From: Candidatus Cloacimonadota bacterium
GTDB lineage: Bacteria > Cloacimonadota > Cloacimonadia > Cloacimonadales > Cloacimonadaceae
DNA length: 64,000 nucleotides
NCBI GenBank assembly: GCA_030154085.1
Contig: JASKKR010000001.1
Span: 4,852 to 68,851, forward strand
Reading direction: 5' to 3'
Both the position numbers and the translations under genes were made by a program. This document shows positions 1-64,000 of this stretch, piece by piece. Position 1 is the first letter of the stretch. The number at the start of each line of letters is the position of its first letter. The notes below the pieces were generated by a model. The model did no database searches. It was given only the letters and a program-made list of their open reading frames with translations, and had not been told where the DNA came from.

Positions 1-408
1 GAGGAATTGCAAGATTATGATGCCATCATCTTTGGTACACCCACGCGTTTTGGGATGATGGCTGCACAGATGAAGAGCTTTTTAGATGCAACAGGTGGAC
101 TCTGGGCAAAAGGCGCGTTAGTCGGTAAGATCGGATCAGTTTTTACTTCCACATCAACTCAACATGGTGGGCAAGAATCTACCATCCTGAGCTTCCATAC
201 CCTGCTTTTGCATCACGGCATGATGGTGGTTGGCTTGCCCTATAGCTTTACCGGACAATCAACTCTTGACGAAATCACCGGAGGTTCACCCTATGGTGCT
301 ACCACACTATCCGGAGCAGACGGGAGCAGAATGCCAACAAAGAATGAATTGGACGGAGCATATTTCCAGGGTCAACACGTAGCCAAGCTTCTAGCACGCA
401 TGAAATAA
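1..408 (+). CDS. wrbA: NAD(P)H:quinone oxidoreductase, WrbA/flavodoxin-like (5' end cut by window edge)
   Basis: Frame 1 is open from nt 1; the listed ORF only begins at an internal TTG at 7. [30 protein letters not shown]...[12 protein letters not shown]...GSPYGA matches the WrbA FMN-binding core. TAA at 406-408, followed by a hairpin terminator. Confidence 0.85.
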
Positions 409-432
409 TTCTCTATATTCAACCACTCCTAA

Positions 433-462
433 GGCCGCAGAGAAATCTACGGCCACTTTTTT
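433..462 (+). terminator. Rho-independent terminator after wrbA
   Basis: Stem GGCCGCAGA / TCTACGGCC with one C/A mismatch and a GAAA loop, followed by ACTTTTTT. It lies 25 nt after the stop codon. Confidence 0.6.
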
Positions 463-512
463 CCCCCACAAATTTGCTGTATTTTTGCTTGATTCCGTGC
501 AATCAAGACTGC

Positions 513-1517
513 TTATAGCATCATCTCAAGAGTTTTGATCAAAGCTTGTTCATGGCGGCGAACGATACGCTTTACCATCCTGTCCGGAGGATGGATGATG
601 CTCTGTCCGTCTTTGTTTACACCTCCAATCTCGATTAGCATCCCTGGTACTCCCAAGCTATGGTAGAAGAAATTGCGAGCATTTCCCACTTTGGAGGTGT
701 TGCCATAATGCAGCGCGTATGTACCTCGTAAGTAATCCCGTGGAACGTTTTTAGCATAGAAATCGGCGATGTCCTGAAGACGCACAAACTTTTCATCCTC
801 TTCATCGACTGCTGGCAGATATATGTGTTCGCTGGTCGCTCCAGTGAGAGACGAGTGATAAAAAAACGCTAACTCAAACTCCACTTTCCGTCCCAATGAG
901 ATGATGGCTTGGATCTCGCTCTCCGAGGCAGGAGATGACCCTTTATAAAAAGAGCTTTGCGGATTTGTCTCGTTGTCCAGATCCCAAAATACTGGATAGT
1001 TACGATTTAGATCCACTCCATCGGTACGGATATCTAGTTTACCATTACCGTCTGTGTCGCGGTTGTTTTTGCGTTTGATACGTGCATTCCCTTCGGAAAC
1101 CACTTTCCAGCCTTCGGGATTGAGAGTGGGGACAATCCAGAGCTTGTATTCATTCAGTATTTTTTGCACACGGCTATCCTTTTGGTAGCTCTGAGCAAGG
1201 TATTCAAAAAGATGGTATGATAATGCTACACCGAGGACTTCATCCGCGTGATGCTGCCCGATCACGAGAATATTGCGTTGCCCCTTTCCAAGCTCTATGG
1301 CATAGATTGGTAAACGTTCTGTTTCAGTAAATCCAATGATGCGGTGCACCAACAACGAAGGGTATTTGCTGGCAAGATGATTCATACGTTGCAATAAATC
1401 ATCTGGGGCAGGATAAGCAGAAGTCAGAGGATATTTGTTTACCCCCTGATAGGCACAGGATGCTAAAATGAACATCCCCAAAATGGTTATTGAGCAAGCG
1501 CTAATCTTTGACATCAA
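513..1517 (-). CDS. M14-family zinc carboxypeptidase, probable lipoprotein
   Basis: HxxE zinc motif (GQHHADEVLG), an NRNYP motif and a later FFYHS histidine fit peptidase M14. The N-terminus [21 protein letters not shown] has a lipobox-like LASC. The gene overlaps the recX end by 17 nt. Confidence 0.7.
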   Translation of the reverse strand: MMSKISACSITILGMFILASCAYQGVNKYPLTSAYPAPDDLLQRMNHLASKYPSLLVHRIIGFTETERLPIYAIELGKGQRNILVIGQHHADEVLGVALSYHLFEYLAQSYQKDSRVQKILNEYKLWIVPTLNPEGWKVVSEGNARIKRKNNRDTDGNGKLDIRTDGVDLNRNYPVFWDLDNETNPQSSFYKGSSPASESEIQAIISLGRKVEFELAFFYHSSLTGATSEHIYLPAVDEEDEKFVRLQDIADFYAKNVPRDYLRGTYALHYGNTSKVGNARNFFYHSLGVPGMLIEIGGVNKDGQSIIHPPDRMVKRIVRRHEQALIKTLEMML

Positions 1518-2121
1518 GAGTCTCCCACGCGCTGGCTATCTCATCCAAAGAAAATCCTTTGCGATAGAGTGAGGCAAAGATCTTCGCTTTTTGTTTATAA
1601 GGCTGTTCATCACGATAGCGAAATCTGAGTTTGTTGATCTGTTCGCTCAGTAAAGATATGCTATTTTCAGGATCATGAAGACTTTCCACGAGAGATTCGG
1701 AGATCTGAGGTGAGATATGCTGTTCACGCAGCTTCATAAGGATGGCACGTCGGCTCTTGCCACGCTCATAGAGACTTCTGATGAGAATCTCGGCAAATCG
1801 CTTGTCATCCAAATAACCTTTTTCTTTGGCTAAAAAGACACATTTCTCAACGATTTGAGGGTGATATGCCTTGCGCTTGAGGAGGCTGCGGCATTGATAT
1901 TCACTGTGCTCCGCCTTTGCCAGATAATCCGTTAGCTGGTGCCAAGCTGCATTTTCGAGCTTTGTGATCAGCTCCTGCGCCGCTTCATCTGAAATCTCGG
2001 TCTCCGCCGCAAAAGGGAAAAGATGGTGGAGGGTACGTAGACTCAGAACCCCCCACACAACATCGTCCAAGCTTATATATGCAGTTCGTTCAGTCTTCTT
2101 CCAATACTTCAACTTCATCAT
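1501..2121 (-). CDS. recX: RecA regulator RecX
   Basis: Lies directly downstream of recA and overlaps it by 32 nt. About 200 aa with helical-repeat segments ([52 protein letters not shown]) typical of RecX. Confidence 0.75.
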
Positions 2122-3145
2122 TACTGGGCGGTTCGGTGAATTCTTCCGGGGTTATCTTGGCTCTGAGACGCTGCTCAATCTCCTGTAACAGTTCTGGGTT
2201 TTCCGTGAGATACGCCTTTGTCTTATCAGCTCCTTGACCGAGCTTGATATCGTTGTAGGCATACCAGGATCCGCTCTTTTTGACTATGTCGTGAGCAGAA
2301 GCCATATCCAAGATGATGTCCAGATGCGAGATTCCTTTGCCAAAAATGATGGGGAATTCCACATTTTTGAAAGGCGGTGCGAATTTATTCTTTACTACTT
2401 TGACCTTGGTACGAGCGCCGATAATCTGATTGTCTGCGCTGGCATCTTTGATGGCTCCACCATACCGGACTTCTAGACGCAGAGACGAATAAAATTTCAA
2501 CGCTACGCCACCAGTCGTGGTTTCCGGATTTACAAACGCGGGAGCACCAATTTTGATGCGGGTTTGATTGATAAAAACAACCGCTGTATTGCTTTTAGAA
2601 ACTATGGCAGTAAGTTTGCGCAAAGCTTGGCTCATCAATCTGGCTTGCAAACCTACGTGACTGTCACCCATGCTTCCTTCAATCTCTTGTTTGGGAACCA
2701 AGGCAGCAACCGAATCCACTATTATCAGATCTACAGCCGAACTCCGCACGAGCGTCTCAGTGACTTCCAGAGCTTGCTCACCCCCATCTGGCTGAGATAG
2801 GAGCATATTGTCAGTCTGCACTCCCAAACGTTTGGCATAGGCTACGTCAAGAGCATGTTCTGCATCAATAAAAGCTACAGTACCACCTTGCTTTTGGCAT
2901 TCTGCGGCTATATGTAAAGCAAGAGTAGTTTTACCACTGGCTTCAGCGCCATAGATCTCGATAATCCTGCCTCTTGGGATTCCCCCAATACCGAGTGCAA
3001 TATCCAAATTGAATGCCCCGGTTGGGATGATATCCACTTGATGATATGGCTTGTCTCCCAAACGCATAAGAGTGCCCACACCGAACTTTTTCTCGAGTTG
3101 AGACATTGCGGTTTTCAGGGCTGCATCTTTGTTTTTATCCAGCAT
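2090..3145 (-). CDS. recA: Recombinase RecA
   Basis: Full-length RecA with Walker [14 protein letters not shown], plus FIDAEHALD and [12 protein letters not shown] motifs. Confidence 0.97.
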
Positions 3146-3707
3146 TATTCCTCCGTTTATTCAGGTTATACTGTTCTATGATGTCATATCTAGGTCCTTG
3201 AGGACTCAAGACACTACGATAAAGACTCAGAGTGTCCCAGATCTGAGGTTCAGAAGGAACTTCATAACTGAGTACAGCGCGTTCAAAATCTGGACTCTGA
3301 GCTTCTTTGAGCCTGCAAAGGGTCACATGTAATTTTAATTTCTTGGGATCTGCTTCTATCTTGAGCTCTCGCAGACTACTTAAAAGCTGCCTGTTCAGCA
3401 CCATTAGATCTCTGCTGTCCCCACTCAACTTGAGCCAGACCAATCTCGGAGATACATAGGGAAATAGCTCAATCCCTTCAGCTTTAAGTACGGGAGGAGC
3501 ATAGCGAGCAACTTGTTGAGCGATCACGCGGGAAAGTTCACCCACTCTATGCTCTGCTACTTCACCGATAAAATTGACAGTGAGGTGCAGATTCTCTGGA
3601 CGCACCCAATTTATCCCTTTGTGTTTCAGACTCTGGAAAAAGCTGAGCGCTCGGCATAACTCATCATACAGACTTTGGGGTGGTTCTAAGGCTATAAAAA
3701 GCCGCAT
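3135..3707 (-). CDS. thpR: RNA 2',3'-cyclic phosphodiesterase / 2'-5' RNA ligase family (ThpR/LigT, 2H phosphoesterase)
   Basis: Two H-x-T/S-x motifs (HLTVNF and HVTLCR) at the spacing expected for the 2H superfamily. 190 aa; overlaps the recA start by 11 nt. Confidence 0.75.
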
Positions 3708-4189
3708 CAGCGTTTGTACCCTATGTCTAGCAGGAACTTCTTTCGATGACTGATGTCCGTGTCAAGCTCCACTCCCTTTGGAGAAAAACCATCGATCACG
3801 CCCAATATTCCGCGACCTTGCTCGCTCTGGGCTACGATCACTTGGACTGGATTTGCCGTAGCGCAAAAGATCCTAACCACTTCCCGACAATCCTTTATCC
3901 CTGGGAGGACATTGATCGGGAACGCTCCTCGCATTATGATGATAAAACTGTGCCCTGCGCCTAGTATGCGAACATTCTTCACTGCTATCTCAATCAAATC
4001 GTTATCAGTACCGTCCTTACGGATTAGGCACGGACCTGATGCCTCACAAAATGCCAAGCCAAATTTGACGCCCGGGACGCTATTTACCATTACTTCATAG
4101 AGATCTTCCACGGTCTTAATAAAATGACTCTGACCGAGAATTATATTGCAATCATCGGGGAAGCTCAATTGAAGATTTTGAAGTTCCAT
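3707..4189 (-). CDS. Adenosine-specific kinase family protein (PF04008-like)
   Basis: IILGQSHFIKTVEDLYE...GVKFGLAFCEASGPCLIR...GAGHSFII...FPINVL...VRIFCATANP...EQGRGILGVIDG matches my memory of this small archaeal/bacterial family. The family name is recalled, not searched. Confidence 0.6.
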   Translation of the reverse strand: MELQNLQLSFPDDCNIILGQSHFIKTVEDLYEVMVNSVPGVKFGLAFCEASGPCLIRKDGTDNDLIEIAVKNVRILGAGHSFIIIMRGAFPINVLPGIKDCREVVRIFCATANPVQVIVAQSEQGRGILGVIDGFSPKGVELDTDISHRKKFLLDIGYKR

Positions 4190-4310
4190 TTCTTTCCTCT
4201 TAGCAGCTTATTTAACTTTACATGTAAAAAAACTTTGCCGGTGTGTCAAGCAAAATGTGCTTAAAAAAAGCAATTCTTTCCGCTTTAAAAGAGAGCCAGA
4301 GAGTCCAAGA

Positions 4311-6803
4311 TCACTTAAGCAGTTCTTTCAGAATTGCCGCGGCATGCGATTTTGCCCCTTCACCAAGCTCTGCTACAGGACCAACGCAACCAGGGCAACC
4401 GTCATCACACTCACAACTCTGGATCAGCTCTAAAGCCGCACTAAGTAACTTGTCTTGAATCTCATAAAGCTTTTGGCAAAGACCGATGCCTCCGGGAATT
4501 TTATCAAAGAGAGCAATCATTGGCCAGCCATCAGTCAGCCCTGCCTCAGCTTCGACCGATAGCCCCAGATCTTCAGGATCGCACATAACAAAAAACGGAG
4601 CTAGATTGTGCAAGAGATATCCTAATCCAGACAGCCCACCTTGGATTCTAATGCGTTCTTCAGCTAGTTTATGGCACCGCGGGCAAAGAGTAACGAGGTT
4701 TGCCGGATCATTTGCTTCTTCATATGAAGGGAAGCGGCGTAATGGCACGCGATGATGAACATCCCAGGCTTTCCCGCTTTCGGGAGCTTGGCATCTTTGG
4801 CAATGATAGCCATCTCGTGCCCGAATCTGCGCGGATATCTCTTTCCAGCGAGGACCATAGTAGTTACGATCGCCATTCCATAAGCCGCGATCACGGAGTC
4901 TCTTGACCAACTCAGGTGATAAGGATATCCACCACGCCACAGTTTCCAGTTCCTGCATAGGCAGATTCAGATCTTCCATGCCCAAAACTTCCATCGTTCC
5001 AAAGCGAATCCTTTTGAATCCAGTCACCTGCTCTTGGACTAAGACTCTGCCAAAGTGCTTTTTACCCCAGTCATAGCTGATGCTTTGCATCAAATTGACC
5101 AAGAGCAGCTCTGTGTCCCTTAGAGCTTGAGTGTAATAATCTGCGACAATGGGATCCAGAAAGACTATATTTTTTTCAAGATCTAGAGCCTTGACTATCC
5201 AAGTCTCTCCCAAGTGCAGATAGATAGCGCCAGGATGTGTCATCCATAGCGAGCTCAACCGATCCACATAGCCGATGCACTCCCCATCAGCCATGATCGG
5301 GAGCTGATTCGAAGCATTTCGGATGGAGACTTCTGCTGCGGGATAGTCATTGGTCATGCCCAGATATTTATTCCCTACTTTCCGGATTTTGCCTTCATCC
5401 AAGAGCACATTCAAATATCCACTCAGCTCGATTGGCTCCAGGTTTCCAAAACTCTCTGTATCTCTAAGGGAAAGTTCACTGATCGCGCAACGCAGCTCTT
5501 GCAGCAAGACCTCTGTATTATTTGGATCAATGAGAGCTAGCTCAGGATTCTTTTCCCAAAGGTATTCCGGATGCCGACAGATATATTGATCCAAGGGATT
5601 ACTTCCTGCCACCAAGATGGAGAGGGCGGTGTTTGCCTTTCTCCCAGCACGCCCGGCTTCTTGCCTCACTGCTGAGATACTACCGGGATACCCATTGATC
5701 AGTGCTACATCCAGAGACCCAATATCGATGCCAAGTTCCAAAGCGTTTGTAGTAATAATAAGGCGCAATCTCCCTTCACGCAGGTCTTTCTCGATTTTAC
5801 GCCGTTCTGAGGCAAGATAGCCACTGCGATAGGATGAGATCTGTCCCCGGAGTCCTTCAGGCATATGCAAGAGAAGCATCTCTACACTGCGTCGGGATAT
5901 GCTAAAGAGGATTGTAGATACTTCATAGCTCATGATCAGTTTGGCGAGTGAGGCAGATTCAAGCATACTGCTGCGTCGAATTCCCAGATCATAATCAACG
6001 ATCGGGGGATTGACGATCATGTTTATCCGTTCTCCTTGAGGTGATCCGTCCTCAGAGATCAAGAGCGCATCTTGCCCAATTAGTTCCTGCACAAGCTCAA
6101 GAGAATTTGCCAATGTGGCTGAAGTGCAAATAAAGACTGGATCGACCCGATATAGTCGGCAAATGCGTTGTAGCCGTCTGAGCACATTAGCAAAATGGGA
6201 GCCCAGGATTCCCCGATAGTAGTGAACTTCATCTATAACTATGTAGCGCAAGCGTGAGAAAAAGTTCGTCCAGAGACTGTGATTGGGCAAGATACCCAGA
6301 TGCAACATATCTGGATTGGAAAAGATGATATTTGCTTCACGGCGAATCTTGCTTCTGTCTTCCGTGGGAGTATCTCCATCGTAGATAGCGCTGATCACCT
6401 TTGTACCTGAATATTTCTTCAACTGCCCAATCATGGACTTCAACTTCTGGGCTTGATCTTGCGCCAGGGCTTTGGTGGGATATATCAATAGTGCACGAGA
6501 TTTTGGATCTGCAAGACAGGCAGATAGGATTGGTAGTTGATAGCATAGGCTTTTGCCACTTGCTACTCCACTGGTGATAACAATGTTCTTTTCGGATAGG
6601 ACTGCGTCAATGGCATGGCTTTGATGTAGATAAAGCTCTGATATCCCCTGTTCTTTACAAAGTCTGATCAAGCGCTGATCCAAATTTCTGGGAAAGTCTG
6701 CATAGCGGGCATCTCGGGGTTCATTGACCATCGTTGAGACAATGGTTTCCCGATGTCTTCTATTACTTTGCAGCTCCTTGACTAATTCATGAACCTGCTG
6801 CAT
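4311..6803 (-). CDS. SF2 DEAD/DEAH-box helicase of the YprA/MrfA type with C-terminal DUF1998-like zinc module and an inserted HNH motif
   Basis: Walker A SGVASGKS, motif II DEVH, motif III SAT, motif VI QEAGRAGR. The C-terminal CECDDGCPGC cluster is DUF1998/MrfA-like. An HNH-type segment (CQRC...HH...N...CPRCH) sits at aa ~655-715. Confidence 0.8.
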   Translation of the reverse strand: MQQVHELVKELQSNRRHRETIVSTMVNEPRDARYADFPRNLDQRLIRLCKEQGISELYLHQSHAIDAVLSEKNIVITSGVASGKSLCYQLPILSACLADPKSRALLIYPTKALAQDQAQKLKSMIGQLKKYSGTKVISAIYDGDTPTEDRSKIRREANIIFSNPDMLHLGILPNHSLWTNFFSRLRYIVIDEVHYYRGILGSHFANVLRRLQRICRLYRVDPVFICTSATLANSLELVQELIGQDALLISEDGSPQGERINMIVNPPIVDYDLGIRRSSMLESASLAKLIMSYEVSTILFSISRRSVEMLLLHMPEGLRGQISSYRSGYLASERRKIEKDLREGRLRLIITTNALELGIDIGSLDVALINGYPGSISAVRQEAGRAGRKANTALSILVAGSNPLDQYICRHPEYLWEKNPELALIDPNNTEVLLQELRCAISELSLRDTESFGNLEPIELSGYLNVLLDEGKIRKVGNKYLGMTNDYPAAEVSIRNASNQLPIMADGECIGYVDRLSSLWMTHPGAIYLHLGETWIVKALDLEKNIVFLDPIVADYYTQALRDTELLLVNLMQSISYDWGKKHFGRVLVQEQVTGFKRIRFGTMEVLGMEDLNLPMQELETVAWWISLSPELVKRLRDRGLWNGDRNYYGPRWKEISAQIRARDGYHCQRCQAPESGKAWDVHHRVPLRRFPSYEEANDPANLVTLCPRCHKLAEERIRIQGGLSGLGYLLHNLAPFFVMCDPEDLGLSVEAEAGLTDGWPMIALFDKIPGGIGLCQKLYEIQDKLLSAALELIQSCECDDGCPGCVGPVAELGEGAKSHAAAILKELLK

Positions 6804-8525
6804 TTATGGGATGATCACTTGCTTAAAGGTTTGAGAGCGTCCATTTTGCCGGATGCGGACAAAGTATATGCCAGCGGGAAATGAAATCGCAGAAGAATCA
6901 TAGGATTTGAGCCCGCGCGCAGAGCTAACAAGCTGCCCCCGTAGGTTGTAAATATCCAGATCAAAAAAGGCTTCACTTTTCAATGAAAAACTCTTATTAC
7001 ATGGATTTGGATAGGGTCGCGGTAATGTGGCTTCGGGAACATCTACGCCCACATGCCCGCTTTCAGCCTCGACTATGATGTCATCCACAAATAGTGCAAA
7101 AGCATCAAGAGATACTGCATTTAACGCCAGATTGACATCTTGATTTGCAAAGCTGCCCAAGTCAAACTCATATTCTGTCCAGCTAGCAGGAATACTTAGC
7201 CATTCTTCCGGATGTAGAGGCGTAAACGAAGTAGGTTGAGCATCACTAACCGAGATTAAAACCCGAAGTCTTTCCAAACCATAGGAAGGAGTATAGCTCC
7301 GAGCCATGAAGCTCAGTTTTGCTTGGCTGCCCAAATGAAGGTTTGGCAGGATCAACCAGTCATTATTCGGAGGATTTAGAGCACTTGCCGACATCAGCAT
7401 TTTCCCCCCGGAAGGTGGTGTTATATCAGTCACAGGAGGTGTTGTGGCAGATGGAGTGAAGACGATCCAGCCCAAAGGATTGCCTTCTTGGGGCCAAGAA
7501 GCAAATTCCCAACCCCAAGTGTCAGAGCCATCCAGATCCAAGATCTGATAGCCAGGAATCTGAGTACTAAAATCGGCATACTCCTCGAAACTCTGGTATA
7601 AGATGAGATCTTGATCGGTTTGTGGCACCGTGATTATCACATTGTTTGAGTGCGCAGAAGACTCTCCTCCAGGATATAGAGCTTGCACGCTATAGTTATA
7701 GCTGCAGCCGGGAGTCACATCGCGATCCACATAACTTTCTGTACTAAGCTCTGCCCAAATAGCACTATCACGGAAAAGACGGTATCCGCTTGGCTGATTT
7801 TCTGCAGGAGCTTCCCAAAATAGTCTGATCGCTCCATCTGTGTAATATCCGTGCAGATTTTGTGGAGCTGTCAGATCATTGGAAGAGTTCATATTCAGCC
7901 TGACATTACTGATATAAGTCTTTGTGACCGCATTCACTGGCGGATCATCGGGATCTGGATTGATGGACATACTGATAAAGTTTAAGGTGCGAGTGTTTGT
8001 CATCTGAGTGCAGAAAAAGTCATCGCTCGTCATACCTTGTCCATCGGTATTTTCATCTACAGCTATAATGAGATTGCTCACACCATCATAGCTAAAGCTT
8101 TGGTCAAGCGGAATCGTGAGCCACCCACTGCCCGGAAGACCAGAGGCAAAATATTCTGGACTCAAAAGACCACTAAAGACCTGGTTAAGTTCAGTTGTGG
8201 GTATCCATTCTGAAAGCTGAGAAAGATCACTATGTCCCAGATAGATACTCCATTCCTTATTCCCTTGTAAAAAACTCTCACTCGCCACATTATATTGAAA
8301 CCCAATCTGGGAGATCTCGCCGGCTTGCCCAATTTCTGAGGAGTAAAGAAGCTGTTGCGAATAGCTAAAGCGCGCGACAGGCTCAATAGGAAGCCCTTGA
8401 TGTAAGACATTGCCGGTTCCGATGGTTATTATGTTTGCTGATAGATGCAGAGTACATAGCAAAACCAAGAGGAGTCCCACTTTGTGGACAATTTGATCAA
8501 AAGACGCATATAGCCTTTGCTTCAT
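6804..8525 (-). CDS. Secreted surface protein with choice-of-anchor-J-like domain and T9SS-type C-terminal sorting domain
   Basis: I prefer the ATG at 8525 (GGAGGA 4 nt upstream) over the TTG at 8558. Signal peptide LLLVLLCTLHLSA. Module PPNNDWLILP...SYTPSYGLERL...DAFALFVDD. C-terminal YPNP...IYNLRGQLV...GIYFVRI matches the CTD of the three other cargo proteins here. The stop abuts the helicase start. Confidence 0.7.
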   Translation of the reverse strand: MKQRLYASFDQIVHKVGLLLVLLCTLHLSANIITIGTGNVLHQGLPIEPVARFSYSQQLLYSSEIGQAGEISQIGFQYNVASESFLQGNKEWSIYLGHSDLSQLSEWIPTTELNQVFSGLLSPEYFASGLPGSGWLTIPLDQSFSYDGVSNLIIAVDENTDGQGMTSDDFFCTQMTNTRTLNFISMSINPDPDDPPVNAVTKTYISNVRLNMNSSNDLTAPQNLHGYYTDGAIRLFWEAPAENQPSGYRLFRDSAIWAELSTESYVDRDVTPGCSYNYSVQALYPGGESSAHSNNVIITVPQTDQDLILYQSFEEYADFSTQIPGYQILDLDGSDTWGWEFASWPQEGNPLGWIVFTPSATTPPVTDITPPSGGKMLMSASALNPPNNDWLILPNLHLGSQAKLSFMARSYTPSYGLERLRVLISVSDAQPTSFTPLHPEEWLSIPASWTEYEFDLGSFANQDVNLALNAVSLDAFALFVDDIIVEAESGHVGVDVPEATLPRPYPNPCNKSFSLKSEAFFDLDIYNLRGQLVSSARGLKSYDSSAISFPAGIYFVRIRQNGRSQTFKQVIIP

Positions 8526-8803
8526 CCGTTCCTCCGTACAATCCCGCGCAATTTTCAATTTTCTGCAAACTGCCTTAATAGAGTAATACTGTCAAGCTAA
8601 AAGCAGCATTAAATTTCCAATGTATAGCTTGCAGTTATGATTCATTTGGCTATGAATCTCAATAGAAACCAGTTGGTTGGGCTGTTCACCAGATTGTTTG
8701 TGATCAAACGATGTTATAGGACAAACCCTATCGCGATGGCAAGACAGCCTTCCCAAAGGCTAATGCCGACATTTCAGATCGCTTTTAATATCTGCTTCAG
8801 GAT

Positions 8804-8910
8804 GCACTTCACATCGCTGTAACTCCTTATTTTCCCGTTTCTTGCTCACTTCTCAAATGAGGGACAAACGGGGGAGGCATCAAGAGCCCTACTTTTGCAA
8901 GCATTTAACC
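8804..8910 (-). repeat. Copy 1 of a ~105-nt structured intergenic repeat
   Basis: Contains the invariant 22-mer TTTGAGAAGTGAGCAAGAAACG, read on the minus strand. Stem is CCCGTTTG / GAAACGGG. Aligns end to end with the copies at 21741, 41687 and 54685. Confidence 0.85.
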
Positions 8911-9119
8911 ATGCAAAAATCATCAAGATAGGATTGTCAATTTATCCGATAATTATTATTTATCTGGGAATAGCCACACGAAAATTTAACAAATTTACCT
9001 AAAATAAAGGCGCAAACATTTTCATAATTTGTACAGTGAAAAATAGTAGACAAAATAACCGTAATTTACAGATGGGATAAGATAACGATCTTGTGAAGAA
9101 GGAATGAGATGGTAAAGAA

Positions 9120-10496
9120 ATGTCAGATAAGAAAATCGGTTTGATCCGTCGTACCTATCGCAGCTCCATCAGAGAGGGGATATTTGCACAGATTTATGGC
9201 AATCTGGCAGCAATAGGGAGTTCGTTTGTCACCAAACTTATGGTGATCTTGGGGGCGACTCCACTCCAATATAGCATGCTCTCTGCTTTAGGGCAAATCT
9301 CCGCTCTGTGGCAGCCATTGGGAGTAGCATTTTCCCACAGAATCTCTGAACGGAAGTGGATATGTATCTGGATCACATTTGTGGGACGCTTTCTGACACT
9401 ATTCTTGGGTGTGGCACTCTTATTCCCAGACCAGCAAGATGGTATCTGGTTTATGCTGGTGTTACTCTTTTTTAGTGCAGGATTCCAAGCAACAGGAGCA
9501 AATATCTGGATTGCCTGGATCAGCGAGCTAATCCCCCTCAAGATCCGCGGCAGATTCTTTTCTCGGCGAAATCAGATTCTACTCGCGGTGGGATTGCTAT
9601 TTAGTTATGCGCTCAGCTATTTAGTAGATCTCTTTGAGAAAGGAGCAAGTCCATTCCAAATCAGGTCTCTACAAAAGTTCTTTATCCCACAAAATCAAAC
9701 TCTGTTTTTGGCATTTGTATATGTCTTTGCCTCCATCATCGGGATCATCGGGCTATCATTTTTAGCGCTTCAGCCTGAGCCCAAGAGGGAGCGTAGTCAT
9801 GAACAAAGCCTGCGGAAGGTCTTCTTGGAACCATTAAAAGACAAGAATTTTCGGCTACTCTTGGTCTTTGGTTCCTGGTGGATGATGTCGGTTGGTATTG
9901 GCAGCCCGTTTTGGACTCCGTTTATGCTGAAAAACTTGCAGATGAGCCTATTTGAAGTGCAGCTATACAACACTCTGCATATAGGCTCTTCGCTTTTGGC
10001 ATTTAGTTTTTGGGGAAAGTTCATCGACCGCTATGGCAACAAAACATCCATGAAGATCTGTGTATTTTTAGGGGGATTAAATCCGCTTTTTTGGCTATTT
10101 ATGACCTCTTCAAATTACAACATTCTCTGGGTGGAAGCTATATCTTCCGGCTTTATGTGGGCAGGTACGGGGGTAATTAGCACAAACTTTGTGCTTAGCA
10201 TAGCGCCACGCCGCAAAGAACAGTCATATAGCGGGATATATGCAGCGTTTACAGGCATCTTTATGATGAGTTCCTCCCTTGCCAGTGGCATCTTCTACCC
10301 AGCAAGTATGGATCTGGGCAGTCTACATCTGGCTCCGGAACAAGTGATTTTTGGTATCGGCGCCGTGATGCGATGGTTGGGAATCATCCCTCTGGGACTA
10401 GTTCGGGAATACCGCAGCGTTCCTCTCCGCAAGGCGTTAGCTTATAGCATGAGCCGAATAATTGGATGGCGTCCCAGAATGGGTAAGCGCAGTTAG
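9120..10496 (+). CDS. MFS-type transporter
   Basis: 458 aa with about 12 hydrophobic helices in two halves separated by a charged loop (PEPKRERSHEQSLRK), the typical MFS layout. Substrate unknown. Confidence 0.6.
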   Translation: MSDKKIGLIRRTYRSSIREGIFAQIYGNLAAIGSSFVTKLMVILGATPLQYSMLSALGQISALWQPLGVAFSHRISERKWICIWITFVGRFLTLFLGVALLFPDQQDGIWFMLVLLFFSAGFQATGANIWIAWISELIPLKIRGRFFSRRNQILLAVGLLFSYALSYLVDLFEKGASPFQIRSLQKFFIPQNQTLFLAFVYVFASIIGIIGLSFLALQPEPKRERSHEQSLRKVFLEPLKDKNFRLLLVFGSWWMMSVGIGSPFWTPFMLKNLQMSLFEVQLYNTLHIGSSLLAFSFWGKFIDRYGNKTSMKICVFLGGLNPLFWLFMTSSNYNILWVEAISSGFMWAGTGVISTNFVLSIAPRRKEQSYSGIYAAFTGIFMMSSSLASGIFYPASMDLGSLHLAPEQVIFGIGAVMRWLGIIPLGLVREYRSVPLRKALAYSMSRIIGWRPRMGKRS

Positions 10497-10576
10497 AAGG
10501 GATTGTTACAAGATAGCTGGACACGAAAAGGAAGCAGGGCTACTCTTTGTCCTTGAGGCAAAGAAGCATTTTGACC

Positions 10577-10605
10577 AAAAAAAACCGACCTCGCTAAAGG
10601 TCGGT
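10577..10605 (-). terminator. Rho-independent terminator after frr
   Basis: ACCGACC / GGTCGGT stem with an 8-nt loop. On the minus strand it is followed by a run of 7-8 T. It lies 24 nt after the frr stop. Confidence 0.75.
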
Positions 10606-10628
10606 ACTTATCAATTTTAGATAGAGTT

Positions 10629-11183
10629 TTATATTCCCATGATTTCTTTTTCTTTAGATTTTTCCACTTCATCGATTTTGCCAATCCATTCGTCAGTAAG
10701 ATCCTGGATTTCTTTAAGCAGTTTTTTCTCGTCATCCTCACTGATCTCACCGTCTTTTTTCATTTTTTTTGTCTGATCATTGGAGTCACGGCGAATGTTG
10801 CGGATAGCTACGCGAGCATCTTCAGCGATTTTTTTGAGATCGCGGACAATCTCTTTGCGTTTTTCTTCCGTCAAGGGCTGGAAGGGCAGTCGGATCACAT
10901 TGCCATCGTTTTCCGGAGTAATGCCGATATTAGCGCCTAGGATGGCTTTTTCGATGTCAGCCAGAGTCGTTTTATCCCAGGGCTGGATAATGATCGTTCT
11001 GGGTTCTGGGATTGATATGTTGCACAGTTGCTTGATCGGAGTGAGTTGACCATAGTAGTTGATCCGGATATCGTCCAAGATTGAGACACTCGCTCTGCCG
11101 GTGCGCACTTTTGAAAAGTTGTGAAGCAACGCTTCAAAGCTTTTTTGCATTTTCTCATTGGTCATATTTTTAGTTTCTTGCAT
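10629..11183 (-). CDS. frr: Ribosome recycling factor
   Basis: KVRTGRASVSILDDIRINYYG is the RRF signature. ATG at 11183 has GAGG 5 nt upstream and avoids overlapping pyrH; the listed ORF runs to 11222. Confidence 0.92.
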   Translation of the reverse strand: MQETKNMTNEKMQKSFEALLHNFSKVRTGRASVSILDDIRINYYGQLTPIKQLCNISIPEPRTIIIQPWDKTTLADIEKAILGANIGITPENDGNVIRLPFQPLTEEKRKEIVRDLKKIAEDARVAIRNIRRDSNDQTKKMKKDGEISEDDEKKLLKEIQDLTDEWIGKIDEVEKSKEKEIMGI

Positions 11184-11196
11184 TGTAACCTCTTTT

Positions 11197-11925
11197 TTAG
11201 GGATGAATGTAGGTGCCGACATTAGGATCCTGCAACGCTGCTTTCAGATTATTAGGTTTGCAGATATTGAAGATCTTGATGGGCATCATATTTTCGGCTG
11301 CCAAAGAAAAAGCGCTGAGATCCATGACTTTGAGGCGTTTTTCCAGACAAGTCTGATAGTCCGCATCGCGGATAAACTCTGCCTTGGGATCCTTCATGGG
11401 ATCTGAAGTATAGAGTCCATCGACTTTTGTGCCTTTGAGCACGATGTCAAGCTTGAGCTCGATCGCGCGCAAGACTGCGGCTGTATCAGTGGTGAAATAT
11501 GGGTTACCAGTACCTCCTGCCACAAAGCAGATTTTCCCTTCCGAGAGGGCATCTTGCACCTTTGGCGCACTGTAATGAGTTGCTACTTTATCCAACATAA
11601 AGCTGGAAAAGACCTTGGAGCTACATCCCTTGGCTATCAAGATCTCAGATAAATAAAGCGCATTTTGGATTGTGGCGAGCATGCCGATATTGTCCAAAGT
11701 AACCCTCGAGAGACTCTGATTTTTCCAGCTTCCACCGCGGAAGATATTGCCACCACCTAAAACGATAGCAATTGAATAGCCTTGGTTTTTGAGCTCGATC
11801 AGTTCATCCGTGAGGACATCACAGACTGTATCGTCAAATCCAAATTTTGCTTCACCTGCCAAGACCTCACCACTCAGCTTGAGCATGATGCGGTTGATCT
11901 TTTCGGCTCTGAAAGTGCTTTTCAT
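11197..11925 (-). CDS. pyrH: UMP kinase
   Basis: RIMLKLSGEVL...IVLGGGNIFRG...GTGNPYFTTDTAA are UMP kinase motifs, in the conserved tsf-pyrH-frr context. Confidence 0.93.
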   Translation of the reverse strand: MKSTFRAEKINRIMLKLSGEVLAGEAKFGFDDTVCDVLTDELIELKNQGYSIAIVLGGGNIFRGGSWKNQSLSRVTLDNIGMLATIQNALYLSEILIAKGCSSKVFSSFMLDKVATHYSAPKVQDALSEGKICFVAGGTGNPYFTTDTAAVLRAIELKLDIVLKGTKVDGLYTSDPMKDPKAEFIRDADYQTCLEKRLKVMDLSAFSLAAENMMPIKIFNICKPNNLKAALQDPNVGTYIHP

Positions 11926-11939
11926 CCTTGGTTGAGGGC

Positions 11940-12536
11940 TTATTCGCCCAATGCGTAACGAACAAAGCGGGCTATTTGGACGTTTTCACCTGTCTTGGCT
12001 ATGAAATCAGTGAGCAATTCTCTGACTGTCTTTTTTTCATCAGAGATCAGTCCCTGCTCCATCAAAGCATGTTCGCTGCAAAATTTGCGGATGTTGCCTT
12101 CAACAATTTTCTCCACAATTTCGGGTTTTTTCCCTTCATTGATGGCTTTGTTCCTGGCAATTTCTTTTTCACGTTCAATGATTTCTGGATCGATTTCTTC
12201 TGGTGTAAGCGCCATGGGATTGGTAGCTGCAATTTGCAGGGCAATCTCTTCCGCAAGAGCAGAGAATTCATCGGTGCGGGCTACGAAATCGGATTCGCAA
12301 TTGAGCTCAAGCATCACGCCGATCTTACCATTGAAATGGATGTAGGAATAGATGATACCTTCTTTGGTTTCGCGCAGGCTCTTCGCCTCGGCTTTGGAGA
12401 TTCCACGTTCACGCAGATATTTGATGGCGTCGTCCATCTTGCCATCGGTCTCGACCAAAGCTTTACGACATTCCATCATGCCTACTCCAGTCCTCTCACG
12501 CAGTTCTTTTACCATGCTTGCGGTAACTTCTGCCAT
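11940..12536 (-). CDS. tsf: Elongation factor Ts (short form)
   Basis: MAEVTASMVKELRERTGVGMMECRKAL is the EF-Ts N-terminal UBA-like motif. ATG at 12536 has AGGAG 6 nt upstream. The gene follows rpsB. Confidence 0.92.
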   Translation of the reverse strand: MAEVTASMVKELRERTGVGMMECRKALVETDGKMDDAIKYLRERGISKAEAKSLRETKEGIIYSYIHFNGKIGVMLELNCESDFVARTDEFSALAEEIALQIAATNPMALTPEEIDPEIIEREKEIARNKAINEGKKPEIVEKIVEGNIRKFCSEHALMEQGLISDEKKTVRELLTDFIAKTGENVQIARFVRYALGE

Positions 12537-12609
12537 TATAAACTCCTTTATGATGAAAGATAAATTGCAGCGTGCCGGGAAACCCGGCACGTATGATTAA
12601 GGTCTTTAT

Positions 12610-13422
12610 TTATTGTTCAGTCGCGGCCATTTCCGGGACTATTTCTTCTTTTTTCTCTTCTGCCGGCTCTTCGGCTTCTTCAGTTTCTCCAGCGGTTTCT
12701 GCGCCTTCAGTAGCTTCCGGAGAGTCAGAACCTTCGCTAGCCAAACCACGTCCCTCCAGCACGGCATTTGCCATGATGTCGGTAATCAAGGTAATAGCAC
12801 GAGTGGCATCGTCATTTGATGGAATCACATAGTCAACCTTGTCGGGATCGCAATTTGTATCCACCATCGCCACAATCGGAATTCCCAAGATGCGGGCTTC
12901 GTGAACTGCGATGTCTTCATACATAGTGTCAACCACAAATATTACTCCCGGTAAAGAATCCATATCCCGGATTCCTCCCAAGGAAAATTCGATCTTATCG
13001 TGCATGCGTTTCATCTTCTGAGCTTCAAGCTTGGTATAACTGGCAAGAGTCCCATCAGCTTCGATCTCTTCAAAGTATTTCATCTTCTCGATACTCTGAC
13101 GGATAGTCGCCATATTGGTCAGCATCCCACCGTACCAACGCTGGTTTACATAAAATACTCCTGCCTTTTCAGCAGCTTCTTTGATAGCCGTTTGAGCCTG
13201 TTTTTTGGTTCCCACAAAGAGAATGTACTCCTGACGGCTCGCTACTTCTTTGATAAACTGATAGGCTTCATTGATCGCATCGACCGTCTGTTTGAGGTCG
13301 ATGATATGGATCCCATTGCGTTTGATGAAGATGTATTTCTTCATCTTGGGATTCCACTTGAAAGTCTGGTGACCAAAGTGAACACCAGCTTCCAAAAGTT
13401 GTTTCATAGATACTACGGACAT
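12610..13422 (-). CDS. rpsB: 30S ribosomal protein S2 (with acidic C-terminal tail)
   Basis: MKQLLEAGVHFGHQTFKWNPKM is the S2 signature. The C-terminus is Glu/Ala/Thr-rich. Confidence 0.97.
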   Translation of the reverse strand: MSVVSMKQLLEAGVHFGHQTFKWNPKMKKYIFIKRNGIHIIDLKQTVDAINEAYQFIKEVASRQEYILFVGTKKQAQTAIKEAAEKAGVFYVNQRWYGGMLTNMATIRQSIEKMKYFEEIEADGTLASYTKLEAQKMKRMHDKIEFSLGGIRDMDSLPGVIFVVDTMYEDIAVHEARILGIPIVAMVDTNCDPDKVDYVIPSNDDATRAITLITDIMANAVLEGRGLASEGSDSPEATEGAETAGETEEAEEPAEEKKEEIVPEMAATEQ

Positions 13423-13614
13423 TTAGTTTTTCTCCTAATCTACGGTTAAATTTCCGCCAAGGGATATACGCAATTCAGAGGGACTATTCCCCTCACCGCC
13501 TTGCAACTCGCCTTGGAGGCATATTTGGCATCTCTGCCTGGTTTTAGATACTTATCCAAAAAGCGTTTAATCACCATCTTACGCGGGAGATATCCATCTC
13601 CCCAAGACCAAAGA

Positions 13615-14001
13615 TTAACGTTTGGAGAATTGGAATCTCTTTCTGGCTTTTGGACGACCGGCTTTCTTGCGCTCCACCATGCGGGGATCGCGAGTAAGAA
13701 AACCACGAGCTTTGAGGGCGGGTCTGAGCTTTTCATCATACTCTACCAAAGCGCGTGTGATTCCATGACGGATGGCTCCTGCCTGACCAGACAAACCACC
13801 ACCTCTCACATTTGCATACACATCGAAACTATCGGAAAGCCCAGCAGTCTGAAGAGGCTGCTCGACGACCATTTCCAAAGTTTCACGCTGGAGGTATTTC
13901 TTCATCTGCACTTTGTTGATGATGCGCTTGCCGGTGCCGGGAGTGAGTCGTACCCGGGCCACAGCATTCTTTCTTCTGCCAACGGCATCAAAGTTTTGCA
14001 T
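13615..14001 (-). CDS. rpsI: 30S ribosomal protein S9
   Basis: [19 protein letters not shown] and the C-terminal [17 protein letters not shown] are S9 signatures. Confidence 0.97.
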
Positions 14002-14016
14002 ACCTTACTTTTCTCC

Positions 14017-14445
14017 TTAAAGGCTGAGTTTGACCGGTTTCTGAGCTTCATGAGGATGCTCACTACCGGCATAAACTTTCAGTTTTTTCATCATTGCACG
14101 ACCGAGTGTATTCTTTGGCATCATACCTTTGACAGCATGCTCAATAATACGCTCCGGATGCTCTTCCAATATTTTGGCATACGGGATCTCTTTTAAGCCA
14201 CTTGGATATCCACTAAAAGACTTGTAAACCTTTTGCAAGGCCTTGAGGCCTGTAACACGAACTTTGTCAGCATTTATGACTATGACGTAATCACCAGTGT
14301 CTAAGTTCGGCGCAAAATACGGTTTATTCTTGCCACGCAAAATCGTGGCAATCTTTGTGGATAACCGACCAAGAGACTGCCCCGTTGCATCTACGACATA
14401 CCAAGCTTGGTTAATGTCGCTGGGTGATGGAGTTAGGGTCTTCAT
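14017..14445 (-). CDS. rplM: 50S ribosomal protein L13
   Basis: [28 protein letters not shown] is the L13 N-terminal signature. The gene lies upstream of rpsI, as is usual. Confidence 0.97.
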
Positions 14446-14777
14446 CGATTCTCCTTTACAATTTTTATACAGAATGTCAGGATTTTAGCTCTAGAGAACA
14501 TGTCAAGAGAAATCATTATCTTTCAGACTGTAAGAGTTAAATCCCTTGCATAGATTCAAGGTACATTGAGACCAGATAAATTCCTACTTGTGGCAAGACT
14601 TCTGCACAGATCACAGTCGATAGGATGATTGTACCCAGTAAGATCATAGAACATGATAAAAGCCATAATCGGCATGGGCAGCATTAACCCTGTAGTGAAA
14701 CCATGATAACCAGATATACTTGACAGCTACCCGCTCTTTCATTTGATGAACCTAAGAATGTAAAAGTGAGGTGAAAA

Positions 14778-15869
14778 ATGCTATATATGCCGACCCGGAT
14801 ATTCATCGAAACTGGTGCTCTAACCAAGGCACAAAAATATATCACTCTGCTTGGGAAAAAAGCCTTAATCGTCTGTGGCAAACAAAGCGCAGAAAAAAGC
14901 GGAGTCATGGCAGATTTACAGCCGCTGCTCAAAGCAAACGGCATCAGCTTTGAAATCTATAACCAGATCCACGAGAATCCCGATCTGGAAAGCATCATCA
15001 CCGGTAAAGAACTATTCCAAAGACATGCCTGCGACTTTTTGATCAGCATCGGTGGAGGATCTCCTATGGATGCCGCTAAAGCGATCTCTCTTGCAGCCGC
15101 AAACAATCTTGAGATCTCACAGATCTACGATTCCTCGCTCTACCAAAAAAGCTTCCCCATTGCAGCAATTCCTACGACTCACGGCACAGGCTCTGAGGTT
15201 ACGCAGTATAGTGTTTTAACTGATTCAAGCGCACATAAGAAGGCGGGCTTTGGCTCGGATCTCATCTTTCCAAGACTGGCAATCGTGGATCCTCGTTATA
15301 TGCTATCACTATCCCCGCGCATCAGCCTAAACACTTCCTTAGACGCACTTTCTCACCTACTGGAAGGGATCTATAGCATCAAACGTAATTCATATCTGAT
15401 GCCGATGATCTATCGCGGTATTCGTCTGATAATCGACAATCTCTCTCTTTGTTTAAAAGAGCCCAACCACCTTCCAGCACGTGAAGCACTTGCCACTGCC
15501 TCTCTTTTTGGTGGGATCACCATAGCCCACACCAGCTCCACTTTACAGCATGCAATCGGCTACCCTTTCACCACCGAATTTGGGATCCCCCATGGCTTGG
15601 CAAACGCAATGTTTATGAGACAGCTAATGGACTTCTATGCTCCGTCTATCGAGGCAGAGCTTTCCACACTATTTGATAGTCTCAATATGAGTCGAGAGAA
15701 ATTTTATGCTTGGCTGGAAAGTTTCCCTATCCAAGTCAAAGTGGACCTACCAACCGATATGCTCGAAGAATGGATACCTACTATCCTCACCACCAGGAAT
15801 ACCAAGCTCAGCCCTCGGATCCCTACCGAAGCACAGCTCCGCGAGATCCTTAAGACAGTACAAAAATGA
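14778..15869 (+). CDS. Iron-containing (group III) alcohol dehydrogenase
   Basis: GGGSPMDAAKA and TTHGTGSEVT motifs, plus His-rich metal ligands (SHLLEG, HAIGYP, HG). Confidence 0.8.
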   Translation: MLYMPTRIFIETGALTKAQKYITLLGKKALIVCGKQSAEKSGVMADLQPLLKANGISFEIYNQIHENPDLESIITGKELFQRHACDFLISIGGGSPMDAAKAISLAAANNLEISQIYDSSLYQKSFPIAAIPTTHGTGSEVTQYSVLTDSSAHKKAGFGSDLIFPRLAIVDPRYMLSLSPRISLNTSLDALSHLLEGIYSIKRNSYLMPMIYRGIRLIIDNLSLCLKEPNHLPAREALATASLFGGITIAHTSSTLQHAIGYPFTTEFGIPHGLANAMFMRQLMDFYAPSIEAELSTLFDSLNMSREKFYAWLESFPIQVKVDLPTDMLEEWIPTILTTRNTKLSPRIPTEAQLREILKTVQK

Positions 15870-16222
15870 GAGCATCAAACATGATGAAAGTAAAAGATTT
15901 TCGCAAAACGAGAGAAACATTGACCCAAAAGACTCTTGATCTGGCAAACCTGAATATCAAGCGCTTCTTTGCCTTGGATCAAGCCGCTTATGAGGAAGGC
16001 ACGATCTCTAAAAAGCATAAAGAGCTGATGGGGTTGGTGGCATCGATGGTACTGCGCTGTGACGAATGTATAGCCTACCATCTGGACATGTGTTTCAATG
16101 CAGGTGTCAGTGATGAAGAGCTATCTGAGGCGATGAATATTGCGCTTGTGGTTGGCGGTTCGATCGTAATCCCACATTTGCGCAACGCCTATGCCTTTTG
16201 GGAAGAGCTCAAAAGCCTTTAG
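15866..16222 (+). CDS. Carboxymuconolactone decarboxylase / AhpD-like family protein
   Basis: 118 aa with the segment LRCDECIAYH typical of the CMD/AhpD fold. ATGA overlap with the dehydrogenase stop. Confidence 0.6.
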   Translation: MRASNMMKVKDFRKTRETLTQKTLDLANLNIKRFFALDQAAYEEGTISKKHKELMGLVASMVLRCDECIAYHLDMCFNAGVSDEELSEAMNIALVVGGSIVIPHLRNAYAFWEELKSL

Positions 16223-17070
16223 CAGCTTTTTGCCTTTAGCCAGTCATTCATAGCCATCGTGAAGGCGTTGTCGTTGCTCACGGGGCGGAACTCTTTTTTG
16301 AGATCTTCTGGGGCATTTGAGGTTACATATGCGTATTCTGTGAGTCTTAGCATATCAAGATCGTTGTAGTCATTACCGACGACCATCATATCTGAGGCAG
16401 ATATTCTCAGCTTGCCTAGCAGATACTTGAGACTCTCTCCCTTATTTACTCCCGGAGCAAATATTTCTATCCACAGAGATTGGAGGTCCATGGGAGAGGT
16501 AGTTCTGATTGGAGTAATGGGATACAGTTTATGACATATCTTTTGGTAAATATCTTCCCTATCCTGTGGCACAACCGCCAAGAACTGAGTAGCAGCAATG
16601 GTATGAGCGATGTGTTTTTCATCAAACACTTGTGCAAATTCCCGATAATGCTCGATTCTATTCCAAAAATCTGCCAGCCCAACTTTTTCCCGATACTTCA
16701 GAAAATGCGAATCCGGGATCCTATCGTGAAGCATATAATCGATATTACTCGCTTCCAGGACATTGCAGATCTTGCAGATGTCTGGGTTTTGCAGATCTTT
16801 ATAATAGATCAGATTCTGTGTCTTCCAATCCATGATACCAGCCCCGGTGGAGAAGATCACAAAGTCAAAAGGTGCGTCTATCGGGATGTGCCGACGCAGG
16901 CTAAATAATGATCTACCAGTGGCGAGAACTGTGATAATTCCCCGTAATTGCAAATCCTCAAGGCTGCTCAGGTCTTGATCACTAATATGTCCATGATGTG
17001 GCAAAAGTGTCCCATCCAGATCGCTGACAGCTATTCTCTTAGAGTTCATATGTGCTGATGATTTCCTCAA
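16219..17070 (-). CDS. Cof-type HAD-IIB phosphatase
   Basis: HAD motif I DLDGTLL, motif II ATGRS, motif IV GNDYNDLDM. TTG at 17070 has GGAG 6 nt upstream; ATG at 17049 is an alternative start. Confidence 0.75.
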   Translation of the reverse strand: MRKSSAHMNSKRIAVSDLDGTLLPHHGHISDQDLSSLEDLQLRGIITVLATGRSLFSLRRHIPIDAPFDFVIFSTGAGIMDWKTQNLIYYKDLQNPDICKICNVLEASNIDYMLHDRIPDSHFLKYREKVGLADFWNRIEHYREFAQVFDEKHIAHTIAATQFLAVVPQDREDIYQKICHKLYPITPIRTTSPMDLQSLWIEIFAPGVNKGESLKYLLGKLRISASDMMVVGNDYNDLDMLRLTEYAYVTSNAPEDLKKEFRPVSNDNAFTMAMNDWLKAKSC

Positions 17071-17893
17071 GCGCGACTCCCCAAGCGCTGCCTTGATTTC
17101 GTTTTTGGCTCAGTTTGATCGCCGAAGTGATAAAACTTACCACTTTGGGAATAGCGCTTTTGAGTGGCACCCCTGCCAGGCTGTTTGCGACCATGAGAGC
17201 GCTGAAGATATCTCCAGTTCCGGTATAATAACAAGGTATGTATTCACATGGGAAGATCTCAAAGTCGCCTTGTTTTGATGAGTACAATGTATCACATCCA
17301 GTTCCGTGAACTGACACACTGGTGAGGGTGATCTCATCAGGACCGAGCTGATGCAACTTTGCACAAAGATCAATTAGAGTCTGCTCGGAAGCGGGAGCCA
17401 GAGGATCCATATCTACCAAAAGGCACCCCTCAGTGTAGTTTGGGCAGATCATATCCGCTGTTGCAACCAATCTACGCATCGCATCCACCATTGAGCTATC
17501 GTAACAATCATAGAGTTTCCCCCCATCTGCCATAACGGGATCGATCACGATCAGAGCATCATCATCTGCCAAGGATGATATCGCCCTGAGCACCGTATCG
17601 ACTTGCCCAGGATTCCCCAAAAAACCGCTATATACTGCAGAAAACTTTAGCCCAAGCTCTTGATAATGGTTGATACTTTCCTCGATGAATTCGGTTGTAT
17701 CCAAAATTTTGTAACCTTTAAAACACGTATTTGCTGATAGCAATGCTGTGGGTAAGGCACAGACCCTGATCCCAAACCGATACATAAGCGGGATGATCGT
17801 CATTAGAGATGTATTGCCGATGCCGGACAGATCGTGAATTGCCAAGACGCTTTTATTCATTAGACCCCGCCAAAATCTGCAAATCCCTGACAT
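17039..17893 (-). CDS. Pyridoxal/pyridoxamine kinase (ribokinase superfamily)
   Basis: VYSGFLG, DPVMADGGKLY and GTGDIFSA motifs are PdxK/PdxY-like. An alternative start is the ATG at 17860. Confidence 0.7.
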   Translation of the reverse strand: MSGICRFWRGLMNKSVLAIHDLSGIGNTSLMTIIPLMYRFGIRVCALPTALLSANTCFKGYKILDTTEFIEESINHYQELGLKFSAVYSGFLGNPGQVDTVLRAISSLADDDALIVIDPVMADGGKLYDCYDSSMVDAMRRLVATADMICPNYTEGCLLVDMDPLAPASEQTLIDLCAKLHQLGPDEITLTSVSVHGTGCDTLYSSKQGDFEIFPCEYIPCYYTGTGDIFSALMVANSLAGVPLKSAIPKVVSFITSAIKLSQKRNQGSAWGVALEEIISTYEL

Positions 17894-17954
17894 TGAACCC
17901 TTTTAATTTTAGTTGCCAGCAGGTAAAACGAACAGACAAAAGCCCCTTCGCTGC

Positions 17955-18611
17955 TCATATCATACTCTCATAGACCTTTTGTAGAGCTTGCAGATCCTCC
18001 CAAGCTGGTCTTTTCCAATTTGGATTGCGCAACAGCGCTGCCGGGTGATAGCTCACAAAGACGGGGATTCCCATGAAACTATGCTGCCTTTGGCGCAGAT
18101 TGCTCAAGGTCTCGGTGCTGCCCAAAATACTCTGCGCTGCCACCAGCCCCATCACCAAAATGATGCGCGGTCGGATGATATTGATCTGTTCAACCAGATA
18201 GGGCATACATGCCAATCGCTCTTCGTTGCTTGGATTTCTATTCCCCGGAGGGCGACATTTAACAATATTCGTAATATAAATTTCGGCTCTTTTGATCTGT
18301 ATTGCAGCCAGCATCTTATCCAAGAGCTGTCCTGCTGCCCCTACAAATGGTCTTCCCGTCTGATTTTCATTATCTCCTGGTCCTTCTCCAATGAGCATCA
18401 ATCTGGCATCGGGATTGCCCTCGCCATAGACCAGTTTGATCCTTCCGGTTGATAAGGGACATTTTTGACAATCGGCATATTGCTGCGCCAAACTATCCAG
18501 TAAAGCCCCTTTATCATCAGGATCCGGCATCTGTGATGGGGTAATGAATAGTTGCCGAATCCCACTCTGGTTTAGTAACTCCAGATATTGTAATAAGGCG
18601 CGGCGTGACAT
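17955..18611 (-). CDS. Uracil-DNA glycosylase, family 4
   Basis: GEGPG...GRPFVG motif A, HPAALLRNP motif B, and a CQKCPL Fe-S-type cysteine region. Confidence 0.8.
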   Translation of the reverse strand: MSRRALLQYLELLNQSGIRQLFITPSQMPDPDDKGALLDSLAQQYADCQKCPLSTGRIKLVYGEGNPDARLMLIGEGPGDNENQTGRPFVGAAGQLLDKMLAAIQIKRAEIYITNIVKCRPPGNRNPSNEERLACMPYLVEQINIIRPRIILVMGLVAAQSILGSTETLSNLRQRQHSFMGIPVFVSYHPAALLRNPNWKRPAWEDLQALQKVYESMI

Positions 18612-19052
18612 CTATTTATCATCGTCGTCGTCGTCATCATCATCATCAAGATCGTCGTCAAAATCCTCGTCAAGGTCATTATCATTTTGAGCAAAAGGAT
18701 CTTTGATCACTTCGACCTGGTCATATTCGCTGATATCAGTAGCTTCCAGCTCACGAACAAATCTGGCAGAATCATCTATAGTCTCTTCGCTAAAATCGAG
18801 TCCTTCATCATCTTCATATTTCGCTCTCTCAGCTGCCATAATTCTCTCGGCTTCTTCCAGTTCCGTGACATAATCCGGAACTTCATTATCTGCCACATGT
18901 TCCATCGCCAAGACTGTTATCTTTTTGTCAAACTTTTGTTTCACAAAGCTCGGAAAGTTATTGATCCGATGTGCTTCCAGATTGGAAAGCAGACAAAAGA
19001 GGTAGGTCATATTGCCTTTTTCCAAAAAGTCTTCAATCTTCTTATCTATCAT
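18612..19052 (-). CDS. RNA polymerase omega-like protein with poly-Asp C-terminal tail
   Basis: N-terminal IEDFLEKGNMTYLFCLLSNLEAHRI resembles the RpoZ core (xEDCLxKxxNRFxLVLxAxxRA). It sits directly after gmk, the usual rpoZ position. The C-terminus is DEDFDDDLDDDDDDDDDDK. Confidence 0.5.
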   Translation of the reverse strand: MIDKKIEDFLEKGNMTYLFCLLSNLEAHRINNFPSFVKQKFDKKITVLAMEHVADNEVPDYVTELEEAERIMAAERAKYEDDEGLDFSEETIDDSARFVRELEATDISEYDQVEVIKDPFAQNDNDLDEDFDDDLDDDDDDDDDDK

Positions 19053-19677
19053 TTTTATGCTCCTGTTGCAGAAAATCCTGCATGGGGTTTATATATCGGG
19101 ACACCCGGTTCTCTTCGGCTTTTATGATCGCCATCACTTTGTCGACAGCCTGATCCAGATCATCATTAACCACCAGATAGTCATATTCCGGAATAAAGCG
19201 CAATTCTTCCTTAGCTGTTTCCAACCGACGAAGAATATCTTCCATCGCATCAGTACCTCTTTTTATGAGGCGTTCTTTGAGCACCTCCATCGAAGGCGGA
19301 ATGATGAATATCTTTACATATTCCACTGCTGTTGCGCTGATCTGAGCAGCTCCTTGAACATCAATATCCATGATCACGTGTCGCCCCATATTCAAGCGGG
19401 ATTGAATATAGCTGATGGATGTGCCATACCAGCTCTTGCCAAAGACTTTGGCATATTCCAAAAAATCCTTATCCGCTATGCGCTTCTCAAATTCTTTTTC
19501 ATCCACAAAATGATAGTGGACTCCATCTTGTTCTTCTCCGCGAGGGGCACGGGTGGTGTAACTCACTGAATAATCAATATCATCTGCCCGTTTCAGGATT
19601 TCGGACAAGATGGTGGTCTTGCCCCCTCCTGAAGGGGCAGATAATATGATTAAAAAGCTTTTGCTCTTCTGAATCAA
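19042..19677 (-). CDS. gmk: Guanylate kinase
   Basis: P-loop SAPSGGGKTT, followed by SYTTRAPRGEEQDGVHYHFV. Confidence 0.92.
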   Translation of the reverse strand: MIQKSKSFLIILSAPSGGGKTTILSEILKRADDIDYSVSYTTRAPRGEEQDGVHYHFVDEKEFEKRIADKDFLEYAKVFGKSWYGTSISYIQSRLNMGRHVIMDIDVQGAAQISATAVEYVKIFIIPPSMEVLKERLIKRGTDAMEDILRRLETAKEELRFIPEYDYLVVNDDLDQAVDKVMAIIKAEENRVSRYINPMQDFLQQEHKNDR

Positions 19678-19695
19678 AATCTGATCTTTACCAGC

Positions 19696-20076
19696 CTATT
19701 CGGGTATGATCTTCTTGTATTCAACAGCGCTGAGGAGATTGTCCAGCTCGTCTGTGTTGCTCAAGCGAACTTTCATGATCCAGCCGTCTTCATACGGGGA
19801 TTTATTGATCAAATCCGGGCTATCTTCCAGATCGTTATTCCGCTCAGTAACCTTGCCCGACACTGGAGAGATCAAGTCTTCCACAGCCTTGACCGCTTCA
19901 ATTGATCCACAGGGTTCTCCGGCGGATACTTTCATGCCTACATCCGGCAATTCTACAAAAACGATGTCGCCCAACTCCTGTTGCGCAAAATCACTGATTC
20001 CCACGGTGGCAATTTCGCCATCGATTCTTATCCATTCGTGACTTTCGGTATAGAACAGATCGTCCATAATTTTCAT
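19696..20076 (-). CDS. gcvH: Glycine cleavage system H protein
   Basis: YTESHEWI...GISDFAQ...CGSIEAVKAVEDL carries the lipoyl-lysine motif. ATG at 20076 has GGAGA 5 nt upstream. Confidence 0.9.
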   Translation of the reverse strand: MKIMDDLFYTESHEWIRIDGEIATVGISDFAQQELGDIVFVELPDVGMKVSAGEPCGSIEAVKAVEDLISPVSGKVTERNNDLEDSPDLINKSPYEDGWIMKVRLSNTDELDNLLSAVEYKKIIPE

Positions 20077-20168
20077 CGTAATCTCCATACTTAGCTTTTC
20101 TTATCTGAGCCAAGACTGCCACATGACACTTTATGTCAAGGGTAAAAGTCTATTAACTCTCCAGCGTT

Positions 20169-21545
20169 TTATAATTCTTCAAAAGTGGCGGTAAAGTGAC
20201 GCATGATGGGAGCTTCGTATTTGATCTTCAGCCCGCGATAACTATCACGCTTCTCCCAGACCTGCTTAAGACCCCACGCCACCAAATCCATGTGATTATT
20301 CGTATAAACCCTGCGCGGAATTGCCAGCCGCAAAAGTTCCATCTTGGGTGGACGTTCCTCGCGAGTGACAGGATCACGATCCGCAAGAACTGTGCCGATC
20401 TCTACTCCTCTTACTCCAGCTTCAATATAGAGAGCAACTCCCAAGACTTGGGCTGGATATTCTGTTTGTGGAATATGAGGGAAAAACGATTTGGCATCTA
20501 CATAAACCGCATGACCACCCGTGGGCTTTACGATCGGAATACCCAATTTGCTGATCTCATCTCCCAGATACTTCACCTGAGAAATGCGTGCGTGGAGATA
20601 CTCAAATTCTGTCCCCTCACGCAAACCGGTTGCCAAAGCGTCCATATCGCGCCCGCTCATGCCACCATAGGTGATGTACCCCTCAAACATGATATTGAAC
20701 GTGCAGCACTCACGAAAGATGTCTTCGCTGCGTAAAGCGATGAATCCGCCAATGTTGACTATCGCATCTTTCTTGGAGCTCATGGTCATGCCGTCGGCAT
20801 AACTAAACATCTCGTGTGCAATCTCTTTGATGCTTTTATTTTGATATCCTTCTTCCCGAATTTTGATAAAATAGGCATTTTCTGCAAACCGGGCAGAATC
20901 AAAAATCAGCGGAATATTATGCTTTTTGCAAATTGCTGAAGTGGCTTTGATGTTTTCCATCGAAACTGGCTGCCCACCGCCTGTATTGCACGTGATTGTC
21001 AGCAACACAAAGGGAATTTTCTCCGCACCATGAGTGGTGATGCAGGCTTCTAACTTTTTAAGATCGATATTGCCCTTGAATGGTGCTTCCAGATTCATAT
21101 CGTTGGCGATATCCACTGTGCAATCCACCGCTGTGGCATGACGAAATTCAATGTGCCCCTTAGTGGTATCAAAATGGGAATTGCCCGGAACTACATCCCC
21201 AGACTTTACCAGGACTGAAAATAATACGTTTTCTGCCGCTCTACCTTGATGAGTGGGCAAGACATAAGGGAATCCCGTAAGCTCGGTGATGGTATCTTTC
21301 ATGCGATGAAAACTGCGGCTGCCCGCATAGCTCTCGTCCCCCATCATCAGAGCTGACCATTGGCGATCGCTCATGGCACCGGTACCAGAATCCGTAAGGA
21401 GATCGATATAGACATCCTCCGCACGAAGATTGAAGAGATTATACTCAGCTTTCTTTATTTTTTCTTCACGCTCAGCTCGACTCAATATCTTCAATGGTTC
21501 CACCATCTTGACGCGCCAGGGTTCGGAATAAGGCTGTTGACTCAT
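20169..21545 (-). CDS. tnaA: Tryptophanase (beta-eliminating lyase family)
   Basis: DLLTDSGTGAMS, DSARFAENAYFIK and the PLP lysine region SSKKDA. HFDTTKGH has the Asp seen in tryptophanase (FFDTTQGH), not the tyrosine phenol-lyase form (YFTTTR). ATG at 21545 has GGAGA 5 nt upstream. Confidence 0.75.
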   Translation of the reverse strand: MSQQPYSEPWRVKMVEPLKILSRAEREEKIKKAEYNLFNLRAEDVYIDLLTDSGTGAMSDRQWSALMMGDESYAGSRSFHRMKDTITELTGFPYVLPTHQGRAAENVLFSVLVKSGDVVPGNSHFDTTKGHIEFRHATAVDCTVDIANDMNLEAPFKGNIDLKKLEACITTHGAEKIPFVLLTITCNTGGGQPVSMENIKATSAICKKHNIPLIFDSARFAENAYFIKIREEGYQNKSIKEIAHEMFSYADGMTMSSKKDAIVNIGGFIALRSEDIFRECCTFNIMFEGYITYGGMSGRDMDALATGLREGTEFEYLHARISQVKYLGDEISKLGIPIVKPTGGHAVYVDAKSFFPHIPQTEYPAQVLGVALYIEAGVRGVEIGTVLADRDPVTREERPPKMELLRLAIPRRVYTNNHMDLVAWGLKQVWEKRDSYRGLKIKYEAPIMRHFTATFEEL

Positions 21546-21740
21546 TTTGTCTCCATTTATCTTTTTATTTGTTTTCATATCAGTATAATGGCAATGTCCA
21601 TGACGCTGGATTTGTGTCAAATCTTTTCTGCACTTTCCTTGTCTCCCTTAGCCATATTATGCCAGATACTTTCACCAAAACTGCCAAATTTCCCATTCTT
21701 GACACTCAGATTTTGGAATTCTCTTGATGTTTTGATGCTT

Positions 21741-21845
21741 CTAACTTTCGATTTTGCAGCACACTTCACGCCTCCCTCGTTTCACCCCCATTTGAGAAGT
21801 GAGCAAGAAACGAGAAAATAAGGAGTTACAGCTTTGTGAAGTACG
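21741..21845 (+). repeat. Copy 2 of the ~105-nt structured intergenic repeat
   Basis: Carries the invariant 22-mer on the plus strand. Stem is CTCGTTTC / GAAACGAG. The outer helix ACTTCAC / GTGAAGT is intact. Confidence 0.85.
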
Positions 21846-21968
21846 TTCCACAATAGTAAAACCTGAGCTAAAGCAGCAATCTTCTTTAGTATTTAAAATG
21901 CCCTCTGTATGGAGGGCATATCCTTCTATTTCAGAAGAATGAGCAGGTAGTGCTGATATCAATATAAG

Positions 21969-24005
21969 TTAAGAATCCATTTCTTCCAAAGGAATATTAA
22001 GCTCTTCTGTTCCCGGGATCACGAAGCGACCATCGCGGATGATATCCGTGACAACGCCATTATTATCCACAGCCGCAATAGATTGGAGCATTTCATAGGG
22101 CAGGGTGATATCCATATGTTTCATCAGATAGGCATTCACAGGATCTTCTTTGCGGGTAGCAGAGTGCTCGTTTTCAACAGCAATCATCTCTTTGCCATTC
22201 ACAAAGCTGGGATGCGGTAGATCTTCTTCATGACTATAGCAAGTATCACCAATCGCAAAATGAGGGCCCATCTTTTCGATGATCAGAATTGGTAGCAGAG
22301 CCATAATGTCATACTTTTTGGCAAATTGATAAGCATGAGTATTTGTACCAATCGCAAATTCTCCGATAGGCAAGCTTTTATATGGTAACAGCAGATTTTC
22401 ATGGATATACTTTTTCCCTTCGTCGGGATCCCTGAAGTTGGTGCAAGAATAGTCTGTTACCCAGCCATCTTGGAAATGGATTTTAAGGTTATAATAGCGT
22501 AAGCTTCCCAAATAGATGTCCTCCACATGGAGAATGCCAGTGGTACCCTTCAGCATTGGAGAAGTAAAGACTTCACCCACCGGGATATTCACATCCGCCA
22601 CGCAATTTTCAAAGAGAGTCTCATGGGCGGGATCTTTTAATTTGTGCATCTGAACTTTGATGTCGGTTTCGTTGCCGGCTTTGCCTTTGACGTGAACATA
22701 ATCTGCAGTGTCCAGCACATCGATGATTTTCTGTTGAATCTCAGCATATCGCTTGCTATCCAAGAGGTTTATCTTCAGTGTATCCGCAAAGATTTCTGGA
22801 AATTTCTCCCCAAATTCGGCTGAGGGGAAGGCTATGATGCTAAAGCTAGATTCATCGCGTTTGTAATACTGATAGTAAAGCTGCCCGCTGCGAGCGCTCT
22901 GTTCTCGGAACAATTCTTGCTGTTCTTCAGAAAGTTTGAGTGTGGTTGACTTGACCTGGGGTGAGAAAGGAGTCTCCCCAAAGAGTTCCAGATAGAGAGG
23001 ACCGGCTTGTAGAGCAATAATATCTTTGAGGCTTTCCAGACTCTTTTGCATGGCGTTCAAGCTGGCTTCCATGAACTCTCTATCCAAGGTAAGGGCACTA
23101 TCATAGCGGTGATCATAGCCAAATTGGCGATTGATGCCGATGGTGTGAGGCAATGGTACCAGAGTGGTAATTCCGATCTTTTCTAGTTCGTCGATAATTA
23201 TTCGTCCCAGAGCTTCCATCCCCACGGGAATCATAAGATTGGCATATCGCTTGTTGCGGTAGTCCTTTCCGCTGCGGACAAAGCCATCAACCCAGCATTT
23301 AACAAAATATTTAGCAATAGCTTCCAGCTCCTGGGAAGGATAACTGCGCATAAATTCTGCCATCTTGACATCGTGTTTACTGAGATATACACCATAGCGA
23401 TAAAGATAACAGATGTCATCCAGATCAGCATCACGAACGACCCTGTAATATACATCAAATTCTGGACAAAAACGCATGGCATATGCGGCAGTAGTCAGCA
23501 GTTCCTGGTTTTTGGTGCTTTCTTCCTTAAAAATCTTGAGCCATTTGTCATATTCTGGAGTGTCGGCTTCCTCCAAAAGGCGGAAGAAGATATCGAGCAT
23601 GGCTTTGACAGCCACATAATTTCCATTGATCATGTGCCGTCGGCTACCATAAGCTTGGCTGAAGCAGGCACCGATGAGTCTACCCATTTGCAAACCGTAC
23701 AGCTCATTAGCATAGTCTGGATTGGCTAAGCATTTGTCATAACCAGACTCGGGATCCAAGGAACTGTAGAAATCTTTATTAATACGTTTAAGTTCATTTA
23801 AAGGAATGCTTTTGAGCAGGGGGTCTTTGTCCATTTTTTGGACGAAATCCCAAGCTTGCAGGACTATGAGTCGGTAGGCATTGAAAAATTCGGAATATGG
23901 ATTTTGCAGATTAATTTCGATGTCTCTCATCTCCTGGATGAGCTTAGCGCAATCGGTTCTGGGATCAGCCAATTTATCACGTATCATTTGGTAGTTAAAA
24001 CTCAT
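21969..24005 (-). CDS. M29-like aminopeptidase with long N-terminal extension
   Basis: The C-terminal half has NIPVGEVFTSP...GEFAIGTN...PHFAIGD, resembling aminopeptidase T/PepS (M29). I do not recognise the first ~270 aa. Confidence 0.55.
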   Translation of the reverse strand: MSFNYQMIRDKLADPRTDCAKLIQEMRDIEINLQNPYSEFFNAYRLIVLQAWDFVQKMDKDPLLKSIPLNELKRINKDFYSSLDPESGYDKCLANPDYANELYGLQMGRLIGACFSQAYGSRRHMINGNYVAVKAMLDIFFRLLEEADTPEYDKWLKIFKEESTKNQELLTTAAYAMRFCPEFDVYYRVVRDADLDDICYLYRYGVYLSKHDVKMAEFMRSYPSQELEAIAKYFVKCWVDGFVRSGKDYRNKRYANLMIPVGMEALGRIIIDELEKIGITTLVPLPHTIGINRQFGYDHRYDSALTLDREFMEASLNAMQKSLESLKDIIALQAGPLYLELFGETPFSPQVKSTTLKLSEEQQELFREQSARSGQLYYQYYKRDESSFSIIAFPSAEFGEKFPEIFADTLKINLLDSKRYAEIQQKIIDVLDTADYVHVKGKAGNETDIKVQMHKLKDPAHETLFENCVADVNIPVGEVFTSPMLKGTTGILHVEDIYLGSLRYYNLKIHFQDGWVTDYSCTNFRDPDEGKKYIHENLLLPYKSLPIGEFAIGTNTHAYQFAKKYDIMALLPILIIEKMGPHFAIGDTCYSHEEDLPHPSFVNGKEMIAVENEHSATRKEDPVNAYLMKHMDITLPYEMLQSIAAVDNNGVVTDIIRDGRFVIPGTEELNIPLEEMDS

Positions 24006-24030
24006 TGATGCTTCCTCTCTTTGTATTCAC

Positions 24031-24039
24031 ATTATATCA
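24031..24039 (-). promoter_or_regulatory. Extended -10 promoter element (TGATATAAT) for the aminopeptidase gene
   Basis: The minus strand reads TGaTATAAT 25 nt upstream of the ATG, with GAGAGGAAG as SD in between. I found no good -35. Confidence 0.4.
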
Positions 24040-24100
24040 AATTAGCTTGTAGGATGGCGTATCCATCAAGCTTTCTTCTTGCTTGCCAGTCTGATAAATC

Positions 24101-24721
24101 TTAATGCTGCTCTGCCAGACGCCTTGAAAGCACCGCCAAAGAGGCAAACATATCCACATACTCAACGATGATCTCGGGGGGAACACTGATCTTGTGCGGG
24201 GTAAAATTCCAAATTGCTTTAATGCCGCTGTGAACCATTAAATCTGCGATCAATTGGGCTGAATCCGGAGGAACGGTGATGATGCCAATTAGGATATTTT
24301 CTTTTTTCACCACTGTCCCAATATCTAAAGCTGAATACACTGGCACACCGTGCACCTTAGTGCCGATAAGCTCGGGTTTGTTATCAAAACCAGCTACGAT
24401 AGAGAGACCGCGCTGAGAAAACTCCTGATAGCCCAAAAGTGCGCTGCCCAGATGTCCAACCCCCACAAGTATACTGGGGGACGTATCCACCCAGTTTAGC
24501 AATTCTTCGATAGCTTGCTGCAATTCTTCCACATTATATCCCTTTTTTCCTGCACTTATTTTGGTATAAGCGATGTCTTTGCGCACCATTGTCTGATGAA
24601 TGTCAGAGAATACGGAGATTTTGGTTGCAGAGACTTCTTTGAGACCAGCCCTTTTTAGGCGTTTTAGCACTTCCAGATATTGGGGCAATCGTTTGAGTGT
24701 AGAAGTAGGGATCTTTTCCAT
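24101..24721 (-). CDS. rex: Redox-sensing transcriptional repressor Rex
   Basis: N-terminal winged helix (LKRLPQYLEVLKRL) and Rossmann motif VGVGHLGSAL. The start lies 9 nt after the stop of the upstream giant gene. Confidence 0.85.
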   Translation of the reverse strand: MEKIPTSTLKRLPQYLEVLKRLKRAGLKEVSATKISVFSDIHQTMVRKDIAYTKISAGKKGYNVEELQQAIEELLNWVDTSPSILVGVGHLGSALLGYQEFSQRGLSIVAGFDNKPELIGTKVHGVPVYSALDIGTVVKKENILIGIITVPPDSAQLIADLMVHSGIKAIWNFTPHKISVPPEIIVEYVDMFASLAVLSRRLAEQH

Positions 24722-24730
24722 ATAGTCCTC

Positions 24731-27490
24731 CTATTCAAGTGGAAAGGCATGGATAAAACCGCTAATTTGCAGGGTGGAAAGCACGGTTCCTATAATTACA
24801 ACGATGACGATGATAATTTTAAAATAATCCTGCGCTTTTAGCATGCTGACCATGTCATGGTTGCGGGAAAGATATGCACTAGCAGCATAAAATTCTTCCC
24901 CAATGAGTGTATAATCACAAGTGGTGATAAAGAAGGGAATCTGAGTAACAGCATCCGTAGCTGCGATCTGGATCGCTCCTGAGGCATTACCGGTTTCAGT
25001 GAGCAGAAGTGCCTCAGCATTGAAGAAGCCCATATAGAAGATGGTGGCGACTCGCTCCCGCACCGTGATCCCATTTACTCCCGCACAGAAGGGGAATTGA
25101 TCATAGCTAATGAAAAAGATATCATTTTGATTGAAGGAATCTGGACGCCCGACTTCACTATAGGAAGTTGATACGATCTCTTGTGCCAGCGGAAGTACCA
25201 TATAGTCACAATGGGGATTGATCAAGCGAATATCATATTCCGCAGTCTTTTTGGCTACCTGAGCCAAGATCATTAGGCTTGCTATCGTGCTGACATCTCC
25301 CAACGACCCCCAACCAGGCACAAACATCACAGGACGCCCCATCTCGGTTGCGCGACCAATAGCATTGTCGATCTCTTCCAAACCTGCTATCGGGCGGATA
25401 TATACTTCTTTGCGACGTGTGATATTGATGGCGTAAACTACTAAGATGACCAAAAGAATAGTTGCTATTAGGGTCAAAGTCTTAGTGGTGTCAAACCATT
25501 GCGGTTTGGGCATGAACCAGGTGTTGCCATCTGGAGTTTGATAGATATCTGAGATCACAAAAGCACTGTGTCCATCAGTGCCCAAGAGACGATATTGATA
25601 AGTCCTCTGAGCATCATCTCTATACTGGAGCATGATCTTAGTCCATTCTTTTGGAGATTTTGCTTCTTTGGCTTCCTGATATGCGGGATGCCCTACTATA
25701 AAGTCGTATTCTGCTTGCAAATATTCGAGTTCAGCCTTCAGTTCTTCATCCAAAGGATCGTCTGCAATGGCAGCTTGCAGTTCTGTTATGCGCTGGCTGC
25801 GCTGAGCCATTTCCTCCAGAAATGCATCTTGATATAAGGGAGCATTAAAGCTGATGCCTTGCTTGGGATCATTGCCCAGCAATAGGCGAACATCAAAGAG
25901 AAATCTGTCAGTAGCGTCATCATAGCCCACGATTGGGCGAAGCAGATAGTCTTCATAGGGGATGGTGTGTTCATAGGTGCGAGTCAACGTATTGGCACGT
26001 AGACCGGAAGCAAAATCCCAATCGACCTTTGACATTCGGAGCACATCTAAATAGAGCCGAGCTGCATCAAGATCTCCAATAAATGTATCCTGAGGCTGGA
26101 ATCGACGGAAGTAATCGTTGTAAATAATATCTTGCTTCACTATCTCGGTTTCAAATTCTTTTTCACCCAAGAGATGCACTGCCATCTCTGCCTTGAACAT
26201 ATTCATTGTACGATATTCTTCCGGCAAATTCAGATAGATGATCTTGTCTACATATTGCTCAGTAACTTCACCGATAATCACGTCATCTTCTGTCTTGAAA
26301 GTAAATCTCACTCTATCTACTGTATAGAGTTCATTATCGGAGATTTCATAGTTAAACTTCAGCCGACGGTGCCGACGGTCTGTATATTCTGCCAACGTGA
26401 TATACGCCAAAGGCTTGCCAAATGAGATGAGATTTACATCTCCCTTATCATTGGGTTTATCCAAGACTTGATAGTCGGTTAATTTTGGCAAACTGGAAGC
26501 ATCCAAGATGCGGAAGGTTTTGGCTTGCACAACCGCCATCTGATCTTCATAATCCCGATATGCCAGCAGCACGACGAAATCCTCAGGATCTGCTCCAAGC
26601 ACGCTAACATCCTCACTATGATAGTATGTAGCAACGGAATGTATGTTTTGAATCTCAAATAGCTGAATGCCGCGTTCTTGCCAATCAGGCGGCAAAGCGC
26701 CGTCTTGAGCAAGACCTGCTTTCGGATATAGCCACCCTTCCCAGATCGCCACATCCTGCGCTCCAGTAGGTGGACTCCATTCAAAATTCATCTGCCCAAG
26801 ATCAGGATAGTAGCTACTGTGCAAAATAGTTGTGGCATCCGGAGGATTATCGATGGGAACTACTTCAGCTACTTCTGAAGTAGAGATGATCTGCCCACGC
26901 TCGTTAACAGCTGATATGGCATAATAATAGTGATGTCCTGCTTTAGGAATGGCATAAATACTTTCAAGTTGGATGAGCTTGAGAGAGCTATACTGCTGAT
27001 CATTCAATTCCAGTTTCTGGGAGTGATGATGGAGGTTGCGTGATCTGACCAAGGCATAGCTGGAGTAATCATCCAAGAACTTGCCTAAAAGCTGAGAATC
27101 AAGCGGGAATTTTTGATAGAGGGGACTATCAGGACCTTGCTGCTTTTCTTTTTTCAGGCTGTGAGGGGAAGTCTCAAACTCTAATATTGGCTGATCTCCA
27201 GTATCATAGTAATACAGATATGGTGCTAAAACTCCCAATTTTGGATCTACTTCCAGAAAGCTAAGCAAAAATAATGAATCAGGGGAACTTCCCCGATAGA
27301 TATTATATTTAATAATGCGGTGTTCTTTGTCAAGAGGTACCCATTTTAGGATCACCCCGCTTCCATCATCATCAGGAAGATCATAGACGCTAAATTCCTG
27401 AATTTTTAGCTCACGGTTTTGCTCAGCAGCAATGGGTAGCAGCGAGCTGAGAACTATAAGTAGGATAGTGAGTAAGGTAGCTTTTTTCAT
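24731..27490 (-). CDS. Giant bitopic membrane protein B (919 aa), function unknown; paralog of 30070-32994
   Basis: ATG at 27490 gives the signal peptide MKKATLLTILLIVLSSLLPIAA|EQ. About 700 aa are extracytoplasmic with FN3-like motifs. A TM helix (LTLIATILLVILVVYAI) followed by TRRK leads into a ~215-aa domain sharing long identical runs with the paralog, then a terminal TM. Confidence 0.75.
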   Translation of the reverse strand: MKKATLLTILLIVLSSLLPIAAEQNRELKIQEFSVYDLPDDDGSGVILKWVPLDKEHRIIKYNIYRGSSPDSLFLLSFLEVDPKLGVLAPYLYYYDTGDQPILEFETSPHSLKKEKQQGPDSPLYQKFPLDSQLLGKFLDDYSSYALVRSRNLHHHSQKLELNDQQYSSLKLIQLESIYAIPKAGHHYYYAISAVNERGQIISTSEVAEVVPIDNPPDATTILHSSYYPDLGQMNFEWSPPTGAQDVAIWEGWLYPKAGLAQDGALPPDWQERGIQLFEIQNIHSVATYYHSEDVSVLGADPEDFVVLLAYRDYEDQMAVVQAKTFRILDASSLPKLTDYQVLDKPNDKGDVNLISFGKPLAYITLAEYTDRRHRRLKFNYEISDNELYTVDRVRFTFKTEDDVIIGEVTEQYVDKIIYLNLPEEYRTMNMFKAEMAVHLLGEKEFETEIVKQDIIYNDYFRRFQPQDTFIGDLDAARLYLDVLRMSKVDWDFASGLRANTLTRTYEHTIPYEDYLLRPIVGYDDATDRFLFDVRLLLGNDPKQGISFNAPLYQDAFLEEMAQRSQRITELQAAIADDPLDEELKAELEYLQAEYDFIVGHPAYQEAKEAKSPKEWTKIMLQYRDDAQRTYQYRLLGTDGHSAFVISDIYQTPDGNTWFMPKPQWFDTTKTLTLIATILLVILVVYAINITRRKEVYIRPIAGLEEIDNAIGRATEMGRPVMFVPGWGSLGDVSTIASLMILAQVAKKTAEYDIRLINPHCDYMVLPLAQEIVSTSYSEVGRPDSFNQNDIFFISYDQFPFCAGVNGITVRERVATIFYMGFFNAEALLLTETGNASGAIQIAATDAVTQIPFFITTCDYTLIGEEFYAASAYLSRNHDMVSMLKAQDYFKIIIVIVVIIGTVLSTLQISGFIHAFPLE

Positions 27491-27555
27491 TTTTTCCCCA
27501 TGATAATAAGGGCAAGCCGAATACCGGTATATAAACCCCCGGTAGGGCATCAAGT

Positions 27556-27597
27556 AAAACACAGCAAACCCGGCGTAAAGCTGAGCCTCACGCCGGG
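27556..27597 (-). terminator. Putative intra-operon hairpin (attenuator/partial terminator)
   Basis: 8-bp GC-rich stem CCCGGCGT / ACGCCGGG with a 13-nt loop. On the minus strand it is followed by TTTGCTGTGTTTT. It sits in the only sizeable gap (122 nt) of the module. Confidence 0.4.
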
Positions 27598-27612
27598 CAT
27601 ACTGCTTTATAC

Positions 27613-28218
27613 TTACTTGATGATCATTTTGAACACATCGTTCACAAGGAACTGAATACGCCCGATCAAAAGCGATATACGAGCCATCACGGTGAGACCA
27701 AATGATGCTCCGAAACCGATCATCATATACCATTTCCCGACGCTTACAAACTTCCCATAGGCACCAGTGTGCGCTTTTGAGAAGAAGAAGTAAAGCAAGA
27801 CCGCAATCGTCCCGATGAAGATCAGGAAGAGGTTGATGGTCTCAATTGGAATCATTGCTTGGCGCATCTGCACCAAGATCGCAGCGTGAATGCCCATCGG
27901 GACACCCATACCTACTGACATCATTGAGAAGGCGATAGGATAGCGGGATAACCAGCCCAATTTGCGAGAAAAACGGAATAGATATAGCATACCCAAGATA
28001 GCAGGAATGATCAGCACAAACTGATGTTTGATTACTATCGTCTGATACACATAGGGTACAAACACACGTTCGTATGTATAGACCAAACCATAGCCGAGCG
28101 AGATGCCCACAAGCATTTGCTCTGCCGCTTGGTAGAATGGATTATCTTTGTATAGGAAGGAGAAGATGCACAGTGTGAAAAAGGCTCCAACCAGATTGCT
28201 AAATAATTCGAAACTCAT
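27613..28218 (-). CDS. 6-TM integral membrane protein (201 aa), function unknown
   Basis: Six hydrophobic segments by eye, with no motif I recognise. 12-nt gap to the upstream gene. Confidence 0.65.
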   Translation of the reverse strand: MSFELFSNLVGAFFTLCIFSFLYKDNPFYQAAEQMLVGISLGYGLVYTYERVFVPYVYQTIVIKHQFVLIIPAILGMLYLFRFSRKLGWLSRYPIAFSMMSVGMGVPMGIHAAILVQMRQAMIPIETINLFLIFIGTIAVLLYFFFSKAHTGAYGKFVSVGKWYMMIGFGASFGLTVMARISLLIGRIQFLVNDVFKMIIK

Positions 28219-28230
28219 TTCATCCTCCTC

Positions 28231-29412
28231 TTAGTTCTTTGCCGTACGAGCTTTTTGGATGAAGTAACCTATGTTACCCAAGATAATAAACACGATGATC
28301 ATGATGTGGGCAACACTCTGCGCATTCATACCTATCCGAGCAACTTTGAATTTATACGGAGTATCTCCCGTGAGACGATACAACTCTTGATAGAGAGCCT
28401 CGTCCATTTCTGCACGCATCTCAGGTGTTATTTTGGAGATATCTATTATTATCTTGTCATCCCGCACTTCACTAAGCTTATTGAGGAGGGGGATATATTC
28501 CGGATATTTAGCGCAAAACGCAGTAAATTGATCCATGGTAAATTCTGCCTCAGTCTGTGTAGTAATCCGAATGAGTCTCTTGGTGGATTCATCCTCCAGA
28601 ATTTCACGACCAAAGGGGCGACCGGGAAGAATCTTATTTCCATCTTCATCTACTTTGATACTGTAATCACGAGTAGGATCACGGTACGCAGCAAAAACAT
28701 CCACTAACTTTTCATATTCGGCAGCACCTTTTAGACCGGTTAGCATCCCTATCAATTGACCGGATTGTAGATACGGATAGAGATCAGCAGCCATCACAGC
28801 TGTTACTCCCACTGCGACATTCAAACCATATTTAGGACGGGCATAGGTGATCCAGGTCATCCCTGCCACTGAACCGGAGAATTCCACCACAAGATTCATC
28901 TCACTGTAGTTATTGATACCTCTCATGATTGGTAGGTTTTCCAGTTTGCGTCCCTCAGCATCAGTATTCATAGTATTGGCGATGTTATCACCCATACCCA
29001 AAACTAAAGCAAAGGGTTGGGGTTTGTAACCAAAGTTACAGTAATCCACACCGCTTTGAATATTTGGAAATTCTTCTTTCACGGTATTGATTGCATATTC
29101 TATGATAGGAGCACCGGCTGGCATCCAGGTGAGAGTAAAGACTTTTACATTGCGCTCAAAACAGTGCCTTAAGATAGCAACTTCCATGGGGAAAAGCTCC
29201 GGCATGGTAGCAGCATCATGATAAAAAGAGAGCAGGATAGCGCGGTCTTCACGTCCGGCAAAACTATCGATCATCTGGTATAGATTCTCGGTAGGTGGCG
29301 TAGTAACGTTATCCGAATTATAGGGTATCATCAGCGGGATAATTATAGCCAATGCAACCACAATGTAGATCCAACGGCGATCGAGTTTTTGCATTCTTTC
29401 AAATATAGTCAT
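28231..29412 (-). CDS. Bitopic membrane protein (393 aa) with N- and C-terminal TM helices, function unknown
   Basis: ATG at 29412 has AGGAG 8 nt upstream; the ATG at 29418 is only 2 nt from it. N-terminal anchor WIYIVVALAIIIPLMI and C-terminal anchor IMIIVFIILGNIGYFI flank a ~330-aa soluble region. Confidence 0.65.
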   Translation of the reverse strand: MTIFERMQKLDRRWIYIVVALAIIIPLMIPYNSDNVTTPPTENLYQMIDSFAGREDRAILLSFYHDAATMPELFPMEVAILRHCFERNVKVFTLTWMPAGAPIIEYAINTVKEEFPNIQSGVDYCNFGYKPQPFALVLGMGDNIANTMNTDAEGRKLENLPIMRGINNYSEMNLVVEFSGSVAGMTWITYARPKYGLNVAVGVTAVMAADLYPYLQSGQLIGMLTGLKGAAEYEKLVDVFAAYRDPTRDYSIKVDEDGNKILPGRPFGREILEDESTKRLIRITTQTEAEFTMDQFTAFCAKYPEYIPLLNKLSEVRDDKIIIDISKITPEMRAEMDEALYQELYRLTGDTPYKFKVARIGMNAQSVAHIMIIVFIILGNIGYFIQKARTAKN

Positions 29413-29427
29413 TCCCATAACTCCTTA

Positions 29428-30057
29428 TTAATCACCGCCGCCCAAATATGAGCGTTCGATTCCGAGCAAGATTTTGAGCGAGGTCGCCACCGAACCTAGA
29501 CCAACACCCAGCATTATGCCACGTTTGGAAGCAAGGTTTGGTACGTCCAAGATCCATTGTGAAATTCTCGGTAAGTGGCGCGATATCTGAACTCCCAGAG
29601 GCACCTGCGCCAGCATCACTACGATTGCGGCAATTAATAGCACCGTAGCTTCCGGGCTGCGTGCACGGAATGCCTTATACGCTGCTGATGCCATATAAAA
29701 GGCCAGCAGAGAAAACATCGTGGCACTCATCGGCATCTGTACGTTCTCAAACATCCACATAAAGAGTCCACCCTTTTGAGTTCCACCGATAAAGCCTGCT
29801 AAGCAGGTAATAATAAAACTCGCAAAGAAGAAATAGCTATATTGCCATTTCGGGGCTTTTCTCTTAATCTTGCTTGAATGCATCATAGACAGGGATAGCA
29901 CACCCAATAGCATAGCGAATGAGGACATCGCATATACCCAGGGTAGGTAGAATTGATTATAGAATACTTCCTGGAGGATATAGTGTGGACTGAAAGCCCA
30001 GGCAACCCATATCAGACCTCCGAGGATCACGATTAATAGTGGTATTGTCTTCTTCAT
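29428..30057 (-). CDS. 6-TM integral membrane protein (209 aa), function unknown
   Basis: Six hydrophobic segments by eye. GAGG lies 6 nt upstream of the ATG. 12-nt gap after the giant A stop. Confidence 0.65.
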   Translation of the reverse strand: MKKTIPLLIVILGGLIWVAWAFSPHYILQEVFYNQFYLPWVYAMSSFAMLLGVLSLSMMHSSKIKRKAPKWQYSYFFFASFIITCLAGFIGGTQKGGLFMWMFENVQMPMSATMFSLLAFYMASAAYKAFRARSPEATVLLIAAIVVMLAQVPLGVQISRHLPRISQWILDVPNLASKRGIMLGVGLGSVATSLKILLGIERSYLGGGD

Positions 30058-30069
30058 TGAAAACCTCGT

Positions 30070-32994
30070 TTATTTCTCTGGCATCAGAAGGGTTAATCCA
30101 GTAATCTGGAAGCTGGATAGGACTGCGCCAATGATCACTACAGTGAGGATCACAAACTTAAAATAGTCCTGAGCTTTAAGTGTTCCCAAAAGCATGGGTT
30201 CACGATTCAAGTAAGCACTGGCAGCATACAATTCTTCTCCAATTAGGGTGTAATCACAAGTGGTGATAAAGAAGGGAATCTGAGTTATAGCATCGGTTCC
30301 GGCAATCTGCACGGCTCCAACTGAGTTTCCTGTCTCCGTCATCAATAGCGCTTCTGCTGCAAAATATCCCATAAAGAAGTTTGTAGCCATGTGTTCACGA
30401 ATCATAATACCATTTACGCCTGCCACATAGGCAAACTGCACATTGGTGAGATAGAACACGTTATTGCGATCATATGTATCCGGACGACCAACTGCATAGT
30501 GGGCTTCGCGCACGATTTCTTGGGCAATTGGCATTATAATATAGTCATAACAAGGAACGATAAGCTTGGTATCATATTCAGCGGCTTTTTTGGCAACAAG
30601 ACCCAGGATTCCCATGGATGCAATCGTTGCTACATCTGAGATGGATCCATTACCCATGCAATACAGCATCGGGCGACCCATTTCTGTAGCGCGACCAATA
30701 GCGTTGTCGATCTCTTGCAGACCAGCAATCGGACGAATATACAAATCCTTCCCACGCTTTGCCAATTGTACAAAAACTACCACAATCAAGCAGAACAGAA
30801 TGGTTGTAAACAGGGTCACATACTTATTGTTATCAAACCAATTTGATATCGGCATGTGATAGACCAGCTCTCCATCTATCATTTCAGGTTCAGACTCCAC
30901 GAAAAGACCATGAGCATCAGTCTTGACCACTATAAAGGATTGGCGCCGCATAAAGTCATCATAGGCTTTCAGTACGTGTCTGATCCTGCTGCGATTGCTC
31001 CCTGCTGCAAAGGCTTGATCCACAATCGGATTCTGAGTGTAAGCATTTAGAATGGCCTCTTGTTTGGCAATCTCAGCATCAATCTCTTCCAGGGTAGCAG
31101 CATCTGTAGTTTGTACACGAAGCTGTTGTAGCTCTTCCAATCTGGTTTGAGCTCGGTTGATTGTCTCTTCATGCATTTTAAGGGCTGCCTTATCGAAGAT
31201 ACTGGTTCTGACCATTACCTGATTGTCATTATCCCAGGTAAAATCAACCGTGTGATCCATGAGAGCATAAACTCCTCTGTGATCACCAGGTCTGAGAGCA
31301 CGGCTTTTTCGCTCTATCCCACTGGGTGTATTCATAAACATAACCAAGGAATCACCCTCGGTGTAGCTGATGCCATACACCATTTTTTGGACCATGGAGT
31401 TATAGGGCACAACCACGTCCAGTGAGTTATCAAAAGAAGTATTGCGCATCACCAGACGCCACATCGGAGAGTGCATATATTTCCGATAGACCACGTTATA
31501 CACTTTGGAGACATCTACGCCATTGCGATATAGGGCATTGCTGGGCACCAAGGTAATCATGGCGGGCTCATATTTGAGATATTGTTCGATCACATAGTCT
31601 TCTGGGATATCTGCCCCTTGCAGTCCTATCCCGGAGAGAGTGATCTTGACTCGGAGACCTTTTTTAAAATCATAGCCGTCAGGAAGATTGATGATTACAG
31701 AATTGTCTTGGTAGAATTCCTTGATCTTCTCGATGTGGTCGCCCGTCTCAGGATCGTAGAAATCAAACCACATGTTATCCACTTTTTGGGTTTCAGTCTT
31801 ATTAAGCTGATAGTTGATCCTGAGTTTGCTATTTTCCGCATTCAGTGAGGTGACTTTTATCACAAATACGATGGGATTGTCCCAAATAACAGTCAGTCTG
31901 TCACCCTTATCATTTGGTTTATCTTCCACATAAAAATCTGTGCGGGGTGGCAAGGCGTCGCTGTTTAATACACGTGGTCTGGAGATCGGAGAGAGGGATG
32001 AAGCTCCATAATAATCAATAAGCTGCAGAGTAAACACTGCATCTCTATAGCTGTCTATCTCTTCGCCTACTTCCACTTTAGTATAGTTTGGCAGGCTTCC
32101 TGCTCCAACTTGACCGGAAGCTATTACTCTGGCATTGGTAAGAACTGCATCCGGGTCCTGACTGAGCTCTTCCCATTCCTGAGACGGTATATCATTGACT
32201 TGCAATATGCGATATTGAGTCAAAGCATCTTTGTAAATGGGATATTCCCATTCAAAGCGAAGTTCTCCTGTATCCGGCATCACTACACTATAGAGGGCAG
32301 GAGACGCTTCTGGAGAATTGGGGACCGGCACACCGGCTGTGACCGGAGCATGAGGGAGCATTCTCTGACGTTCGTCTACTGCTACGACTGTATAGTAGTA
32401 GGTCTCACCAGGTTTAAGCAAAGCCAGTATTGTTTGCTGATTTGACTTCAGCCCGGCATAGCTGCTGATTGAGTTGCCTGATTCATCAAATTCTTCTATG
32501 ATTTCACGACTTCTATAATAAAACTGCTTGCGCTCTGCTAAGGAGATCATCTGATATTTTTCCAGCAATGTTGCCGTAAACTTCAGATCTCTGGGAGGTC
32601 TACGATAAAGAATGCCATCATCTGGCTGATCCTTTTCCAGTCGAAGTTTACCAGGAAAGCTGGCATCTAGGATCTCACTGGCAGAATTATCATAATAGAA
32701 CATTTGATCGGAAACAACCGGACTCTTGGGATTTACTTGGATGGACTCCAAGAAAAAGAGCTGGTCTGGGGTAATCCCCCGATAGATGCGATATTCAATG
32801 ATGCGCTTACTGCGATCCAGTGGCTCCCAGGATAACATCAGCCCTGTTCCATCATCGTTCGGGACATCGGTTACCTGAAAATTTCTAATTGTGTTATCGT
32901 CTTTAGATTCACGCTGCTGTGCCATTATCAAGCTGATGCTGAATATAAACACGGCTAGTAAAATCGGGATAAGGCGACGCTTGTCCAACCTCAT
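30070..32994 (-). CDS. Giant bitopic membrane protein A (974 aa), function unknown; paralog of 24731-27490
   Basis: ATG at 32994 has AGGAG 8 nt upstream; the listed ORF starts at GTG 33003. Signal peptide ...FIFSISLIMA|QQ, FN3-like motifs (EYRIYRG, YYYTVVAVD) and a coiled-coil before the TM (LFTTILFCLIVVVFVQLAKRGK). The conserved C-domain contains YIRPIAGLQEIDNAIGRATEMGRP...TQIPFFITTCDYTLIGEE...YAASAYL. Confidence 0.75.
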   Translation of the reverse strand: MRLDKRRLIPILLAVFIFSISLIMAQQRESKDDNTIRNFQVTDVPNDDGTGLMLSWEPLDRSKRIIEYRIYRGITPDQLFFLESIQVNPKSPVVSDQMFYYDNSASEILDASFPGKLRLEKDQPDDGILYRRPPRDLKFTATLLEKYQMISLAERKQFYYRSREIIEEFDESGNSISSYAGLKSNQQTILALLKPGETYYYTVVAVDERQRMLPHAPVTAGVPVPNSPEASPALYSVVMPDTGELRFEWEYPIYKDALTQYRILQVNDIPSQEWEELSQDPDAVLTNARVIASGQVGAGSLPNYTKVEVGEEIDSYRDAVFTLQLIDYYGASSLSPISRPRVLNSDALPPRTDFYVEDKPNDKGDRLTVIWDNPIVFVIKVTSLNAENSKLRINYQLNKTETQKVDNMWFDFYDPETGDHIEKIKEFYQDNSVIINLPDGYDFKKGLRVKITLSGIGLQGADIPEDYVIEQYLKYEPAMITLVPSNALYRNGVDVSKVYNVVYRKYMHSPMWRLVMRNTSFDNSLDVVVPYNSMVQKMVYGISYTEGDSLVMFMNTPSGIERKSRALRPGDHRGVYALMDHTVDFTWDNDNQVMVRTSIFDKAALKMHEETINRAQTRLEELQQLRVQTTDAATLEEIDAEIAKQEAILNAYTQNPIVDQAFAAGSNRSRIRHVLKAYDDFMRRQSFIVVKTDAHGLFVESEPEMIDGELVYHMPISNWFDNNKYVTLFTTILFCLIVVVFVQLAKRGKDLYIRPIAGLQEIDNAIGRATEMGRPMLYCMGNGSISDVATIASMGILGLVAKKAAEYDTKLIVPCYDYIIMPIAQEIVREAHYAVGRPDTYDRNNVFYLTNVQFAYVAGVNGIMIREHMATNFFMGYFAAEALLMTETGNSVGAVQIAGTDAITQIPFFITTCDYTLIGEELYAASAYLNREPMLLGTLKAQDYFKFVILTVVIIGAVLSSFQITGLTLLMPEK

Positions 32995-33485
32995 ACGCTT
33001 CACTCCTATTTGTACATTACTATAAAAGTTTTACTCAGTATCTGTCCAACTGCTTTCAAAAGCCTTATTATGTCAAATACTTTTTTGGATTTAGCACTCT
33101 GAATCTTGCTCAATCGGTCTCTAAAGCCCATAGTCTTCACCTTTTGAACAAATGTAATGGATTCAACAGAATCTGCTCTTGCATAGTTCATAAGATAATT
33201 GAAAGAAGGATAATATTCGAAACAACAAGTTGACTACCCTCTTTAAAATAAATGTGTTCACCCCTCAACCTTCCAAAGTACCAGCGATGCAGAATATGGT
33301 ATTACGCACATGATGGCAATGCCGCAATTGCTAAAACTTGAATTTAAAAAGGAGCGATGGGGTAGCTGGGATTTACAAACAAAACTATCGGCTTTAGCGC
33401 GTTATGCGTCAGGTATTATAGATCACAGGGTCCACTATCCCAAGCTTTAGTCTACACCCTCAAGAGGCACGCCTAATCTGAAAAC

Positions 33486-33519
33486 CTAATAAAAAGGAGC
33501 TCCCGTTTGGGGAGCTCCT
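33486..33519 (-). terminator. Rho-independent terminator after the 1722-aa gene
   Basis: Perfect 10-bp stem AGGAGCTCCC / GGGAGCTCCT with a 5-nt loop. On the minus strand it is followed by TTTTATTAGG. It lies 29 nt after the stop. Confidence 0.8.
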
Positions 33520-33547
33520 ATATCTTTGATGAATAGCCATCGCAGGC

Positions 33548-36500
33548 TTATTTCATCATTATCATTTTACGGGTTGAGCTGTATTTACCAGCATTCATCT
33601 TGAAGTAGTAGATACCGCTGGAAACAGAACGACCATTTTCATCTGTACCATTCCATATCACAGTGTGTTCACCGGCATTGACGGTCTCATTCACGAGTCT
33701 GCGCACGCGCTGACCTTTAACGTTGAATATGTCAATGGTAACGGGAGAGTTTTCTTTCACGCTGTAGTGGATAGTGGTTTCAGGATTGAAGGGATTCGGA
33801 TAGTTTCCTTTGAGTTCGGTAGTATAGACAGGGGTTACTACATCTTCATTGGGAACAGGGCCACTGATGGTTACATCGTCTACGAAGAAGATGAAAGCAT
33901 CATTAGACAGGCACTGAATACCGACATGGATATCCTGACCCGCATAATTTGCCAGAGAGTAGTTAAATTCTGTCCATTCCACCGGAGCTTCCACATAGGT
34001 AGGACCACTGATGAAAGTGAAGTCGTTGGGATTGGTTCCGGTAGTGGATACGCCCACTTTGAAGCGCTCCAGGCCGTAATCAGGCATATAAGTTCTTGCC
34101 CAGAAGGTGATATCTCCACCGCCGTTGATCTGAGGAGTGATCATCCAATCGTTGTTGGGAGGAGTAGTAGCGGCAAAGCTGGCCGCCATTTTAGCTCCAC
34201 TATGGGGCGGATTTTCTTCCAAAGGAGGAGTGGTGGCATCCGGATTGAAGATGATATAAGCCATGGCACTCCCGCTATTCGGGAAGGTAATTCCACTGAA
34301 TCCATAGGTAGCAGACTGATCATTATCCAGCAGAATCCACGGCGCGAAGGTAAGAGAGAAGTCTTGGTAGCTTTCGAAATCATCTTCAAATATAACTTCA
34401 CTCGCCGGTAATTGGAAGTTCACGGTAGTGATCTGTCCGGTGACTACCACTACCCCAGTCTGGGTAACAGCACTGTAATTCGGATGGCTGGCAGTCACAG
34501 AGTGCGTGCCTGCCGGTAGGTTCATGGTGTAAGCACCGTTGTTATTGGATGTGGTAGAATAATCGCCACTCGTGATGGTTGCACCAATAATTGGTTCATT
34601 ATCCATATTGCGCACAAAACCGGCGACTGTACCGATCTCAGTGATTCTTTCGATGGCGTTGGAGAAGGCGGCATTGGAAAGAGCACCACCAGTATAAACG
34701 GCTTTAACTGCCCATTTGTAGGTTCCATCCGGTAGAACACCCCAATCAGTATCCTGGAAAGCAGTAGCACTGATCGGATCCTGGGTGAGGGCGATCCATT
34801 GAGCTTCGTTGGATTCCTGACCCTGCAGCAGGCGCCATACCTTGTATCCCTCAAGAGAACGGTCGGCATTCTGCTGTTCCTGGTTTACCCTAGCGTTCAG
34901 AGCAATCATTTCGCCACGGTCAGGAGCGCTGTAACCCACATATCCCTGGATGTTCCAGTTGTAATTAAGCGTTGAGGCCATAGCTAATAGGGTAGTCCAA
35001 CTGCCAGAGCTATAGATCATATTGCCAAATCCGTCGTTCGCAGGACCCTCATCACAACCCGCTGGGTATGTGCCGGCAGAATGGACGACATTGTAGCCGA
35101 ACCAGAGTTCTTCATTACCGGTAATGAGCACAGGATTGTCTAACATTACGGTCTGGAACTCGTCAACAGCAGCCACTGTGAAAGGTTGATTAACAACCTG
35201 AACACCAGGTGCAGCAGCTGTTCCACCGGTCCAAACACGCAAGGAATAGGTACCAATGTCACCAGGGAAGAGGGAGATGGCATGAAGACTCATACCAGCG
35301 TAATTGGTCAGAGCGGAGGCAGGGAAGCGAATAGCAACAGCAAATTCACCACCACTGGTGAGCCCGATGCTATCATAGTTTTCTCCGCTATCATAGTGAA
35401 TCCAATCGCCACCAGCGGTTCCGGGAGCCATCCAGGTGATATTTACGTTGTTCCCAGCTTCCTCAGCTTGCACTGCAGCAGGCGGCAGAGTGATTTCGGT
35501 GAGGGTGAAGTCCAAAGTAGTAGTCTCTGTCCCCACGATCACAACGTTGTTCTCAGTAGCAGATTCGTAACCGGCCTTAGAAGCGGTAACGGTATATGTA
35601 CCGGCATATACGGCAAAGCTATATTCACCATCGGCATTAGTTGTGCCACTATAATCGCCGGCAGTGATAGTGGCGCCTTCTATGGGAAGACCGGTGCCAA
35701 ACTCAGTTACAACACCAGTGAGGGTTCCCATCATGCCTTTGTGCAGTTCATTGGAGAACGCAGCGTTAGACATCACATCATTTGTGTAAACTGCTTTGAC
35801 AGCGTATTTATAAACGCCAGAAGGCAGCGGACCCCAAGTATTATCCTGATATTCAGTAGGAGTTATAGTGCTGGGGGTAAGGGTAGTCCAGTTAGCTTCG
35901 TTATCCTGATCTGCTGCCAGGAGGCGGTAGACCTTGTATCCAGTAAGGGAACGTTCAGCGTTTCTTGGCTGAGCAGTGATGATTTTTACAGGATTCGGGG
36001 TAACGATGCTACGTGTTGCATCGGCATTTCTAACTATATCTATATGGGGCGCATTAGGAGCGATTTTAGCTTCTCTACTGGAAGTAAGCCGAACCTGATC
36101 ATCACCAACGTAGAAGTCGTCAACGAAGAAGATGAACGCATCGTTTGAAACACATTGCAGACCAACATAAATCTGCTGTCCAGCATAAGCGGAAAGATCA
36201 TATACATACTCAGTCCATTCAATTGGAGCTTCCACATAGGTTGGACCACTGATGATGGTGAAGTCTGCAGGATTTGTTCCGGTTGTGGATACGCCGACAT
36301 TAAAACGTTCCAACCCGTAATCAGGCATATAAGTTCTTGCCCAAAATCTTACCTCTCCACCGCCCATTACTTGGGGAGTAATCATCCAGTCGTTATTGGG
36401 AGGAGTGGTAGAAGCAAAGCAAGCAGCATACTTGTCGCCAGTTACAGCAGGATTATCTTCCAAAGGAGGAGTAGTATTGTTCGGATTGAAGATGATGTAT

Positions 36501-38716
36501 GACATCGCAGTCCCGCTATTCGGGAATGTAATTCCACTGAAACCGTAAGTAGCGGATTGATCCACATCTACCAAAGTCCATTCGCCAAATTCGATCGCGA
36601 AATCATTGTACTCTTCAAAGCTGTCTTCAAAACTACTTCCACCGGGAACGGGAACTTGCCATTCCAGAGAAACAGATGCATTGTCATTGGATTCTGTAGC
36701 TACAACACCATAAGGAGGATAAGCTATCTCACTCAAAGTGATATCACCCATATCGACATTTGTGCCGCCTACTACAAGCTGACCAGTGGCACTGGCATAA
36801 CCAATAGCCATAGCTGTATAATTATAGGTTTGGTTGGCAAATACGTTCTCAATTGTGAAATTACCTGTAGCATCAGTAGTAGCCTCGTAGGGTTCATAGC
36901 CGCTAAGGGTAATGGTTGCACCCTCGATTCCCATAGTGGGATTATCGCTACCCACGATACGACCAGACACGGTAACCTGCGGTAACAGAGTCAGCACAAA
37001 GTCCTGTGTTGTGGCTTCATCTTCAACAATAGTCACGACATGACTTACTTCGCTGTAGCCGTGTTTGGTAGCAGTAACAGTCTGTGTGCCTTCCGGTACG
37101 TATGGAATGTTGTAGCTGCCATCAGCTCCACTGATTGTTGAGAAGACAGTATTTTCTACAACAATCTCTGCCCCTTCCAAAGGACTGCCTCCAGCGGTTA
37201 CGGTTCCGTTCAAAGAACCCATTCCTTCCACAATCATGAAGAAACGGATATTGGCCAGCAAGCTGGCAGTGCTTCCGGTAGTACTGTTAACAGCAGGAGA
37301 GCTATCGCTTTGATAGCGCAGAGAGCTTATGTAAGGGGTAGAAGTATGATATACCGAAGCATTCTCGGTAAAATTTCCAGGGATGAGATCTGTCACAATC
37401 TCCACGATCACATTTGAAGCACCATCCCAGAAGAAGGGCGTATCAAAATTGTGCAGATTCCAATCATTGGTGGGCATGAATTCAGGATAAGTTTTTACGG
37501 TAGTGTATTCACCGGTTTCAAATGTAGTCGTGAGCGCTTCCGCATCAGTGTGTTTTAAACGAATGGTGAAGTTTGGCATGGGTGAACAACCGTTCAGAGC
37601 ATGCACATTGAAGGCCAAGGCCTGGATCATCCCGGGAGCGGCTCCCGCTGCATAGAAATCATCAGCTTTATAAAGATATTGCTGACGGAAGTTTTTGTAA
37701 TATGTACCATAAGGAGTAGGGGTGCCAGTGGTACTATTGTATTCAGTACCATTGCCGATGGAGGCAACCAACAATCCGCTTTCCATTACGGTAACCGTAA
37801 TCGGAGCAGATTCATCATTGCCAGGATTCTCATCCCCGGTCATTACTACTTTACCATAAAGCTGAGTTTCGCCCACTACAGTGGGAGTCCAGTTAATGTC
37901 AAAGCTAAGAGTTTCTTGGGGTTGGATCGTAGTCCCGGCTACGGAACCGATCTCCACCTCACCGGCTTGCATGAGTTTTACGGTATAAGTGCTCAAGGGA
38001 TCCTGGCTGTAATTTTTCACAGAGACAGCATAGGTGACTGTGGTGTTCACATTCGGGGTTGTAGGACCGGTGACGCTCAGACAAGCTATATCTGTGATAT
38101 CCAAAGCTTCCATATTAAACTGGATATTGGCACGGTTTACACTGGTAGTACCAGTAGTGGCATCAATAGCAGGAGAGCTATCGCTCTGATAGCGCAGACA
38201 ACTATTGAAAGAAGTAGGGGTATAGAATACGGATGCATTTTGAGTATATTGTCCCGGAATCAAATCCGTGACAATATCGATAATCAAGTTTGAGGAGCCA
38301 TCCCAATTAAAGGGAGTGCTAAAAGTATGAACATTCCAGCCTGTAGTAGGCAGAAAATCGTTTTCGACAAACACTTGCTCGTAAGGGCCGGCTTCAAAAG
38401 TCGTAGTAAGAGCAGTTAGTGTAGTCTCTTTGATACGGATTCTGAAGTTTGGCATGGGTGAGCACTCGTTCACATTCTCCACGTTGAAGGCAATGGAATT
38501 GATATCTCCGGGGCCTCCACCAATATCATTCAGCTCTGTGGCGAGCACAAGATACTGTTGACGGAAGTTCTTGTAGTATGTACCATAAGGAGTAGGGGTG
38601 CCAGTGGTGGTGTTTGTGGCTGTGCCATCTCCCAAGGTAATTGTTACTTGGGCAAAGACGTTGCTGCCAAGACTTATAAAAATCAGCAGCAGTGTGAAAA
38701 GCAATATTTTCTTCAT
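33548..38716 (-). CDS. Giant (1722 aa) multidomain secreted surface protein with T9SS-type C-terminal sorting domain
   Basis: Signal peptide MKKILLFTLLLIFISLGSNVFA. Contains 2 N-terminal ~175-aa modules, 4 carboxypeptidase-regulatory-like beta-sandwiches (e.g. GTLTGVV...GATITAG...ADGEYSF), 2 FN3-like units and 2 choice-of-anchor-J-like modules (PPNNDWMITPQ...YMPDYGLERF...FIFFVDD). CTD is YPNPFNPETT...GIYYFKM...MIMMK. Confidence 0.85.
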   Translation of the reverse strand: MKKILLFTLLLIFISLGSNVFAQVTITLGDGTATNTTTGTPTPYGTYYKNFRQQYLVLATELNDIGGGPGDINSIAFNVENVNECSPMPNFRIRIKETTLTALTTTFEAGPYEQVFVENDFLPTTGWNVHTFSTPFNWDGSSNLIIDIVTDLIPGQYTQNASVFYTPTSFNSCLRYQSDSSPAIDATTGTTSVNRANIQFNMEALDITDIACLSVTGPTTPNVNTTVTYAVSVKNYSQDPLSTYTVKLMQAGEVEIGSVAGTTIQPQETLSFDINWTPTVVGETQLYGKVVMTGDENPGNDESAPITVTVMESGLLVASIGNGTEYNSTTGTPTPYGTYYKNFRQQYLYKADDFYAAGAAPGMIQALAFNVHALNGCSPMPNFTIRLKHTDAEALTTTFETGEYTTVKTYPEFMPTNDWNLHNFDTPFFWDGASNVIVEIVTDLIPGNFTENASVYHTSTPYISSLRYQSDSSPAVNSTTGSTASLLANIRFFMIVEGMGSLNGTVTAGGSPLEGAEIVVENTVFSTISGADGSYNIPYVPEGTQTVTATKHGYSEVSHVVTIVEDEATTQDFVLTLLPQVTVSGRIVGSDNPTMGIEGATITLSGYEPYEATTDATGNFTIENVFANQTYNYTAMAIGYASATGQLVVGGTNVDMGDITLSEIAYPPYGVVATESNDNASVSLEWQVPVPGGSSFEDSFEEYNDFAIEFGEWTLVDVDQSATYGFSGITFPNSGTAMSYIIFNPNNTTPPLEDNPAVTGDKYAACFASTTPPNNDWMITPQVMGGGEVRFWARTYMPDYGLERFNVGVSTTGTNPADFTIISGPTYVEAPIEWTEYVYDLSAYAGQQIYVGLQCVSNDAFIFFVDDFYVGDDQVRLTSSREAKIAPNAPHIDIVRNADATRSIVTPNPVKIITAQPRNAERSLTGYKVYRLLAADQDNEANWTTLTPSTITPTEYQDNTWGPLPSGVYKYAVKAVYTNDVMSNAAFSNELHKGMMGTLTGVVTEFGTGLPIEGATITAGDYSGTTNADGEYSFAVYAGTYTVTASKAGYESATENNVVIVGTETTTLDFTLTEITLPPAAVQAEEAGNNVNITWMAPGTAGGDWIHYDSGENYDSIGLTSGGEFAVAIRFPASALTNYAGMSLHAISLFPGDIGTYSLRVWTGGTAAAPGVQVVNQPFTVAAVDEFQTVMLDNPVLITGNEELWFGYNVVHSAGTYPAGCDEGPANDGFGNMIYSSGSWTTLLAMASTLNYNWNIQGYVGYSAPDRGEMIALNARVNQEQQNADRSLEGYKVWRLLQGQESNEAQWIALTQDPISATAFQDTDWGVLPDGTYKWAVKAVYTGGALSNAAFSNAIERITEIGTVAGFVRNMDNEPIIGATITSGDYSTTSNNNGAYTMNLPAGTHSVTASHPNYSAVTQTGVVVVTGQITTVNFQLPASEVIFEDDFESYQDFSLTFAPWILLDNDQSATYGFSGITFPNSGSAMAYIIFNPDATTPPLEENPPHSGAKMAASFAATTPPNNDWMITPQINGGGDITFWARTYMPDYGLERFKVGVSTTGTNPNDFTFISGPTYVEAPVEWTEFNYSLANYAGQDIHVGIQCLSNDAFIFFVDDVTISGPVPNEDVVTPVYTTELKGNYPNPFNPETTIHYSVKENSPVTIDIFNVKGQRVRRLVNETVNAGEHTVIWNGTDENGRSVSSGIYYFKMNAGKYSSTRKMIMMK

Positions 38717-38859
38717 TGCATTTCTCCTTTCTTTCGTTATCTAATTTGGTGTTTATCTCATTTTAGTTCGTGCTCAAGTATCAATACATGATTACGAACT
38801 CCACTTCCTACCTAATCTAAAGCACTCTATATGATATCGCAATGTTCACCTATACTTCC

Positions 38860-38888
38860 ATATTATATATTCCCAAGATTTCTGTCAA
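38860..38888 (-). promoter_or_regulatory. Sigma70-type promoter of the 1722-aa gene
   Basis: The minus strand reads TTGACA, a 17-nt spacer (GAAATCTTGGGAATATA), then TAATAT. It sits just beyond the clpB stop and implies a ~135-nt 5' UTR. Confidence 0.6.
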
Positions 38889-38895
38889 GCATGAT

Positions 38896-41469
38896 TTAGC
38901 TAAATCTGAAAATAACTTTGCCTTGTTCCTTATCGTAATCTGAAAATATGTGTTTTTTATCTGGAGTATCGGTGTCCAGCAAAGCCCTTGCAAGCTCGTT
39001 TTCTACGATGTTTTGGATAGCTCTTTTCAGGGGCCGAGCACCAAATTGTGGATCATATCCCACATCTGCAATATGTTCGATCAACTCTTCCGAAAACTCG
39101 ATCTCTATTTCTTTCTTTTCCAAACGCTTAGATAATAAGGAAAGCTGCAGCTCGACTATTCGCCGGATCTGGTCACGATCCAGCCGGTGAAAGATGATAA
39201 TGTCATCCAGGCGATTGAGAAACTCCGGACGAAAATACTGCTGCAAAATTTGCATTAATTGTGGGCGTAATTCGTTCAGATCACCTTGATGGGCAAATAT
39301 TTCCTGACTGCCTATATTGGATGTGAGGATGATGACGCTATGCCTAAAATCCACCGTCCGCCCCTTTCCATCGGTCAATCTACCATCATCCAATATCTGT
39401 AATAGCAGATTAAATACATCAGTATGAGCCTTCTCAATCTCATCAAAGAGGATTACGCTGTATGGCCTTCTGCGTACTGCTTCTGTGAGATATCCGCCCT
39501 CTTCATAGCCCACATAACCTGGAGGAGCGCCAATGAGTCGCGCCACTGAATGACGTTCCATAAACTCGCTCATATCCAAGCGCAAAAGCGCTTTTTCGGT
39601 GTCGAATAGATAGCTCGCCAAGCTCTTAGCAAGCTCAGTTTTACCCACACCTGTGGGGCCCAAAAAGATGAACGAACCTATCGGGCGATTTTCGTCCGAT
39701 AGACCACTACGGCTTCGCCGAATCGCATTCGCCAAAGCAATAATACCCTCTTTTTGTCCCACAACTCTTTGGGCAAGCACATCCTCCAGATTGAGGAGTT
39801 TCTTCATCTCACTGGCAGCCAGCTTTGAAACCGGAATGCCAGTCCATTTGGAGACTACTTCTGCCACCAGTTCTTCATCAACTTGTTCTTTTAAAAGGGC
39901 GTCCCTTTCGTGTTTCTTTTTCTCTCGTAGTTGATTGAGCTCTTTTTCCTTACTGGCCAAACTGCCATATCGGATCTGAGCTGTTTTTTCATAGTCACCC
40001 TCGCGCTCTGCTTTTTCTGCTTCAGATTTTAGACGGTCGATGTCTTCTTTTAATGCGCGAATCTTTTCGATCTCCGCTTTTTCGTGTTCCCACTGCATCC
40101 TGAGGCGATTGCGATCTTCGTTCAGAATTGCAATTTCTTCGTTAATCTTTTGTAACCGGCTCTTGGAAAGCTCATCTGTTTCCTTGGCAAGAGAGAGTTT
40201 TTCGATCTCCAATTGCCTTATCCGACGCTCAATCTCATCAAGCTCCTGAGGCATCGAATCAATCTCCAGACGCAAACGCGAACAAGCCTCATCAATCAAA
40301 TCTATCGCCTTATCCGGCAAAAACCTATCTGAAATATATCTATCCGAAAGAGTCACCGCTGCGACTATGGCATTATCAGTTATCTGCACTCCATGATGTA
40401 CCTCATATTTTTCTTTAATGCCACGCAAAATTGATATACTATCTTCCAAAGAAGGTTCTGAGATCATGATTGGTTGGAATCTGCGCTCCAATGCGGGATC
40501 CTTCTCGATATATTTGCGATATTCATCAATAGTGGTGGCTCCGATGCAGTGCAATGTGCCCCGCGCAAGCGCTGGTTTGAGCATGTTGGAAGCATCCACT
40601 GAGCCTTCCGCTGCCCCTGCCCCTACCACGGTGTGAATCTCATCTATAAAGAGAATGATCTTACCATTCGACTTTTCGACTTCCGATAATACTGCTTTAA
40701 GCCGCTCCTCAAACTCTCCACGAAATTTTGCCCCAGCTACCAAAGACGCCATATCCAGCTCTAAAAGTTCCTTATCCAGTAGATTTTCCGGCACATCGCG
40801 ATCCACAATGCGTTTTGCCATCCCTTCCGCAATCGCTGTCTTACCAACTCCCGGGTCTCCGATAAGAATAGGATTGTTTTTGCGGCGCCGTGAGAGTATC
40901 TGCATCGTCCGACGAATCTCTTCATCTCTGCCGATTACCGGATCCAACTTTTCAGTGCGCGCCAACCTGGTGAGATTGCGTGCATACTTCTCCAATGCCT
41001 GATATTTCGCTTCGGGATTCTGATCCGTCACCCGCTGATTTCCCCTAACCTCTTTGAGGGCTTCCATAAGCTTATTTGACGTCATCCCCAAAGATTTTAA
41101 AATCTGCGCAGCTTCTCCTTTGCCCTGGAGCATACCCAAAAGAATGTGCTCTCCACTGATATAATCGTCTCCCAGACGGTCTGCCTCTTTCTCAGCTGTA
41201 TGCAATATATCCAACACTTCTTGGGAGAGATATACCTGCCCTCCCTGAACTCGTGGTATTTTTTGTAACGCATTGCGCAATTTTGTGTCCAACTCAGAAT
41301 TGGAAATCTCCAGCTTTGCTAAAATCGGATGAATAAGCGATTCCGGTTGATCCAACATCGCCCTCAATAGATGTAGATCCTTAATCTCTTGATGACCATT
41401 TTCCGTTGCCAAAGCCTGCATGGCGTTGAGCAGTTCTTGACTTTTTATAGTTAATCGTTGCGCATTCAT
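38896..41469 (-). CDS. clpB: Chaperone disaggregase ClpB
   Basis: 857 aa with two AAA+ modules (GDPGVGKT and GPTGVGKTE Walker A) and a long middle coiled-coil typical of ClpB. Confidence 0.97.
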
Positions 41470-41493
41470 GGCTTACCTCCCTATCTCATGCCT

Positions 41494-41523
41494 ATAATAT
41501 AAACAGAAGCGGAAATCTGTCAA
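41494..41523 (-). promoter_or_regulatory. Sigma70-type promoter of clpB
   Basis: The minus strand has TTGACA at 41523-41518. The -10 is either TATATT (16-nt spacer) or TATTAT (18-nt spacer). GGGAGG SD precedes the ATG at 41469. Confidence 0.55.
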
Positions 41524-41686
41524 GTATTTTTAGCAAACACACCCCCTTGTCTGCTAATTTTACTGCGATCTAATTATCGCAACCGAAACCGCGCTGCCAA
41601 TCAAAGATGAATTCAACCAGACCGGTGCTAAGGATAATCTTTTGGGGAGCAGCATAATGTAAAATCATCATCAAACTATCCCTAAA

Positions 41687-41793
41687 CGCACTTCACAAAG
41701 CTGTAACTCCTTATTTTCCCGTTTCTTGCTCACTTCTCAAAGGGGAGAGAAACGGGGGAGGCGTCAAGTGTGCTACTTTTTCAAGCAATTAAC
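41687..41793 (-). repeat. Copy 3 of the ~105-nt structured intergenic repeat
   Basis: Carries the invariant 22-mer on the minus strand. Stem is CCCGTTTC / GAAACGGG. It lies between the divergent clpB and rubrerythrin-like promoters. Confidence 0.85.
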
Positions 41794-42038
41794 TATTTAT
41801 TTTTGCTCTCTATCTGACTATAATGGAGGAGAAAAGTTGCGCATCTCTAAAGAAGATTTATGGTTTTTATCATCTTCTGCAAAGCATCTCTACCTACTAA
41901 AGATTCTGCACACAGACTCTCTTCCGACAGTTTAAGTTTGGGATACTTGGTCAGAGGTCGATACTGTATCTGCAGACCAAGGCTATCACAGAAAGTTATA
42001 TCAGGTATTAATTTAAGGATGGGAACAGCAAATTTAAG

Positions 42039-42067
42039 TTGACAATTTTTGCTGTAAACCGAATAAT
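42039..42067 (+). promoter_or_regulatory. Sigma70-type promoter of the rubrerythrin-like gene
   Basis: TTGACA, a 17-nt spacer, then AATAAT. CAGGAGG SD precedes the ATG at 42106. Confidence 0.5.
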
Positions 42068-42105
42068 AGGATACTAAGAAAAAATACATTCCACAGGAGG
42101 AATAT

Positions 42106-42594
42106 ATGGCTGCCTATTCAGTAAACGAAGTAGTAGAATTTGCCGTACAGATTGAGAGAAACGGTTACGCTTTTTATCATGAGGCAAGCAAGCGTAAGGA
42201 CATTGATCCCAAGGCCAAAGAATTTATCGAGTTTTTGCGAGATGAAGAGCTAAAGCACGAGAAGATTTTTTTGTCATTGCGTGATGACAAGGAGCTGCAG
42301 AATTTGGAGCTTACTCAGGATTGGGAATTGGTCGCAGAATATCTGAAGACCATCGTTGATTCCAGAATTTTCAATACTGAAGATGCTGCCATCAAAAAAG
42401 CTGCTGGTGCCAAAGATTTGATGGAGGTTTTAGAATTTGCCATCTCTTTTGAGAAAGACACCCTCTTGTATTTTCATTCTCTGAATGACAACTTCGGATC
42501 TTCCAAGACCCGAGATGTCTTGCGCAAGATCATCAATGAAGAAGTTTCCCACGTTTTGAGACTGAATGACTACAAAAAGACGCTAAAGGCATAA
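42106..42594 (+). CDS. Rubrerythrin/ferritin-like diiron protein (no rubredoxin domain)
   Basis: Four-helix-bundle pattern with two E-x-x-H motifs (EELKHE, EEVSHV) and partner glutamates (VQIERNGYAFY, ISFEKDTLLYF). Confidence 0.6.
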   Translation: MAAYSVNEVVEFAVQIERNGYAFYHEASKRKDIDPKAKEFIEFLRDEELKHEKIFLSLRDDKELQNLELTQDWELVAEYLKTIVDSRIFNTEDAAIKKAAGAKDLMEVLEFAISFEKDTLLYFHSLNDNFGSSKTRDVLRKIINEEVSHVLRLNDYKKTLKA

Positions 42595-42633
42595 AGAAGA
42601 TAAAGGTAATAAAGAGTAGCGGCTTGCAGGAAG

Positions 42634-43143
42634 ATGGGACAGAGGAGGAAGAGAGGACTATTTGCAAGCCTCATTATGGTCTTGCTCTTAGCAGTGATTC
42701 TGACCTACAATCCGGTCTCTGTGCGGATAATGACGGTGGCCGTGGCAGTGCGTTATGACATCGATCCTGCGCTGTTTTATCGGCTTATCCGCACCGAGAG
42801 CAATTTTCGCAGTTTTGCTATCTCTCCCAAATCGGCGATAGGTTTGGGACAAATGCAAGACAACACTGCCTACTATATCCATTCAGCACATAAACGCGGA
42901 TTGCTATTTTTGCCGCCATATAATCTCAGCCTTTCCGCAAAGTATCTGAGATATTTGCAGGATAAATATCAGGGCAACACGAGCTTAGTTCTTGCAGCGT
43001 ACAATTGGGGTGAGACTAATGTATCCCACCGGCTCAAGGGTAAGAGGATCGATCCAACGCTGGATTATAGGGAGAGCTTTCACGATATTCCTGAGACCTA
43101 TAATTATATTGGCAGAATTCTTCCGGAACGAAAAAAGTCTTGA
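42634..43143 (+). CDS. Lytic transglycosylase (SLT domain), membrane anchored
   Basis: IRTESNFRSFAISPKSAIGLGQM (catalytic Glu plus a GLMQ-like motif) and AAYNWG. N-terminal hydrophobic anchor. Confidence 0.7.
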   Translation: MGQRRKRGLFASLIMVLLLAVILTYNPVSVRIMTVAVAVRYDIDPALFYRLIRTESNFRSFAISPKSAIGLGQMQDNTAYYIHSAHKRGLLFLPPYNLSLSAKYLRYLQDKYQGNTSLVLAAYNWGETNVSHRLKGKRIDPTLDYRESFHDIPETYNYIGRILPERKKS

Positions 43144-43196
43144 CGGATTCTGGCGCTTTAAAAGAGCATGACTATAGAAATCAAGAGGAGCGTAAA

Positions 43197-43844
43197 ATGC
43201 TGCGTAACCAAAATGGAATCTCGGTATATACCGTCCTTAGTATAATTCTTTTTATCGCTTTGATCTTTGTTCTGGCGATTCCAAATTTTTATAACTTGGA
43301 TAAAGAGCAAAACGTGGAAGATTGTATTAATAACATGAAAGAAATCTGGGTAGCAGGTATCGACTATCTCAAAGATACACATCAGGATTTTGAAGGAACT
43401 CCAGAATTCCTCAGAACTACCACCAGGGTTAATACCACCGGACTTATCGACAATCGCGGGACATATCTTGGTTCTGCAGCGTATTGTCCTGAGACATCGC
43501 GTCAAAAACGCGAGTATAAAGTCTATGGCAAATACATTGCAGAACAGATCGGTGACGAAATCAAGCACAACTATGGTGTGATCGTGTATTGTCCAAATCT
43601 TCAGCAATATCCTGCTCACTTTGTACCTAAGATTTTTTATGAAAACATGGAGCCTACTCAGTTGATGAACTATATGATTGATGATCTTGATTATATAGAC
43701 AAAGAAACCGGTTTAAATGGACTCCGCAAGACTGAAAAGATTGAAGAGTATATCGAAATCTGGAAGACAGACGATAAAGCGTTTGAAAAGCGCAAAGAGG
43801 ACTACACAAGCCTTAGGGCGATGCTTTTTCCTGAAAAATTCTAA
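43197..43844 (+). CDS. Hypothetical protein with type IV pilin-like N-terminal helix
   Basis: ATG at 43197 has GAGGAG 6 nt upstream; the listed ORF starts at TTG 43140. The N-terminus MLRNQNGISVYTVLSIILFIALIFVLAIPNF resembles a prepilin helix (AIPNF) but lacks the conserved Glu at +5. Confidence 0.45.
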   Translation: MLRNQNGISVYTVLSIILFIALIFVLAIPNFYNLDKEQNVEDCINNMKEIWVAGIDYLKDTHQDFEGTPEFLRTTTRVNTTGLIDNRGTYLGSAAYCPETSRQKREYKVYGKYIAEQIGDEIKHNYGVIVYCPNLQQYPAHFVPKIFYENMEPTQLMNYMIDDLDYIDKETGLNGLRKTEKIEEYIEIWKTDDKAFEKRKEDYTSLRAMLFPEKF

Positions 43845-43885
43845 ATGTGATTGATCAGGAAAGAATTTAGAAGCCAAATTTTCTT

Positions 43886-43919
43886 TAGCGGGTATACCAA
43901 TTCTATGCCCGCTATTTTT
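43886..43919 (+). terminator. Rho-independent terminator
   Basis: 11-bp stem TAGCGGGTATA / TATGCCCGCTA with one G-U pair and a 7-nt loop, followed by TTTTT. It lies 42 nt after the stop at 43844. Confidence 0.75.
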
Positions 43920-43948
43920 GGATCTATTCCATCACTAAAAGAGGGACC

Positions 43949-45229
43949 ATGCAATATAAAGAATTTTTAGACCACATCTATGCTCGCTATTCCGGCAATG
44001 TCAAGCTGGAACTGGATAGGATGGAAGGGCTTTTGAAGGACTTGGGCTCGCCACAACAAGAGCTGAATGGATTTCACGTGGCAGGGACAAATGGCAAGGG
44101 CAGCATCTGCGCTGCGTTGGAAGCGCTCTGCCTGGCACATGGACTTTATCCTGGACTGAATACTTCTCCGCATCTGATTAACTATACAGAGCGGTTTCGT
44201 ATTAATGGTAAGGAAGTCGATATTGAAGATATCTTGCCTCTCTTTCTAAAATATGAAGAGCAATTCAATCGCTGGGGAGCATCCTTTTTTGAGATCACGA
44301 CCGCTATCGCTTTTATGCTTTTTGCTCAAGCTAAGGTAAATCCTGCCATCATAGAAGTAGGTCTTGGCGGCAGACTGGACGCTACCAACCTCTTTGTGCC
44401 GGATGTAGCCGCAATCAGTACTATTGGGCTGGATCACATCAAAACTCTCGGAGGAAGCATGGAGATTATCGCAGCCGAAAAAGCCGGGATAATTAAAGAA
44501 GGAATTCCTTTGGTTTTGGGGGATATCGAGGAAAACCCACGACAGGTCATCCTCGCTGTGGCAGCACAAAAACACGCTCCTGTCTATAGAATTAACAAGG
44601 ATTGGCAGGTGAAAGTTGTCTCAGACGGTACCGCGGGAGTATGCTTTGACTATGCATTTGACGATCTTAAGATCGACGGCATCAAAGCCAATCTCATGGG
44701 CGAACATCAAGCGGCAAATCTTGGACAATCAATCACAGCATTTGTTCTATATGCTAAAAAGTATGGAATAGAGATCGAGCCTGATAAGATCCGTGCAGCC
44801 CTTTCAAAAGTGGCTTGGGCAGGACGGATGCAGGTTCTAAGATTAAATCCTACCGTAATCGTGGATGGGGCACACAATGTTCATGGCGTTAAAGCCCTGA
44901 TGAAGACCCTTGATAAAGTTTATCCCGATCGCAAACTAAGCTTTGTGGTCTCTATCCTTGCGGATAAAGACTATCCGGAGATGCTGCGCTTGATCTGCAC
45001 AAAAGCCAGCAAGGTCTATGTGGCTCAAAATAAGAGCGATCGCGCCGCGACCGCAGAAAAATTGCGCGCAGCTGCAGCCGTGCACAATGTGGAAACTCAA
45101 GCCTATCAAGACGTCGCCGAAGCCTACCATGCAGCCCTGCAAGAAGCAGGAGAAGATGGCGTCATCGTAGCTGGAGGATCACTCTATACCGTCGGTGAAG
45201 TGATCTTGGCCAGCATCCATGATGCATAA
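43949..45229 (+). CDS. folC: Folylpolyglutamate synthase / dihydrofolate synthase
   Basis: P-loop HVAGTNGKGS and Mur-ligase-type motifs (GLGGRLDATN, VDGAHN). Confidence 0.85.
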   Translation: MQYKEFLDHIYARYSGNVKLELDRMEGLLKDLGSPQQELNGFHVAGTNGKGSICAALEALCLAHGLYPGLNTSPHLINYTERFRINGKEVDIEDILPLFLKYEEQFNRWGASFFEITTAIAFMLFAQAKVNPAIIEVGLGGRLDATNLFVPDVAAISTIGLDHIKTLGGSMEIIAAEKAGIIKEGIPLVLGDIEENPRQVILAVAAQKHAPVYRINKDWQVKVVSDGTAGVCFDYAFDDLKIDGIKANLMGEHQAANLGQSITAFVLYAKKYGIEIEPDKIRAALSKVAWAGRMQVLRLNPTVIVDGAHNVHGVKALMKTLDKVYPDRKLSFVVSILADKDYPEMLRLICTKASKVYVAQNKSDRAATAEKLRAAAAVHNVETQAYQDVAEAYHAALQEAGEDGVIVAGGSLYTVGEVILASIHDA

Positions 45230-46145
45230 AGAGATCAGCTTCTATCTATCTCACTTGATCCCCCTCTTGGAACTGCGGGGGATTAACATCATCGAGCAAA
45301 AGGAAATTCCCTACGGATTGCAGCTCAAGCTGAGCCGAGGAAATGATCGGGCAAATATCAATCTCTATCACAGCGCTAAGCGCGGGCTGAGCAAAGTGAT
45401 CGGAGCTCCTCAAAATTCTTCTTTAAAACACGAACTGGGATTGCTGATTTTGGGGGAGCCAGAATTGAAGCAGGATTTTGGCATGCACTTTTGGCATAGC
45501 TGGATCGGCAGCGATGAATGCGGTAAGGGAGATTACTTTGGACCCTTAGTGGTTTCATCCTTCTATCTGCGCCGCGAGCAGGAGCAAGAGCTACTTAAGC
45601 TCGGTGTCTGCGATAGTAAAAAGCTGCGCGATCCGGATATTGTGAAGATTGCTAAAAAACTGTATCTTGCCTTTCCTGGACAGAGTAATTGCCTCTTGAT
45701 CAGAAACCAGCGTTACAATCAACTTATCCAAACACTCAAAGAACAAGGACGAAACCTGAACGACCTTATGGCATGGGCGCACGAGAAAGTTATCACGGAA
45801 TTGCTTAAACAATGCCAAGACTGCGAAGGCGTCCTTGTAGACCAATTTTCCCGAGCGCAGAAAGTAAAAAGCCGGCTGGGTCCAAAGTTTCCCGATCTGA
45901 ACATCATAGAACGCACGGGAGCTGAACGAGATCCAGCCGTGGCAGCCGCTTCGATCCTGGCACGCTATCAGTTTTTGCTTCAGCACCAAGCTCTGGATGC
46001 AAAATTTAAGATGAAGTTTCCCTTGGGGGCAAATCAGGGCGTAATCAAAGCAGCAAAAGACTTCGTAACAAACTATGGAAAAGAGAGATTGGGCGAAGTC
46101 GCAAAGCTGCACTTTAGGACTACTTTACAGGTGATTAACGATTGA
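45219..46145 (+). CDS. rnhC: Ribonuclease HIII
   Basis: RNase HII/HIII catalytic core IGSDECGKGDYFGPLVV preceded by a ~90-aa N-terminal domain, as in RNase HIII. Overlaps the folC end by 11 nt. Confidence 0.75.
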   Translation: MMHKEISFYLSHLIPLLELRGINIIEQKEIPYGLQLKLSRGNDRANINLYHSAKRGLSKVIGAPQNSSLKHELGLLILGEPELKQDFGMHFWHSWIGSDECGKGDYFGPLVVSSFYLRREQEQELLKLGVCDSKKLRDPDIVKIAKKLYLAFPGQSNCLLIRNQRYNQLIQTLKEQGRNLNDLMAWAHEKVITELLKQCQDCEGVLVDQFSRAQKVKSRLGPKFPDLNIIERTGAERDPAVAAASILARYQFLLQHQALDAKFKMKFPLGANQGVIKAAKDFVTNYGKERLGEVAKLHFRTTLQVIND

Positions 46146-46364
46146 GCGTGAACAGATTCATCGCGGAGGCAAATTAAGAAAGTTCTTGACAGATATAGCA
46201 GTTCATAGATCATGATTCTTAAGGTAACAAATTCATCCACAGCCTCCTGGCAATAATCATCATGATTCGATACCTTTTTGCGCCCCGGCGCAAGACAACC
46301 ATCAGGACACAGTCCTAAAAGTATTTACAGCAAAAGGATAGCATTGGCTATCGTGGAGAACTAT

Positions 46365-47210
46365 ATGATCAAAGAAGTAGGACGTCTGAATATCGACGAC
46401 TATAAACTCCTTGATGCGCAAGTAGAAAAGATCTTTCGCAATCTAGACAAGGGTAAAAACGAACTGGCAATCAAACAAATCAATGAATTGGGCAATACTG
46501 CAAACTACTTTGTTCGAGAAGAACTGGGGAAACGCCTGGCACCTTATTCTGGCAAGGGCAATCTGGACCAGATCTGTGCAGATCTCCTGGATGATTTCAT
46601 CTATGGGCTGCGAGCAACTGGACTCTTTTATTTCTATTACAAATACCAAAATAGCCCGGAACATATCATCAAAATCCTTGAAAAGACCTACGAGAGTGTA
46701 CCTTGGGAAAGCGAAACTATCTGCTTTGAAATGTGGAAGCGCTTCCCCGAAGCTATGCGCGAAGCCATGCCACTGTGGGCGGAAAGCGACAATGAAAAGA
46801 AACGCGCCATCTCAATGCACGGCATGGAAAACATCGCTGCCAAAAATCCTCAGTATGTCCTGATGTTTATTGGCAAACTTTTGGATGACCCCAGCGAGGA
46901 AGTCCAAAAGAAAATCTCCCATATCCTCACTCAAGTCGGGAGAGTGCGTCCGATCCAGACTTACGCTAGCGTCCGCCGATGGCTCCTGGAAGCTGATGAA
47001 ACTAGATTCAATACCATCTGGCAAACCCTCAAGAAGCTGGCAAATATCTTTACCCAAAAAAGCAAACGAGAACGTGGGAATGACTTCATGTCTATCACGC
47101 AACGCACTATCGCTGAATGGCGCAAAGACAAAAACCCCAATGTCCAAAATATGGCAAATAAGCTTAACTCCGTTATCCGCATTCGCAAAAGAGTAAATGT
47201 CAAAAACTGA
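46365..47210 (+). CDS. HEAT-like repeat protein, possibly DNA alkylation repair (AlkD-like) family
   Basis: ATG at 46365 has GGAGA 5 nt upstream. All-helical. LWAESDNEKKRAISMHGM and DPSEEVQKKISHIL...VRRWL echo the pattern in the gene at 50611-51372. Confidence 0.35.
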   Translation: MIKEVGRLNIDDYKLLDAQVEKIFRNLDKGKNELAIKQINELGNTANYFVREELGKRLAPYSGKGNLDQICADLLDDFIYGLRATGLFYFYYKYQNSPEHIIKILEKTYESVPWESETICFEMWKRFPEAMREAMPLWAESDNEKKRAISMHGMENIAAKNPQYVLMFIGKLLDDPSEEVQKKISHILTQVGRVRPIQTYASVRRWLLEADETRFNTIWQTLKKLANIFTQKSKRERGNDFMSITQRTIAEWRKDKNPNVQNMANKLNSVIRIRKRVNVKN

Positions 47211-47934
47211 TCCCCATATATCTATCATCCTCGTTGAGCCAATCTATGCGGGCAATGTCGGGGCAATCGCCCGGATTATGAATAACTTCTGCTATGACGA
47301 TCTACGCATCGTGGGCACGGTGCCACAAAAGAATGACTTTTATCTGGCTATGCATTCAGAACACATCCTCACAAAAGCTAAACTATTTGATGATCTGGCA
47401 GCTGCTATCCAGGATCTAGACCGTGTCATAGCTTTCTCTCGCAGAACTGGGAAAAACAAACCTGTAGATATGTCTCCCATGCAGATGGCATCATATGTAC
47501 ACTCTCTCCCAGGCTTGCAGATAGGGCTGGTCTTTGGTCGGGAGACCTTCGGGCTCACCGATGCAGAAGCCGATCTCTGCCCCCTGCGCTGTCACTTTTC
47601 CGCAAATCCTGATTTCCCCTCCATCAATCTCGCCCAAGCGGTAGCATTAGCCACATATGAGGTCTATAGCTTTGAACAGAGAGAGCTGGAAGAAGGCGGT
47701 CACAAAAAACTAGATGCAGTAAGTGGAGAAGAACTAAATAAACTCCATGCCTATATGTTGGATGTCTTGAATGGAATTGGCTATTTTAAGAGCCAAGAGA
47801 CTACAAATTGGGACAATTTCCTGGCTAAGACGCTGGCGCAGCTAAATCCGAATAAAGAGACTGCATATCGGCTTAGGCAGATGTTTAATCGCTTTCACGT
47901 CCTCGTCAGGGGTACTGGCAAAGGCTATGACTAA
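47197..47934 (+). CDS. SpoU/TrmH-class RNA 2'-O-methyltransferase (TrmJ-like)
   Basis: N-terminal ISIILVEPIYAGNVGAIARIMNNF resembles TrmJ. The SPOUT knot region is IGLVFGRETFGLT...SINLAQAVA. Confidence 0.65.
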   Translation: MSKTDPHISIILVEPIYAGNVGAIARIMNNFCYDDLRIVGTVPQKNDFYLAMHSEHILTKAKLFDDLAAAIQDLDRVIAFSRRTGKNKPVDMSPMQMASYVHSLPGLQIGLVFGRETFGLTDAEADLCPLRCHFSANPDFPSINLAQAVALATYEVYSFEQRELEEGGHKKLDAVSGEELNKLHAYMLDVLNGIGYFKSQETTNWDNFLAKTLAQLNPNKETAYRLRQMFNRFHVLVRGTGKGYD

Positions 47935-47951
47935 TGAAAGTTGTTTTAAGA

Positions 47952-50609
47952 TCAGTGCAAAAGAGTGATTTTCTTTATGAGTTTGTCACTTTTTAAGATA
48001 TAGACACCGCTGGAACTGATCTGTCCTGAAGCATCTTTACCATCCCAATTTATCTCATAACCATTTTTGGCTGAAAGGCTGAGGCTTTGCACTTTCTGCC
48101 CGCGAACATTGAATATCAAGATCTCCTCCTCTGACTTCCAGGGATTATCGAGCTTGATATGTACTTTCCCTCGTGCCGGATTTGGCCACACTTGGATGGA
48201 GCTATTCACTTGCGGGACGGTATTATCCGCGATAGACGTGGAGCCCTCGATCAGCTCCAACTTGACCAGGATCGTTTCTATTAATTCTTTAAACTTTGCC
48301 CTATGAGTCCCCAGCTCTGCTTCCATTACTTCAGCCAGGCGAAACGCTGATGCTATGCTCAAATGCGTATCTGTAGCGTTTAATACTCCGATTGTATGTT
48401 CAGGACAACTGTCTGTAAAGAAAATGGGTACAGTAGATGGTTGCGCTGGAACTAACTCAAAATAGTTGCCATAATCAGGCTGATATGCCCAAGATTTTGT
48501 GCCATCATTCATTCCTTGGAACACGATTGGATAATCCATGGTTGCTTCCACCCCAAATTTAGCCCAGAAGCTGTCGCTGCTATCCCAAACGATGTTTCCT
48601 TCCATATAGATTTTGCCCCCGGTTGCCAAATATATGTCCAGTAGATTCTTTTCCCAAGGTAGAAGCTCGTAGTCATCCAACGTGCAAAAGATCGCCTCAA
48701 AGCCATCGAGATAATCATAATCAGGGATCAAGCGATTGCTATATACCACATTGAAGTTACCATTTTCCCGGATGCTATTTACCAAGCGATGATCAGGCTC
48801 TGTTTGGGGGGCAAAGACCAGGATTTCCCCTTCAGGTTCAGTAAATGTGCTATGCCCGAGGACGGGATCTCCAAATAGAATATAGGTGTAGACATTCTGC
48901 AGTTCCGGCCAGATTACGCCATCTTCATCGATGGGATCGCCAAAGAGATAATACCTTGTGTGCATGAGGTTTGCATATGCCAAAGCGGCACCGGCGCTGA
49001 AGGATTTCTCGGCATAGTTTTCCAAAAAATGGTAGTTATAGCTGCTGATCCCGCCCCATCCGGGATTCTGCCAGCCTACTTTGTACCAACCAGTGCGAGT
49101 GGCAGCAACGACACCAACCGCTCTATGTATCAGAGCAGTTTCAGCCAAGGATGGTTGATTATAATCCAGGTATCCATTATTGCAGCTGCCGGCAAAGATC
49201 ATGGTACCAAATTGGCTTTGGTTGTTTTCAAATGCGGAGCTATCGACAAGGTTCATCCACTGCATTTCGTTGGAATCCGGGATGCCATCATTATTATAAT
49301 CCTGCATCCAGATCTTCCGCGAAGAGGATATGGGAGAGCCATGTGCATTCCAACTAATGATGCCATAATCCTCAGTTTGGACGAGATTGTTTAAGTTATA
49401 CTGGGTAAGGGCATAATCAGCAGGATAGATGGATGGCACAATCCCTAACTCTTCATAAAGCGTGGTGTTCTCAAAATTCCGCAAAACGGTTTGTCGAGCA
49501 AACTCCGTGAACGTAGCACCATCAGTTTGAGGCATAGTAAGCACTGGCTCATTTGCATAGTTCAATATAGCTGCTGGCAGTAATGCTTTTTGTTTGAAAC
49601 CATCATTGTTTTGTTCAAAATCGACAATGCGTTGGGCGATTGCGGCTACTTCTACCGGAGAGTTTGTACTAAATCTTCCTACAAAAGCCTCCGGAGTATA
49701 GCTCACCGTATAATCTTCTTCACCATATTGGCTATAATATTCCCCCAAACGTCCATCATTATCCGTATCCCAGTCACTGGAAAGATCTGAATAGTAGAAA
49801 TCTGAAGGGACCGTTGAATTACCATTGGGTTCAGGGCACAACTGAGCAATCGGAACTAAGTCGTGATCTCCCAAAAGGAGCAGATAGGTGAAGGGATTGT
49901 CTTGCATTTGTTCTATCAGATGGTTGCGCAGTTTCTCCGGGGGATTGGATCCGGGGCTTTCAGCTAAGACAGCATCAATATTAGAGAACAAGACCTCAAA
50001 GCCCTGTCCTTGACGAAAACTTAGCCACGGGCTTAGTGCAGCATATAGCTCAGGCGTCCCGACCACCCGGATGCTCATAGCTTCGTCTTGATCGCGGCGA
50101 TACCAGTCCAGAAGCTGATCCTGATTTGCATAAAAATCATCGGACATAAATGTCCCCGGAATCTTACCGATGCTTGTCTTTGGAACATCGTAGTTGATGC
50201 TAAATTTGATGCGCTCATCCCAAAGTCCCGTTATCTGATCGTAAGGAAGAACCCGGAAACTTGCATAGCTCATCTCGCCCCATTTGTGCTCTCCAAGATA
50301 GACTATGCGGGAAGATGATGATCTCTGGGAGGATGATGAGATGATAGCGTCACTACTGATAAAAGGCGGATTAATCTCAGAAAAGCTCTTGGTAGATGGA
50401 CGGGAATGACTGACTACGGCACTATAGTTCAGGATCACAGCATCTTTGGGGAGTAGAATATTGATCGTGAAAGATGGGCTATGGAGGCGTCCCGGGGTGG
50501 ACTGATAGCCCACAGCCTCAACTTCGGAAAAGACCAGATCCAGATCCAAGCTCCCCGCAAAAAGCATTATAGGCACGAAGACTAAGACTAAGATAATTAT
50601 GTTTTTCAT
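47952..50609 (-). CDS. C25 (gingipain-like) cysteine peptidase with T9SS-type C-terminal sorting domain
   Basis: ATG at 50609 gives the signal peptide MKNIIILVLVFVPIMLFA. Caspase-fold His/Cys dyad candidates are WNAHGSP and FAGSCNNG. LLLGDHDLVPI resembles C25. CTD is WPNPARGKV...IFNVRGQKV...GVYILK. Confidence 0.65.
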   Translation of the reverse strand: MKNIIILVLVFVPIMLFAGSLDLDLVFSEVEAVGYQSTPGRLHSPSFTINILLPKDAVILNYSAVVSHSRPSTKSFSEINPPFISSDAIISSSSQRSSSSRIVYLGEHKWGEMSYASFRVLPYDQITGLWDERIKFSINYDVPKTSIGKIPGTFMSDDFYANQDQLLDWYRRDQDEAMSIRVVGTPELYAALSPWLSFRQGQGFEVLFSNIDAVLAESPGSNPPEKLRNHLIEQMQDNPFTYLLLLGDHDLVPIAQLCPEPNGNSTVPSDFYYSDLSSDWDTDNDGRLGEYYSQYGEEDYTVSYTPEAFVGRFSTNSPVEVAAIAQRIVDFEQNNDGFKQKALLPAAILNYANEPVLTMPQTDGATFTEFARQTVLRNFENTTLYEELGIVPSIYPADYALTQYNLNNLVQTEDYGIISWNAHGSPISSSRKIWMQDYNNDGIPDSNEMQWMNLVDSSAFENNQSQFGTMIFAGSCNNGYLDYNQPSLAETALIHRAVGVVAATRTGWYKVGWQNPGWGGISSYNYHFLENYAEKSFSAGAALAYANLMHTRYYLFGDPIDEDGVIWPELQNVYTYILFGDPVLGHSTFTEPEGEILVFAPQTEPDHRLVNSIRENGNFNVVYSNRLIPDYDYLDGFEAIFCTLDDYELLPWEKNLLDIYLATGGKIYMEGNIVWDSSDSFWAKFGVEATMDYPIVFQGMNDGTKSWAYQPDYGNYFELVPAQPSTVPIFFTDSCPEHTIGVLNATDTHLSIASAFRLAEVMEAELGTHRAKFKELIETILVKLELIEGSTSIADNTVPQVNSSIQVWPNPARGKVHIKLDNPWKSEEEILIFNVRGQKVQSLSLSAKNGYEINWDGKDASGQISSSGVYILKSDKLIKKITLLH

Positions 50610-50610
50610 T

Positions 50611-51372
50611 TTATTGCTTTCTATGACGTTGAGCCCCCTTATTGCGAGGCTGCCTGGGAAAGAAACTCTTTGCCTTTGCTTTGGGCATATCCATAGTTGC
50701 AGACTTGAGCACATAGGTGTCCAGACTATCTTGGTTTTCCAAAAGAAATGCCTCCACCGGTTTAGGAGCCTTGCTCCAAAGGTCTCTCAGCAAAGCTCCC
50801 ATTGCTTGCTGTACGACCCTTTCCCGATCCGAAATAAGAGGCTGGATAAAATTCATAATCTCCTCAGGATCTAAAGCTTGCTTTTGAAACATCAGAGCGC
50901 TTAGGGCTGCTCGCCGAGTCCATTTACTCTGGGAATCCCGCCAGGAAACAAAGGACTGTAAATCAACCAGTTCCAATTCAAAGAAGACAGGCAGAATCTT
51001 GCTTCCCAGAAGATCGGCATGAACCCAATTTTCCACCCCAAAGTCCAGCCACTCTTTGACCCGTTCGCGGACATAAGCATCCATCTGAGGACGGTGTTTT
51101 TTAAGCAGCATGATCGCGATAGTACCAAACTCATATTTTCCGGTCTTAAATAGATGCACACCAAGGTCAGCAATTTCACGCGGACTGAGCTTATAATCCT
51201 CCAAGATACGATCTCTTAATACTTTCAATTCTTCATCTTCAATCCCAAATGCATCATACCCTTCAGAAAAGTTTCGCATATTGCGGATAGCACGGATAGG
51301 GTCCTCGCGATCAAAACAAAAGTTCCCTATCTGCTTATAAATAGTTTCTAATTTCTTATTCATCTTTTTCAT
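50611..51372 (-). CDS. DNA alkylation repair protein family (AlkD-like HEAT repeats)
   Basis: The pattern ...WRDSQSKWTRRAALSALM...DRERVVQQAMGALLRDL...VEAFL matches my memory of the PF08713 family. Its stop is 1 nt from the C25 peptidase start. Confidence 0.5.
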   Translation of the reverse strand: MKKMNKKLETIYKQIGNFCFDREDPIRAIRNMRNFSEGYDAFGIEDEELKVLRDRILEDYKLSPREIADLGVHLFKTGKYEFGTIAIMLLKKHRPQMDAYVRERVKEWLDFGVENWVHADLLGSKILPVFFELELVDLQSFVSWRDSQSKWTRRAALSALMFQKQALDPEEIMNFIQPLISDRERVVQQAMGALLRDLWSKAPKPVEAFLLENQDSLDTYVLKSATMDMPKAKAKSFFPRQPRNKGAQRHRKQ

Positions 51373-51967
51373 AACTTCTTGCTCCAGTGCCTAATTAAAA
51401 CCATATACGCCACCTCCGAAATTGCCATCTTCAATATAAGCAAGGATTGTTCCAATAATCATGAAAGCTGTCCAAGGCAAAGCCATTCTATAACAAAAAG
51501 ACTCCAAGATTGCTGACTTTAACGCTAAAAATCTATTGTGCAATGCAATATCCTTCAAGAATACCCTCCCACATTCTATCTACAATATCGAACAACTATG
51601 AAACAAATATCTTGATCTTTTCCGAACATAACTGTACCTCCCGACCTCAATCCCATCTTTTGATCATTCAACTGTCTCGAAAGATCTAAATACTGAAATT
51701 TTAGAATCTAAACCCTACCCAGCTCTTTTTTGTACACATTTATCAACAACTGGACAATCTCCCGCGCCTATGATCATAAGTGCGTTTATCCGAATCCAAT
51801 AGGATTTTATTGTGCAAAAAACAACAAGTTTTCTATAATAATGAATTTCATAAATGCAATATTCTACTTGACACCAATTTAATCCCCTTTTTCAAAGACT
51901 TAAATTGCCGATTATGGCAATTGTGAAATTTACTCTAACACTATGATAGTCCAAATAGGTAAGGAAT

Positions 51968-54637
51968 ATGAAGATAAGATTTAATTTACTATTGGTAATA
52001 TTTCTGTCGATTTTGTTCTGGCAAATCGGCGGAATACTCAGTGCTCAAATACCTGTTACAAATGTAATAGATCTCTGGAGAGTGAGACATAATCTCTCCA
52101 AATCATACATACAGACAGCTGATATTGATCTGGATATATATGCCCCAGCATTTGTATCCGGGCAATACTATAATCCTGGGGACTATGTGACTCATACGGA
52201 TGGGTACATCTATTACTGCAATAGTTTCACAAATGAAATGCCCGCAAATAATACAAGCTGGTCCCAGCTTTGGGAAGCGGATAAGGGCTGGAAACCGATT
52301 GGCACTGAAACCAGTCCTTTTACAGGAATCTATGACGGTGGTGGTTTCTCGATCAAGAATCTTTATATTAATCGCGGAGCAAACCCGACTGGGAACGATA
52401 GTGTCCCCTCTGGTGGGGAAAACAACATCGGACTTTTCGGTTATGTGACGAATGGCTCTTCTACTAATGCCGAGATCAAAAACCTTGGCATCCAAAACCC
52501 CAGGGTAGTTGGCAAACAAGCAACTGGTGCCTTAGTCGGCAAAGCTCAGTCTATTAAAAAAAATATTACTATAGTTATCAGCAACTGTTTCGTGCATGGT
52601 GACATGGATTCATATGTCAGAGGTTTTGGTTACACCGGTGGTCTTGTTGGAGCAGCCTCCAGCAATCATGCCATACATGGTCCAATCGAGATCAACTATA
52701 GCTGGGTGGACATAAATGTTTCATCCACGCATCCATCCAACACAACTGATTACAATATCCGTTATGGCGGATTAGTCGGTTACATATTCAAGGGTGTTGC
52801 CTACGACTGTTTTGCCTACAACAACGTGATCGGTGGAGACCAAGTTGGTGGCATCGTAGGTTATTTGGATAACGCTGCAGTCGCTCGGTGTTATTTCAGC
52901 GGATCTGTCACGCAGAATGTCGTTACTTCAAATCCTGGGATAGGAGCAATTGTTGGAAATTATGAAGGAAATTTCCCAAACAACATAGTTGGCAGTACAG
53001 GGAACAACTGCGCTCCATACTGCTATTATCCGAACAATAATCCCCCAGTCATCAATGCTGTTGACAGTCAAATCCCAAATGAACAAGGCACAGGAATAGA
53101 TTTTACTAATCAAGATAACTTTGAAACTTGGGATTTTTTTGATATTTGGAGCATTACCGATGGTCTGCCCATCCTGGACAGCAATCCCATCCAAGAACTT
53201 CCCGATTATTACTATTACACAATTGCAGATGGATCTTGGAATGATACTATATGGTATAAGACCACTAACCCAAACTTTGCGGGAGGCTTTTCCAGTTCGT
53301 CCGAACCAGATCCTGACAAAAGTCTAGGCATTCGGATTGTGAATCAGGTCTGGCTAAACCAAAATATTGAACTAACTAATTTGCAGATTGGGGCTTCCGG
53401 AATCCTCGAGTTAAACGAAAGCATAACTTTGACACTTATAAATGGCTCCAGTGATAAAGATCTTATAGTTGAAAAGAGTGGAAAGCTTCTTATTCACGGA
53501 AGCTTGATTCTGGGTAACAGTGCCGCCATGGAAGTCTGCGAAAAAGCTAAAGTATCCATTGATGAACAAACTGGTGGGATCGTACCTGGACAGAATACCA
53601 ATCTCATCGTCAATAGCGAAGATTTTGATTTTCAAAACGTGGGTGTAGATGGCTTTGAATCTCCAAACTATGCCTTTATCTGCTTCCCTCCCACTAATCG
53701 CTTGTTGAATCCCTTCTTTGCTTCCAGTACATTTATAGAGGCTTTTCCATTATTTGTCAACCGCAAATGGTTAATAAACGGTACAGCATTGCAAGCAGAC
53801 ACTTCCAAACGTATTACTTTGTTTTGGAATGCCGCAGATGACAATTATTACGATTGGATAGCAAACAATGCACATCCAGTAGTATATTTCGGAATGACCC
53901 CGGTAAGCATTATAGACTATGATGTGCAATCTAATCCCAGATGGGTGAAATTTGATTGGGTATTTGATGAGGGAACAGGTGATGCCAAAGCCGAATTGCA
54001 AGTTAAGCCATTCTCAGGGGAGACTCTCCCGGTGGAGCTTTCGGCGTTTAATGCACAATCCTATCAGGGGCGATCAGTCAAACTGATGTGGCAGACCCAA
54101 TCCGAGACCAATGTGCAAAGTTTCAGTTTCTATCGCGGTAGGACTGATATCCTTGAAGACGCCCATTATCTCAATGTAACCATCCCCGGGACAAATAGTT
54201 CTCAGCCCAAAAGCTACATATATTATGATCGTGAGGTCTTTGATCCTGGGCTCTATTATTATTGGCTTTTGAGCACCGATTTTGACGGGACGAGCCAGCT
54301 ATTTGGTCCGATTAATGTGTATTTTGATGCTACAGATTTGGGTTCAGATCAGGTGACACCGCTACCTGGTTTTGACAGTGCTTATCCGAACCCCTTCAAT
54401 CCTGAGACAACCCTGCGCTATGGAGTGGACCAAAGATCTACAGTAGAGCTACGGATCTACAATGTGCGTGGGCAGATAGTGCGTCGTCTCATTCAGACTG
54501 AGCAAGATGTCGGTTGGCATCAGATTCGCTGGGATGGTCGAGATGATGCCGGTCGCAATCTCAGCAGCGGAGTTTACTTTGCCCGTATGCATCTTGGGAA
54601 TCGGATCTATCAGCACAAACTCGTGATGATGAAATAA
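51968..54637 (+). CDS. Secreted protein with GLUG-type repeats and T9SS-type C-terminal sorting domain
   Basis: Signal peptide LLLVIFLSILFWQIGGILSA. Repeated GGLVG-type motifs (GALVGKA, TGGLVGAA, YGGLVGYI, VGGIVGYL, GAIVGNY). CTD is YPNPFNPETTLRY...IYNVRGQIV...GVYFARM...LVMMK. Confidence 0.6.
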   Translation: MKIRFNLLLVIFLSILFWQIGGILSAQIPVTNVIDLWRVRHNLSKSYIQTADIDLDIYAPAFVSGQYYNPGDYVTHTDGYIYYCNSFTNEMPANNTSWSQLWEADKGWKPIGTETSPFTGIYDGGGFSIKNLYINRGANPTGNDSVPSGGENNIGLFGYVTNGSSTNAEIKNLGIQNPRVVGKQATGALVGKAQSIKKNITIVISNCFVHGDMDSYVRGFGYTGGLVGAASSNHAIHGPIEINYSWVDINVSSTHPSNTTDYNIRYGGLVGYIFKGVAYDCFAYNNVIGGDQVGGIVGYLDNAAVARCYFSGSVTQNVVTSNPGIGAIVGNYEGNFPNNIVGSTGNNCAPYCYYPNNNPPVINAVDSQIPNEQGTGIDFTNQDNFETWDFFDIWSITDGLPILDSNPIQELPDYYYYTIADGSWNDTIWYKTTNPNFAGGFSSSSEPDPDKSLGIRIVNQVWLNQNIELTNLQIGASGILELNESITLTLINGSSDKDLIVEKSGKLLIHGSLILGNSAAMEVCEKAKVSIDEQTGGIVPGQNTNLIVNSEDFDFQNVGVDGFESPNYAFICFPPTNRLLNPFFASSTFIEAFPLFVNRKWLINGTALQADTSKRITLFWNAADDNYYDWIANNAHPVVYFGMTPVSIIDYDVQSNPRWVKFDWVFDEGTGDAKAELQVKPFSGETLPVELSAFNAQSYQGRSVKLMWQTQSETNVQSFSFYRGRTDILEDAHYLNVTIPGTNSSQPKSYIYYDREVFDPGLYYYWLLSTDFDGTSQLFGPINVYFDATDLGSDQVTPLPGFDSAYPNPFNPETTLRYGVDQRSTVELRIYNVRGQIVRRLIQTEQDVGWHQIRWDGRDDAGRNLSSGVYFARMHLGNRIYQHKLVMMK

Positions 54638-54658
54638 TAAATGCCTTTGTTATCTCAG

Positions 54659-54681
54659 CTGGCAGGGTCAGACCCTGCCAG
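54659..54681 (+). terminator. GC-rich hairpin terminator after the GLUG-repeat gene
   Basis: CTGGCAGGGTC-A-GACCCTGCCAG is a perfect 11-nt inverted repeat, followed by TTTG (short U-tract). It lies 22 nt after the stop. Confidence 0.5.
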
Positions 54682-54684
54682 TTT

Positions 54685-54791
54685 GCTAAGTGCTTGAAAA
54701 AGTAGTGCACTTCATGCCTCCCTCGTTTCTCCCCCATTTGAGAAGTGAGCAAGAAACGAGAAACAAAGGACTTACAGCTTTGTGAAGTGCG
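54685..54791 (+). repeat. Copy 4 of the ~105-nt structured intergenic repeat
   Basis: Carries the invariant 22-mer on the plus strand. Stem is CTCGTTTC / GAAACGAG. The outer helix GCACTTCA / TGAAGTGC is followed by GTTTTTT. Confidence 0.85.
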
Positions 54792-55143
54792 TTTTTTAGG
54801 GTAACCCCCATCTATCATGATCCATGCGGGAATCATATGCTCGAAATCCGTGGAAGTGGAAAAGTGGGCGAAAAGTAATGGTAAAGCCTAAGTCTGGCAT
54901 ATCCTTGAACCTGTGTAGGAACACGAAATTCACTCAAGCCGGTCTACCGAATTTATTCATTTTTTCTGCAAATCGCTCCATACAGTTCATCTCATCCATC
55001 GTAAATCGTGCATTGTAAAATGAATGGTTTATGTACAAAGTTCTTGACGTAGTGTAAAGTGTAATATGCCTTGTCTTATATAGATTACATTGCTGTTTCA
55101 TCTTTGTAATCCATATACTCTAAAGAATTAGGAGTAAAATGCC

Positions 55144-55557
55144 ATGCTTATTCAACAACGAGAAGCACTTTATACCCTTATCTGCAGCATCGTCTTCATC
55201 ATCCTGAAGGCAGTGCTGTTTCCCAATATCGGTGATCACGATCCCGAATTTACTCTTGGGCTGTTGGCTTTGTTCAATATCTTGCTGTGGGTGATCCGCT
55301 ACTCACTGAAATTCAGGTTTAAAACTTTGGATAAGATGGATAAAACCATCCGCTTTCAGGCTGGGATGATTGCCATTCATGGAGTAATGGCAGTGATGTT
55401 TATCTATACCATAGTGCTATATCTGCTGCATCGAGGCACGCTGATAGTACCCCTGCAACAGGTACTCAATCTGATGTATTTCACTTGGATGTCATTGTAC
55501 TTGTTCTGGACGATCTTCATCCTGGTGTTTTATAAAAAGGGAGTGCTAAATATCTAA
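55144..55557 (+). CDS. Small 4-TM membrane protein (DUF2178-like?)
   Basis: 137 aa with four hydrophobic helices. A charged loop LDKMDKTIRFQAG lies between TM2 and TM3. The family guess rests only on layout and on the neighbouring HTH relic. Confidence 0.4.
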   Translation: MLIQQREALYTLICSIVFIILKAVLFPNIGDHDPEFTLGLLALFNILLWVIRYSLKFRFKTLDKMDKTIRFQAGMIAIHGVMAVMFIYTIVLYLLHRGTLIVPLQQVLNLMYFTWMSLYLFWTIFILVFYKKGVLNI

Positions 55558-55747
55558 GCAGGCACCGTGCTTCCGGAACGAAATCCGCAGGTTGCGCTTT
55601 GAGCAGAATGAGATAACTCAGGAAGAGCTGCCTCTTAAGGCAGTTTGTAAAAATGGGAGTATGCCATCCATCCGAAAACACTTGACGAAATGCACAAAGC
55701 CAAATACTCTTGTAAAGTTATTCTATACATTTATTCAGAAAGCTTGA
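55550..55747 (+). pseudogene. Possible relic of a small XRE-family HTH regulator
   Basis: An open frame with no start codon reads ...FRNEIRRLRFEQNEITQEELPLKAV...SIRKHL. The RxLRxExxxTQEEL part looks like helix 1-2 of XRE/YozG-type regulators; the rest is degenerate. Confidence 0.25.
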
Positions 55748-55784
55748 CTGATCTGCAGATTCAAATCTGCCAGGATTAAAATGA

Positions 55785-56753
55785 ATGAAATATTTAAAAC
55801 TTATTGCGATTGAATATGGAATCTGGCTCTATATTATAGCCTGTTTGGCTTGGCTATTATTTCGCTTGTTTGCGCTCAGCATGCCAGCTTGGTTTATCTT
55901 GATAGAGCCATTGTTATTGGCAGCGCTGCTCGTTATCAGCGGTAGCTCTGTAGCAGCAAAGATCAGTGGGGAAGAGAAAGTCAAGGGATTTTGGCAATAC
56001 GAAGCAGCTCTAGCAATTCTGCTTTCAATTGTGATGGCTTGGGTGATCGTAGAAGTCCGACCATTGGCGTTTATAACCCAGGGCTCAAATACCACTGCGA
56101 TATTAAAAGGTCTCTTTAATCCTAATACTGAACAATTGGTGCCAATGCTGGCAGCACTGGTTGAAACGATTTATTTAGCACTTTTGGCAACCGTTCTTGC
56201 CATTCCTTTTGCCTTTCTGCTTTCTTTTTTTGCCGCCAAAAATCTGATGTTTGATTCGCTGATCGGACGCATCGTGTACTTTTTGATCCGCACTATCTCT
56301 ACCATCTTTCGCTCAATCGAGGCTATCGTTTGGGCAATCATCTTTGTAGTCTGGGTGGGCATTGGTCCTTTTGCCGGCATGCTGGCGCTCTGGATCCACT
56401 CGGTAGCTGCGCTTATTAAACTTTATAGTGAGCAGATAGAAAATATAGATCCAGGTCCCGTAGAAGCAATCAAAGCCACCGGAGCCTCCACTTTGCAGAT
56501 CTGGCGTTATGCTGTGGCACCCCAGATTTTGGCACCATATCTGGCATTTACTATTTATCGTTGGGATATAAATGTGCGCATGGCAACAATCGTCGGTTTC
56601 GTTGGTGGCGGGGGCATCGGCTTGGCACTCTATCAACAGCAACAGATGCTTTCTTGGCGTAATGTCGGGCTGATCATCTGGCTCATTGCCCTGGTGGTCT
56701 GGATCATGGACATCTTTTCCGGATACATCCGCGAAAAACTCATCTCAAACTAA
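55785..56753 (+). CDS. ABC transporter permease, PhnE (phosphonate) type
   Basis: The EAA-loop region VEAIKATGASTLQIWRYAVAPQILAPYLAFTIYRWDINVRMATIVGFVGGGGIG closely follows the PhnE pattern. No ATPase or binding-protein gene is adjacent. Confidence 0.6.
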   Translation: MKYLKLIAIEYGIWLYIIACLAWLLFRLFALSMPAWFILIEPLLLAALLVISGSSVAAKISGEEKVKGFWQYEAALAILLSIVMAWVIVEVRPLAFITQGSNTTAILKGLFNPNTEQLVPMLAALVETIYLALLATVLAIPFAFLLSFFAAKNLMFDSLIGRIVYFLIRTISTIFRSIEAIVWAIIFVVWVGIGPFAGMLALWIHSVAALIKLYSEQIENIDPGPVEAIKATGASTLQIWRYAVAPQILAPYLAFTIYRWDINVRMATIVGFVGGGGIGLALYQQQQMLSWRNVGLIIWLIALVVWIMDIFSGYIREKLISN

Positions 56754-56766
56754 TTAGGGGAAAAAT

Positions 56767-58071
56767 ATGCAATACAATCCTGTAGAACTCATCCTCAAAA
56801 AACGCAACGGATACTCCCTAACTGAAAGCGAAATAAGCTTTTTTATCGATAGCTATCTAAAAGGGCAAATCCCTGAATATCAAATGTCGGCAATGCTCAT
56901 GTGTTTTTACTTTCAAGGTGCACAACCCAAAGAAATTATTGCTCTGACCAAAAGCTATATAGAAAGCGGCAGACGTCTTAGCTTCCCGGAAGACCTACCC
57001 GTGGCAGATAAACATTCAACCGGAGGCGTGGGTGACAAAATCTCGCTGATGTTGGCTCCAATAGCTGCGGCATTGGGACTTTATGTACCAATGATTTCCG
57101 GACGCGGCTTAGGACATACCGGAGGAACTCTGGATAAGTTAGAAGCCATTCCCGGATTCAATACTCAATATGATATGCAAGATTTTAAAGAGCTGGTGCT
57201 GAAACACAGATATGCCATGGTTGGTCAATCCTCCGAGATGGTGCCTGCTGATAAACGCATCTATGCCTTGCGAGATGTGACTGGAACGGTCGAAAGCCCT
57301 GCCCTCATCACCGCCAGTATCATGAGCAAAAAGATCGCCGAAGGAGCCCGCTATCTGGTGATAGATCTCAAGATCGGATCTGGCGCTTTCATGCCAAATC
57401 TGCAACGTGCCAAAGAACTCGCCACACATCTGATCGAAACCGGTGAAAGTTTTGGTCAAACAATCTCTGTGGTATTCAGTAATATGAATTCCCCCTTAGG
57501 ACACGCAGTCGGAAATGCCTTGGAGACCATCGAAGCAATAGAATACCTCAAAGGTAATATTCTGCCAGATACTCAGGAACTTACCACCACTCTCGTATCC
57601 AGGATGCTGATTCTTGCTAGGATGGCTAAGGATGATAATGAGGCGGCGAAAATGATCGAAACTGTGATCAAAGATGGCTCTGCACTTGCTAAGTTTGCTG
57701 AGATCATCGAAGCTCAAGGCGGAAACCCAGAAGTAATCCAAGACTACAGCCTCTTCCCTACCGCCAAGTATAAAGTGCCAATAATCTCCAAAGAAAGCGG
57801 TTATATCAAAGCTATCGATGCACGCTCAATCGGCTATGCCCTGGTGCGGATCAAAGCTGGACGCATGCAAACCGGGGACAGCTTGGACTATAGCTCCGGA
57901 GCTAAGCTCTATCCCAAGATCGGCACACAAATCTCAAAAGGAGATCTAATCGGAGAAGTGCATGCAAACGACAAAAGCAAGGGTGAGAAAGTGGCAGAAT
58001 TAATCCGCCAAGCATACAAGATCATGCCCGAAGAACAGGCTATAGAAAAGCTGATTTGGGAAATAATGTAA
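56767..58071 (+). CDS. Thymidine / pyrimidine-nucleoside phosphorylase
   Basis: DKHSTGGVGDK, SGRGLGHTGGTLDKLE and the overall 434-aa architecture. Confidence 0.88.
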   Translation: MQYNPVELILKKRNGYSLTESEISFFIDSYLKGQIPEYQMSAMLMCFYFQGAQPKEIIALTKSYIESGRRLSFPEDLPVADKHSTGGVGDKISLMLAPIAAALGLYVPMISGRGLGHTGGTLDKLEAIPGFNTQYDMQDFKELVLKHRYAMVGQSSEMVPADKRIYALRDVTGTVESPALITASIMSKKIAEGARYLVIDLKIGSGAFMPNLQRAKELATHLIETGESFGQTISVVFSNMNSPLGHAVGNALETIEAIEYLKGNILPDTQELTTTLVSRMLILARMAKDDNEAAKMIETVIKDGSALAKFAEIIEAQGGNPEVIQDYSLFPTAKYKVPIISKESGYIKAIDARSIGYALVRIKAGRMQTGDSLDYSSGAKLYPKIGTQISKGDLIGEVHANDKSKGEKVAELIRQAYKIMPEEQAIEKLIWEIM

Positions 58072-58115
58072 TACAGAAACAACACAACGGAATAAAAAAT
58101 TGATGGCAAAAAAAA

Positions 58116-58190
58116 TGGCTCCGGAAGAGGGATTCGAACCCCCGACCTAGTGGTTAACAGCCACCCGCTCTACCGCTGAGCTATTCCGGA
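58116..58190 (-). tRNA. tRNA-Asn (anticodon GTT), CCA encoded
   Basis: Folded by hand as a cloverleaf: acceptor TCCGGAA/TTCCGGA, D arm GCTC-AGCGGTA-GAGC, anticodon arm GGTGG-CTGTTAA-CCACT, T arm GGGGG-TTCGAAT-CCCTC, discriminator G plus CCA. A T-run follows. Confidence 0.95.
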
Positions 58191-58354
58191 ACACATTGAT
58201 TTTAACAAAATCCTAAAACATATGTTTTTTGTCAATAAGTTTTTTTTATCGGGCGTCTCAATCATCTATCAGACGGCGTATCCTATTGCAAATAGAAAAG
58301 CTCATGTTTAACCGTCTCGCCTTGCTATGAGCTCAATCTAGGTGGCTCTTTATA

Positions 58355-58762
58355 TTATTGGGAGTTTTCCATAAACTCCTTAAAATGCTCATATATGTCG
58401 ACCGGAAGCCGCTTTGCCTTGCCTCCGCTGGCATGCACAACAGTGAATTTGGCAGTAAAGCAGAGCTCTCCTAACGAATTGTAGACTTCCTGACGCCAAA
58501 ATCCTTTGAGCCGATTTATATCGTAAAACCAACTTTTAACCGTGACCACATCTTCTAAGTCCAGAGCTTTGAGATAATCCAATTCATAGTGCAGAATAAA
58601 TAGCTGGATGTGCATCTCGAGAAGTTTAGCAATCGACATATCCATCTCAGATAAAGCGTCACTACGGGCTGCTTCGAGCATCATTAGGTAATTGGCGTTA
58701 TTCATATGACCGTAAATGTCGCATTCGTACCCATAGATTTTCTTTTTAAATTCAAAGATCAT
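58355..58762 (-). CDS. Acyl-CoA thioesterase, 4HBT/YbgC-like hot-dog fold
   Basis: ATG at 58762 (GAGGAAG upstream) gives a 135-aa protein. YGYECDIYGHMNNANYL is the typical N-terminal catalytic-Asp region. Confidence 0.65.
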   Translation of the reverse strand: MIFEFKKKIYGYECDIYGHMNNANYLMMLEAARSDALSEMDMSIAKLLEMHIQLFILHYELDYLKALDLEDVVTVKSWFYDINRLKGFWRQEVYNSLGELCFTAKFTVVHASGGKAKRLPVDIYEHFKEFMENSQ

Positions 58763-58843
58763 GATCTTCCTCTCGTTTTTGCTTGACCGATAAAGGCAAA
58801 TAAAATATTCTGGTTGCAAATATCGGTTTTTACAGAGGATTTT

Positions 58844-61348
58844 ATGAGCCAGAAAAAAGTCAACCCAAAAATGCCTAAAAAAGTATCGGCAAAACAAAGC
58901 CCCTCACAAGTATCACCCTTGCCGACCAAACAGCTCATTCCGGGCAAATACCTGCCCTGGATCTTGATAGCCCTCTTGTATATCATTGTCAGCATAGTGT
59001 ATTTTCCTATAGCTTATCAGGGAATGGAGCCCCGTGCCAGTGACATCAGTCAATGGCAAGGCGCTGCCAAGAGCATCATAGATTACAATGCAGAAAATCC
59101 TGAACGAGCGCTTTGGACTCAAAGCATGTTTTCTGGAATGCCAACTTATATGATTTCATTCCCTCCCCGATATCCATTTTTGGAAGGACTCACCAAGCTC
59201 ACCGATAGAGTGATAAACTGGCGGATATTTCTGCTATTTATAGGCGGATTGGGCATCTTCGTGCTCCTGCGGCACCTTAAGATGGATCCCTGGATAGCTT
59301 TTTTTGGAGCAATCGCTTTCATCTTTTCCTGCCATTGGGCTGGACTTTTGGAGATTGGTCACAATACCAAATTCCGTGCCATCATGTATATCCCTTGGGT
59401 ATTTTGGGCTCTAATGTATCTGAAGAGCAAACCAGGACTGCTCTCTCTGGGCTTGTTTGCCACATTCCTGATCACTCAACTCAGAGAGAACCATCCGCAG
59501 ATAACCTACTATCTATATTTGCTCTTGGGAATGTATTGGCTATATCAGCTCATTATCAGCATCAAAGATAAAGATCTCAAACGCTTTGGAGTCTGGACTA
59601 TCTTGATTATTTTAGCTTTTGGACTCACCGCTTTGGCAGTGATGAATCCCTATTTGAGTACTTGGGAGTATAGTCACTATACCATGCGAGGCGGTGCAGA
59701 AGGTCTCGACAAAGCCTATGCCCAGGGTTGGAGCTTTCATCCCAAGGAAATCTTGAGCTTCATCATCCCCGACTTTTGGGGTGGAATAAATCAAAACTAC
59801 TGGGGATATATGCCCTTTACGCAAGTGTATAACTATTTTGGCATCGTTGTCTTGGCGTTTGGAGTGCTCGCACTTTGGAGCAAAGAGAAGCGCTTGGCAA
59901 TCTTTCTGTGGATCAGCAGCATTATCTTCACTCTGATGAGCTTTGGCAGTGCCACCCCCGCTCTTTCTGACCTCTTCCTCAATTACCTGCCCTATTTCAA
60001 TAAATTCCGGGTGCCTTCCATGACCTTAATCGTCGTACAGTTTAATGCCGTGATCTTGGCAGCGATAGGTCTCAAGAGCGTCATTGAGAATACCAATAAC
60101 ACGATACGGCAGAAAAACCTGCATCGTGCCTTTTGGATCTCCGGTGGGGTCTTTGTACTATGGCTAATCTTGGCAAAAAGTATCTTTGCTGGATTGCCGT
60201 TTACCACCGAGATCGAGACCATGCGCTATCAACAAGCGGGTGCCTTACAACAGCTGGATATGCTCAAGTCAGTTCGTTTGAATGCCCTGGTAAAAAGCGG
60301 CATCCTATCCCTTCTCCTACTCACAGTGAGCTTGGGTCTGGCATATCTAACCAGCATCAAAAAACTCAAAGCCAAATACTTCGTAATCTTAATTGCAGTC
60401 ATCACTTTTGCCGATCTCTGGCCATATACTGGGCAGCATCTGAAAAAACAAAACCTGCAGCACATCTCCAACCGGCAACAGGTCTTTAGGACCCAGGATT
60501 TTGATGAGTTCCTGCTGGCTGATGAACAAAACTTCCGAATCTATCCCTTTAATACCAATAATATCCGTGCTGCCGCCGAATGGGCATATTACCATCAAAG
60601 CATCGATGGATATTCCGCGGCTAAACTAAAACGTTATGACGACGTATTGAAAGTCATTAATGGCGATGGTCGTCGCGATGGTGAATTTATCCGCTATCTG
60701 CGGGGTGTCTTCCAAGAACAAAGCATAGAAACTCCCACTCCGGTGATGAATATGCTCAGTACAAAATACATCATCGTGCCAGACTCCCTTCCCTATGGCT
60801 CACGACTTCAGAACCTGCGCCAAGTATTCTACAATGGCAGGCTTTCGATTTATGAGAATCTGATGCATCTTCCCCGGGCTTGGTTTGTGCCGGAACATTT
60901 TGTTGTAGAAAGCCCGGAAGCCGCCTTGGCGGAGCTTTGGAATCCTGATTTTGACCCCGCCCGCATGGCGATCTTGGAAGAGGATATCGAAGATCTCGGC
61001 AAACCGGAAAGAGCCAAAGTGGAACAGATCCGCGCAGAAATGCATGAGCTGGAATATAACTTGAATGTGGACACGGATGCTCTGCTGGTGCTCAGCGAGG
61101 TCTACTACCCTGCCGGGTGGAAGGCGTATATTGACAACGAAGAGATCCCAATCTATCCTGTTAATTACATTCTCCGCGGAGTGAAAGTCCCTGCCGGCAG
61201 CCATACGCTCAGGCTAGTCTTTGCTCCAAAGAGCTACACGATCAGCAAGAAACTCAGTCTGGCAGGAATCCTCATTACTATCATAGTGGTGATTGCGGGA
61301 CTTGTCATCCATATAAGATCCCAAAAACGTGCAAGTAAACCCGCTTAG
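58844..61348 (+). CDS. Large polytopic membrane protein, YfhO-like (putative glycosyl-transfer family)
   Basis: ATG at 58844 (AGAGGA upstream). About 12 or more TM helices in the first ~530 aa, a soluble C-terminal region and a final TM, matching the YfhO layout. The family call is from memory. Confidence 0.45.
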   Translation: MSQKKVNPKMPKKVSAKQSPSQVSPLPTKQLIPGKYLPWILIALLYIIVSIVYFPIAYQGMEPRASDISQWQGAAKSIIDYNAENPERALWTQSMFSGMPTYMISFPPRYPFLEGLTKLTDRVINWRIFLLFIGGLGIFVLLRHLKMDPWIAFFGAIAFIFSCHWAGLLEIGHNTKFRAIMYIPWVFWALMYLKSKPGLLSLGLFATFLITQLRENHPQITYYLYLLLGMYWLYQLIISIKDKDLKRFGVWTILIILAFGLTALAVMNPYLSTWEYSHYTMRGGAEGLDKAYAQGWSFHPKEILSFIIPDFWGGINQNYWGYMPFTQVYNYFGIVVLAFGVLALWSKEKRLAIFLWISSIIFTLMSFGSATPALSDLFLNYLPYFNKFRVPSMTLIVVQFNAVILAAIGLKSVIENTNNTIRQKNLHRAFWISGGVFVLWLILAKSIFAGLPFTTEIETMRYQQAGALQQLDMLKSVRLNALVKSGILSLLLLTVSLGLAYLTSIKKLKAKYFVILIAVITFADLWPYTGQHLKKQNLQHISNRQQVFRTQDFDEFLLADEQNFRIYPFNTNNIRAAAEWAYYHQSIDGYSAAKLKRYDDVLKVINGDGRRDGEFIRYLRGVFQEQSIETPTPVMNMLSTKYIIVPDSLPYGSRLQNLRQVFYNGRLSIYENLMHLPRAWFVPEHFVVESPEAALAELWNPDFDPARMAILEEDIEDLGKPERAKVEQIRAEMHELEYNLNVDTDALLVLSEVYYPAGWKAYIDNEEIPIYPVNYILRGVKVPAGSHTLRLVFAPKSYTISKKLSLAGILITIIVVIAGLVIHIRSQKRASKPA

Positions 61349-61387
61349 ATCCCAAAAGCATAACTAAAGAAAGGACTAAATAGATAA

Positions 61388-62290
61388 ATGAAACAACGCA
61401 TGAAGATATCCGACACAAAAGCTATGAGCAGAACCCCACTCCCAACAGGCAAGAAGTTTCACAAACGCAAGCCTGCCCTCCAAGACTGGGTAGAAGCCAT
61501 TCTCTTTGCGTTTGTAGTTGCGATGATCATCCGCAACTATACGTTCCAAAACTTTATGATACCCTCATCTTCCATGGAAGAAACTCTCCTGACAGGTGAC
61601 TTCCTCGTAGCAAACAAGCTGAAATACTATTTTACAGATCCCAAACGTGAAGATATCGTCACTTTCCGCTATCCCAAGATCGAGTCCAACACGCCCGAAC
61701 ATCCGGATTATAAAGATCAATTTATCAAGATCTATGACCCTATTTATATTAACAAAGCCCAAGCCTTCAGTCGCCAGCCGCTAACCGCGTTTCACATCAG
61801 CTACTACGCGCGCAAGAACATCGTGAAAAGGGTGATTGGTATGCCAGGTGACATCATCGAGATCAAAGACAAGGTAGTATATATCAATGGACAGGAATTT
61901 TCCCGAGACTATGAGCGCTATGGTGTAGCTATCCCGAGTCCCCCCTTGCCGCCAAGAGTGATACAGGAGAGCAGACTCCGCCCAAATTCAATTGATTCCA
62001 TAAGTCTGATGAATTGGTATGACCCCTATCGGGTGATCAATGATGACCATAGTCCGCGTAAAATCTTTAATCGAGATTGGTTTGGTCCGATTCAAGTGCC
62101 TGAGAACAAATACTTTGTTATGGGCGACAATCGTGATGTTAGTGAAGACAGCAGATATTGGGGCTTTTTGGATCGCAAGGATATTACCGGTTCGCCGTGG
62201 TTGATATTCTGGTCCAGAGGTATTGAATTTAACAAACTCTACGATACTCCTCACATTAGGTGGAACAGGATCTTCAGGCGCGTGCATTAG
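61388..62290 (+). CDS. lepB: Signal peptidase I
   Basis: Catalytic Ser box IPSSSMEETL, Lys box VKRVIGMPGD and GDNRDVSEDSRYWGF. Confidence 0.88.
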   Translation: MKQRMKISDTKAMSRTPLPTGKKFHKRKPALQDWVEAILFAFVVAMIIRNYTFQNFMIPSSSMEETLLTGDFLVANKLKYYFTDPKREDIVTFRYPKIESNTPEHPDYKDQFIKIYDPIYINKAQAFSRQPLTAFHISYYARKNIVKRVIGMPGDIIEIKDKVVYINGQEFSRDYERYGVAIPSPPLPPRVIQESRLRPNSIDSISLMNWYDPYRVINDDHSPRKIFNRDWFGPIQVPENKYFVMGDNRDVSEDSRYWGFLDRKDITGSPWLIFWSRGIEFNKLYDTPHIRWNRIFRRVH

Positions 62291-63375
62291 GGCTATACAT
62301 CCACATCCCCTGGTGTCTCACGCGCTGCCCCTATTGCAATTTCTATGCTCTGCCCTATTCCAAGGCAGCGTTTGAGGACTATTATGCCTTGATCTTGATG
62401 CACAAAGCGCTCGTTTTACCCATGCTGGATCAGCCTCTGACGAGCGTCTATTTTGGCGGGGGAACTCCATCCCTGCTCTCCTCTGAGATGATCACAGAGA
62501 TCATCGAAGATCTCCCTTTGGCTGATGATGCTGAGATCACCTTAGAGGTCAATCCCATCCAGATCACCAGCCCATGGGTGGCAAAGCTTCATAAAAGCCC
62601 CATCAACCGCCTCTCTTTGGGCATCCAGTCCATGTTTGATGATGAGCTGATCTATCTTGGACGCAAGCATCACGCCAAGGAAATACCAGAGAAACTGCGA
62701 ATCCTAATTGACTCCGGCTTTGAAAACATTTCAGGTGACCTTATCTACGGTCTGCCCCACAGTAGCGTTGATACGCTTAAAAAGAACCTCGATAAATTCT
62801 TGAGCCTGCCTCTGACCCATCTCTCCTGCTACCTTTTGGAGTTGGATCAGGAGGGGAAATTAGCTGCTGACCGGAAGCTACTTCCGGAAGATGAGAAATT
62901 GGAAGCACAATATAAACTCATCCGCCATACACTAAACGACGCAGGATATCGACAGTATGAAATCTCAAATTTTGCCTTGCCAGGTCGAGAATCACGCCAC
63001 AACCTCCTATATTGGAAGGGAGATGATTTTCTGGCGCTCGGCGCTTCTGCCAGTGGATATTTTCGGGGAATTCGCTATCAAAATCCGCCCGATCTCTCGG
63101 CATACCGGCTTCAGGTAAATTCAGGCAAAGCTTTGGGAGATGAAGATCCTGCCCAAAATGAAGAATCAGACTACATCATGATGCGCTTAAGATTGACCGC
63201 AGGGTTGAATCTCAGAGAGTTTCGGGCAAGATTTGGCAAAGACTTTTTCGCTAATCGAGAAGATCACCTCCGCCGCATGATGCAGTTGGGATTCTTACTC
63301 AAAGAGGGGGACATTCTTAGACTTAGCAGCAAGGCACTTTTTATCTCCAATGCCGTAATCGGAGAAATCTTGTGA
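62260..63375 (+). CDS. hemW: Radical SAM heme chaperone HemW / coproporphyrinogen-III-oxidase-like
   Basis: YIHIPWCLTRCPYCNFY carries the CxxxCxxC motif, followed by GGGTPS. GTG start at 62260 overlaps the lepB end by 31 nt. Confidence 0.8.
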   Translation: MEQDLQARALGLYIHIPWCLTRCPYCNFYALPYSKAAFEDYYALILMHKALVLPMLDQPLTSVYFGGGTPSLLSSEMITEIIEDLPLADDAEITLEVNPIQITSPWVAKLHKSPINRLSLGIQSMFDDELIYLGRKHHAKEIPEKLRILIDSGFENISGDLIYGLPHSSVDTLKKNLDKFLSLPLTHLSCYLLELDQEGKLAADRKLLPEDEKLEAQYKLIRHTLNDAGYRQYEISNFALPGRESRHNLLYWKGDDFLALGASASGYFRGIRYQNPPDLSAYRLQVNSGKALGDEDPAQNEESDYIMMRLRLTAGLNLREFRARFGKDFFANREDHLRRMMQLGFLLKEGDILRLSSKALFISNAVIGEIL

Positions 63376-64000
63376 AGATCGATGAATTTCTAAATCTCTT
63401 TAACTCTATGACCGAAGGTACTATCTTTGCCACCCGGACTTGGTTAGTAGGTGGAGTAGTGCGAGACTTGCAGCTCGGCTATGATGACTTCGAGGATTTT
63501 GATCTTTGCATAGAGCAACCCTTGGGTGGATTACTTCTGGCAAAATATCTCCAAAATCGAGGTATTCCCCAGAGTATTGAGATCTTTGAGAAATTTAGCA
63601 CCGCCAGGATAAGTTTAGAAGGAATCAGAGTAGACCTCGTCACAAGCCGCACTGAGATCTATCGTAATCACAGACGTTATCCCAAAATCCGCTATGCTCC
63701 CATCCAAGAAGATGTCTGGCGTCGGGATTTTACCATCAATGCTCTATACATGAACATCTCAGATCGAAAGCTCCTGGATCCCTGCAAGATGGGTTTGGAT
63801 GATCTCGCCGCCAAGCGCATTCGCACCCTCAGAGAGCCTATGCTGGTCTTTCGTGAAGATTCTCTGCGCATCCTCAGAGCTTTGCGCTTTGCCGCCTCTT
63901 TGCGCTTTGACTTGGCAGAAGACACCGCAAAAGCTATCGAAAAAACCGCTCATTACACTAAACGGCTTAGCAAAGCAGCCTGGAGATTTGAACTACAAAA
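63372..64000 (+). CDS. tRNA nucleotidyltransferase / poly(A) polymerase family (CCA-adding enzyme-like), 3' end beyond window
   Basis: Absent from the ORF track, presumably because it has no stop within the window. GTG at 63372 overlaps the hemW TGA. The translation contains GGVVRD, DFDL and RRDFTINA. The frame stays open to nt 64000. Confidence 0.7.
   Translation, partial: MKIDEFLNLFNSMTEGTIFATRTWLVGGVVRDLQLGYDDFEDFDLCIEQPLGGLLLAKYLQNRGIPQSIEIFEKFSTARISLEGIRVDLVTSRTEIYRNHRRYPKIRYAPIQEDVWRRDFTINALYMNISDRKLLDPCKMGLDDLAAKRIRTLREPMLVFREDSLRILRALRFAASLRFDLAEDTAKAIEKTAHYTKRLSKAAWRFELQ

Follow-up and report, generated by a model that had tools for sequence, protein, structure and literature searches.

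Small bacterial genomes rarely contain intergenic repeats in high copy number, and the persistence of REPINs has been tied to a dedicated single-copy transposase. One such system, REP/REPIN together with RAYT, is found in Enterobacteria, Pseudomonas and Neisseria, where hundreds of copies may be present in one genome. A REP is an imperfect palindrome of 20-40 nt with a conserved 5' GTAG, a REPIN consists of two inverted REPs, and the system includes RAYT, a Y1 HUH transposase of family PF01797 whose gene is usually flanked by REPs. Compact intergenic elements of other kinds include Correia/NEMIS of Neisseria, RUP and the ERIC-type MITEs, which measure about 100-150 nt, occur in about 100 copies or more, form long hairpins, can carry promoter-like boxes and possess clear terminal inverted repeats, a TA or other target duplication and a likeness to IS ends. 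The PATEs of the IS200/IS605 group are centred on a hairpin, have neither inverted termini nor target duplications, carry a short conserved sequence at one edge only, rely on a trans-acting Y1 TnpA, often with TnpB, and show a strand bias with replication. Finally, integron attC sites (e.g. the Vibrio cholerae repeats) are species-uniform imperfect palindromes of about 60-130 nt that are recognized by the fold of the single strand and not by its sequence, one strand being the functional one, and that form co-oriented tandem cassette arrays next to intI. It has been reported that REPIN populations decay without their RAYT (bioRxiv 10.1101/2021.07.10.451892). Our literature search found no paper linking Cloacimonadota with repeats of such types.

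The repeat described here was met in a 64,000-nt stretch of DNA (hereafter the window, C1:4852-68851) from a Candidatus Cloacimonadota bacterium whose genome comprises 1.95 Mb in 42 contigs with 43% G+C. A sequence-only reading of the window had pointed to four copies of an intergenic element; all four were found there, and their MAFFT alignment shows one conserved unit, the extents of which were refined against a 111-nt consensus, CTAAATGCTTGCAAAAGTAGGGCACTTGATGCCTCCCCCGTTTCTCGCCCATTTGAGAAGTGAGCAAGAAACGGGAAAATAAGGAGTTACAGCTTTGTGAAGTGCGTTCTG, written on the strand designated as the core strand in that reading (Table 1). The 22-mer TTTGAGAAGTGAGCAAGAAACG, claimed to be an invariant core, is indeed identical in four of four window copies, and the two stem variants occur as described, with CTCGTTTC/GAAACGAG in copies 2 and 4 and CCCGTTT(G/C)/GAAACGGG in copies 1 and 3. 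Folded as RNA, the four copies give modest z-scores, from -1.3 to -3.4. The GC-rich hairpin that precedes copy 4, with its TTT, follows the stop codon of an 889-aa T9SS-cargo gene (51968-54637, +).

Table 1. Positions of the repeat copies in the window and of a second, lower-copy repeat of the same genome (window numbering unless a contig is named).
Feature	Position	Strand	Context or remark
Copy 1, whole 111-nt unit	8798-8908	-	Extent from consensus alignment; divergent gap, flanking genes T9SS cargo (6804-8558, -) and MFS transporter (9120-10496, +)
Copy 1, central hairpin CCCGTTTG...GAAACGGG	8834-8872	-	Contains the invariant 22-mer at 8836-8857
Copy 2	21741-21850	+	5'-block variant CTAACTTTCGATTTTGCAG; between two minus-strand genes, beta-eliminating lyase and M29 peptidase
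Copy 3	41682-41792	-	Between clpB (38896-41469, -) and a rubrerythrin gene (42106-42594, +)
Copy 3, central hairpin	41718-41756	-	Invariant 22-mer at 41720-41741
Copy 4	54686-54796	+	Begins directly 3' of a GC-rich hairpin and TTT
Piece A, fragment of a different, lower-copy repeat	41898-41946 (C1:46749-46797)		Not part of the element
Lower-copy repeat, examples	C33:48164-48341; C8:41100-41267; C35:121535-121716; C5:100151-100747

Read on the core strand, the unit is composed of four parts. Its 5' block, (C/G)TAA(A/G)TGCTTGCAAAA...ATGCC, is conserved and is followed by an imperfect hairpin of about 18 bp; next come a 3' block that is A-rich and likewise conserved, GAAAATAAGGA(G/C)TTA, and an exchangeable tail. 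The number of four copies, which is right for the window, understated the size of the family, since genome-wide counts range from 109 to 120: nhmmer returned 119 matches, 109 with scores of at least 50 bits, and a covariance-model search 120, so that the resemblance among the four window copies is not due to chance. Comparison of the genome with itself indicated that this is its dominant repeat, accounting for 112 of 161 repeated segments. Its copies recur at intervals of about 17 kb, on nearly all contigs and in both orientations, with at least ten of them at contig ends, and all are intergenic by crude gene calls. Convergent gaps hold 31 copies (129 such gaps genome-wide, 24%), divergent gaps 22 (130 gaps, 17%) and co-directional gaps 41 (1208 gaps, 3%). 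Neither GC skew (p = 0.34) nor the gene-strand majority (p = 0.85) is associated with the orientation of the repeat, i.e. no replication-strand bias was detected, and within co-directional gaps 22 copies have the same orientation as the flanking genes versus 19 the opposite one. This random orientation, together with the lack of an Rfam match, leads us to reject a riboswitch or other 5' leader, in agreement with the initial view that the element is not a dedicated 5'-UTR riboswitch. It had also been stated that the element belongs to no recognized RNA family, and this view stands, as the sole Rfam match in the window is a tRNA and the best matches of the element itself have E-values of at least 0.38, far below gathering scores. 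A general link to intrinsic terminators was considered and rejected as well: a few copies start right after a terminator-like hairpin, and a genome-wide scan located inward terminators in only 13 of 218 repeat flanks.

The ends of the unit are defined by information content, which climbs sharply at the left (C/G)TAA and fades to the right of GTGAAGTGCGTT, the left edge falling outside the inverted part. Terminal inverted repeats are absent, because the ends read CTAAATGC... and ...GCGTTCTG and are complementary over 5-6 nt at most. Among 66 copies no direct repeat of 2-9 nt stands out at any offset as a target-site duplication, the right edge shows no conserved TA, and the sequence outside the edge of the element revealed no conserved target motif. 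About nine copies are extended by 60-150 nt on the 5' side. In many others the final 15-40 nt of this extension are still faintly recognizable, often as a small edge palindrome, TTAGC-N-GCTAA, as read from the copy rows. A larger parent element was rejected as the origin of this extension, which is modular, has no ORF and is not an IS; one of its parts is a separate repeat that is also met by itself in the genome, and the other part was seen only next to the element. As a separate observation, piece A (Table 1) also adjoins some long-form copies elsewhere in the genome, and the lower-copy repeat family of which the window holds this fragment has about 10-15 copies of 90-190 nt, partly in tandem and often near the main element.

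With regard to the systems outlined above, the element fits the REP/MITE-like class that had been suggested for it, being a multi-copy intergenic unit built around a hairpin. It shares with REPs and REPINs an extragenic location, a high copy number, hairpin formation, vertical inheritance and a within-genome master sequence that differs between species, as well as the lack of terminal inverted repeats and of target duplications. On the other hand, it consists of one hairpin of about 18 bp between non-palindromic blocks instead of a short REP or an inverted pair, and PF01797 is absent from both high-copy genomes, that of the host and that of its sister species G018, these being draft MAGs (42 and about 140 contigs) in which a repeated or hard-to-assemble gene could be missing; the same family is present in 16 of 24 congeners. 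The host 5' block holds GTAG-GGCAC..TGCC, with GTAG next to a small palindrome, at a place where G018 reads TATG. The more specific proposal of an IS200/IS605-type hairpin was not supported, as both the Y1 transposase (PF01797) and TnpB (PF07282) are absent from the host genome and copies show no bias towards a replication strand. Thus, the element resembles PATEs in its central hairpin, its lack of inverted termini and target duplications and its conserved sequence at one edge only, (C/G)TAA, but differs from them in unbiased orientation and in a host lacking both genes. Nor are the copies the ends of a larger IS, since the self-comparison revealed no other long multi-copy segment, and neither an autonomous partner with the same ends nor split left and right halves were found in this draft assembly, where absence is not proof. 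Size, copy number, intergenic position, hairpin and promoter-like boxes recall Correia/NEMIS, RUP and ERIC-type MITEs, whereas none of their terminal inverted repeats, target duplications or IS-end likeness can be recognized in the element. Similarly, its species-uniform imperfect palindrome and a strand-asymmetric hairpin are reminiscent of attC sites, from which it differs in being dispersed in both orientations, and R'/R'' boxes are not evident.

The pairing of the hairpin has been followed at two levels, within the host genome and between species. A T:A to C:G exchange on both arms had been put forward as a compensatory substitution; the exchange is seen in the window copies, yet within the genome it is weak evidence, as the swapped pair is C-G in 46, C-A in 30, T-A in 18 and T-G in 1 of 95 copies, and no other pair varies on both arms. 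An outer CACTTCA/TGAAGTG helix, also proposed, turned out to be poorly kept: no more than 50 of 95 copies have A-T at pair 24:103, and the 3' arm of this helix sits in the tail, which is replaced by unrelated sequence in other copies and in the sister species. Covariation is nevertheless supported, with the strong compensatory changes appearing only between species. In 64 sequences comprising the host and G018 variants the central helix is 89.6% paired and nine pairs change on both sides; pairs 16:52, 18:50, 19:49, 20:48 and 21:47 switch both sides between species, with none broken at positions 18-20. The covariation score is 0.290 versus 0.175 in shuffled alignments (reached by 0 of 500) and does not exceed 0.14 when the partners are slid. 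This covariation counts as few independent events and fits a DNA hairpin equally well.

It had further been assumed that the core strand is the functional one, and this part has to be revised, given that the opposite strand consistently gives the more stable hairpin. For the central part, mean folding energies in the host genome are -22.9 kcal/mol on the opposite strand versus -18.4 on the core strand, the former being better in 83 of 94 copies, and in G018 they are -24.6 versus -20.2 kcal/mol, with the opposite strand better in 29 of 33 copies. The difference arises because C-A mismatches of the core strand are read as G-U on the other strand. As copies share ancestry, this asymmetry represents only two or three independent observations, not 127; an asymmetry of the same G-U type is visible by eye in some copies of a further congener, G021. 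Having one opposite-strand frame free of stops in 56 of 91 ungapped copies, the element might be suspected of encoding a short peptide opposite the core strand. We reject this reading, as a conserved start codon is lacking and variability does not follow a three-base period (the three phases have 12.4, 13.2 and 13.1 variant copies per column), and, in addition, the frame contains stops in 35 of 91 copies and the G018 variant would change most residues.

The core 22-mer itself varies less than the rest of the unit, with 3.1 variant copies per column versus 15.3 elsewhere. It could supply a -35-like TTGAGA followed 16 nt on by GAAAAT, and a promoter scan flagged the combination TTGAGA-16-GAAAAT, with 9 of 12 matches, within copies 1, 2 and 3. 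Each copy might accordingly be an independent small-RNA gene or an outward promoter, a reading with which the free intergenic orientation would be compatible, as expected of self-contained transcription units, and which draws some support from the clear TTGACA -35 of the host's tRNA promoters. Such a role seems to us very unlikely, because shuffled sequence yields 0.6-1.9 such sites per region and the internal site is thus no better than chance, copy 4 does not have it, G018 lacks the -35 (it has CCGGTCGAGCG in that place), no terminator-like site follows, and a promoter needs no invariant spacer. With respect to the tRNA promoters themselves, a clear (C/A)TTGACA -35 and then an A-rich run precede about 25 host tRNA genes (including the one at 58190-58280, -, of the window), followed by a -10 region that conforms only loosely to AAATTT(T/A)AT. 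The clear -35 indicates that the host uses the sigma-70-type -35 and not the -33/-7 pattern of Bacteroidota.

The repeat was also compared with that of G018, the closest relative of the host, whose lyase protein is 90% identical (85% at most in the others). Three partial matches in this genome led to its own variant of the repeat; a query with this variant gave 112 candidates, of which 36 were scored and all 36 matched, and the covariance-model search gave 114 matches. Host and G018 variants are of equal length and align without gaps, and on the opposite strand both read TAA(C/G)TCCTTATTTT, a hairpin and then GGAGGCAT...TTTTGCAAGCA(T/C)TTAG. By our own count on the alignment (A2), identity is about 83% outside the hairpin versus about 38% inside it, where CTTGC is kept in both variants and the stem changes from CCCGTTTC/GAAACGGG in the host to CTCACCG/CGGTGAG in G018.

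Mapping the flanks of G018 loci onto the host genome by tblastx left about 20 testable loci, of which about 15 share their gap with a host copy and about 5 do not. In all 15 shared gaps the orientation agrees, and these include copy 2 of the window, whose counterpart lies upstream of the orthologous lyase gene (L086), and copy 3, with a counterpart in the orthologous gap (L162). Pairwise alignments of shared loci place the elements in register within surrounding intergenic DNA that cannot be aligned, and some pairs have copy-specific flank letters in common (TTTCGTAAGTGC in L033/C41 and ACGGCTTT in L076/C31). The shared sites hold top-scoring copies of the current type in the host genome (107-138 bits), and a copy is more similar to the others of its own genome than to its positional counterpart in the sister species. 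It follows that the sites were inherited and the sequence replaced. A single G018-type copy survives in the host at C41:800-888, in a gap that maps to the flanks of G018 loci L074 and L078, and hybrid host copies combine a G018-like loop start, CGTGCAAG, with the host stem; these copies are read as traces of an evolving master sequence. Many G018 copies are also adjoined by tandem heptanucleotide repeats (AGTTCTT/AGTTCGT, CATAACT, GTTTTAG), located just 3' of the element at L078, L080, L084, L088, L096 and others, and such repeats are likewise seen in the intergenic DNA of other congeners, as upstream of the lyase gene in G017 and G014.

Beyond these two species the element is scarce. In G021, 25 weaker model matches were obtained (34-49 bits for the eight listed), and in the G021 variant, which has not kept the other block, TAACTCGTTATTT and a CCCGT.../...ACGGG hairpin are still present. 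No covariance-model match was found in 18 of 24 congeners, and among 208 genomes of the phylum outside the genus there was a single marginal one (E = 7e-4, in G103). BLAST with a window copy found almost nothing elsewhere. Among 185,579 species the core 22-mer occurs in one other genome record, JARRCD010000058.1 (G023:C16), which is nearly identical to host C38:7225, flanks included; it was not found in viral contigs, and its single metagenome match was dismissed as a chance match within an unrelated, apparently coding sequence. Single stray copies in other bins (G023:C16, G019:C238 and G006:C120, the latter two of the G018 type) are suspected to be mis-binned contigs and not resident copies.

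Five congeners (G011, G012, G014, G016 and G022) carry an unrelated palindromic repeat, with 27 to 64 BLAST matches per genome, the number of copies being smaller than that of matches since many copies match on both strands. It reads ...GACTCGAG-TTGACTCAGAACCTCAAGTCA-CTCGAGTC..., for example at L199 of G014 (G014:C37:1556-1675), and it occupies both of the gaps examined, one preceding the lyase gene and one preceding proS, in which the host and G018 have the element. Some gaps are thus preferred by repeats of this kind irrespective of sequence. This finding bears on an alternative to inheritance, namely that each species' variant was inserted in parallel, in a site- and orientation-specific manner, beside a conserved target. 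Preferred landing or survival sites of this kind would fit it, and so would the G021 matches, seven of eight of which lie in gaps with a host copy, yet with mixed orientation (four the same, three different). We regard parallel insertion as improbable, considering that 15 of 15 G018 pairs agree in orientation although orientation to genes is random, that no conserved target motif exists beyond the element edge while orthologous pairs share copy-specific flank letters, and that no empty target site was found (one locus occupied only in G018 was compared, and its flanks could not be aligned).

Other features in or near these two gaps are reported here in their own right. At about 21560-21620 (-) of the window, inside the 5' end of the 483-aa lyase ORF, AAAAGATTTGACACAAA is conserved in about 17 of 23 congeners and looks like the promoter of the lyase gene; such a promoter-like sequence within the ORF indicates that the true start of the lyase is probably downstream of the listed TTG. 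The motif GGAAA(A/T)ATCTC(A/C)ACA lies about 200 nt upstream of proS (C2:~24050-24070), before a conserved TTGACAGAA promoter, and recurs at the same place in about 15 congeners (loci L170-L189), where it may be a leader or an operator. In G021 (L179), about 250-650 nt upstream of proS, there is a perfect palindrome of about 70 nt nested in a larger inverted repeat with arms of about 40 nt, of a sequence unrelated to the element.

It is also conceivable that the repeat is not selfish DNA and serves its host as a cis element, either as a binding site for a host protein (a nucleoid, topoisomerase or RNA-binding factor, for instance) or as a signal for RNA processing or stability at operon borders. 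Its stem would then have co-evolved with a partner specific to the species. The conservation between species of the blocks outside the hairpin amid intergenic DNA that cannot be aligned, the compensatory stem changes, the preference for one strand in both the host (G000) and G018, the enrichment of copies at operon borders, the retention of sites since the species split and the absence of a transposase all speak for such a function. However, 18 of 24 congeners lack the element, and in some of these the same gaps are occupied by a palindromic repeat of unrelated sequence, so that no conserved host need is evident, and random orientation to flanking transcription is hard to reconcile with a role in mRNA that involves one strand. 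Moreover, selection acting separately at about 100 sites cannot account for a change of five base pairs at each of them, and homogenization would still be needed. We therefore hold a host function to be possible but doubtful.

The interpretation that we favour, as somewhat probable, is that of a lineage-restricted, REP/REPIN-like, non-autonomous palindromic repeat with a constrained hairpin and constrained flanking blocks, which undergoes concerted evolution by gene conversion or through an enzyme acting in trans. Because neutral intergenic DNA can no longer be aligned between the two species, the conserved blocks and the restored pairing must, we infer, be under constraint in both lineages; and since positional counterparts differ by a species-wide variant, homogenization within each genome is required. 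In such a scheme, the hairpin, in single-stranded DNA or RNA of the opposite strand, would be recognized together with its flanking blocks by a trans-acting factor, and copies would be kept alike either by ectopic gene conversion or by an enzyme that overwrites old copies with the current master. This homogenizing process, or else selection, would also explain the near-invariant 22-mer. Gene conversion or an overwriting activity is thus deduced from its outcome, and neighbouring copies are not significantly more similar than distant ones (0.805 vs 0.795, p = 0.11), i.e. there is no trace of local conversion. The absence of a transposase (Y1/RAYT, TnpB), given the reported decay of REPINs that lack their RAYT, and of any observed insertion polymorphism, empty site or target duplication counts against this favoured interpretation. 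A bolder version, which we put forward tentatively and think rather unlikely, is that about 115 copies at fixed sites are rewritten to a changing master without a recognizable transposase, with the strand-specific hairpin as recognition element; candidate processes would be ectopic gene conversion with a strong bias, or template-directed overwriting in which a DNA or RNA master would drive a homing-like conversion.

Determining how such a population is maintained is relevant in several respects. A genome of 1.95 Mb has given about 120 intergenic sites to one repeat, and no transposase gene of the kind to which the persistence of REPINs is tied was found in it. The sister species offers a direct view of the evolution of a repeat population, with sites inherited and the stem replaced in step genome-wide, its pairing being restored every time, and it makes this pair a natural case for asking how dispersed short repeats homogenize and what reads the hairpin. 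From a practical perspective, the family breaks assemblies, with copies at ten or more contig ends, it may explain single stray matches in other bins as suspected mis-binned contigs, and the covariance model identifies the populations of both species in metagenomes. If the rewriting of fixed copies to a changing master is true, the element would be either a vertically inherited intragenomic replicator that is independent of RAYT or a cis element spread over the whole genome and co-evolving with a binding factor specific to each species.

Follow-up and report, generated by a model that had tools for sequence, protein, structure and literature searches.

A DUF6754 four-gene cassette of the cell envelope, widespread among mostly uncultured bacterial phyla, and its version in Cloacimonadota

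Organization of the Locus

The window (the whole stretch of 64,000 nucleotides analyzed here, from a Candidatus Cloacimonadota bacterium) carries on its minus strand a block of five genes that runs into rex. The open reading frames, strand and lengths of this block were re-derived and agree with the preliminary description. The NCBI nr entries, all annotated as "hypothetical protein", match exactly at 974, 209, 393, 201, and 919 aa; gene order, strand, and tight spacing are thus borne out. From giant A through rex, the intergenic gaps are 12, 9, 12, 122, and 9 nt. The features of the locus are as follows:

33495..33519, minus strand: intrinsic terminator of the 1722-aa T9SS cargo gene, upstream boundary of the module
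32995..33494, minus strand: non-coding region upstream of the module
30070..32994, minus strand: giant A (974 aa), subunit 1; predicted signal peptide, periplasmic "antenna" of about 700 aa with two PND-type FN3-like modules, TM helix, DUF6754 domain, TM helix
32827..32868, minus strand: first D-x-P-N-D-x-G...W motif of giant A, DVPNDDGTGLMLSW, in the putative A-B strands of an FN3-like domain
31882..31923, minus strand: second D-x-P-(N/D)-D-x-G...W motif of giant A, DKPNDKGDRLTVIW, from the giant A/B alignment
30094..30846, minus strand: DUF6754 domain of giant A; TM helix, Rossmann-like alpha/beta domain (predicted cytoplasmic), TM helix; PF20539, E 1.9e-117
29428..30057, minus strand: subunit 2 (209 aa), 6-TM protein by hydropathy, directly 3' of the DUF6754 gene
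28231..29412, minus strand: subunit 3 (393 aa), TM helix, predicted periplasmic alpha/beta domain, TM helix, by hydropathy and family alignment
27613..28218, minus strand: subunit 4 (201 aa), 6-7-TM protein, by hydropathy and family alignment
27561..27605, minus strand: hairpin, rich in GC and continued by a U-rich tract, shortly past the subunit-4 stop codon
24731..27490, minus strand: giant B (919 aa), subunit-1 paralogue, by giant alignment and locus comparison
24749..25507, minus strand: DUF6754 domain of giant B; Pfam E 4.8e-113
24101..24721, minus strand: rex, 9 nt past giant B, a neighbor outside the conserved system

On its upstream side giant A is preceded by 553 nt. The terminator of the 1722-aa gene, behind which the upstream region of the module begins, is confirmed by a 10-bp stem with seven GC pairs and a T-run; the gene that ends there encodes a T9SS cargo protein (Por_Secre_tail). 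Sigma-70-like matches are found at 33443-33415 and 33048-33019, in a number not above that in shuffled sequences.

The Giants and the DUF6754 Domain

Giants A and B are full-length paralogues, sharing 35% identity overall and about 70% over their last 260 residues. Their alignment contains all the identical C-domain runs and all four D-x-P-(N/D)-D-x-G...W motifs that had been quoted for them, and hydropathy reproduces the proposed layout: a signal-peptide-like N-terminus, some 650-700 residues, a TM helix followed by Lys/Arg, a domain of about 200 aa, and a final TM helix.

The conserved C-terminal domain of both proteins is Pfam DUF6754 (PF20539), matched end to end at 391 bits in giant A and 377 bits in giant B against a gathering cut-off of 27. 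The earlier statement that no catalytic, transporter, secretion, or motility signature is recognizable in the five proteins needs the addition that this domain does have a catalogued signature. DUF6754 is C-terminal and bracketed by two TM helices in both giants and in all 150 of the 150 listed representatives, and the positive-inside rule predicts it to be cytoplasmic. About 70 positions are invariant across this Rossmann-like domain of 250 aa, CDY and GEE among them; the conserved motifs are GRATEMG, ETG, QIAGT, PFF..CDYTLIGEE..AASAY, and QD..K, and K238 is an invariant polar residue within a TM helix.

The usual DUF6754 protein has about 385 aa, and those of Cloacimonadota are 2.5 times longer. 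The first D-x-P-N-D-x-G...W motif is nearly invariant in DUF6754 proteins from other phyla (D, P, D, G, and W columns at least 90% conserved in the family alignment), and the Pfam fn3 match in its region is weak. Ectodomains are exchanged while the core is retained: most members carry FN3, some a PQQ/BamB-like beta-propeller or HEAT repeats, and an FG-GAP insert occurs in subunit 2. Since the C-domain keeps about 50% identity across phyla throughout this exchange, its designation as the conserved core is well founded. The trans-envelope complex of the preliminary description, an inference, fares less well: in most members the periplasmic part comprises about 100 residues, one FN3 domain, so that spanning of the envelope cannot be the core function.

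A Cassette of Four Genes Conserved across Phyla

This locus represents, in its Cloacimonadota form, a cassette of four genes that is widespread and so far undescribed. This cassette encodes, on one strand and with tight spacing, a DUF6754 protein, a 6-TM protein, a TM/periplasmic-domain/TM protein, and a 6-7-TM protein. In 85 loci, whose open reading frames were searched by phmmer for the four families, the order is kept without exception as far as contigs reach, gaps occurring only at contig ends; the window shows the same order, with gaps of 12, 9, and 12 nt. In the gene calls, neighboring cassette genes are separated by 0-15 nt or overlap by 4 nt, as is expected of subunits made together. 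Synteny outside this genome, which the gene-neighborhood check was to reveal, is strong and extends over many phyla, including Cloacimonadota, Zixibacteria, Ignavibacteria, WOR-3, Poribacteria, Latescibacterota, Eisenbacteria, Stahlbacteria, and others.

The breadth amounts to no fewer than 592 species genomes. DUF6754 comprises at least 2157 clusters at 50% identity, and 7938 of the 8000 scored 90%-identity clusters match it at E≤1e-10. About a dozen phyla, mostly uncultured, possess such cassettes; the family is concentrated in FCB-type phyla and occurs also in Poribacteria and Armatimonadota. All four subunits are strongly constrained: between phyla they keep 36-55% identity, and many of their Gly, Pro, and charged positions are invariant. 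Tandem arrays of two or three cassettes per locus are common, and two or three copies are present even in a 2.3-Mb genome. Zixibacteria and Ignavibacteria have in common tandem paralogous cassettes of ancient origin, which fits with a diversification of specificity.

Clustering of the genes flanking the loci found no universally linked neighbor, and no consistent pathway emerges from them. A soluble protein of about 375 aa with a weak RnfC_N-like barrel-sandwich match lies just upstream in nine loci; the PDB sequence-profile search returned nothing for it. Envelope enzymes adjoin some loci, namely a GT4 glycosyltransferase, a phosphatidylserine decarboxylase, and an M23 peptidase in Cloacimonadota, PMT_2 near one Poribacteria locus, and a Wza-like SLBB protein at L005. 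These neighbors, together with the catalytic look of the invariant DUF6754 positions, would suit a membrane-embedded enzyme complex that builds or modifies an envelope lipid or glycan. With the invariant Cys, Asp, Glu, and Arg residues of DUF6754 as its cytoplasmic active site, such a complex would keep a lipid-linked intermediate in its polytopic subunits or flip it through them, and would complete or attach the product by means of its periplasmic domain. However, none of the enzyme neighbors is kept across phyla, neither a glycosyltransferase nor any other enzyme fold was recovered (best Foldseek E 0.015), and the exchange of protein-interaction ectodomains would be unusual for an enzyme acting on lipids or glycans, all of which makes this explanation unlikely.

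Subunits 2, 3, and 4

Subunit 2, present in 83 of the 85 loci and located immediately after the DUF6754 gene, has six TM helices with the N-terminus inside according to the positive-inside rule; its motifs are RAFRAR, VPN.AAKRG, and GIER..GGG. Subunit 3 (80 of 85 loci) had been regarded as bitopic, but its two hydrophobic segments, at residues 17-35 and 369-387, indicate a TM-domain-TM arrangement, and the positive-inside rule predicts a periplasmic location for the domain. His371 and Asn382 are invariant and lie inside the C-terminal TM helix. The protein also bears the motif GAAEYE and an insert of about 100 aa specific to Cloacimonadota. Subunit 4, found in 77 of 85 loci, is probably oriented with its N-terminus outside and carries the motifs KDNPFY..AEH, FSKEHKG, and GFGASFG.TVMAR.SLLIGR.

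BLASTP and hhalign on family profiles detected no kinship between any pair among the four families (hhalign probability ≤2.2% for every pair). The two 6-TM proteins are thereby excluded as paralogues, and the same comparisons rejected the subunit-3 domain as a relative of DUF6754, an idea prompted by a parallel seen by eye between GAAEYE and GEELYAASAY.

Giant B, the Spacer Hairpin, and rex

Giant B is a duplicate of the first cassette gene confined to Cloacimonadota, inside which the giant B sequences form clades, and it has no subunits 2-4 of its own. The supposed five-gene unit gives way to a conserved unit of four genes, giant B being a lineage-specific extra copy behind a terminator-like hairpin. 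This hairpin in the 122-nt spacer, already noticed in the preliminary description, is real by folding: it has a 14-bp core stem, and the spacer an MFE of -55.3 kcal/mol (z = -5.75). Among 11 other five-gene loci of Cloacimonadota, 10 have a strong hairpin at the corresponding position although the sequences differ, and three of these ten hairpins are canonical terminators. The structure at 27561..27605 is a candidate leaky terminator or attenuator closing the four-gene unit. No Rfam RNA family was matched in 23500-34000.

The identity of rex is clear (NCBIfam Rex, E 3.5e-70). It follows the module in only three of the 85 loci, those of the three closest relatives (L025, L036, and L041), and more distant Cloacimonadota lack it at this position. 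No site with three or fewer mismatches to the Rex operator TTGTGAA-N6-TTCACAA occurs in 24731-33560, the best operator-like site of the window lying at 21834-21853. Neither result supports the suggested control by, or linkage to, Rex; the module and rex probably came to lie side by side recently and by chance, which is no evidence of regulation. The earlier reading, in which all five genes form one trans-envelope operon under or linked to Rex redox control, would account for the position of rex, 9 nt downstream of giant B on the same strand with no terminator between them, and for the same arrangement in the three relatives. There is, however, only a slight chance that it is correct, considering that the ancestral unit has four genes, that the hairpin parts giant B and rex from the core, and that neither the operator nor, in distant Cloacimonadota, rex itself is found here.

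The adjoining transcription factor gene would also be welcome to a transmembrane receptor or signaling complex, in which variable periplasmic sensors would report to DUF6754 as the output. Receptors classically combine a variable sensor with a cytoplasmic domain that is conserved, and the several tandem paralogues agree with this pattern. Such a receptor would nevertheless leave unexplained three more membrane subunits, equally conserved, with 12-13 TM helices and always there; in addition, Pfam and NCBIfam reveal no known output, kinase, cyclase, or HAMP domain, and no regulator is kept nearby, rex included. We consider a signaling role very improbable.

Searches for Relatives and Comparison with Known Systems

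The description of these proteins as uncharacterized was upheld by Pfam, NCBIfam, PADLOC, PDB-sequence, and Foldseek-PDB searches, none of which yielded a characterized relative. For subunits 2-4, neither Pfam, NCBIfam, and PADLOC nor the PDB sequences gave a match, and scans of 30-35 diverse individual members at E≤1 returned scattered noise only (such as 7TMR-DISM_7TM, TMD0_ABC, and Acyl_transf_3). The PADLOC anti-phage defense models gave zero matches for all five proteins, and the PDB sequence-profile search nothing below E = 0.8 for the four families. The AF2 models of the DUF6754 domain and of subunit 3 reach no more than moderate quality (pLDDT 68.6 and 70.5, respectively), and that of subunit 3 was built from Cloacimonadota sequences at least 67% identical. 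With them, Foldseek against the PDB found nothing significant: the two models reach best E-values of 0.015 and 0.041 at TM-scores near 0.2, on generic Rossmann/TIM folds, and faint LOG/SLOG-like matches (MCP, PpnN, TRPM2) fall below significance. DUF6754 shows no recognizable nucleotide-binding motif, and neither the cassette nor its conserved neighbors include an ATPase or other recognizable energizer. The Pfam entry records only a domain of unknown function, and the three partner families, the fixed gene order and the tandem cassettes are uncatalogued; a literature search found no paper naming DUF6754 or PF20539, and a search by phylum names gave nothing relevant. As no similarity to transporter, secretion, motor, or enzyme families was detected, the function of the cassette is a matter of pure inference.

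Three known systems invite comparison. The likeness to Na+-NQR/Rnf, useful as a lead only, presumably consists in two 6-TM subunits of about 200 aa that seem to be oppositely oriented, one subunit of about 270 aa whose globular domain is periplasmic, and one of about 400 aa; the upstream protein with the weak RnfC_N-like match in nine loci adds to it. However, the Rnf-Nqr Pfam family is absent from both 6-TM subunits of the cassette even at E≤1 with 30 members per family, these two proteins are not mutually homologous, and the alignments of subunits 2-4 contain neither conserved Cys pairs nor an SGAT-type flavinylation motif. The gene order is also different, and there is no NADH- or ferredoxin-oxidizing subunit. 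The ABC-2/GldFG systems resemble the cassette in combining a permease-sized 6-TM subunit with a TM/large periplasmic domain/TM subunit such as GldG, but an ABC ATPase is absent from the cassette and its recurrent neighbors, and no match to ABC2_membrane, ABC_transp_aux, or other permease families was obtained.

The T9SS motor GldLM/PorLM, like the proposed DUF6754 complex, sits in the inner membrane of FCB-type bacteria and has a long subunit that spans the periplasm, and in the window a T9SS cargo gene adjoins the module. In contrast, no sequence or fold match exists, subunit number and topology differ, and most DUF6754 ectodomains are short; the Pfam and NCBIfam profiles of the T9SS core (GldK/L/M/N, PorLM) matched none of the module proteins. 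An ion-motive-force motor or stator like GldLM/PorLM, ExbBD, or MotAB could energize the outer membrane through the giant, for instance in T9SS-related surface processes. The invariant polar residues inside TM helices, the helical stalk seen by eye in the periplasmic giants, the use of the T9SS in this genome, and the concentration of the family in FCB-type phyla would be in keeping with it. This is quite unlikely, though: the single FN3 domain outside the membrane in most members implies that periplasm-spanning force transfer is not ancestral, Pfam shows no GldL/GldM, MotA/ExbB, or OmpA-like matches, and the family extends to Poribacteria and Armatimonadota.

Proposed Function

The proposal that we prefer, although tentatively and at somewhat less than even confidence, is that the four subunits form one inner-membrane complex, a translocase or transfer machine whose antenna docks to envelope partners, with giant B as an alternative head. 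The four proteins would assemble into a complex of about 16 TM helices, in which the two polytopic subunits may provide the membrane path, the cytoplasmic DUF6754 domain a ligand-binding, energizing, or catalytic site, and subunit 3, with its periplasmic alpha/beta domain, the receiving site. Docking of the machine to envelope partners or substrates would fall to the antenna of subunit 1, which varies by lineage; in Cloacimonadota, where it appears to have grown to about 650-700 residues, it could plausibly reach across the periplasm. Giant B would probably use the same three core subunits, and it and rex might be expressed by read-through of the terminator-like hairpin or by re-initiation after it.

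In a broader sense, the chances seem evenly balanced that the cassette encodes an inner-membrane machine of four subunits that belongs to no class described so far, a translocase or energy-coupling device with a non-ATPase, Rossmann-like cytoplasmic module. Such a machine would be characteristic of the FCB-related phyla and of allied candidate phyla, diversified through antenna swapping and tandem duplication of whole cassettes, and equipped in Cloacimonadota with periplasm-spanning giant heads.

Significance

Because it resembles no characterized system, the DUF6754 cassette probably marks an unstudied piece of cell-envelope machinery. Identity of 36-55% and a fixed order over about a dozen phyla are at the level usual for core cell machinery, and three of its four protein families are uncatalogued. 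Defining the cassette would give a function to thousands of genes annotated as "hypothetical" or "fibronectin type III domain-containing" in Cloacimonadota, Zixibacteria, Ignavibacteria, WOR-3, Poribacteria, and Latescibacterota, and would revise the view that certain FN3 proteins of Poribacteria are eukaryote-like factors of host interaction. It might possibly uncover a new principle of envelope transport or energy coupling.

Gene layout of the window

The genes considered here are listed below; subunits 1-4 form what is called the cassette.

38896-41469: ClpB, upstream neighbour
33548-38716: 1722-aa T9SS cargo, upstream neighbour (CarboxypepD_reg repeats, cleaved-adhesin domain, Por_Secre_tail)
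30070-32994, minus: giant A, subunit 1 (974 aa from its ATG; a GTG start three codons 5' of it is also conceivable)
29428-30057, minus: subunit 2 (ORF of 209 aa)
28231-29412/29418, minus: subunit 3 (ORF of 393/395 aa)
27613-28218, minus: subunit 4 (ORF of 201 aa)
24731-27490, minus: giant B (ORF of 919 aa)
24101-24721, minus: rex (ORF, identity confirmed)

The six minus-strand ORFs, rex included, agree with the preliminary description, as does the cargo gene, which is closed by a clear terminator. The intergenic gaps from giant A to rex are 12, 9, 12, 122, and 9 nt, and 553 nt lie 5' of giant A. The GC content is uniform and thus gives no hint of foreign DNA. The exact products are present in NCBI nr and JGI, labelled "hypothetical protein [Candidatus Cloacimonadota bacterium]". 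A 678-aa M29-like aminopeptidase is encoded downstream of rex.

Giants A and B are indeed paralogues, since they align over their full length with 35% identity (about 70% over the last 260 residues); all the identical runs first quoted for them, and their four D-x-P-(N/D)-D-x-G...W motifs, were found in the alignment. Hydropathy, with cleavage sites read by eye, supports for both a signal peptide, an ectodomain, a TM helix, a domain of about 200 aa and a final TM helix; the putative coiled-coil of the giants is likewise a by-eye reading. This layout stands as first described, but the 393-aa subunit 3 is not bitopic: it has one hydrophobic segment at either end.

The DUF6754 family

Both giants match Pfam PF20539 (DUF6754), with E values of 1e-117 and 1e-113. 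The 266-aa C-domain, run with HMMER against the complete set of 1.84 billion representatives, matched 2157 clusters at E<=1e-3, of which 771 passed E<=1e-30. In a profile search, 7938 of the 8000 scored 90%-identity clusters fell at E<=1e-10, the named sources being Poribacteria, Latescibacterota, Stahlbacteria, and Cloacimonadota. The proteins from the HMMER scan range from 300 to 1340 aa and carry the domain at the C-terminus in 150 of 150 cases among the matches listed; the usual one in the profile search, of about 385 aa, consists of a signal peptide, one FN3 domain, a TM helix, and DUF6754. The domain shows about 50% identity between phyla and about 70 invariant positions, with motifs including GRATEMG, GRPD, ETG, QIAGT, Q.PFF..CDYTLIGEE..AAS.YL, and QD..K, while the ectodomain varies by lineage, in keeping with the earlier view that the C-domain is the conserved part and the surface has diverged. 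The start of the FN3 domain, D.P.D.G...W, is conserved to at least 90% in the family alignment. A literature search found no mention of DUF6754 or PF20539; the family is known only as a DUF, and the window locus is a member of it.

The initial statement that no signature could be recognised therefore fails for the C-domain of the giants but holds for subunits 2, 3, and 4, which match no family in Pfam or NCBIfam and carry no precomputed Pfam domain. With 30-35 diverse members of each of these three families, Pfam at E<=1 returned scattered noise alone. PADLOC gave no matches, and in profile searches with all four families no PDB sequence was hit below E = 0.8. Kinship among the four families was ruled out by hhalign of their profiles.

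AlphaFold2 modelled DUF6754 as a Rossmann-like α/β domain between two TM helices (pLDDT 68.6, pTM 0.62), and subunit 3, from a shallow alignment, as an α/β domain likewise placed between two TM helices (pLDDT 70.5, pTM 0.65). With neither model did Foldseek retrieve a PDB entry at E<=1e-3; the top matches, at TM-scores near 0.2, were generic proteins of the TIM or Rossmann type. The module has no characterised relative in these searches, as had been anticipated.

A conserved four-gene cassette

Gene calls around the homologues give a DUF6754 protein followed by proteins of about 207, 280, and 200 aa, with gaps of 0-15 nt or 4-nt overlaps, in L003 (Poribacteria), L004 (a Latescibacterota-type contig), L005, and L001/L002 (distant Cloacimonadota). 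When the window proteins were compared by phmmer with all ORFs of 85 loci, subunits 2, 3, and 4 were matched in 83, 80, and 77 of them, respectively, with absences solely at contig ends and order and strand constant throughout. Synteny thus extends well outside this genome; the conserved block comprises four genes, not the five first proposed. The block encodes four membrane proteins, unrelated to one another, that are inherited together; their genes keep a fixed order and are spaced much as translationally coupled genes are, and all four proteins are strongly constrained. They very probably constitute a conserved, uncharacterised four-subunit membrane system.

In a survey of one genome per GTDB species, the DUF6754 domain was present in at least 592 species. 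Taxonomic breadth, judged from the best 80 of these at least 592 loci, covers Cloacimonadota, Zixibacteria, Eisenbacteria, Edwardsbacteria, WOR-3, Ignavibacteria, Stahlbacteria, Poribacteria, Latescibacterota, Aegiribacteria, Sabulitectum, one Armatimonadota, and one Planctomycetota MAG. Two or three complete cassettes stand in tandem at many loci of Zixibacteria, Ignavibacteria, WOR-3, and Edwardsbacteria (triplets in L027, L033, L040, L045, L046, L052, L054, L058, L070, and also L049). In a C-domain tree, cassettes cluster by position across Zixibacteria and Ignavibacteria, indicating ancient paralogues; the WOR-3 triplet, carried by a 2.3-Mb genome, is recent.

No universally linked neighbour emerged from flanking-gene clustering. 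In nine loci of several phyla (L004, 6783-7904; same position in L024, L026, L028, L030, L037, L038, L066, and L081), the gene immediately 5' of the cassette, in the same orientation, encodes a soluble, strongly conserved protein of about 375 aa that the window lacks. It begins MAHAYTPGLKV..., is 55-60% identical across phyla, has no PDB match, and its sole family match is a weak one to RnfC_N/biotin-lipoyl barrel-sandwich; some lineages may use it as a fifth component, located in the cytoplasm.

Two further links are partial as well. In Zixibacteria and Ignavibacteria, the third cassette is followed by an ORF of 119 aa, conserved but matching no family, and then by pyruvate phosphate dikinase (the ORF lies downstream of the last cassette in L033, L040, L042, L046, L054, L058, L065, L070, and L072), and some of these loci have an ADP-forming acetyl-CoA synthetase about 4 kb beyond. 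Some Cloacimonadota cassettes have an M23 peptidase, GT4, and phosphatidylserine decarboxylase nearby. In L001/L002 (1-7820), GroEL and a Mu-like transposable prophage segment with Mu-transpos_C, TniB/AAA_22, DUF3164, and an S24 repressor precede the cassette.

Membrane topology and periplasmic modules

Topology was predicted from family alignments and the positive-inside rule. Subunit 2 would be N-in with six TM helices, its K/R-rich loops alternating as expected. For subunit 4, an N-out orientation with six or seven helices is probable. Subunit 3 is predicted to have both termini inside and a periplasmic domain, and DUF6754 to be cytoplasmic; the K/R residues after the first TM of DUF6754 fit a signal peptide and FN3 domain outside. 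Each membrane face would thus have one conserved α/β domain. Invariant polar residues occur within TM helices of subunit 3 (H371, N382) and DUF6754 (K238, where the last one begins), and the last hydrophobic stretch of subunit 4 contains conserved Arg residues (TVMAR.SLLIGR).

The periplasmic module is exchangeable. By lineage it is mostly FN3, in some cases a PQQ/BamB-like β-propeller, and in one HEAT repeats, the latter two replacing the FN3 of the DUF6754 protein or standing beside it; in one subunit 2, an FG-GAP module of about 380 aa is inserted. These grafts are seen in L054 (8791-10569) and in family members P0196, P0204, and P0215.

The architecture resembles Rnf/Nqr in its two 6-TM subunits of about 200 aa in opposite orientation, its subunit with a periplasmic domain and its occasional RnfC_N-like soluble partner; it is also reminiscent of GldLM and GldFG-type systems. 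All of these are resemblances only, and every membership test run for these look-alikes failed.

Features of the Cloacimonadota loci

The antenna, or periplasmic stretch of subunit 1, has grown to about 650-700 residues in Cloacimonadota. Giant orthologues are 46-100% identical overall, and the adjoining subunit 3 keeps at least 67% identity among its own 120 best-scoring homologues; subunit 3 of the window and its closest relatives has an insert of about 100 aa. A second giant follows subunit 4 in 11 of 22 Cloacimonadota loci, most others being plain four-gene cassettes. All A and B copies fall within one Cloacimonadota clade of the C-domain tree, the B copies in their own groups, which argues for duplication within the phylum.

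The hairpin reported earlier in the 122-nt spacer was recovered as a strong GC hairpin directly 3' of the subunit-4 stop codon (14-bp core stem, spacer z-score -5.75). Ten of 11 other five-gene loci have an equivalent at the same place, of unrelated sequence, and in L010, L014, and L021 the subunit-4 hairpin, together with a T-run, makes a canonical terminator. On this conserved position, the primary transcription unit is apparently the four-gene core, and expression of giant B would depend on read-through or on its own promoter. Rfam detected no RNA family in the region.

The suggested control by, or link to, Rex gained no support. Among the loci examined, rex lies 3' of giant B in L025, L036, and L041 alone, the closest relatives, and an operator search turned up no Rex site in 24731-33560. 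The best operator-like site of the window, at 21834-21853 (TTGTGAAGTACGTTCCACAA, one mismatch), lies some 215 nt 5' of a gene for a 483-aa β-eliminating lyase of the tryptophanase/tyrosine phenol-lyase type (20169-21620, minus); as the window-wide match count equals chance expectation, it is only a lead to a real local Rex target. In spite of the adjacent rex, a Rex-linked five-gene operon is most improbable.

Possible function

A translocase or transfer machine is a tentative reading, somewhat short of an even chance. It is suggested by the two polytopic subunits, which are rich in conserved Gly and Pro and look like a membrane path, by the resemblance of the conserved cytoplasmic domain to a ligand-binding, energising or catalytic site, and by the swappable protein-interaction ectodomains and ancient cassette paralogues, which suggest varied partners or substrates. 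The four proteins would join in one complex of about 16 TM helices, in which the polytopic subunits would form the path and the cytoplasmic domain would serve as that site. The long heads of the Cloacimonadota proteins could extend as far as the outer membrane, and giants A and B could be alternative heads sharing one core. Of the other readings, an enzyme complex in the membrane that serves an envelope lipid or polymer is rather unlikely, and an ion-driven motor is unlikelier still, with a receptor complex just behind it.

Many Poribacteria DUF6754 proteins (e.g., P0289, P0292, P0299, and P0386) are annotated merely as "fibronectin type III domain-containing protein". Studies of sponge symbionts could miscount such Poribacteria genes as eukaryote-like host-interaction proteins.
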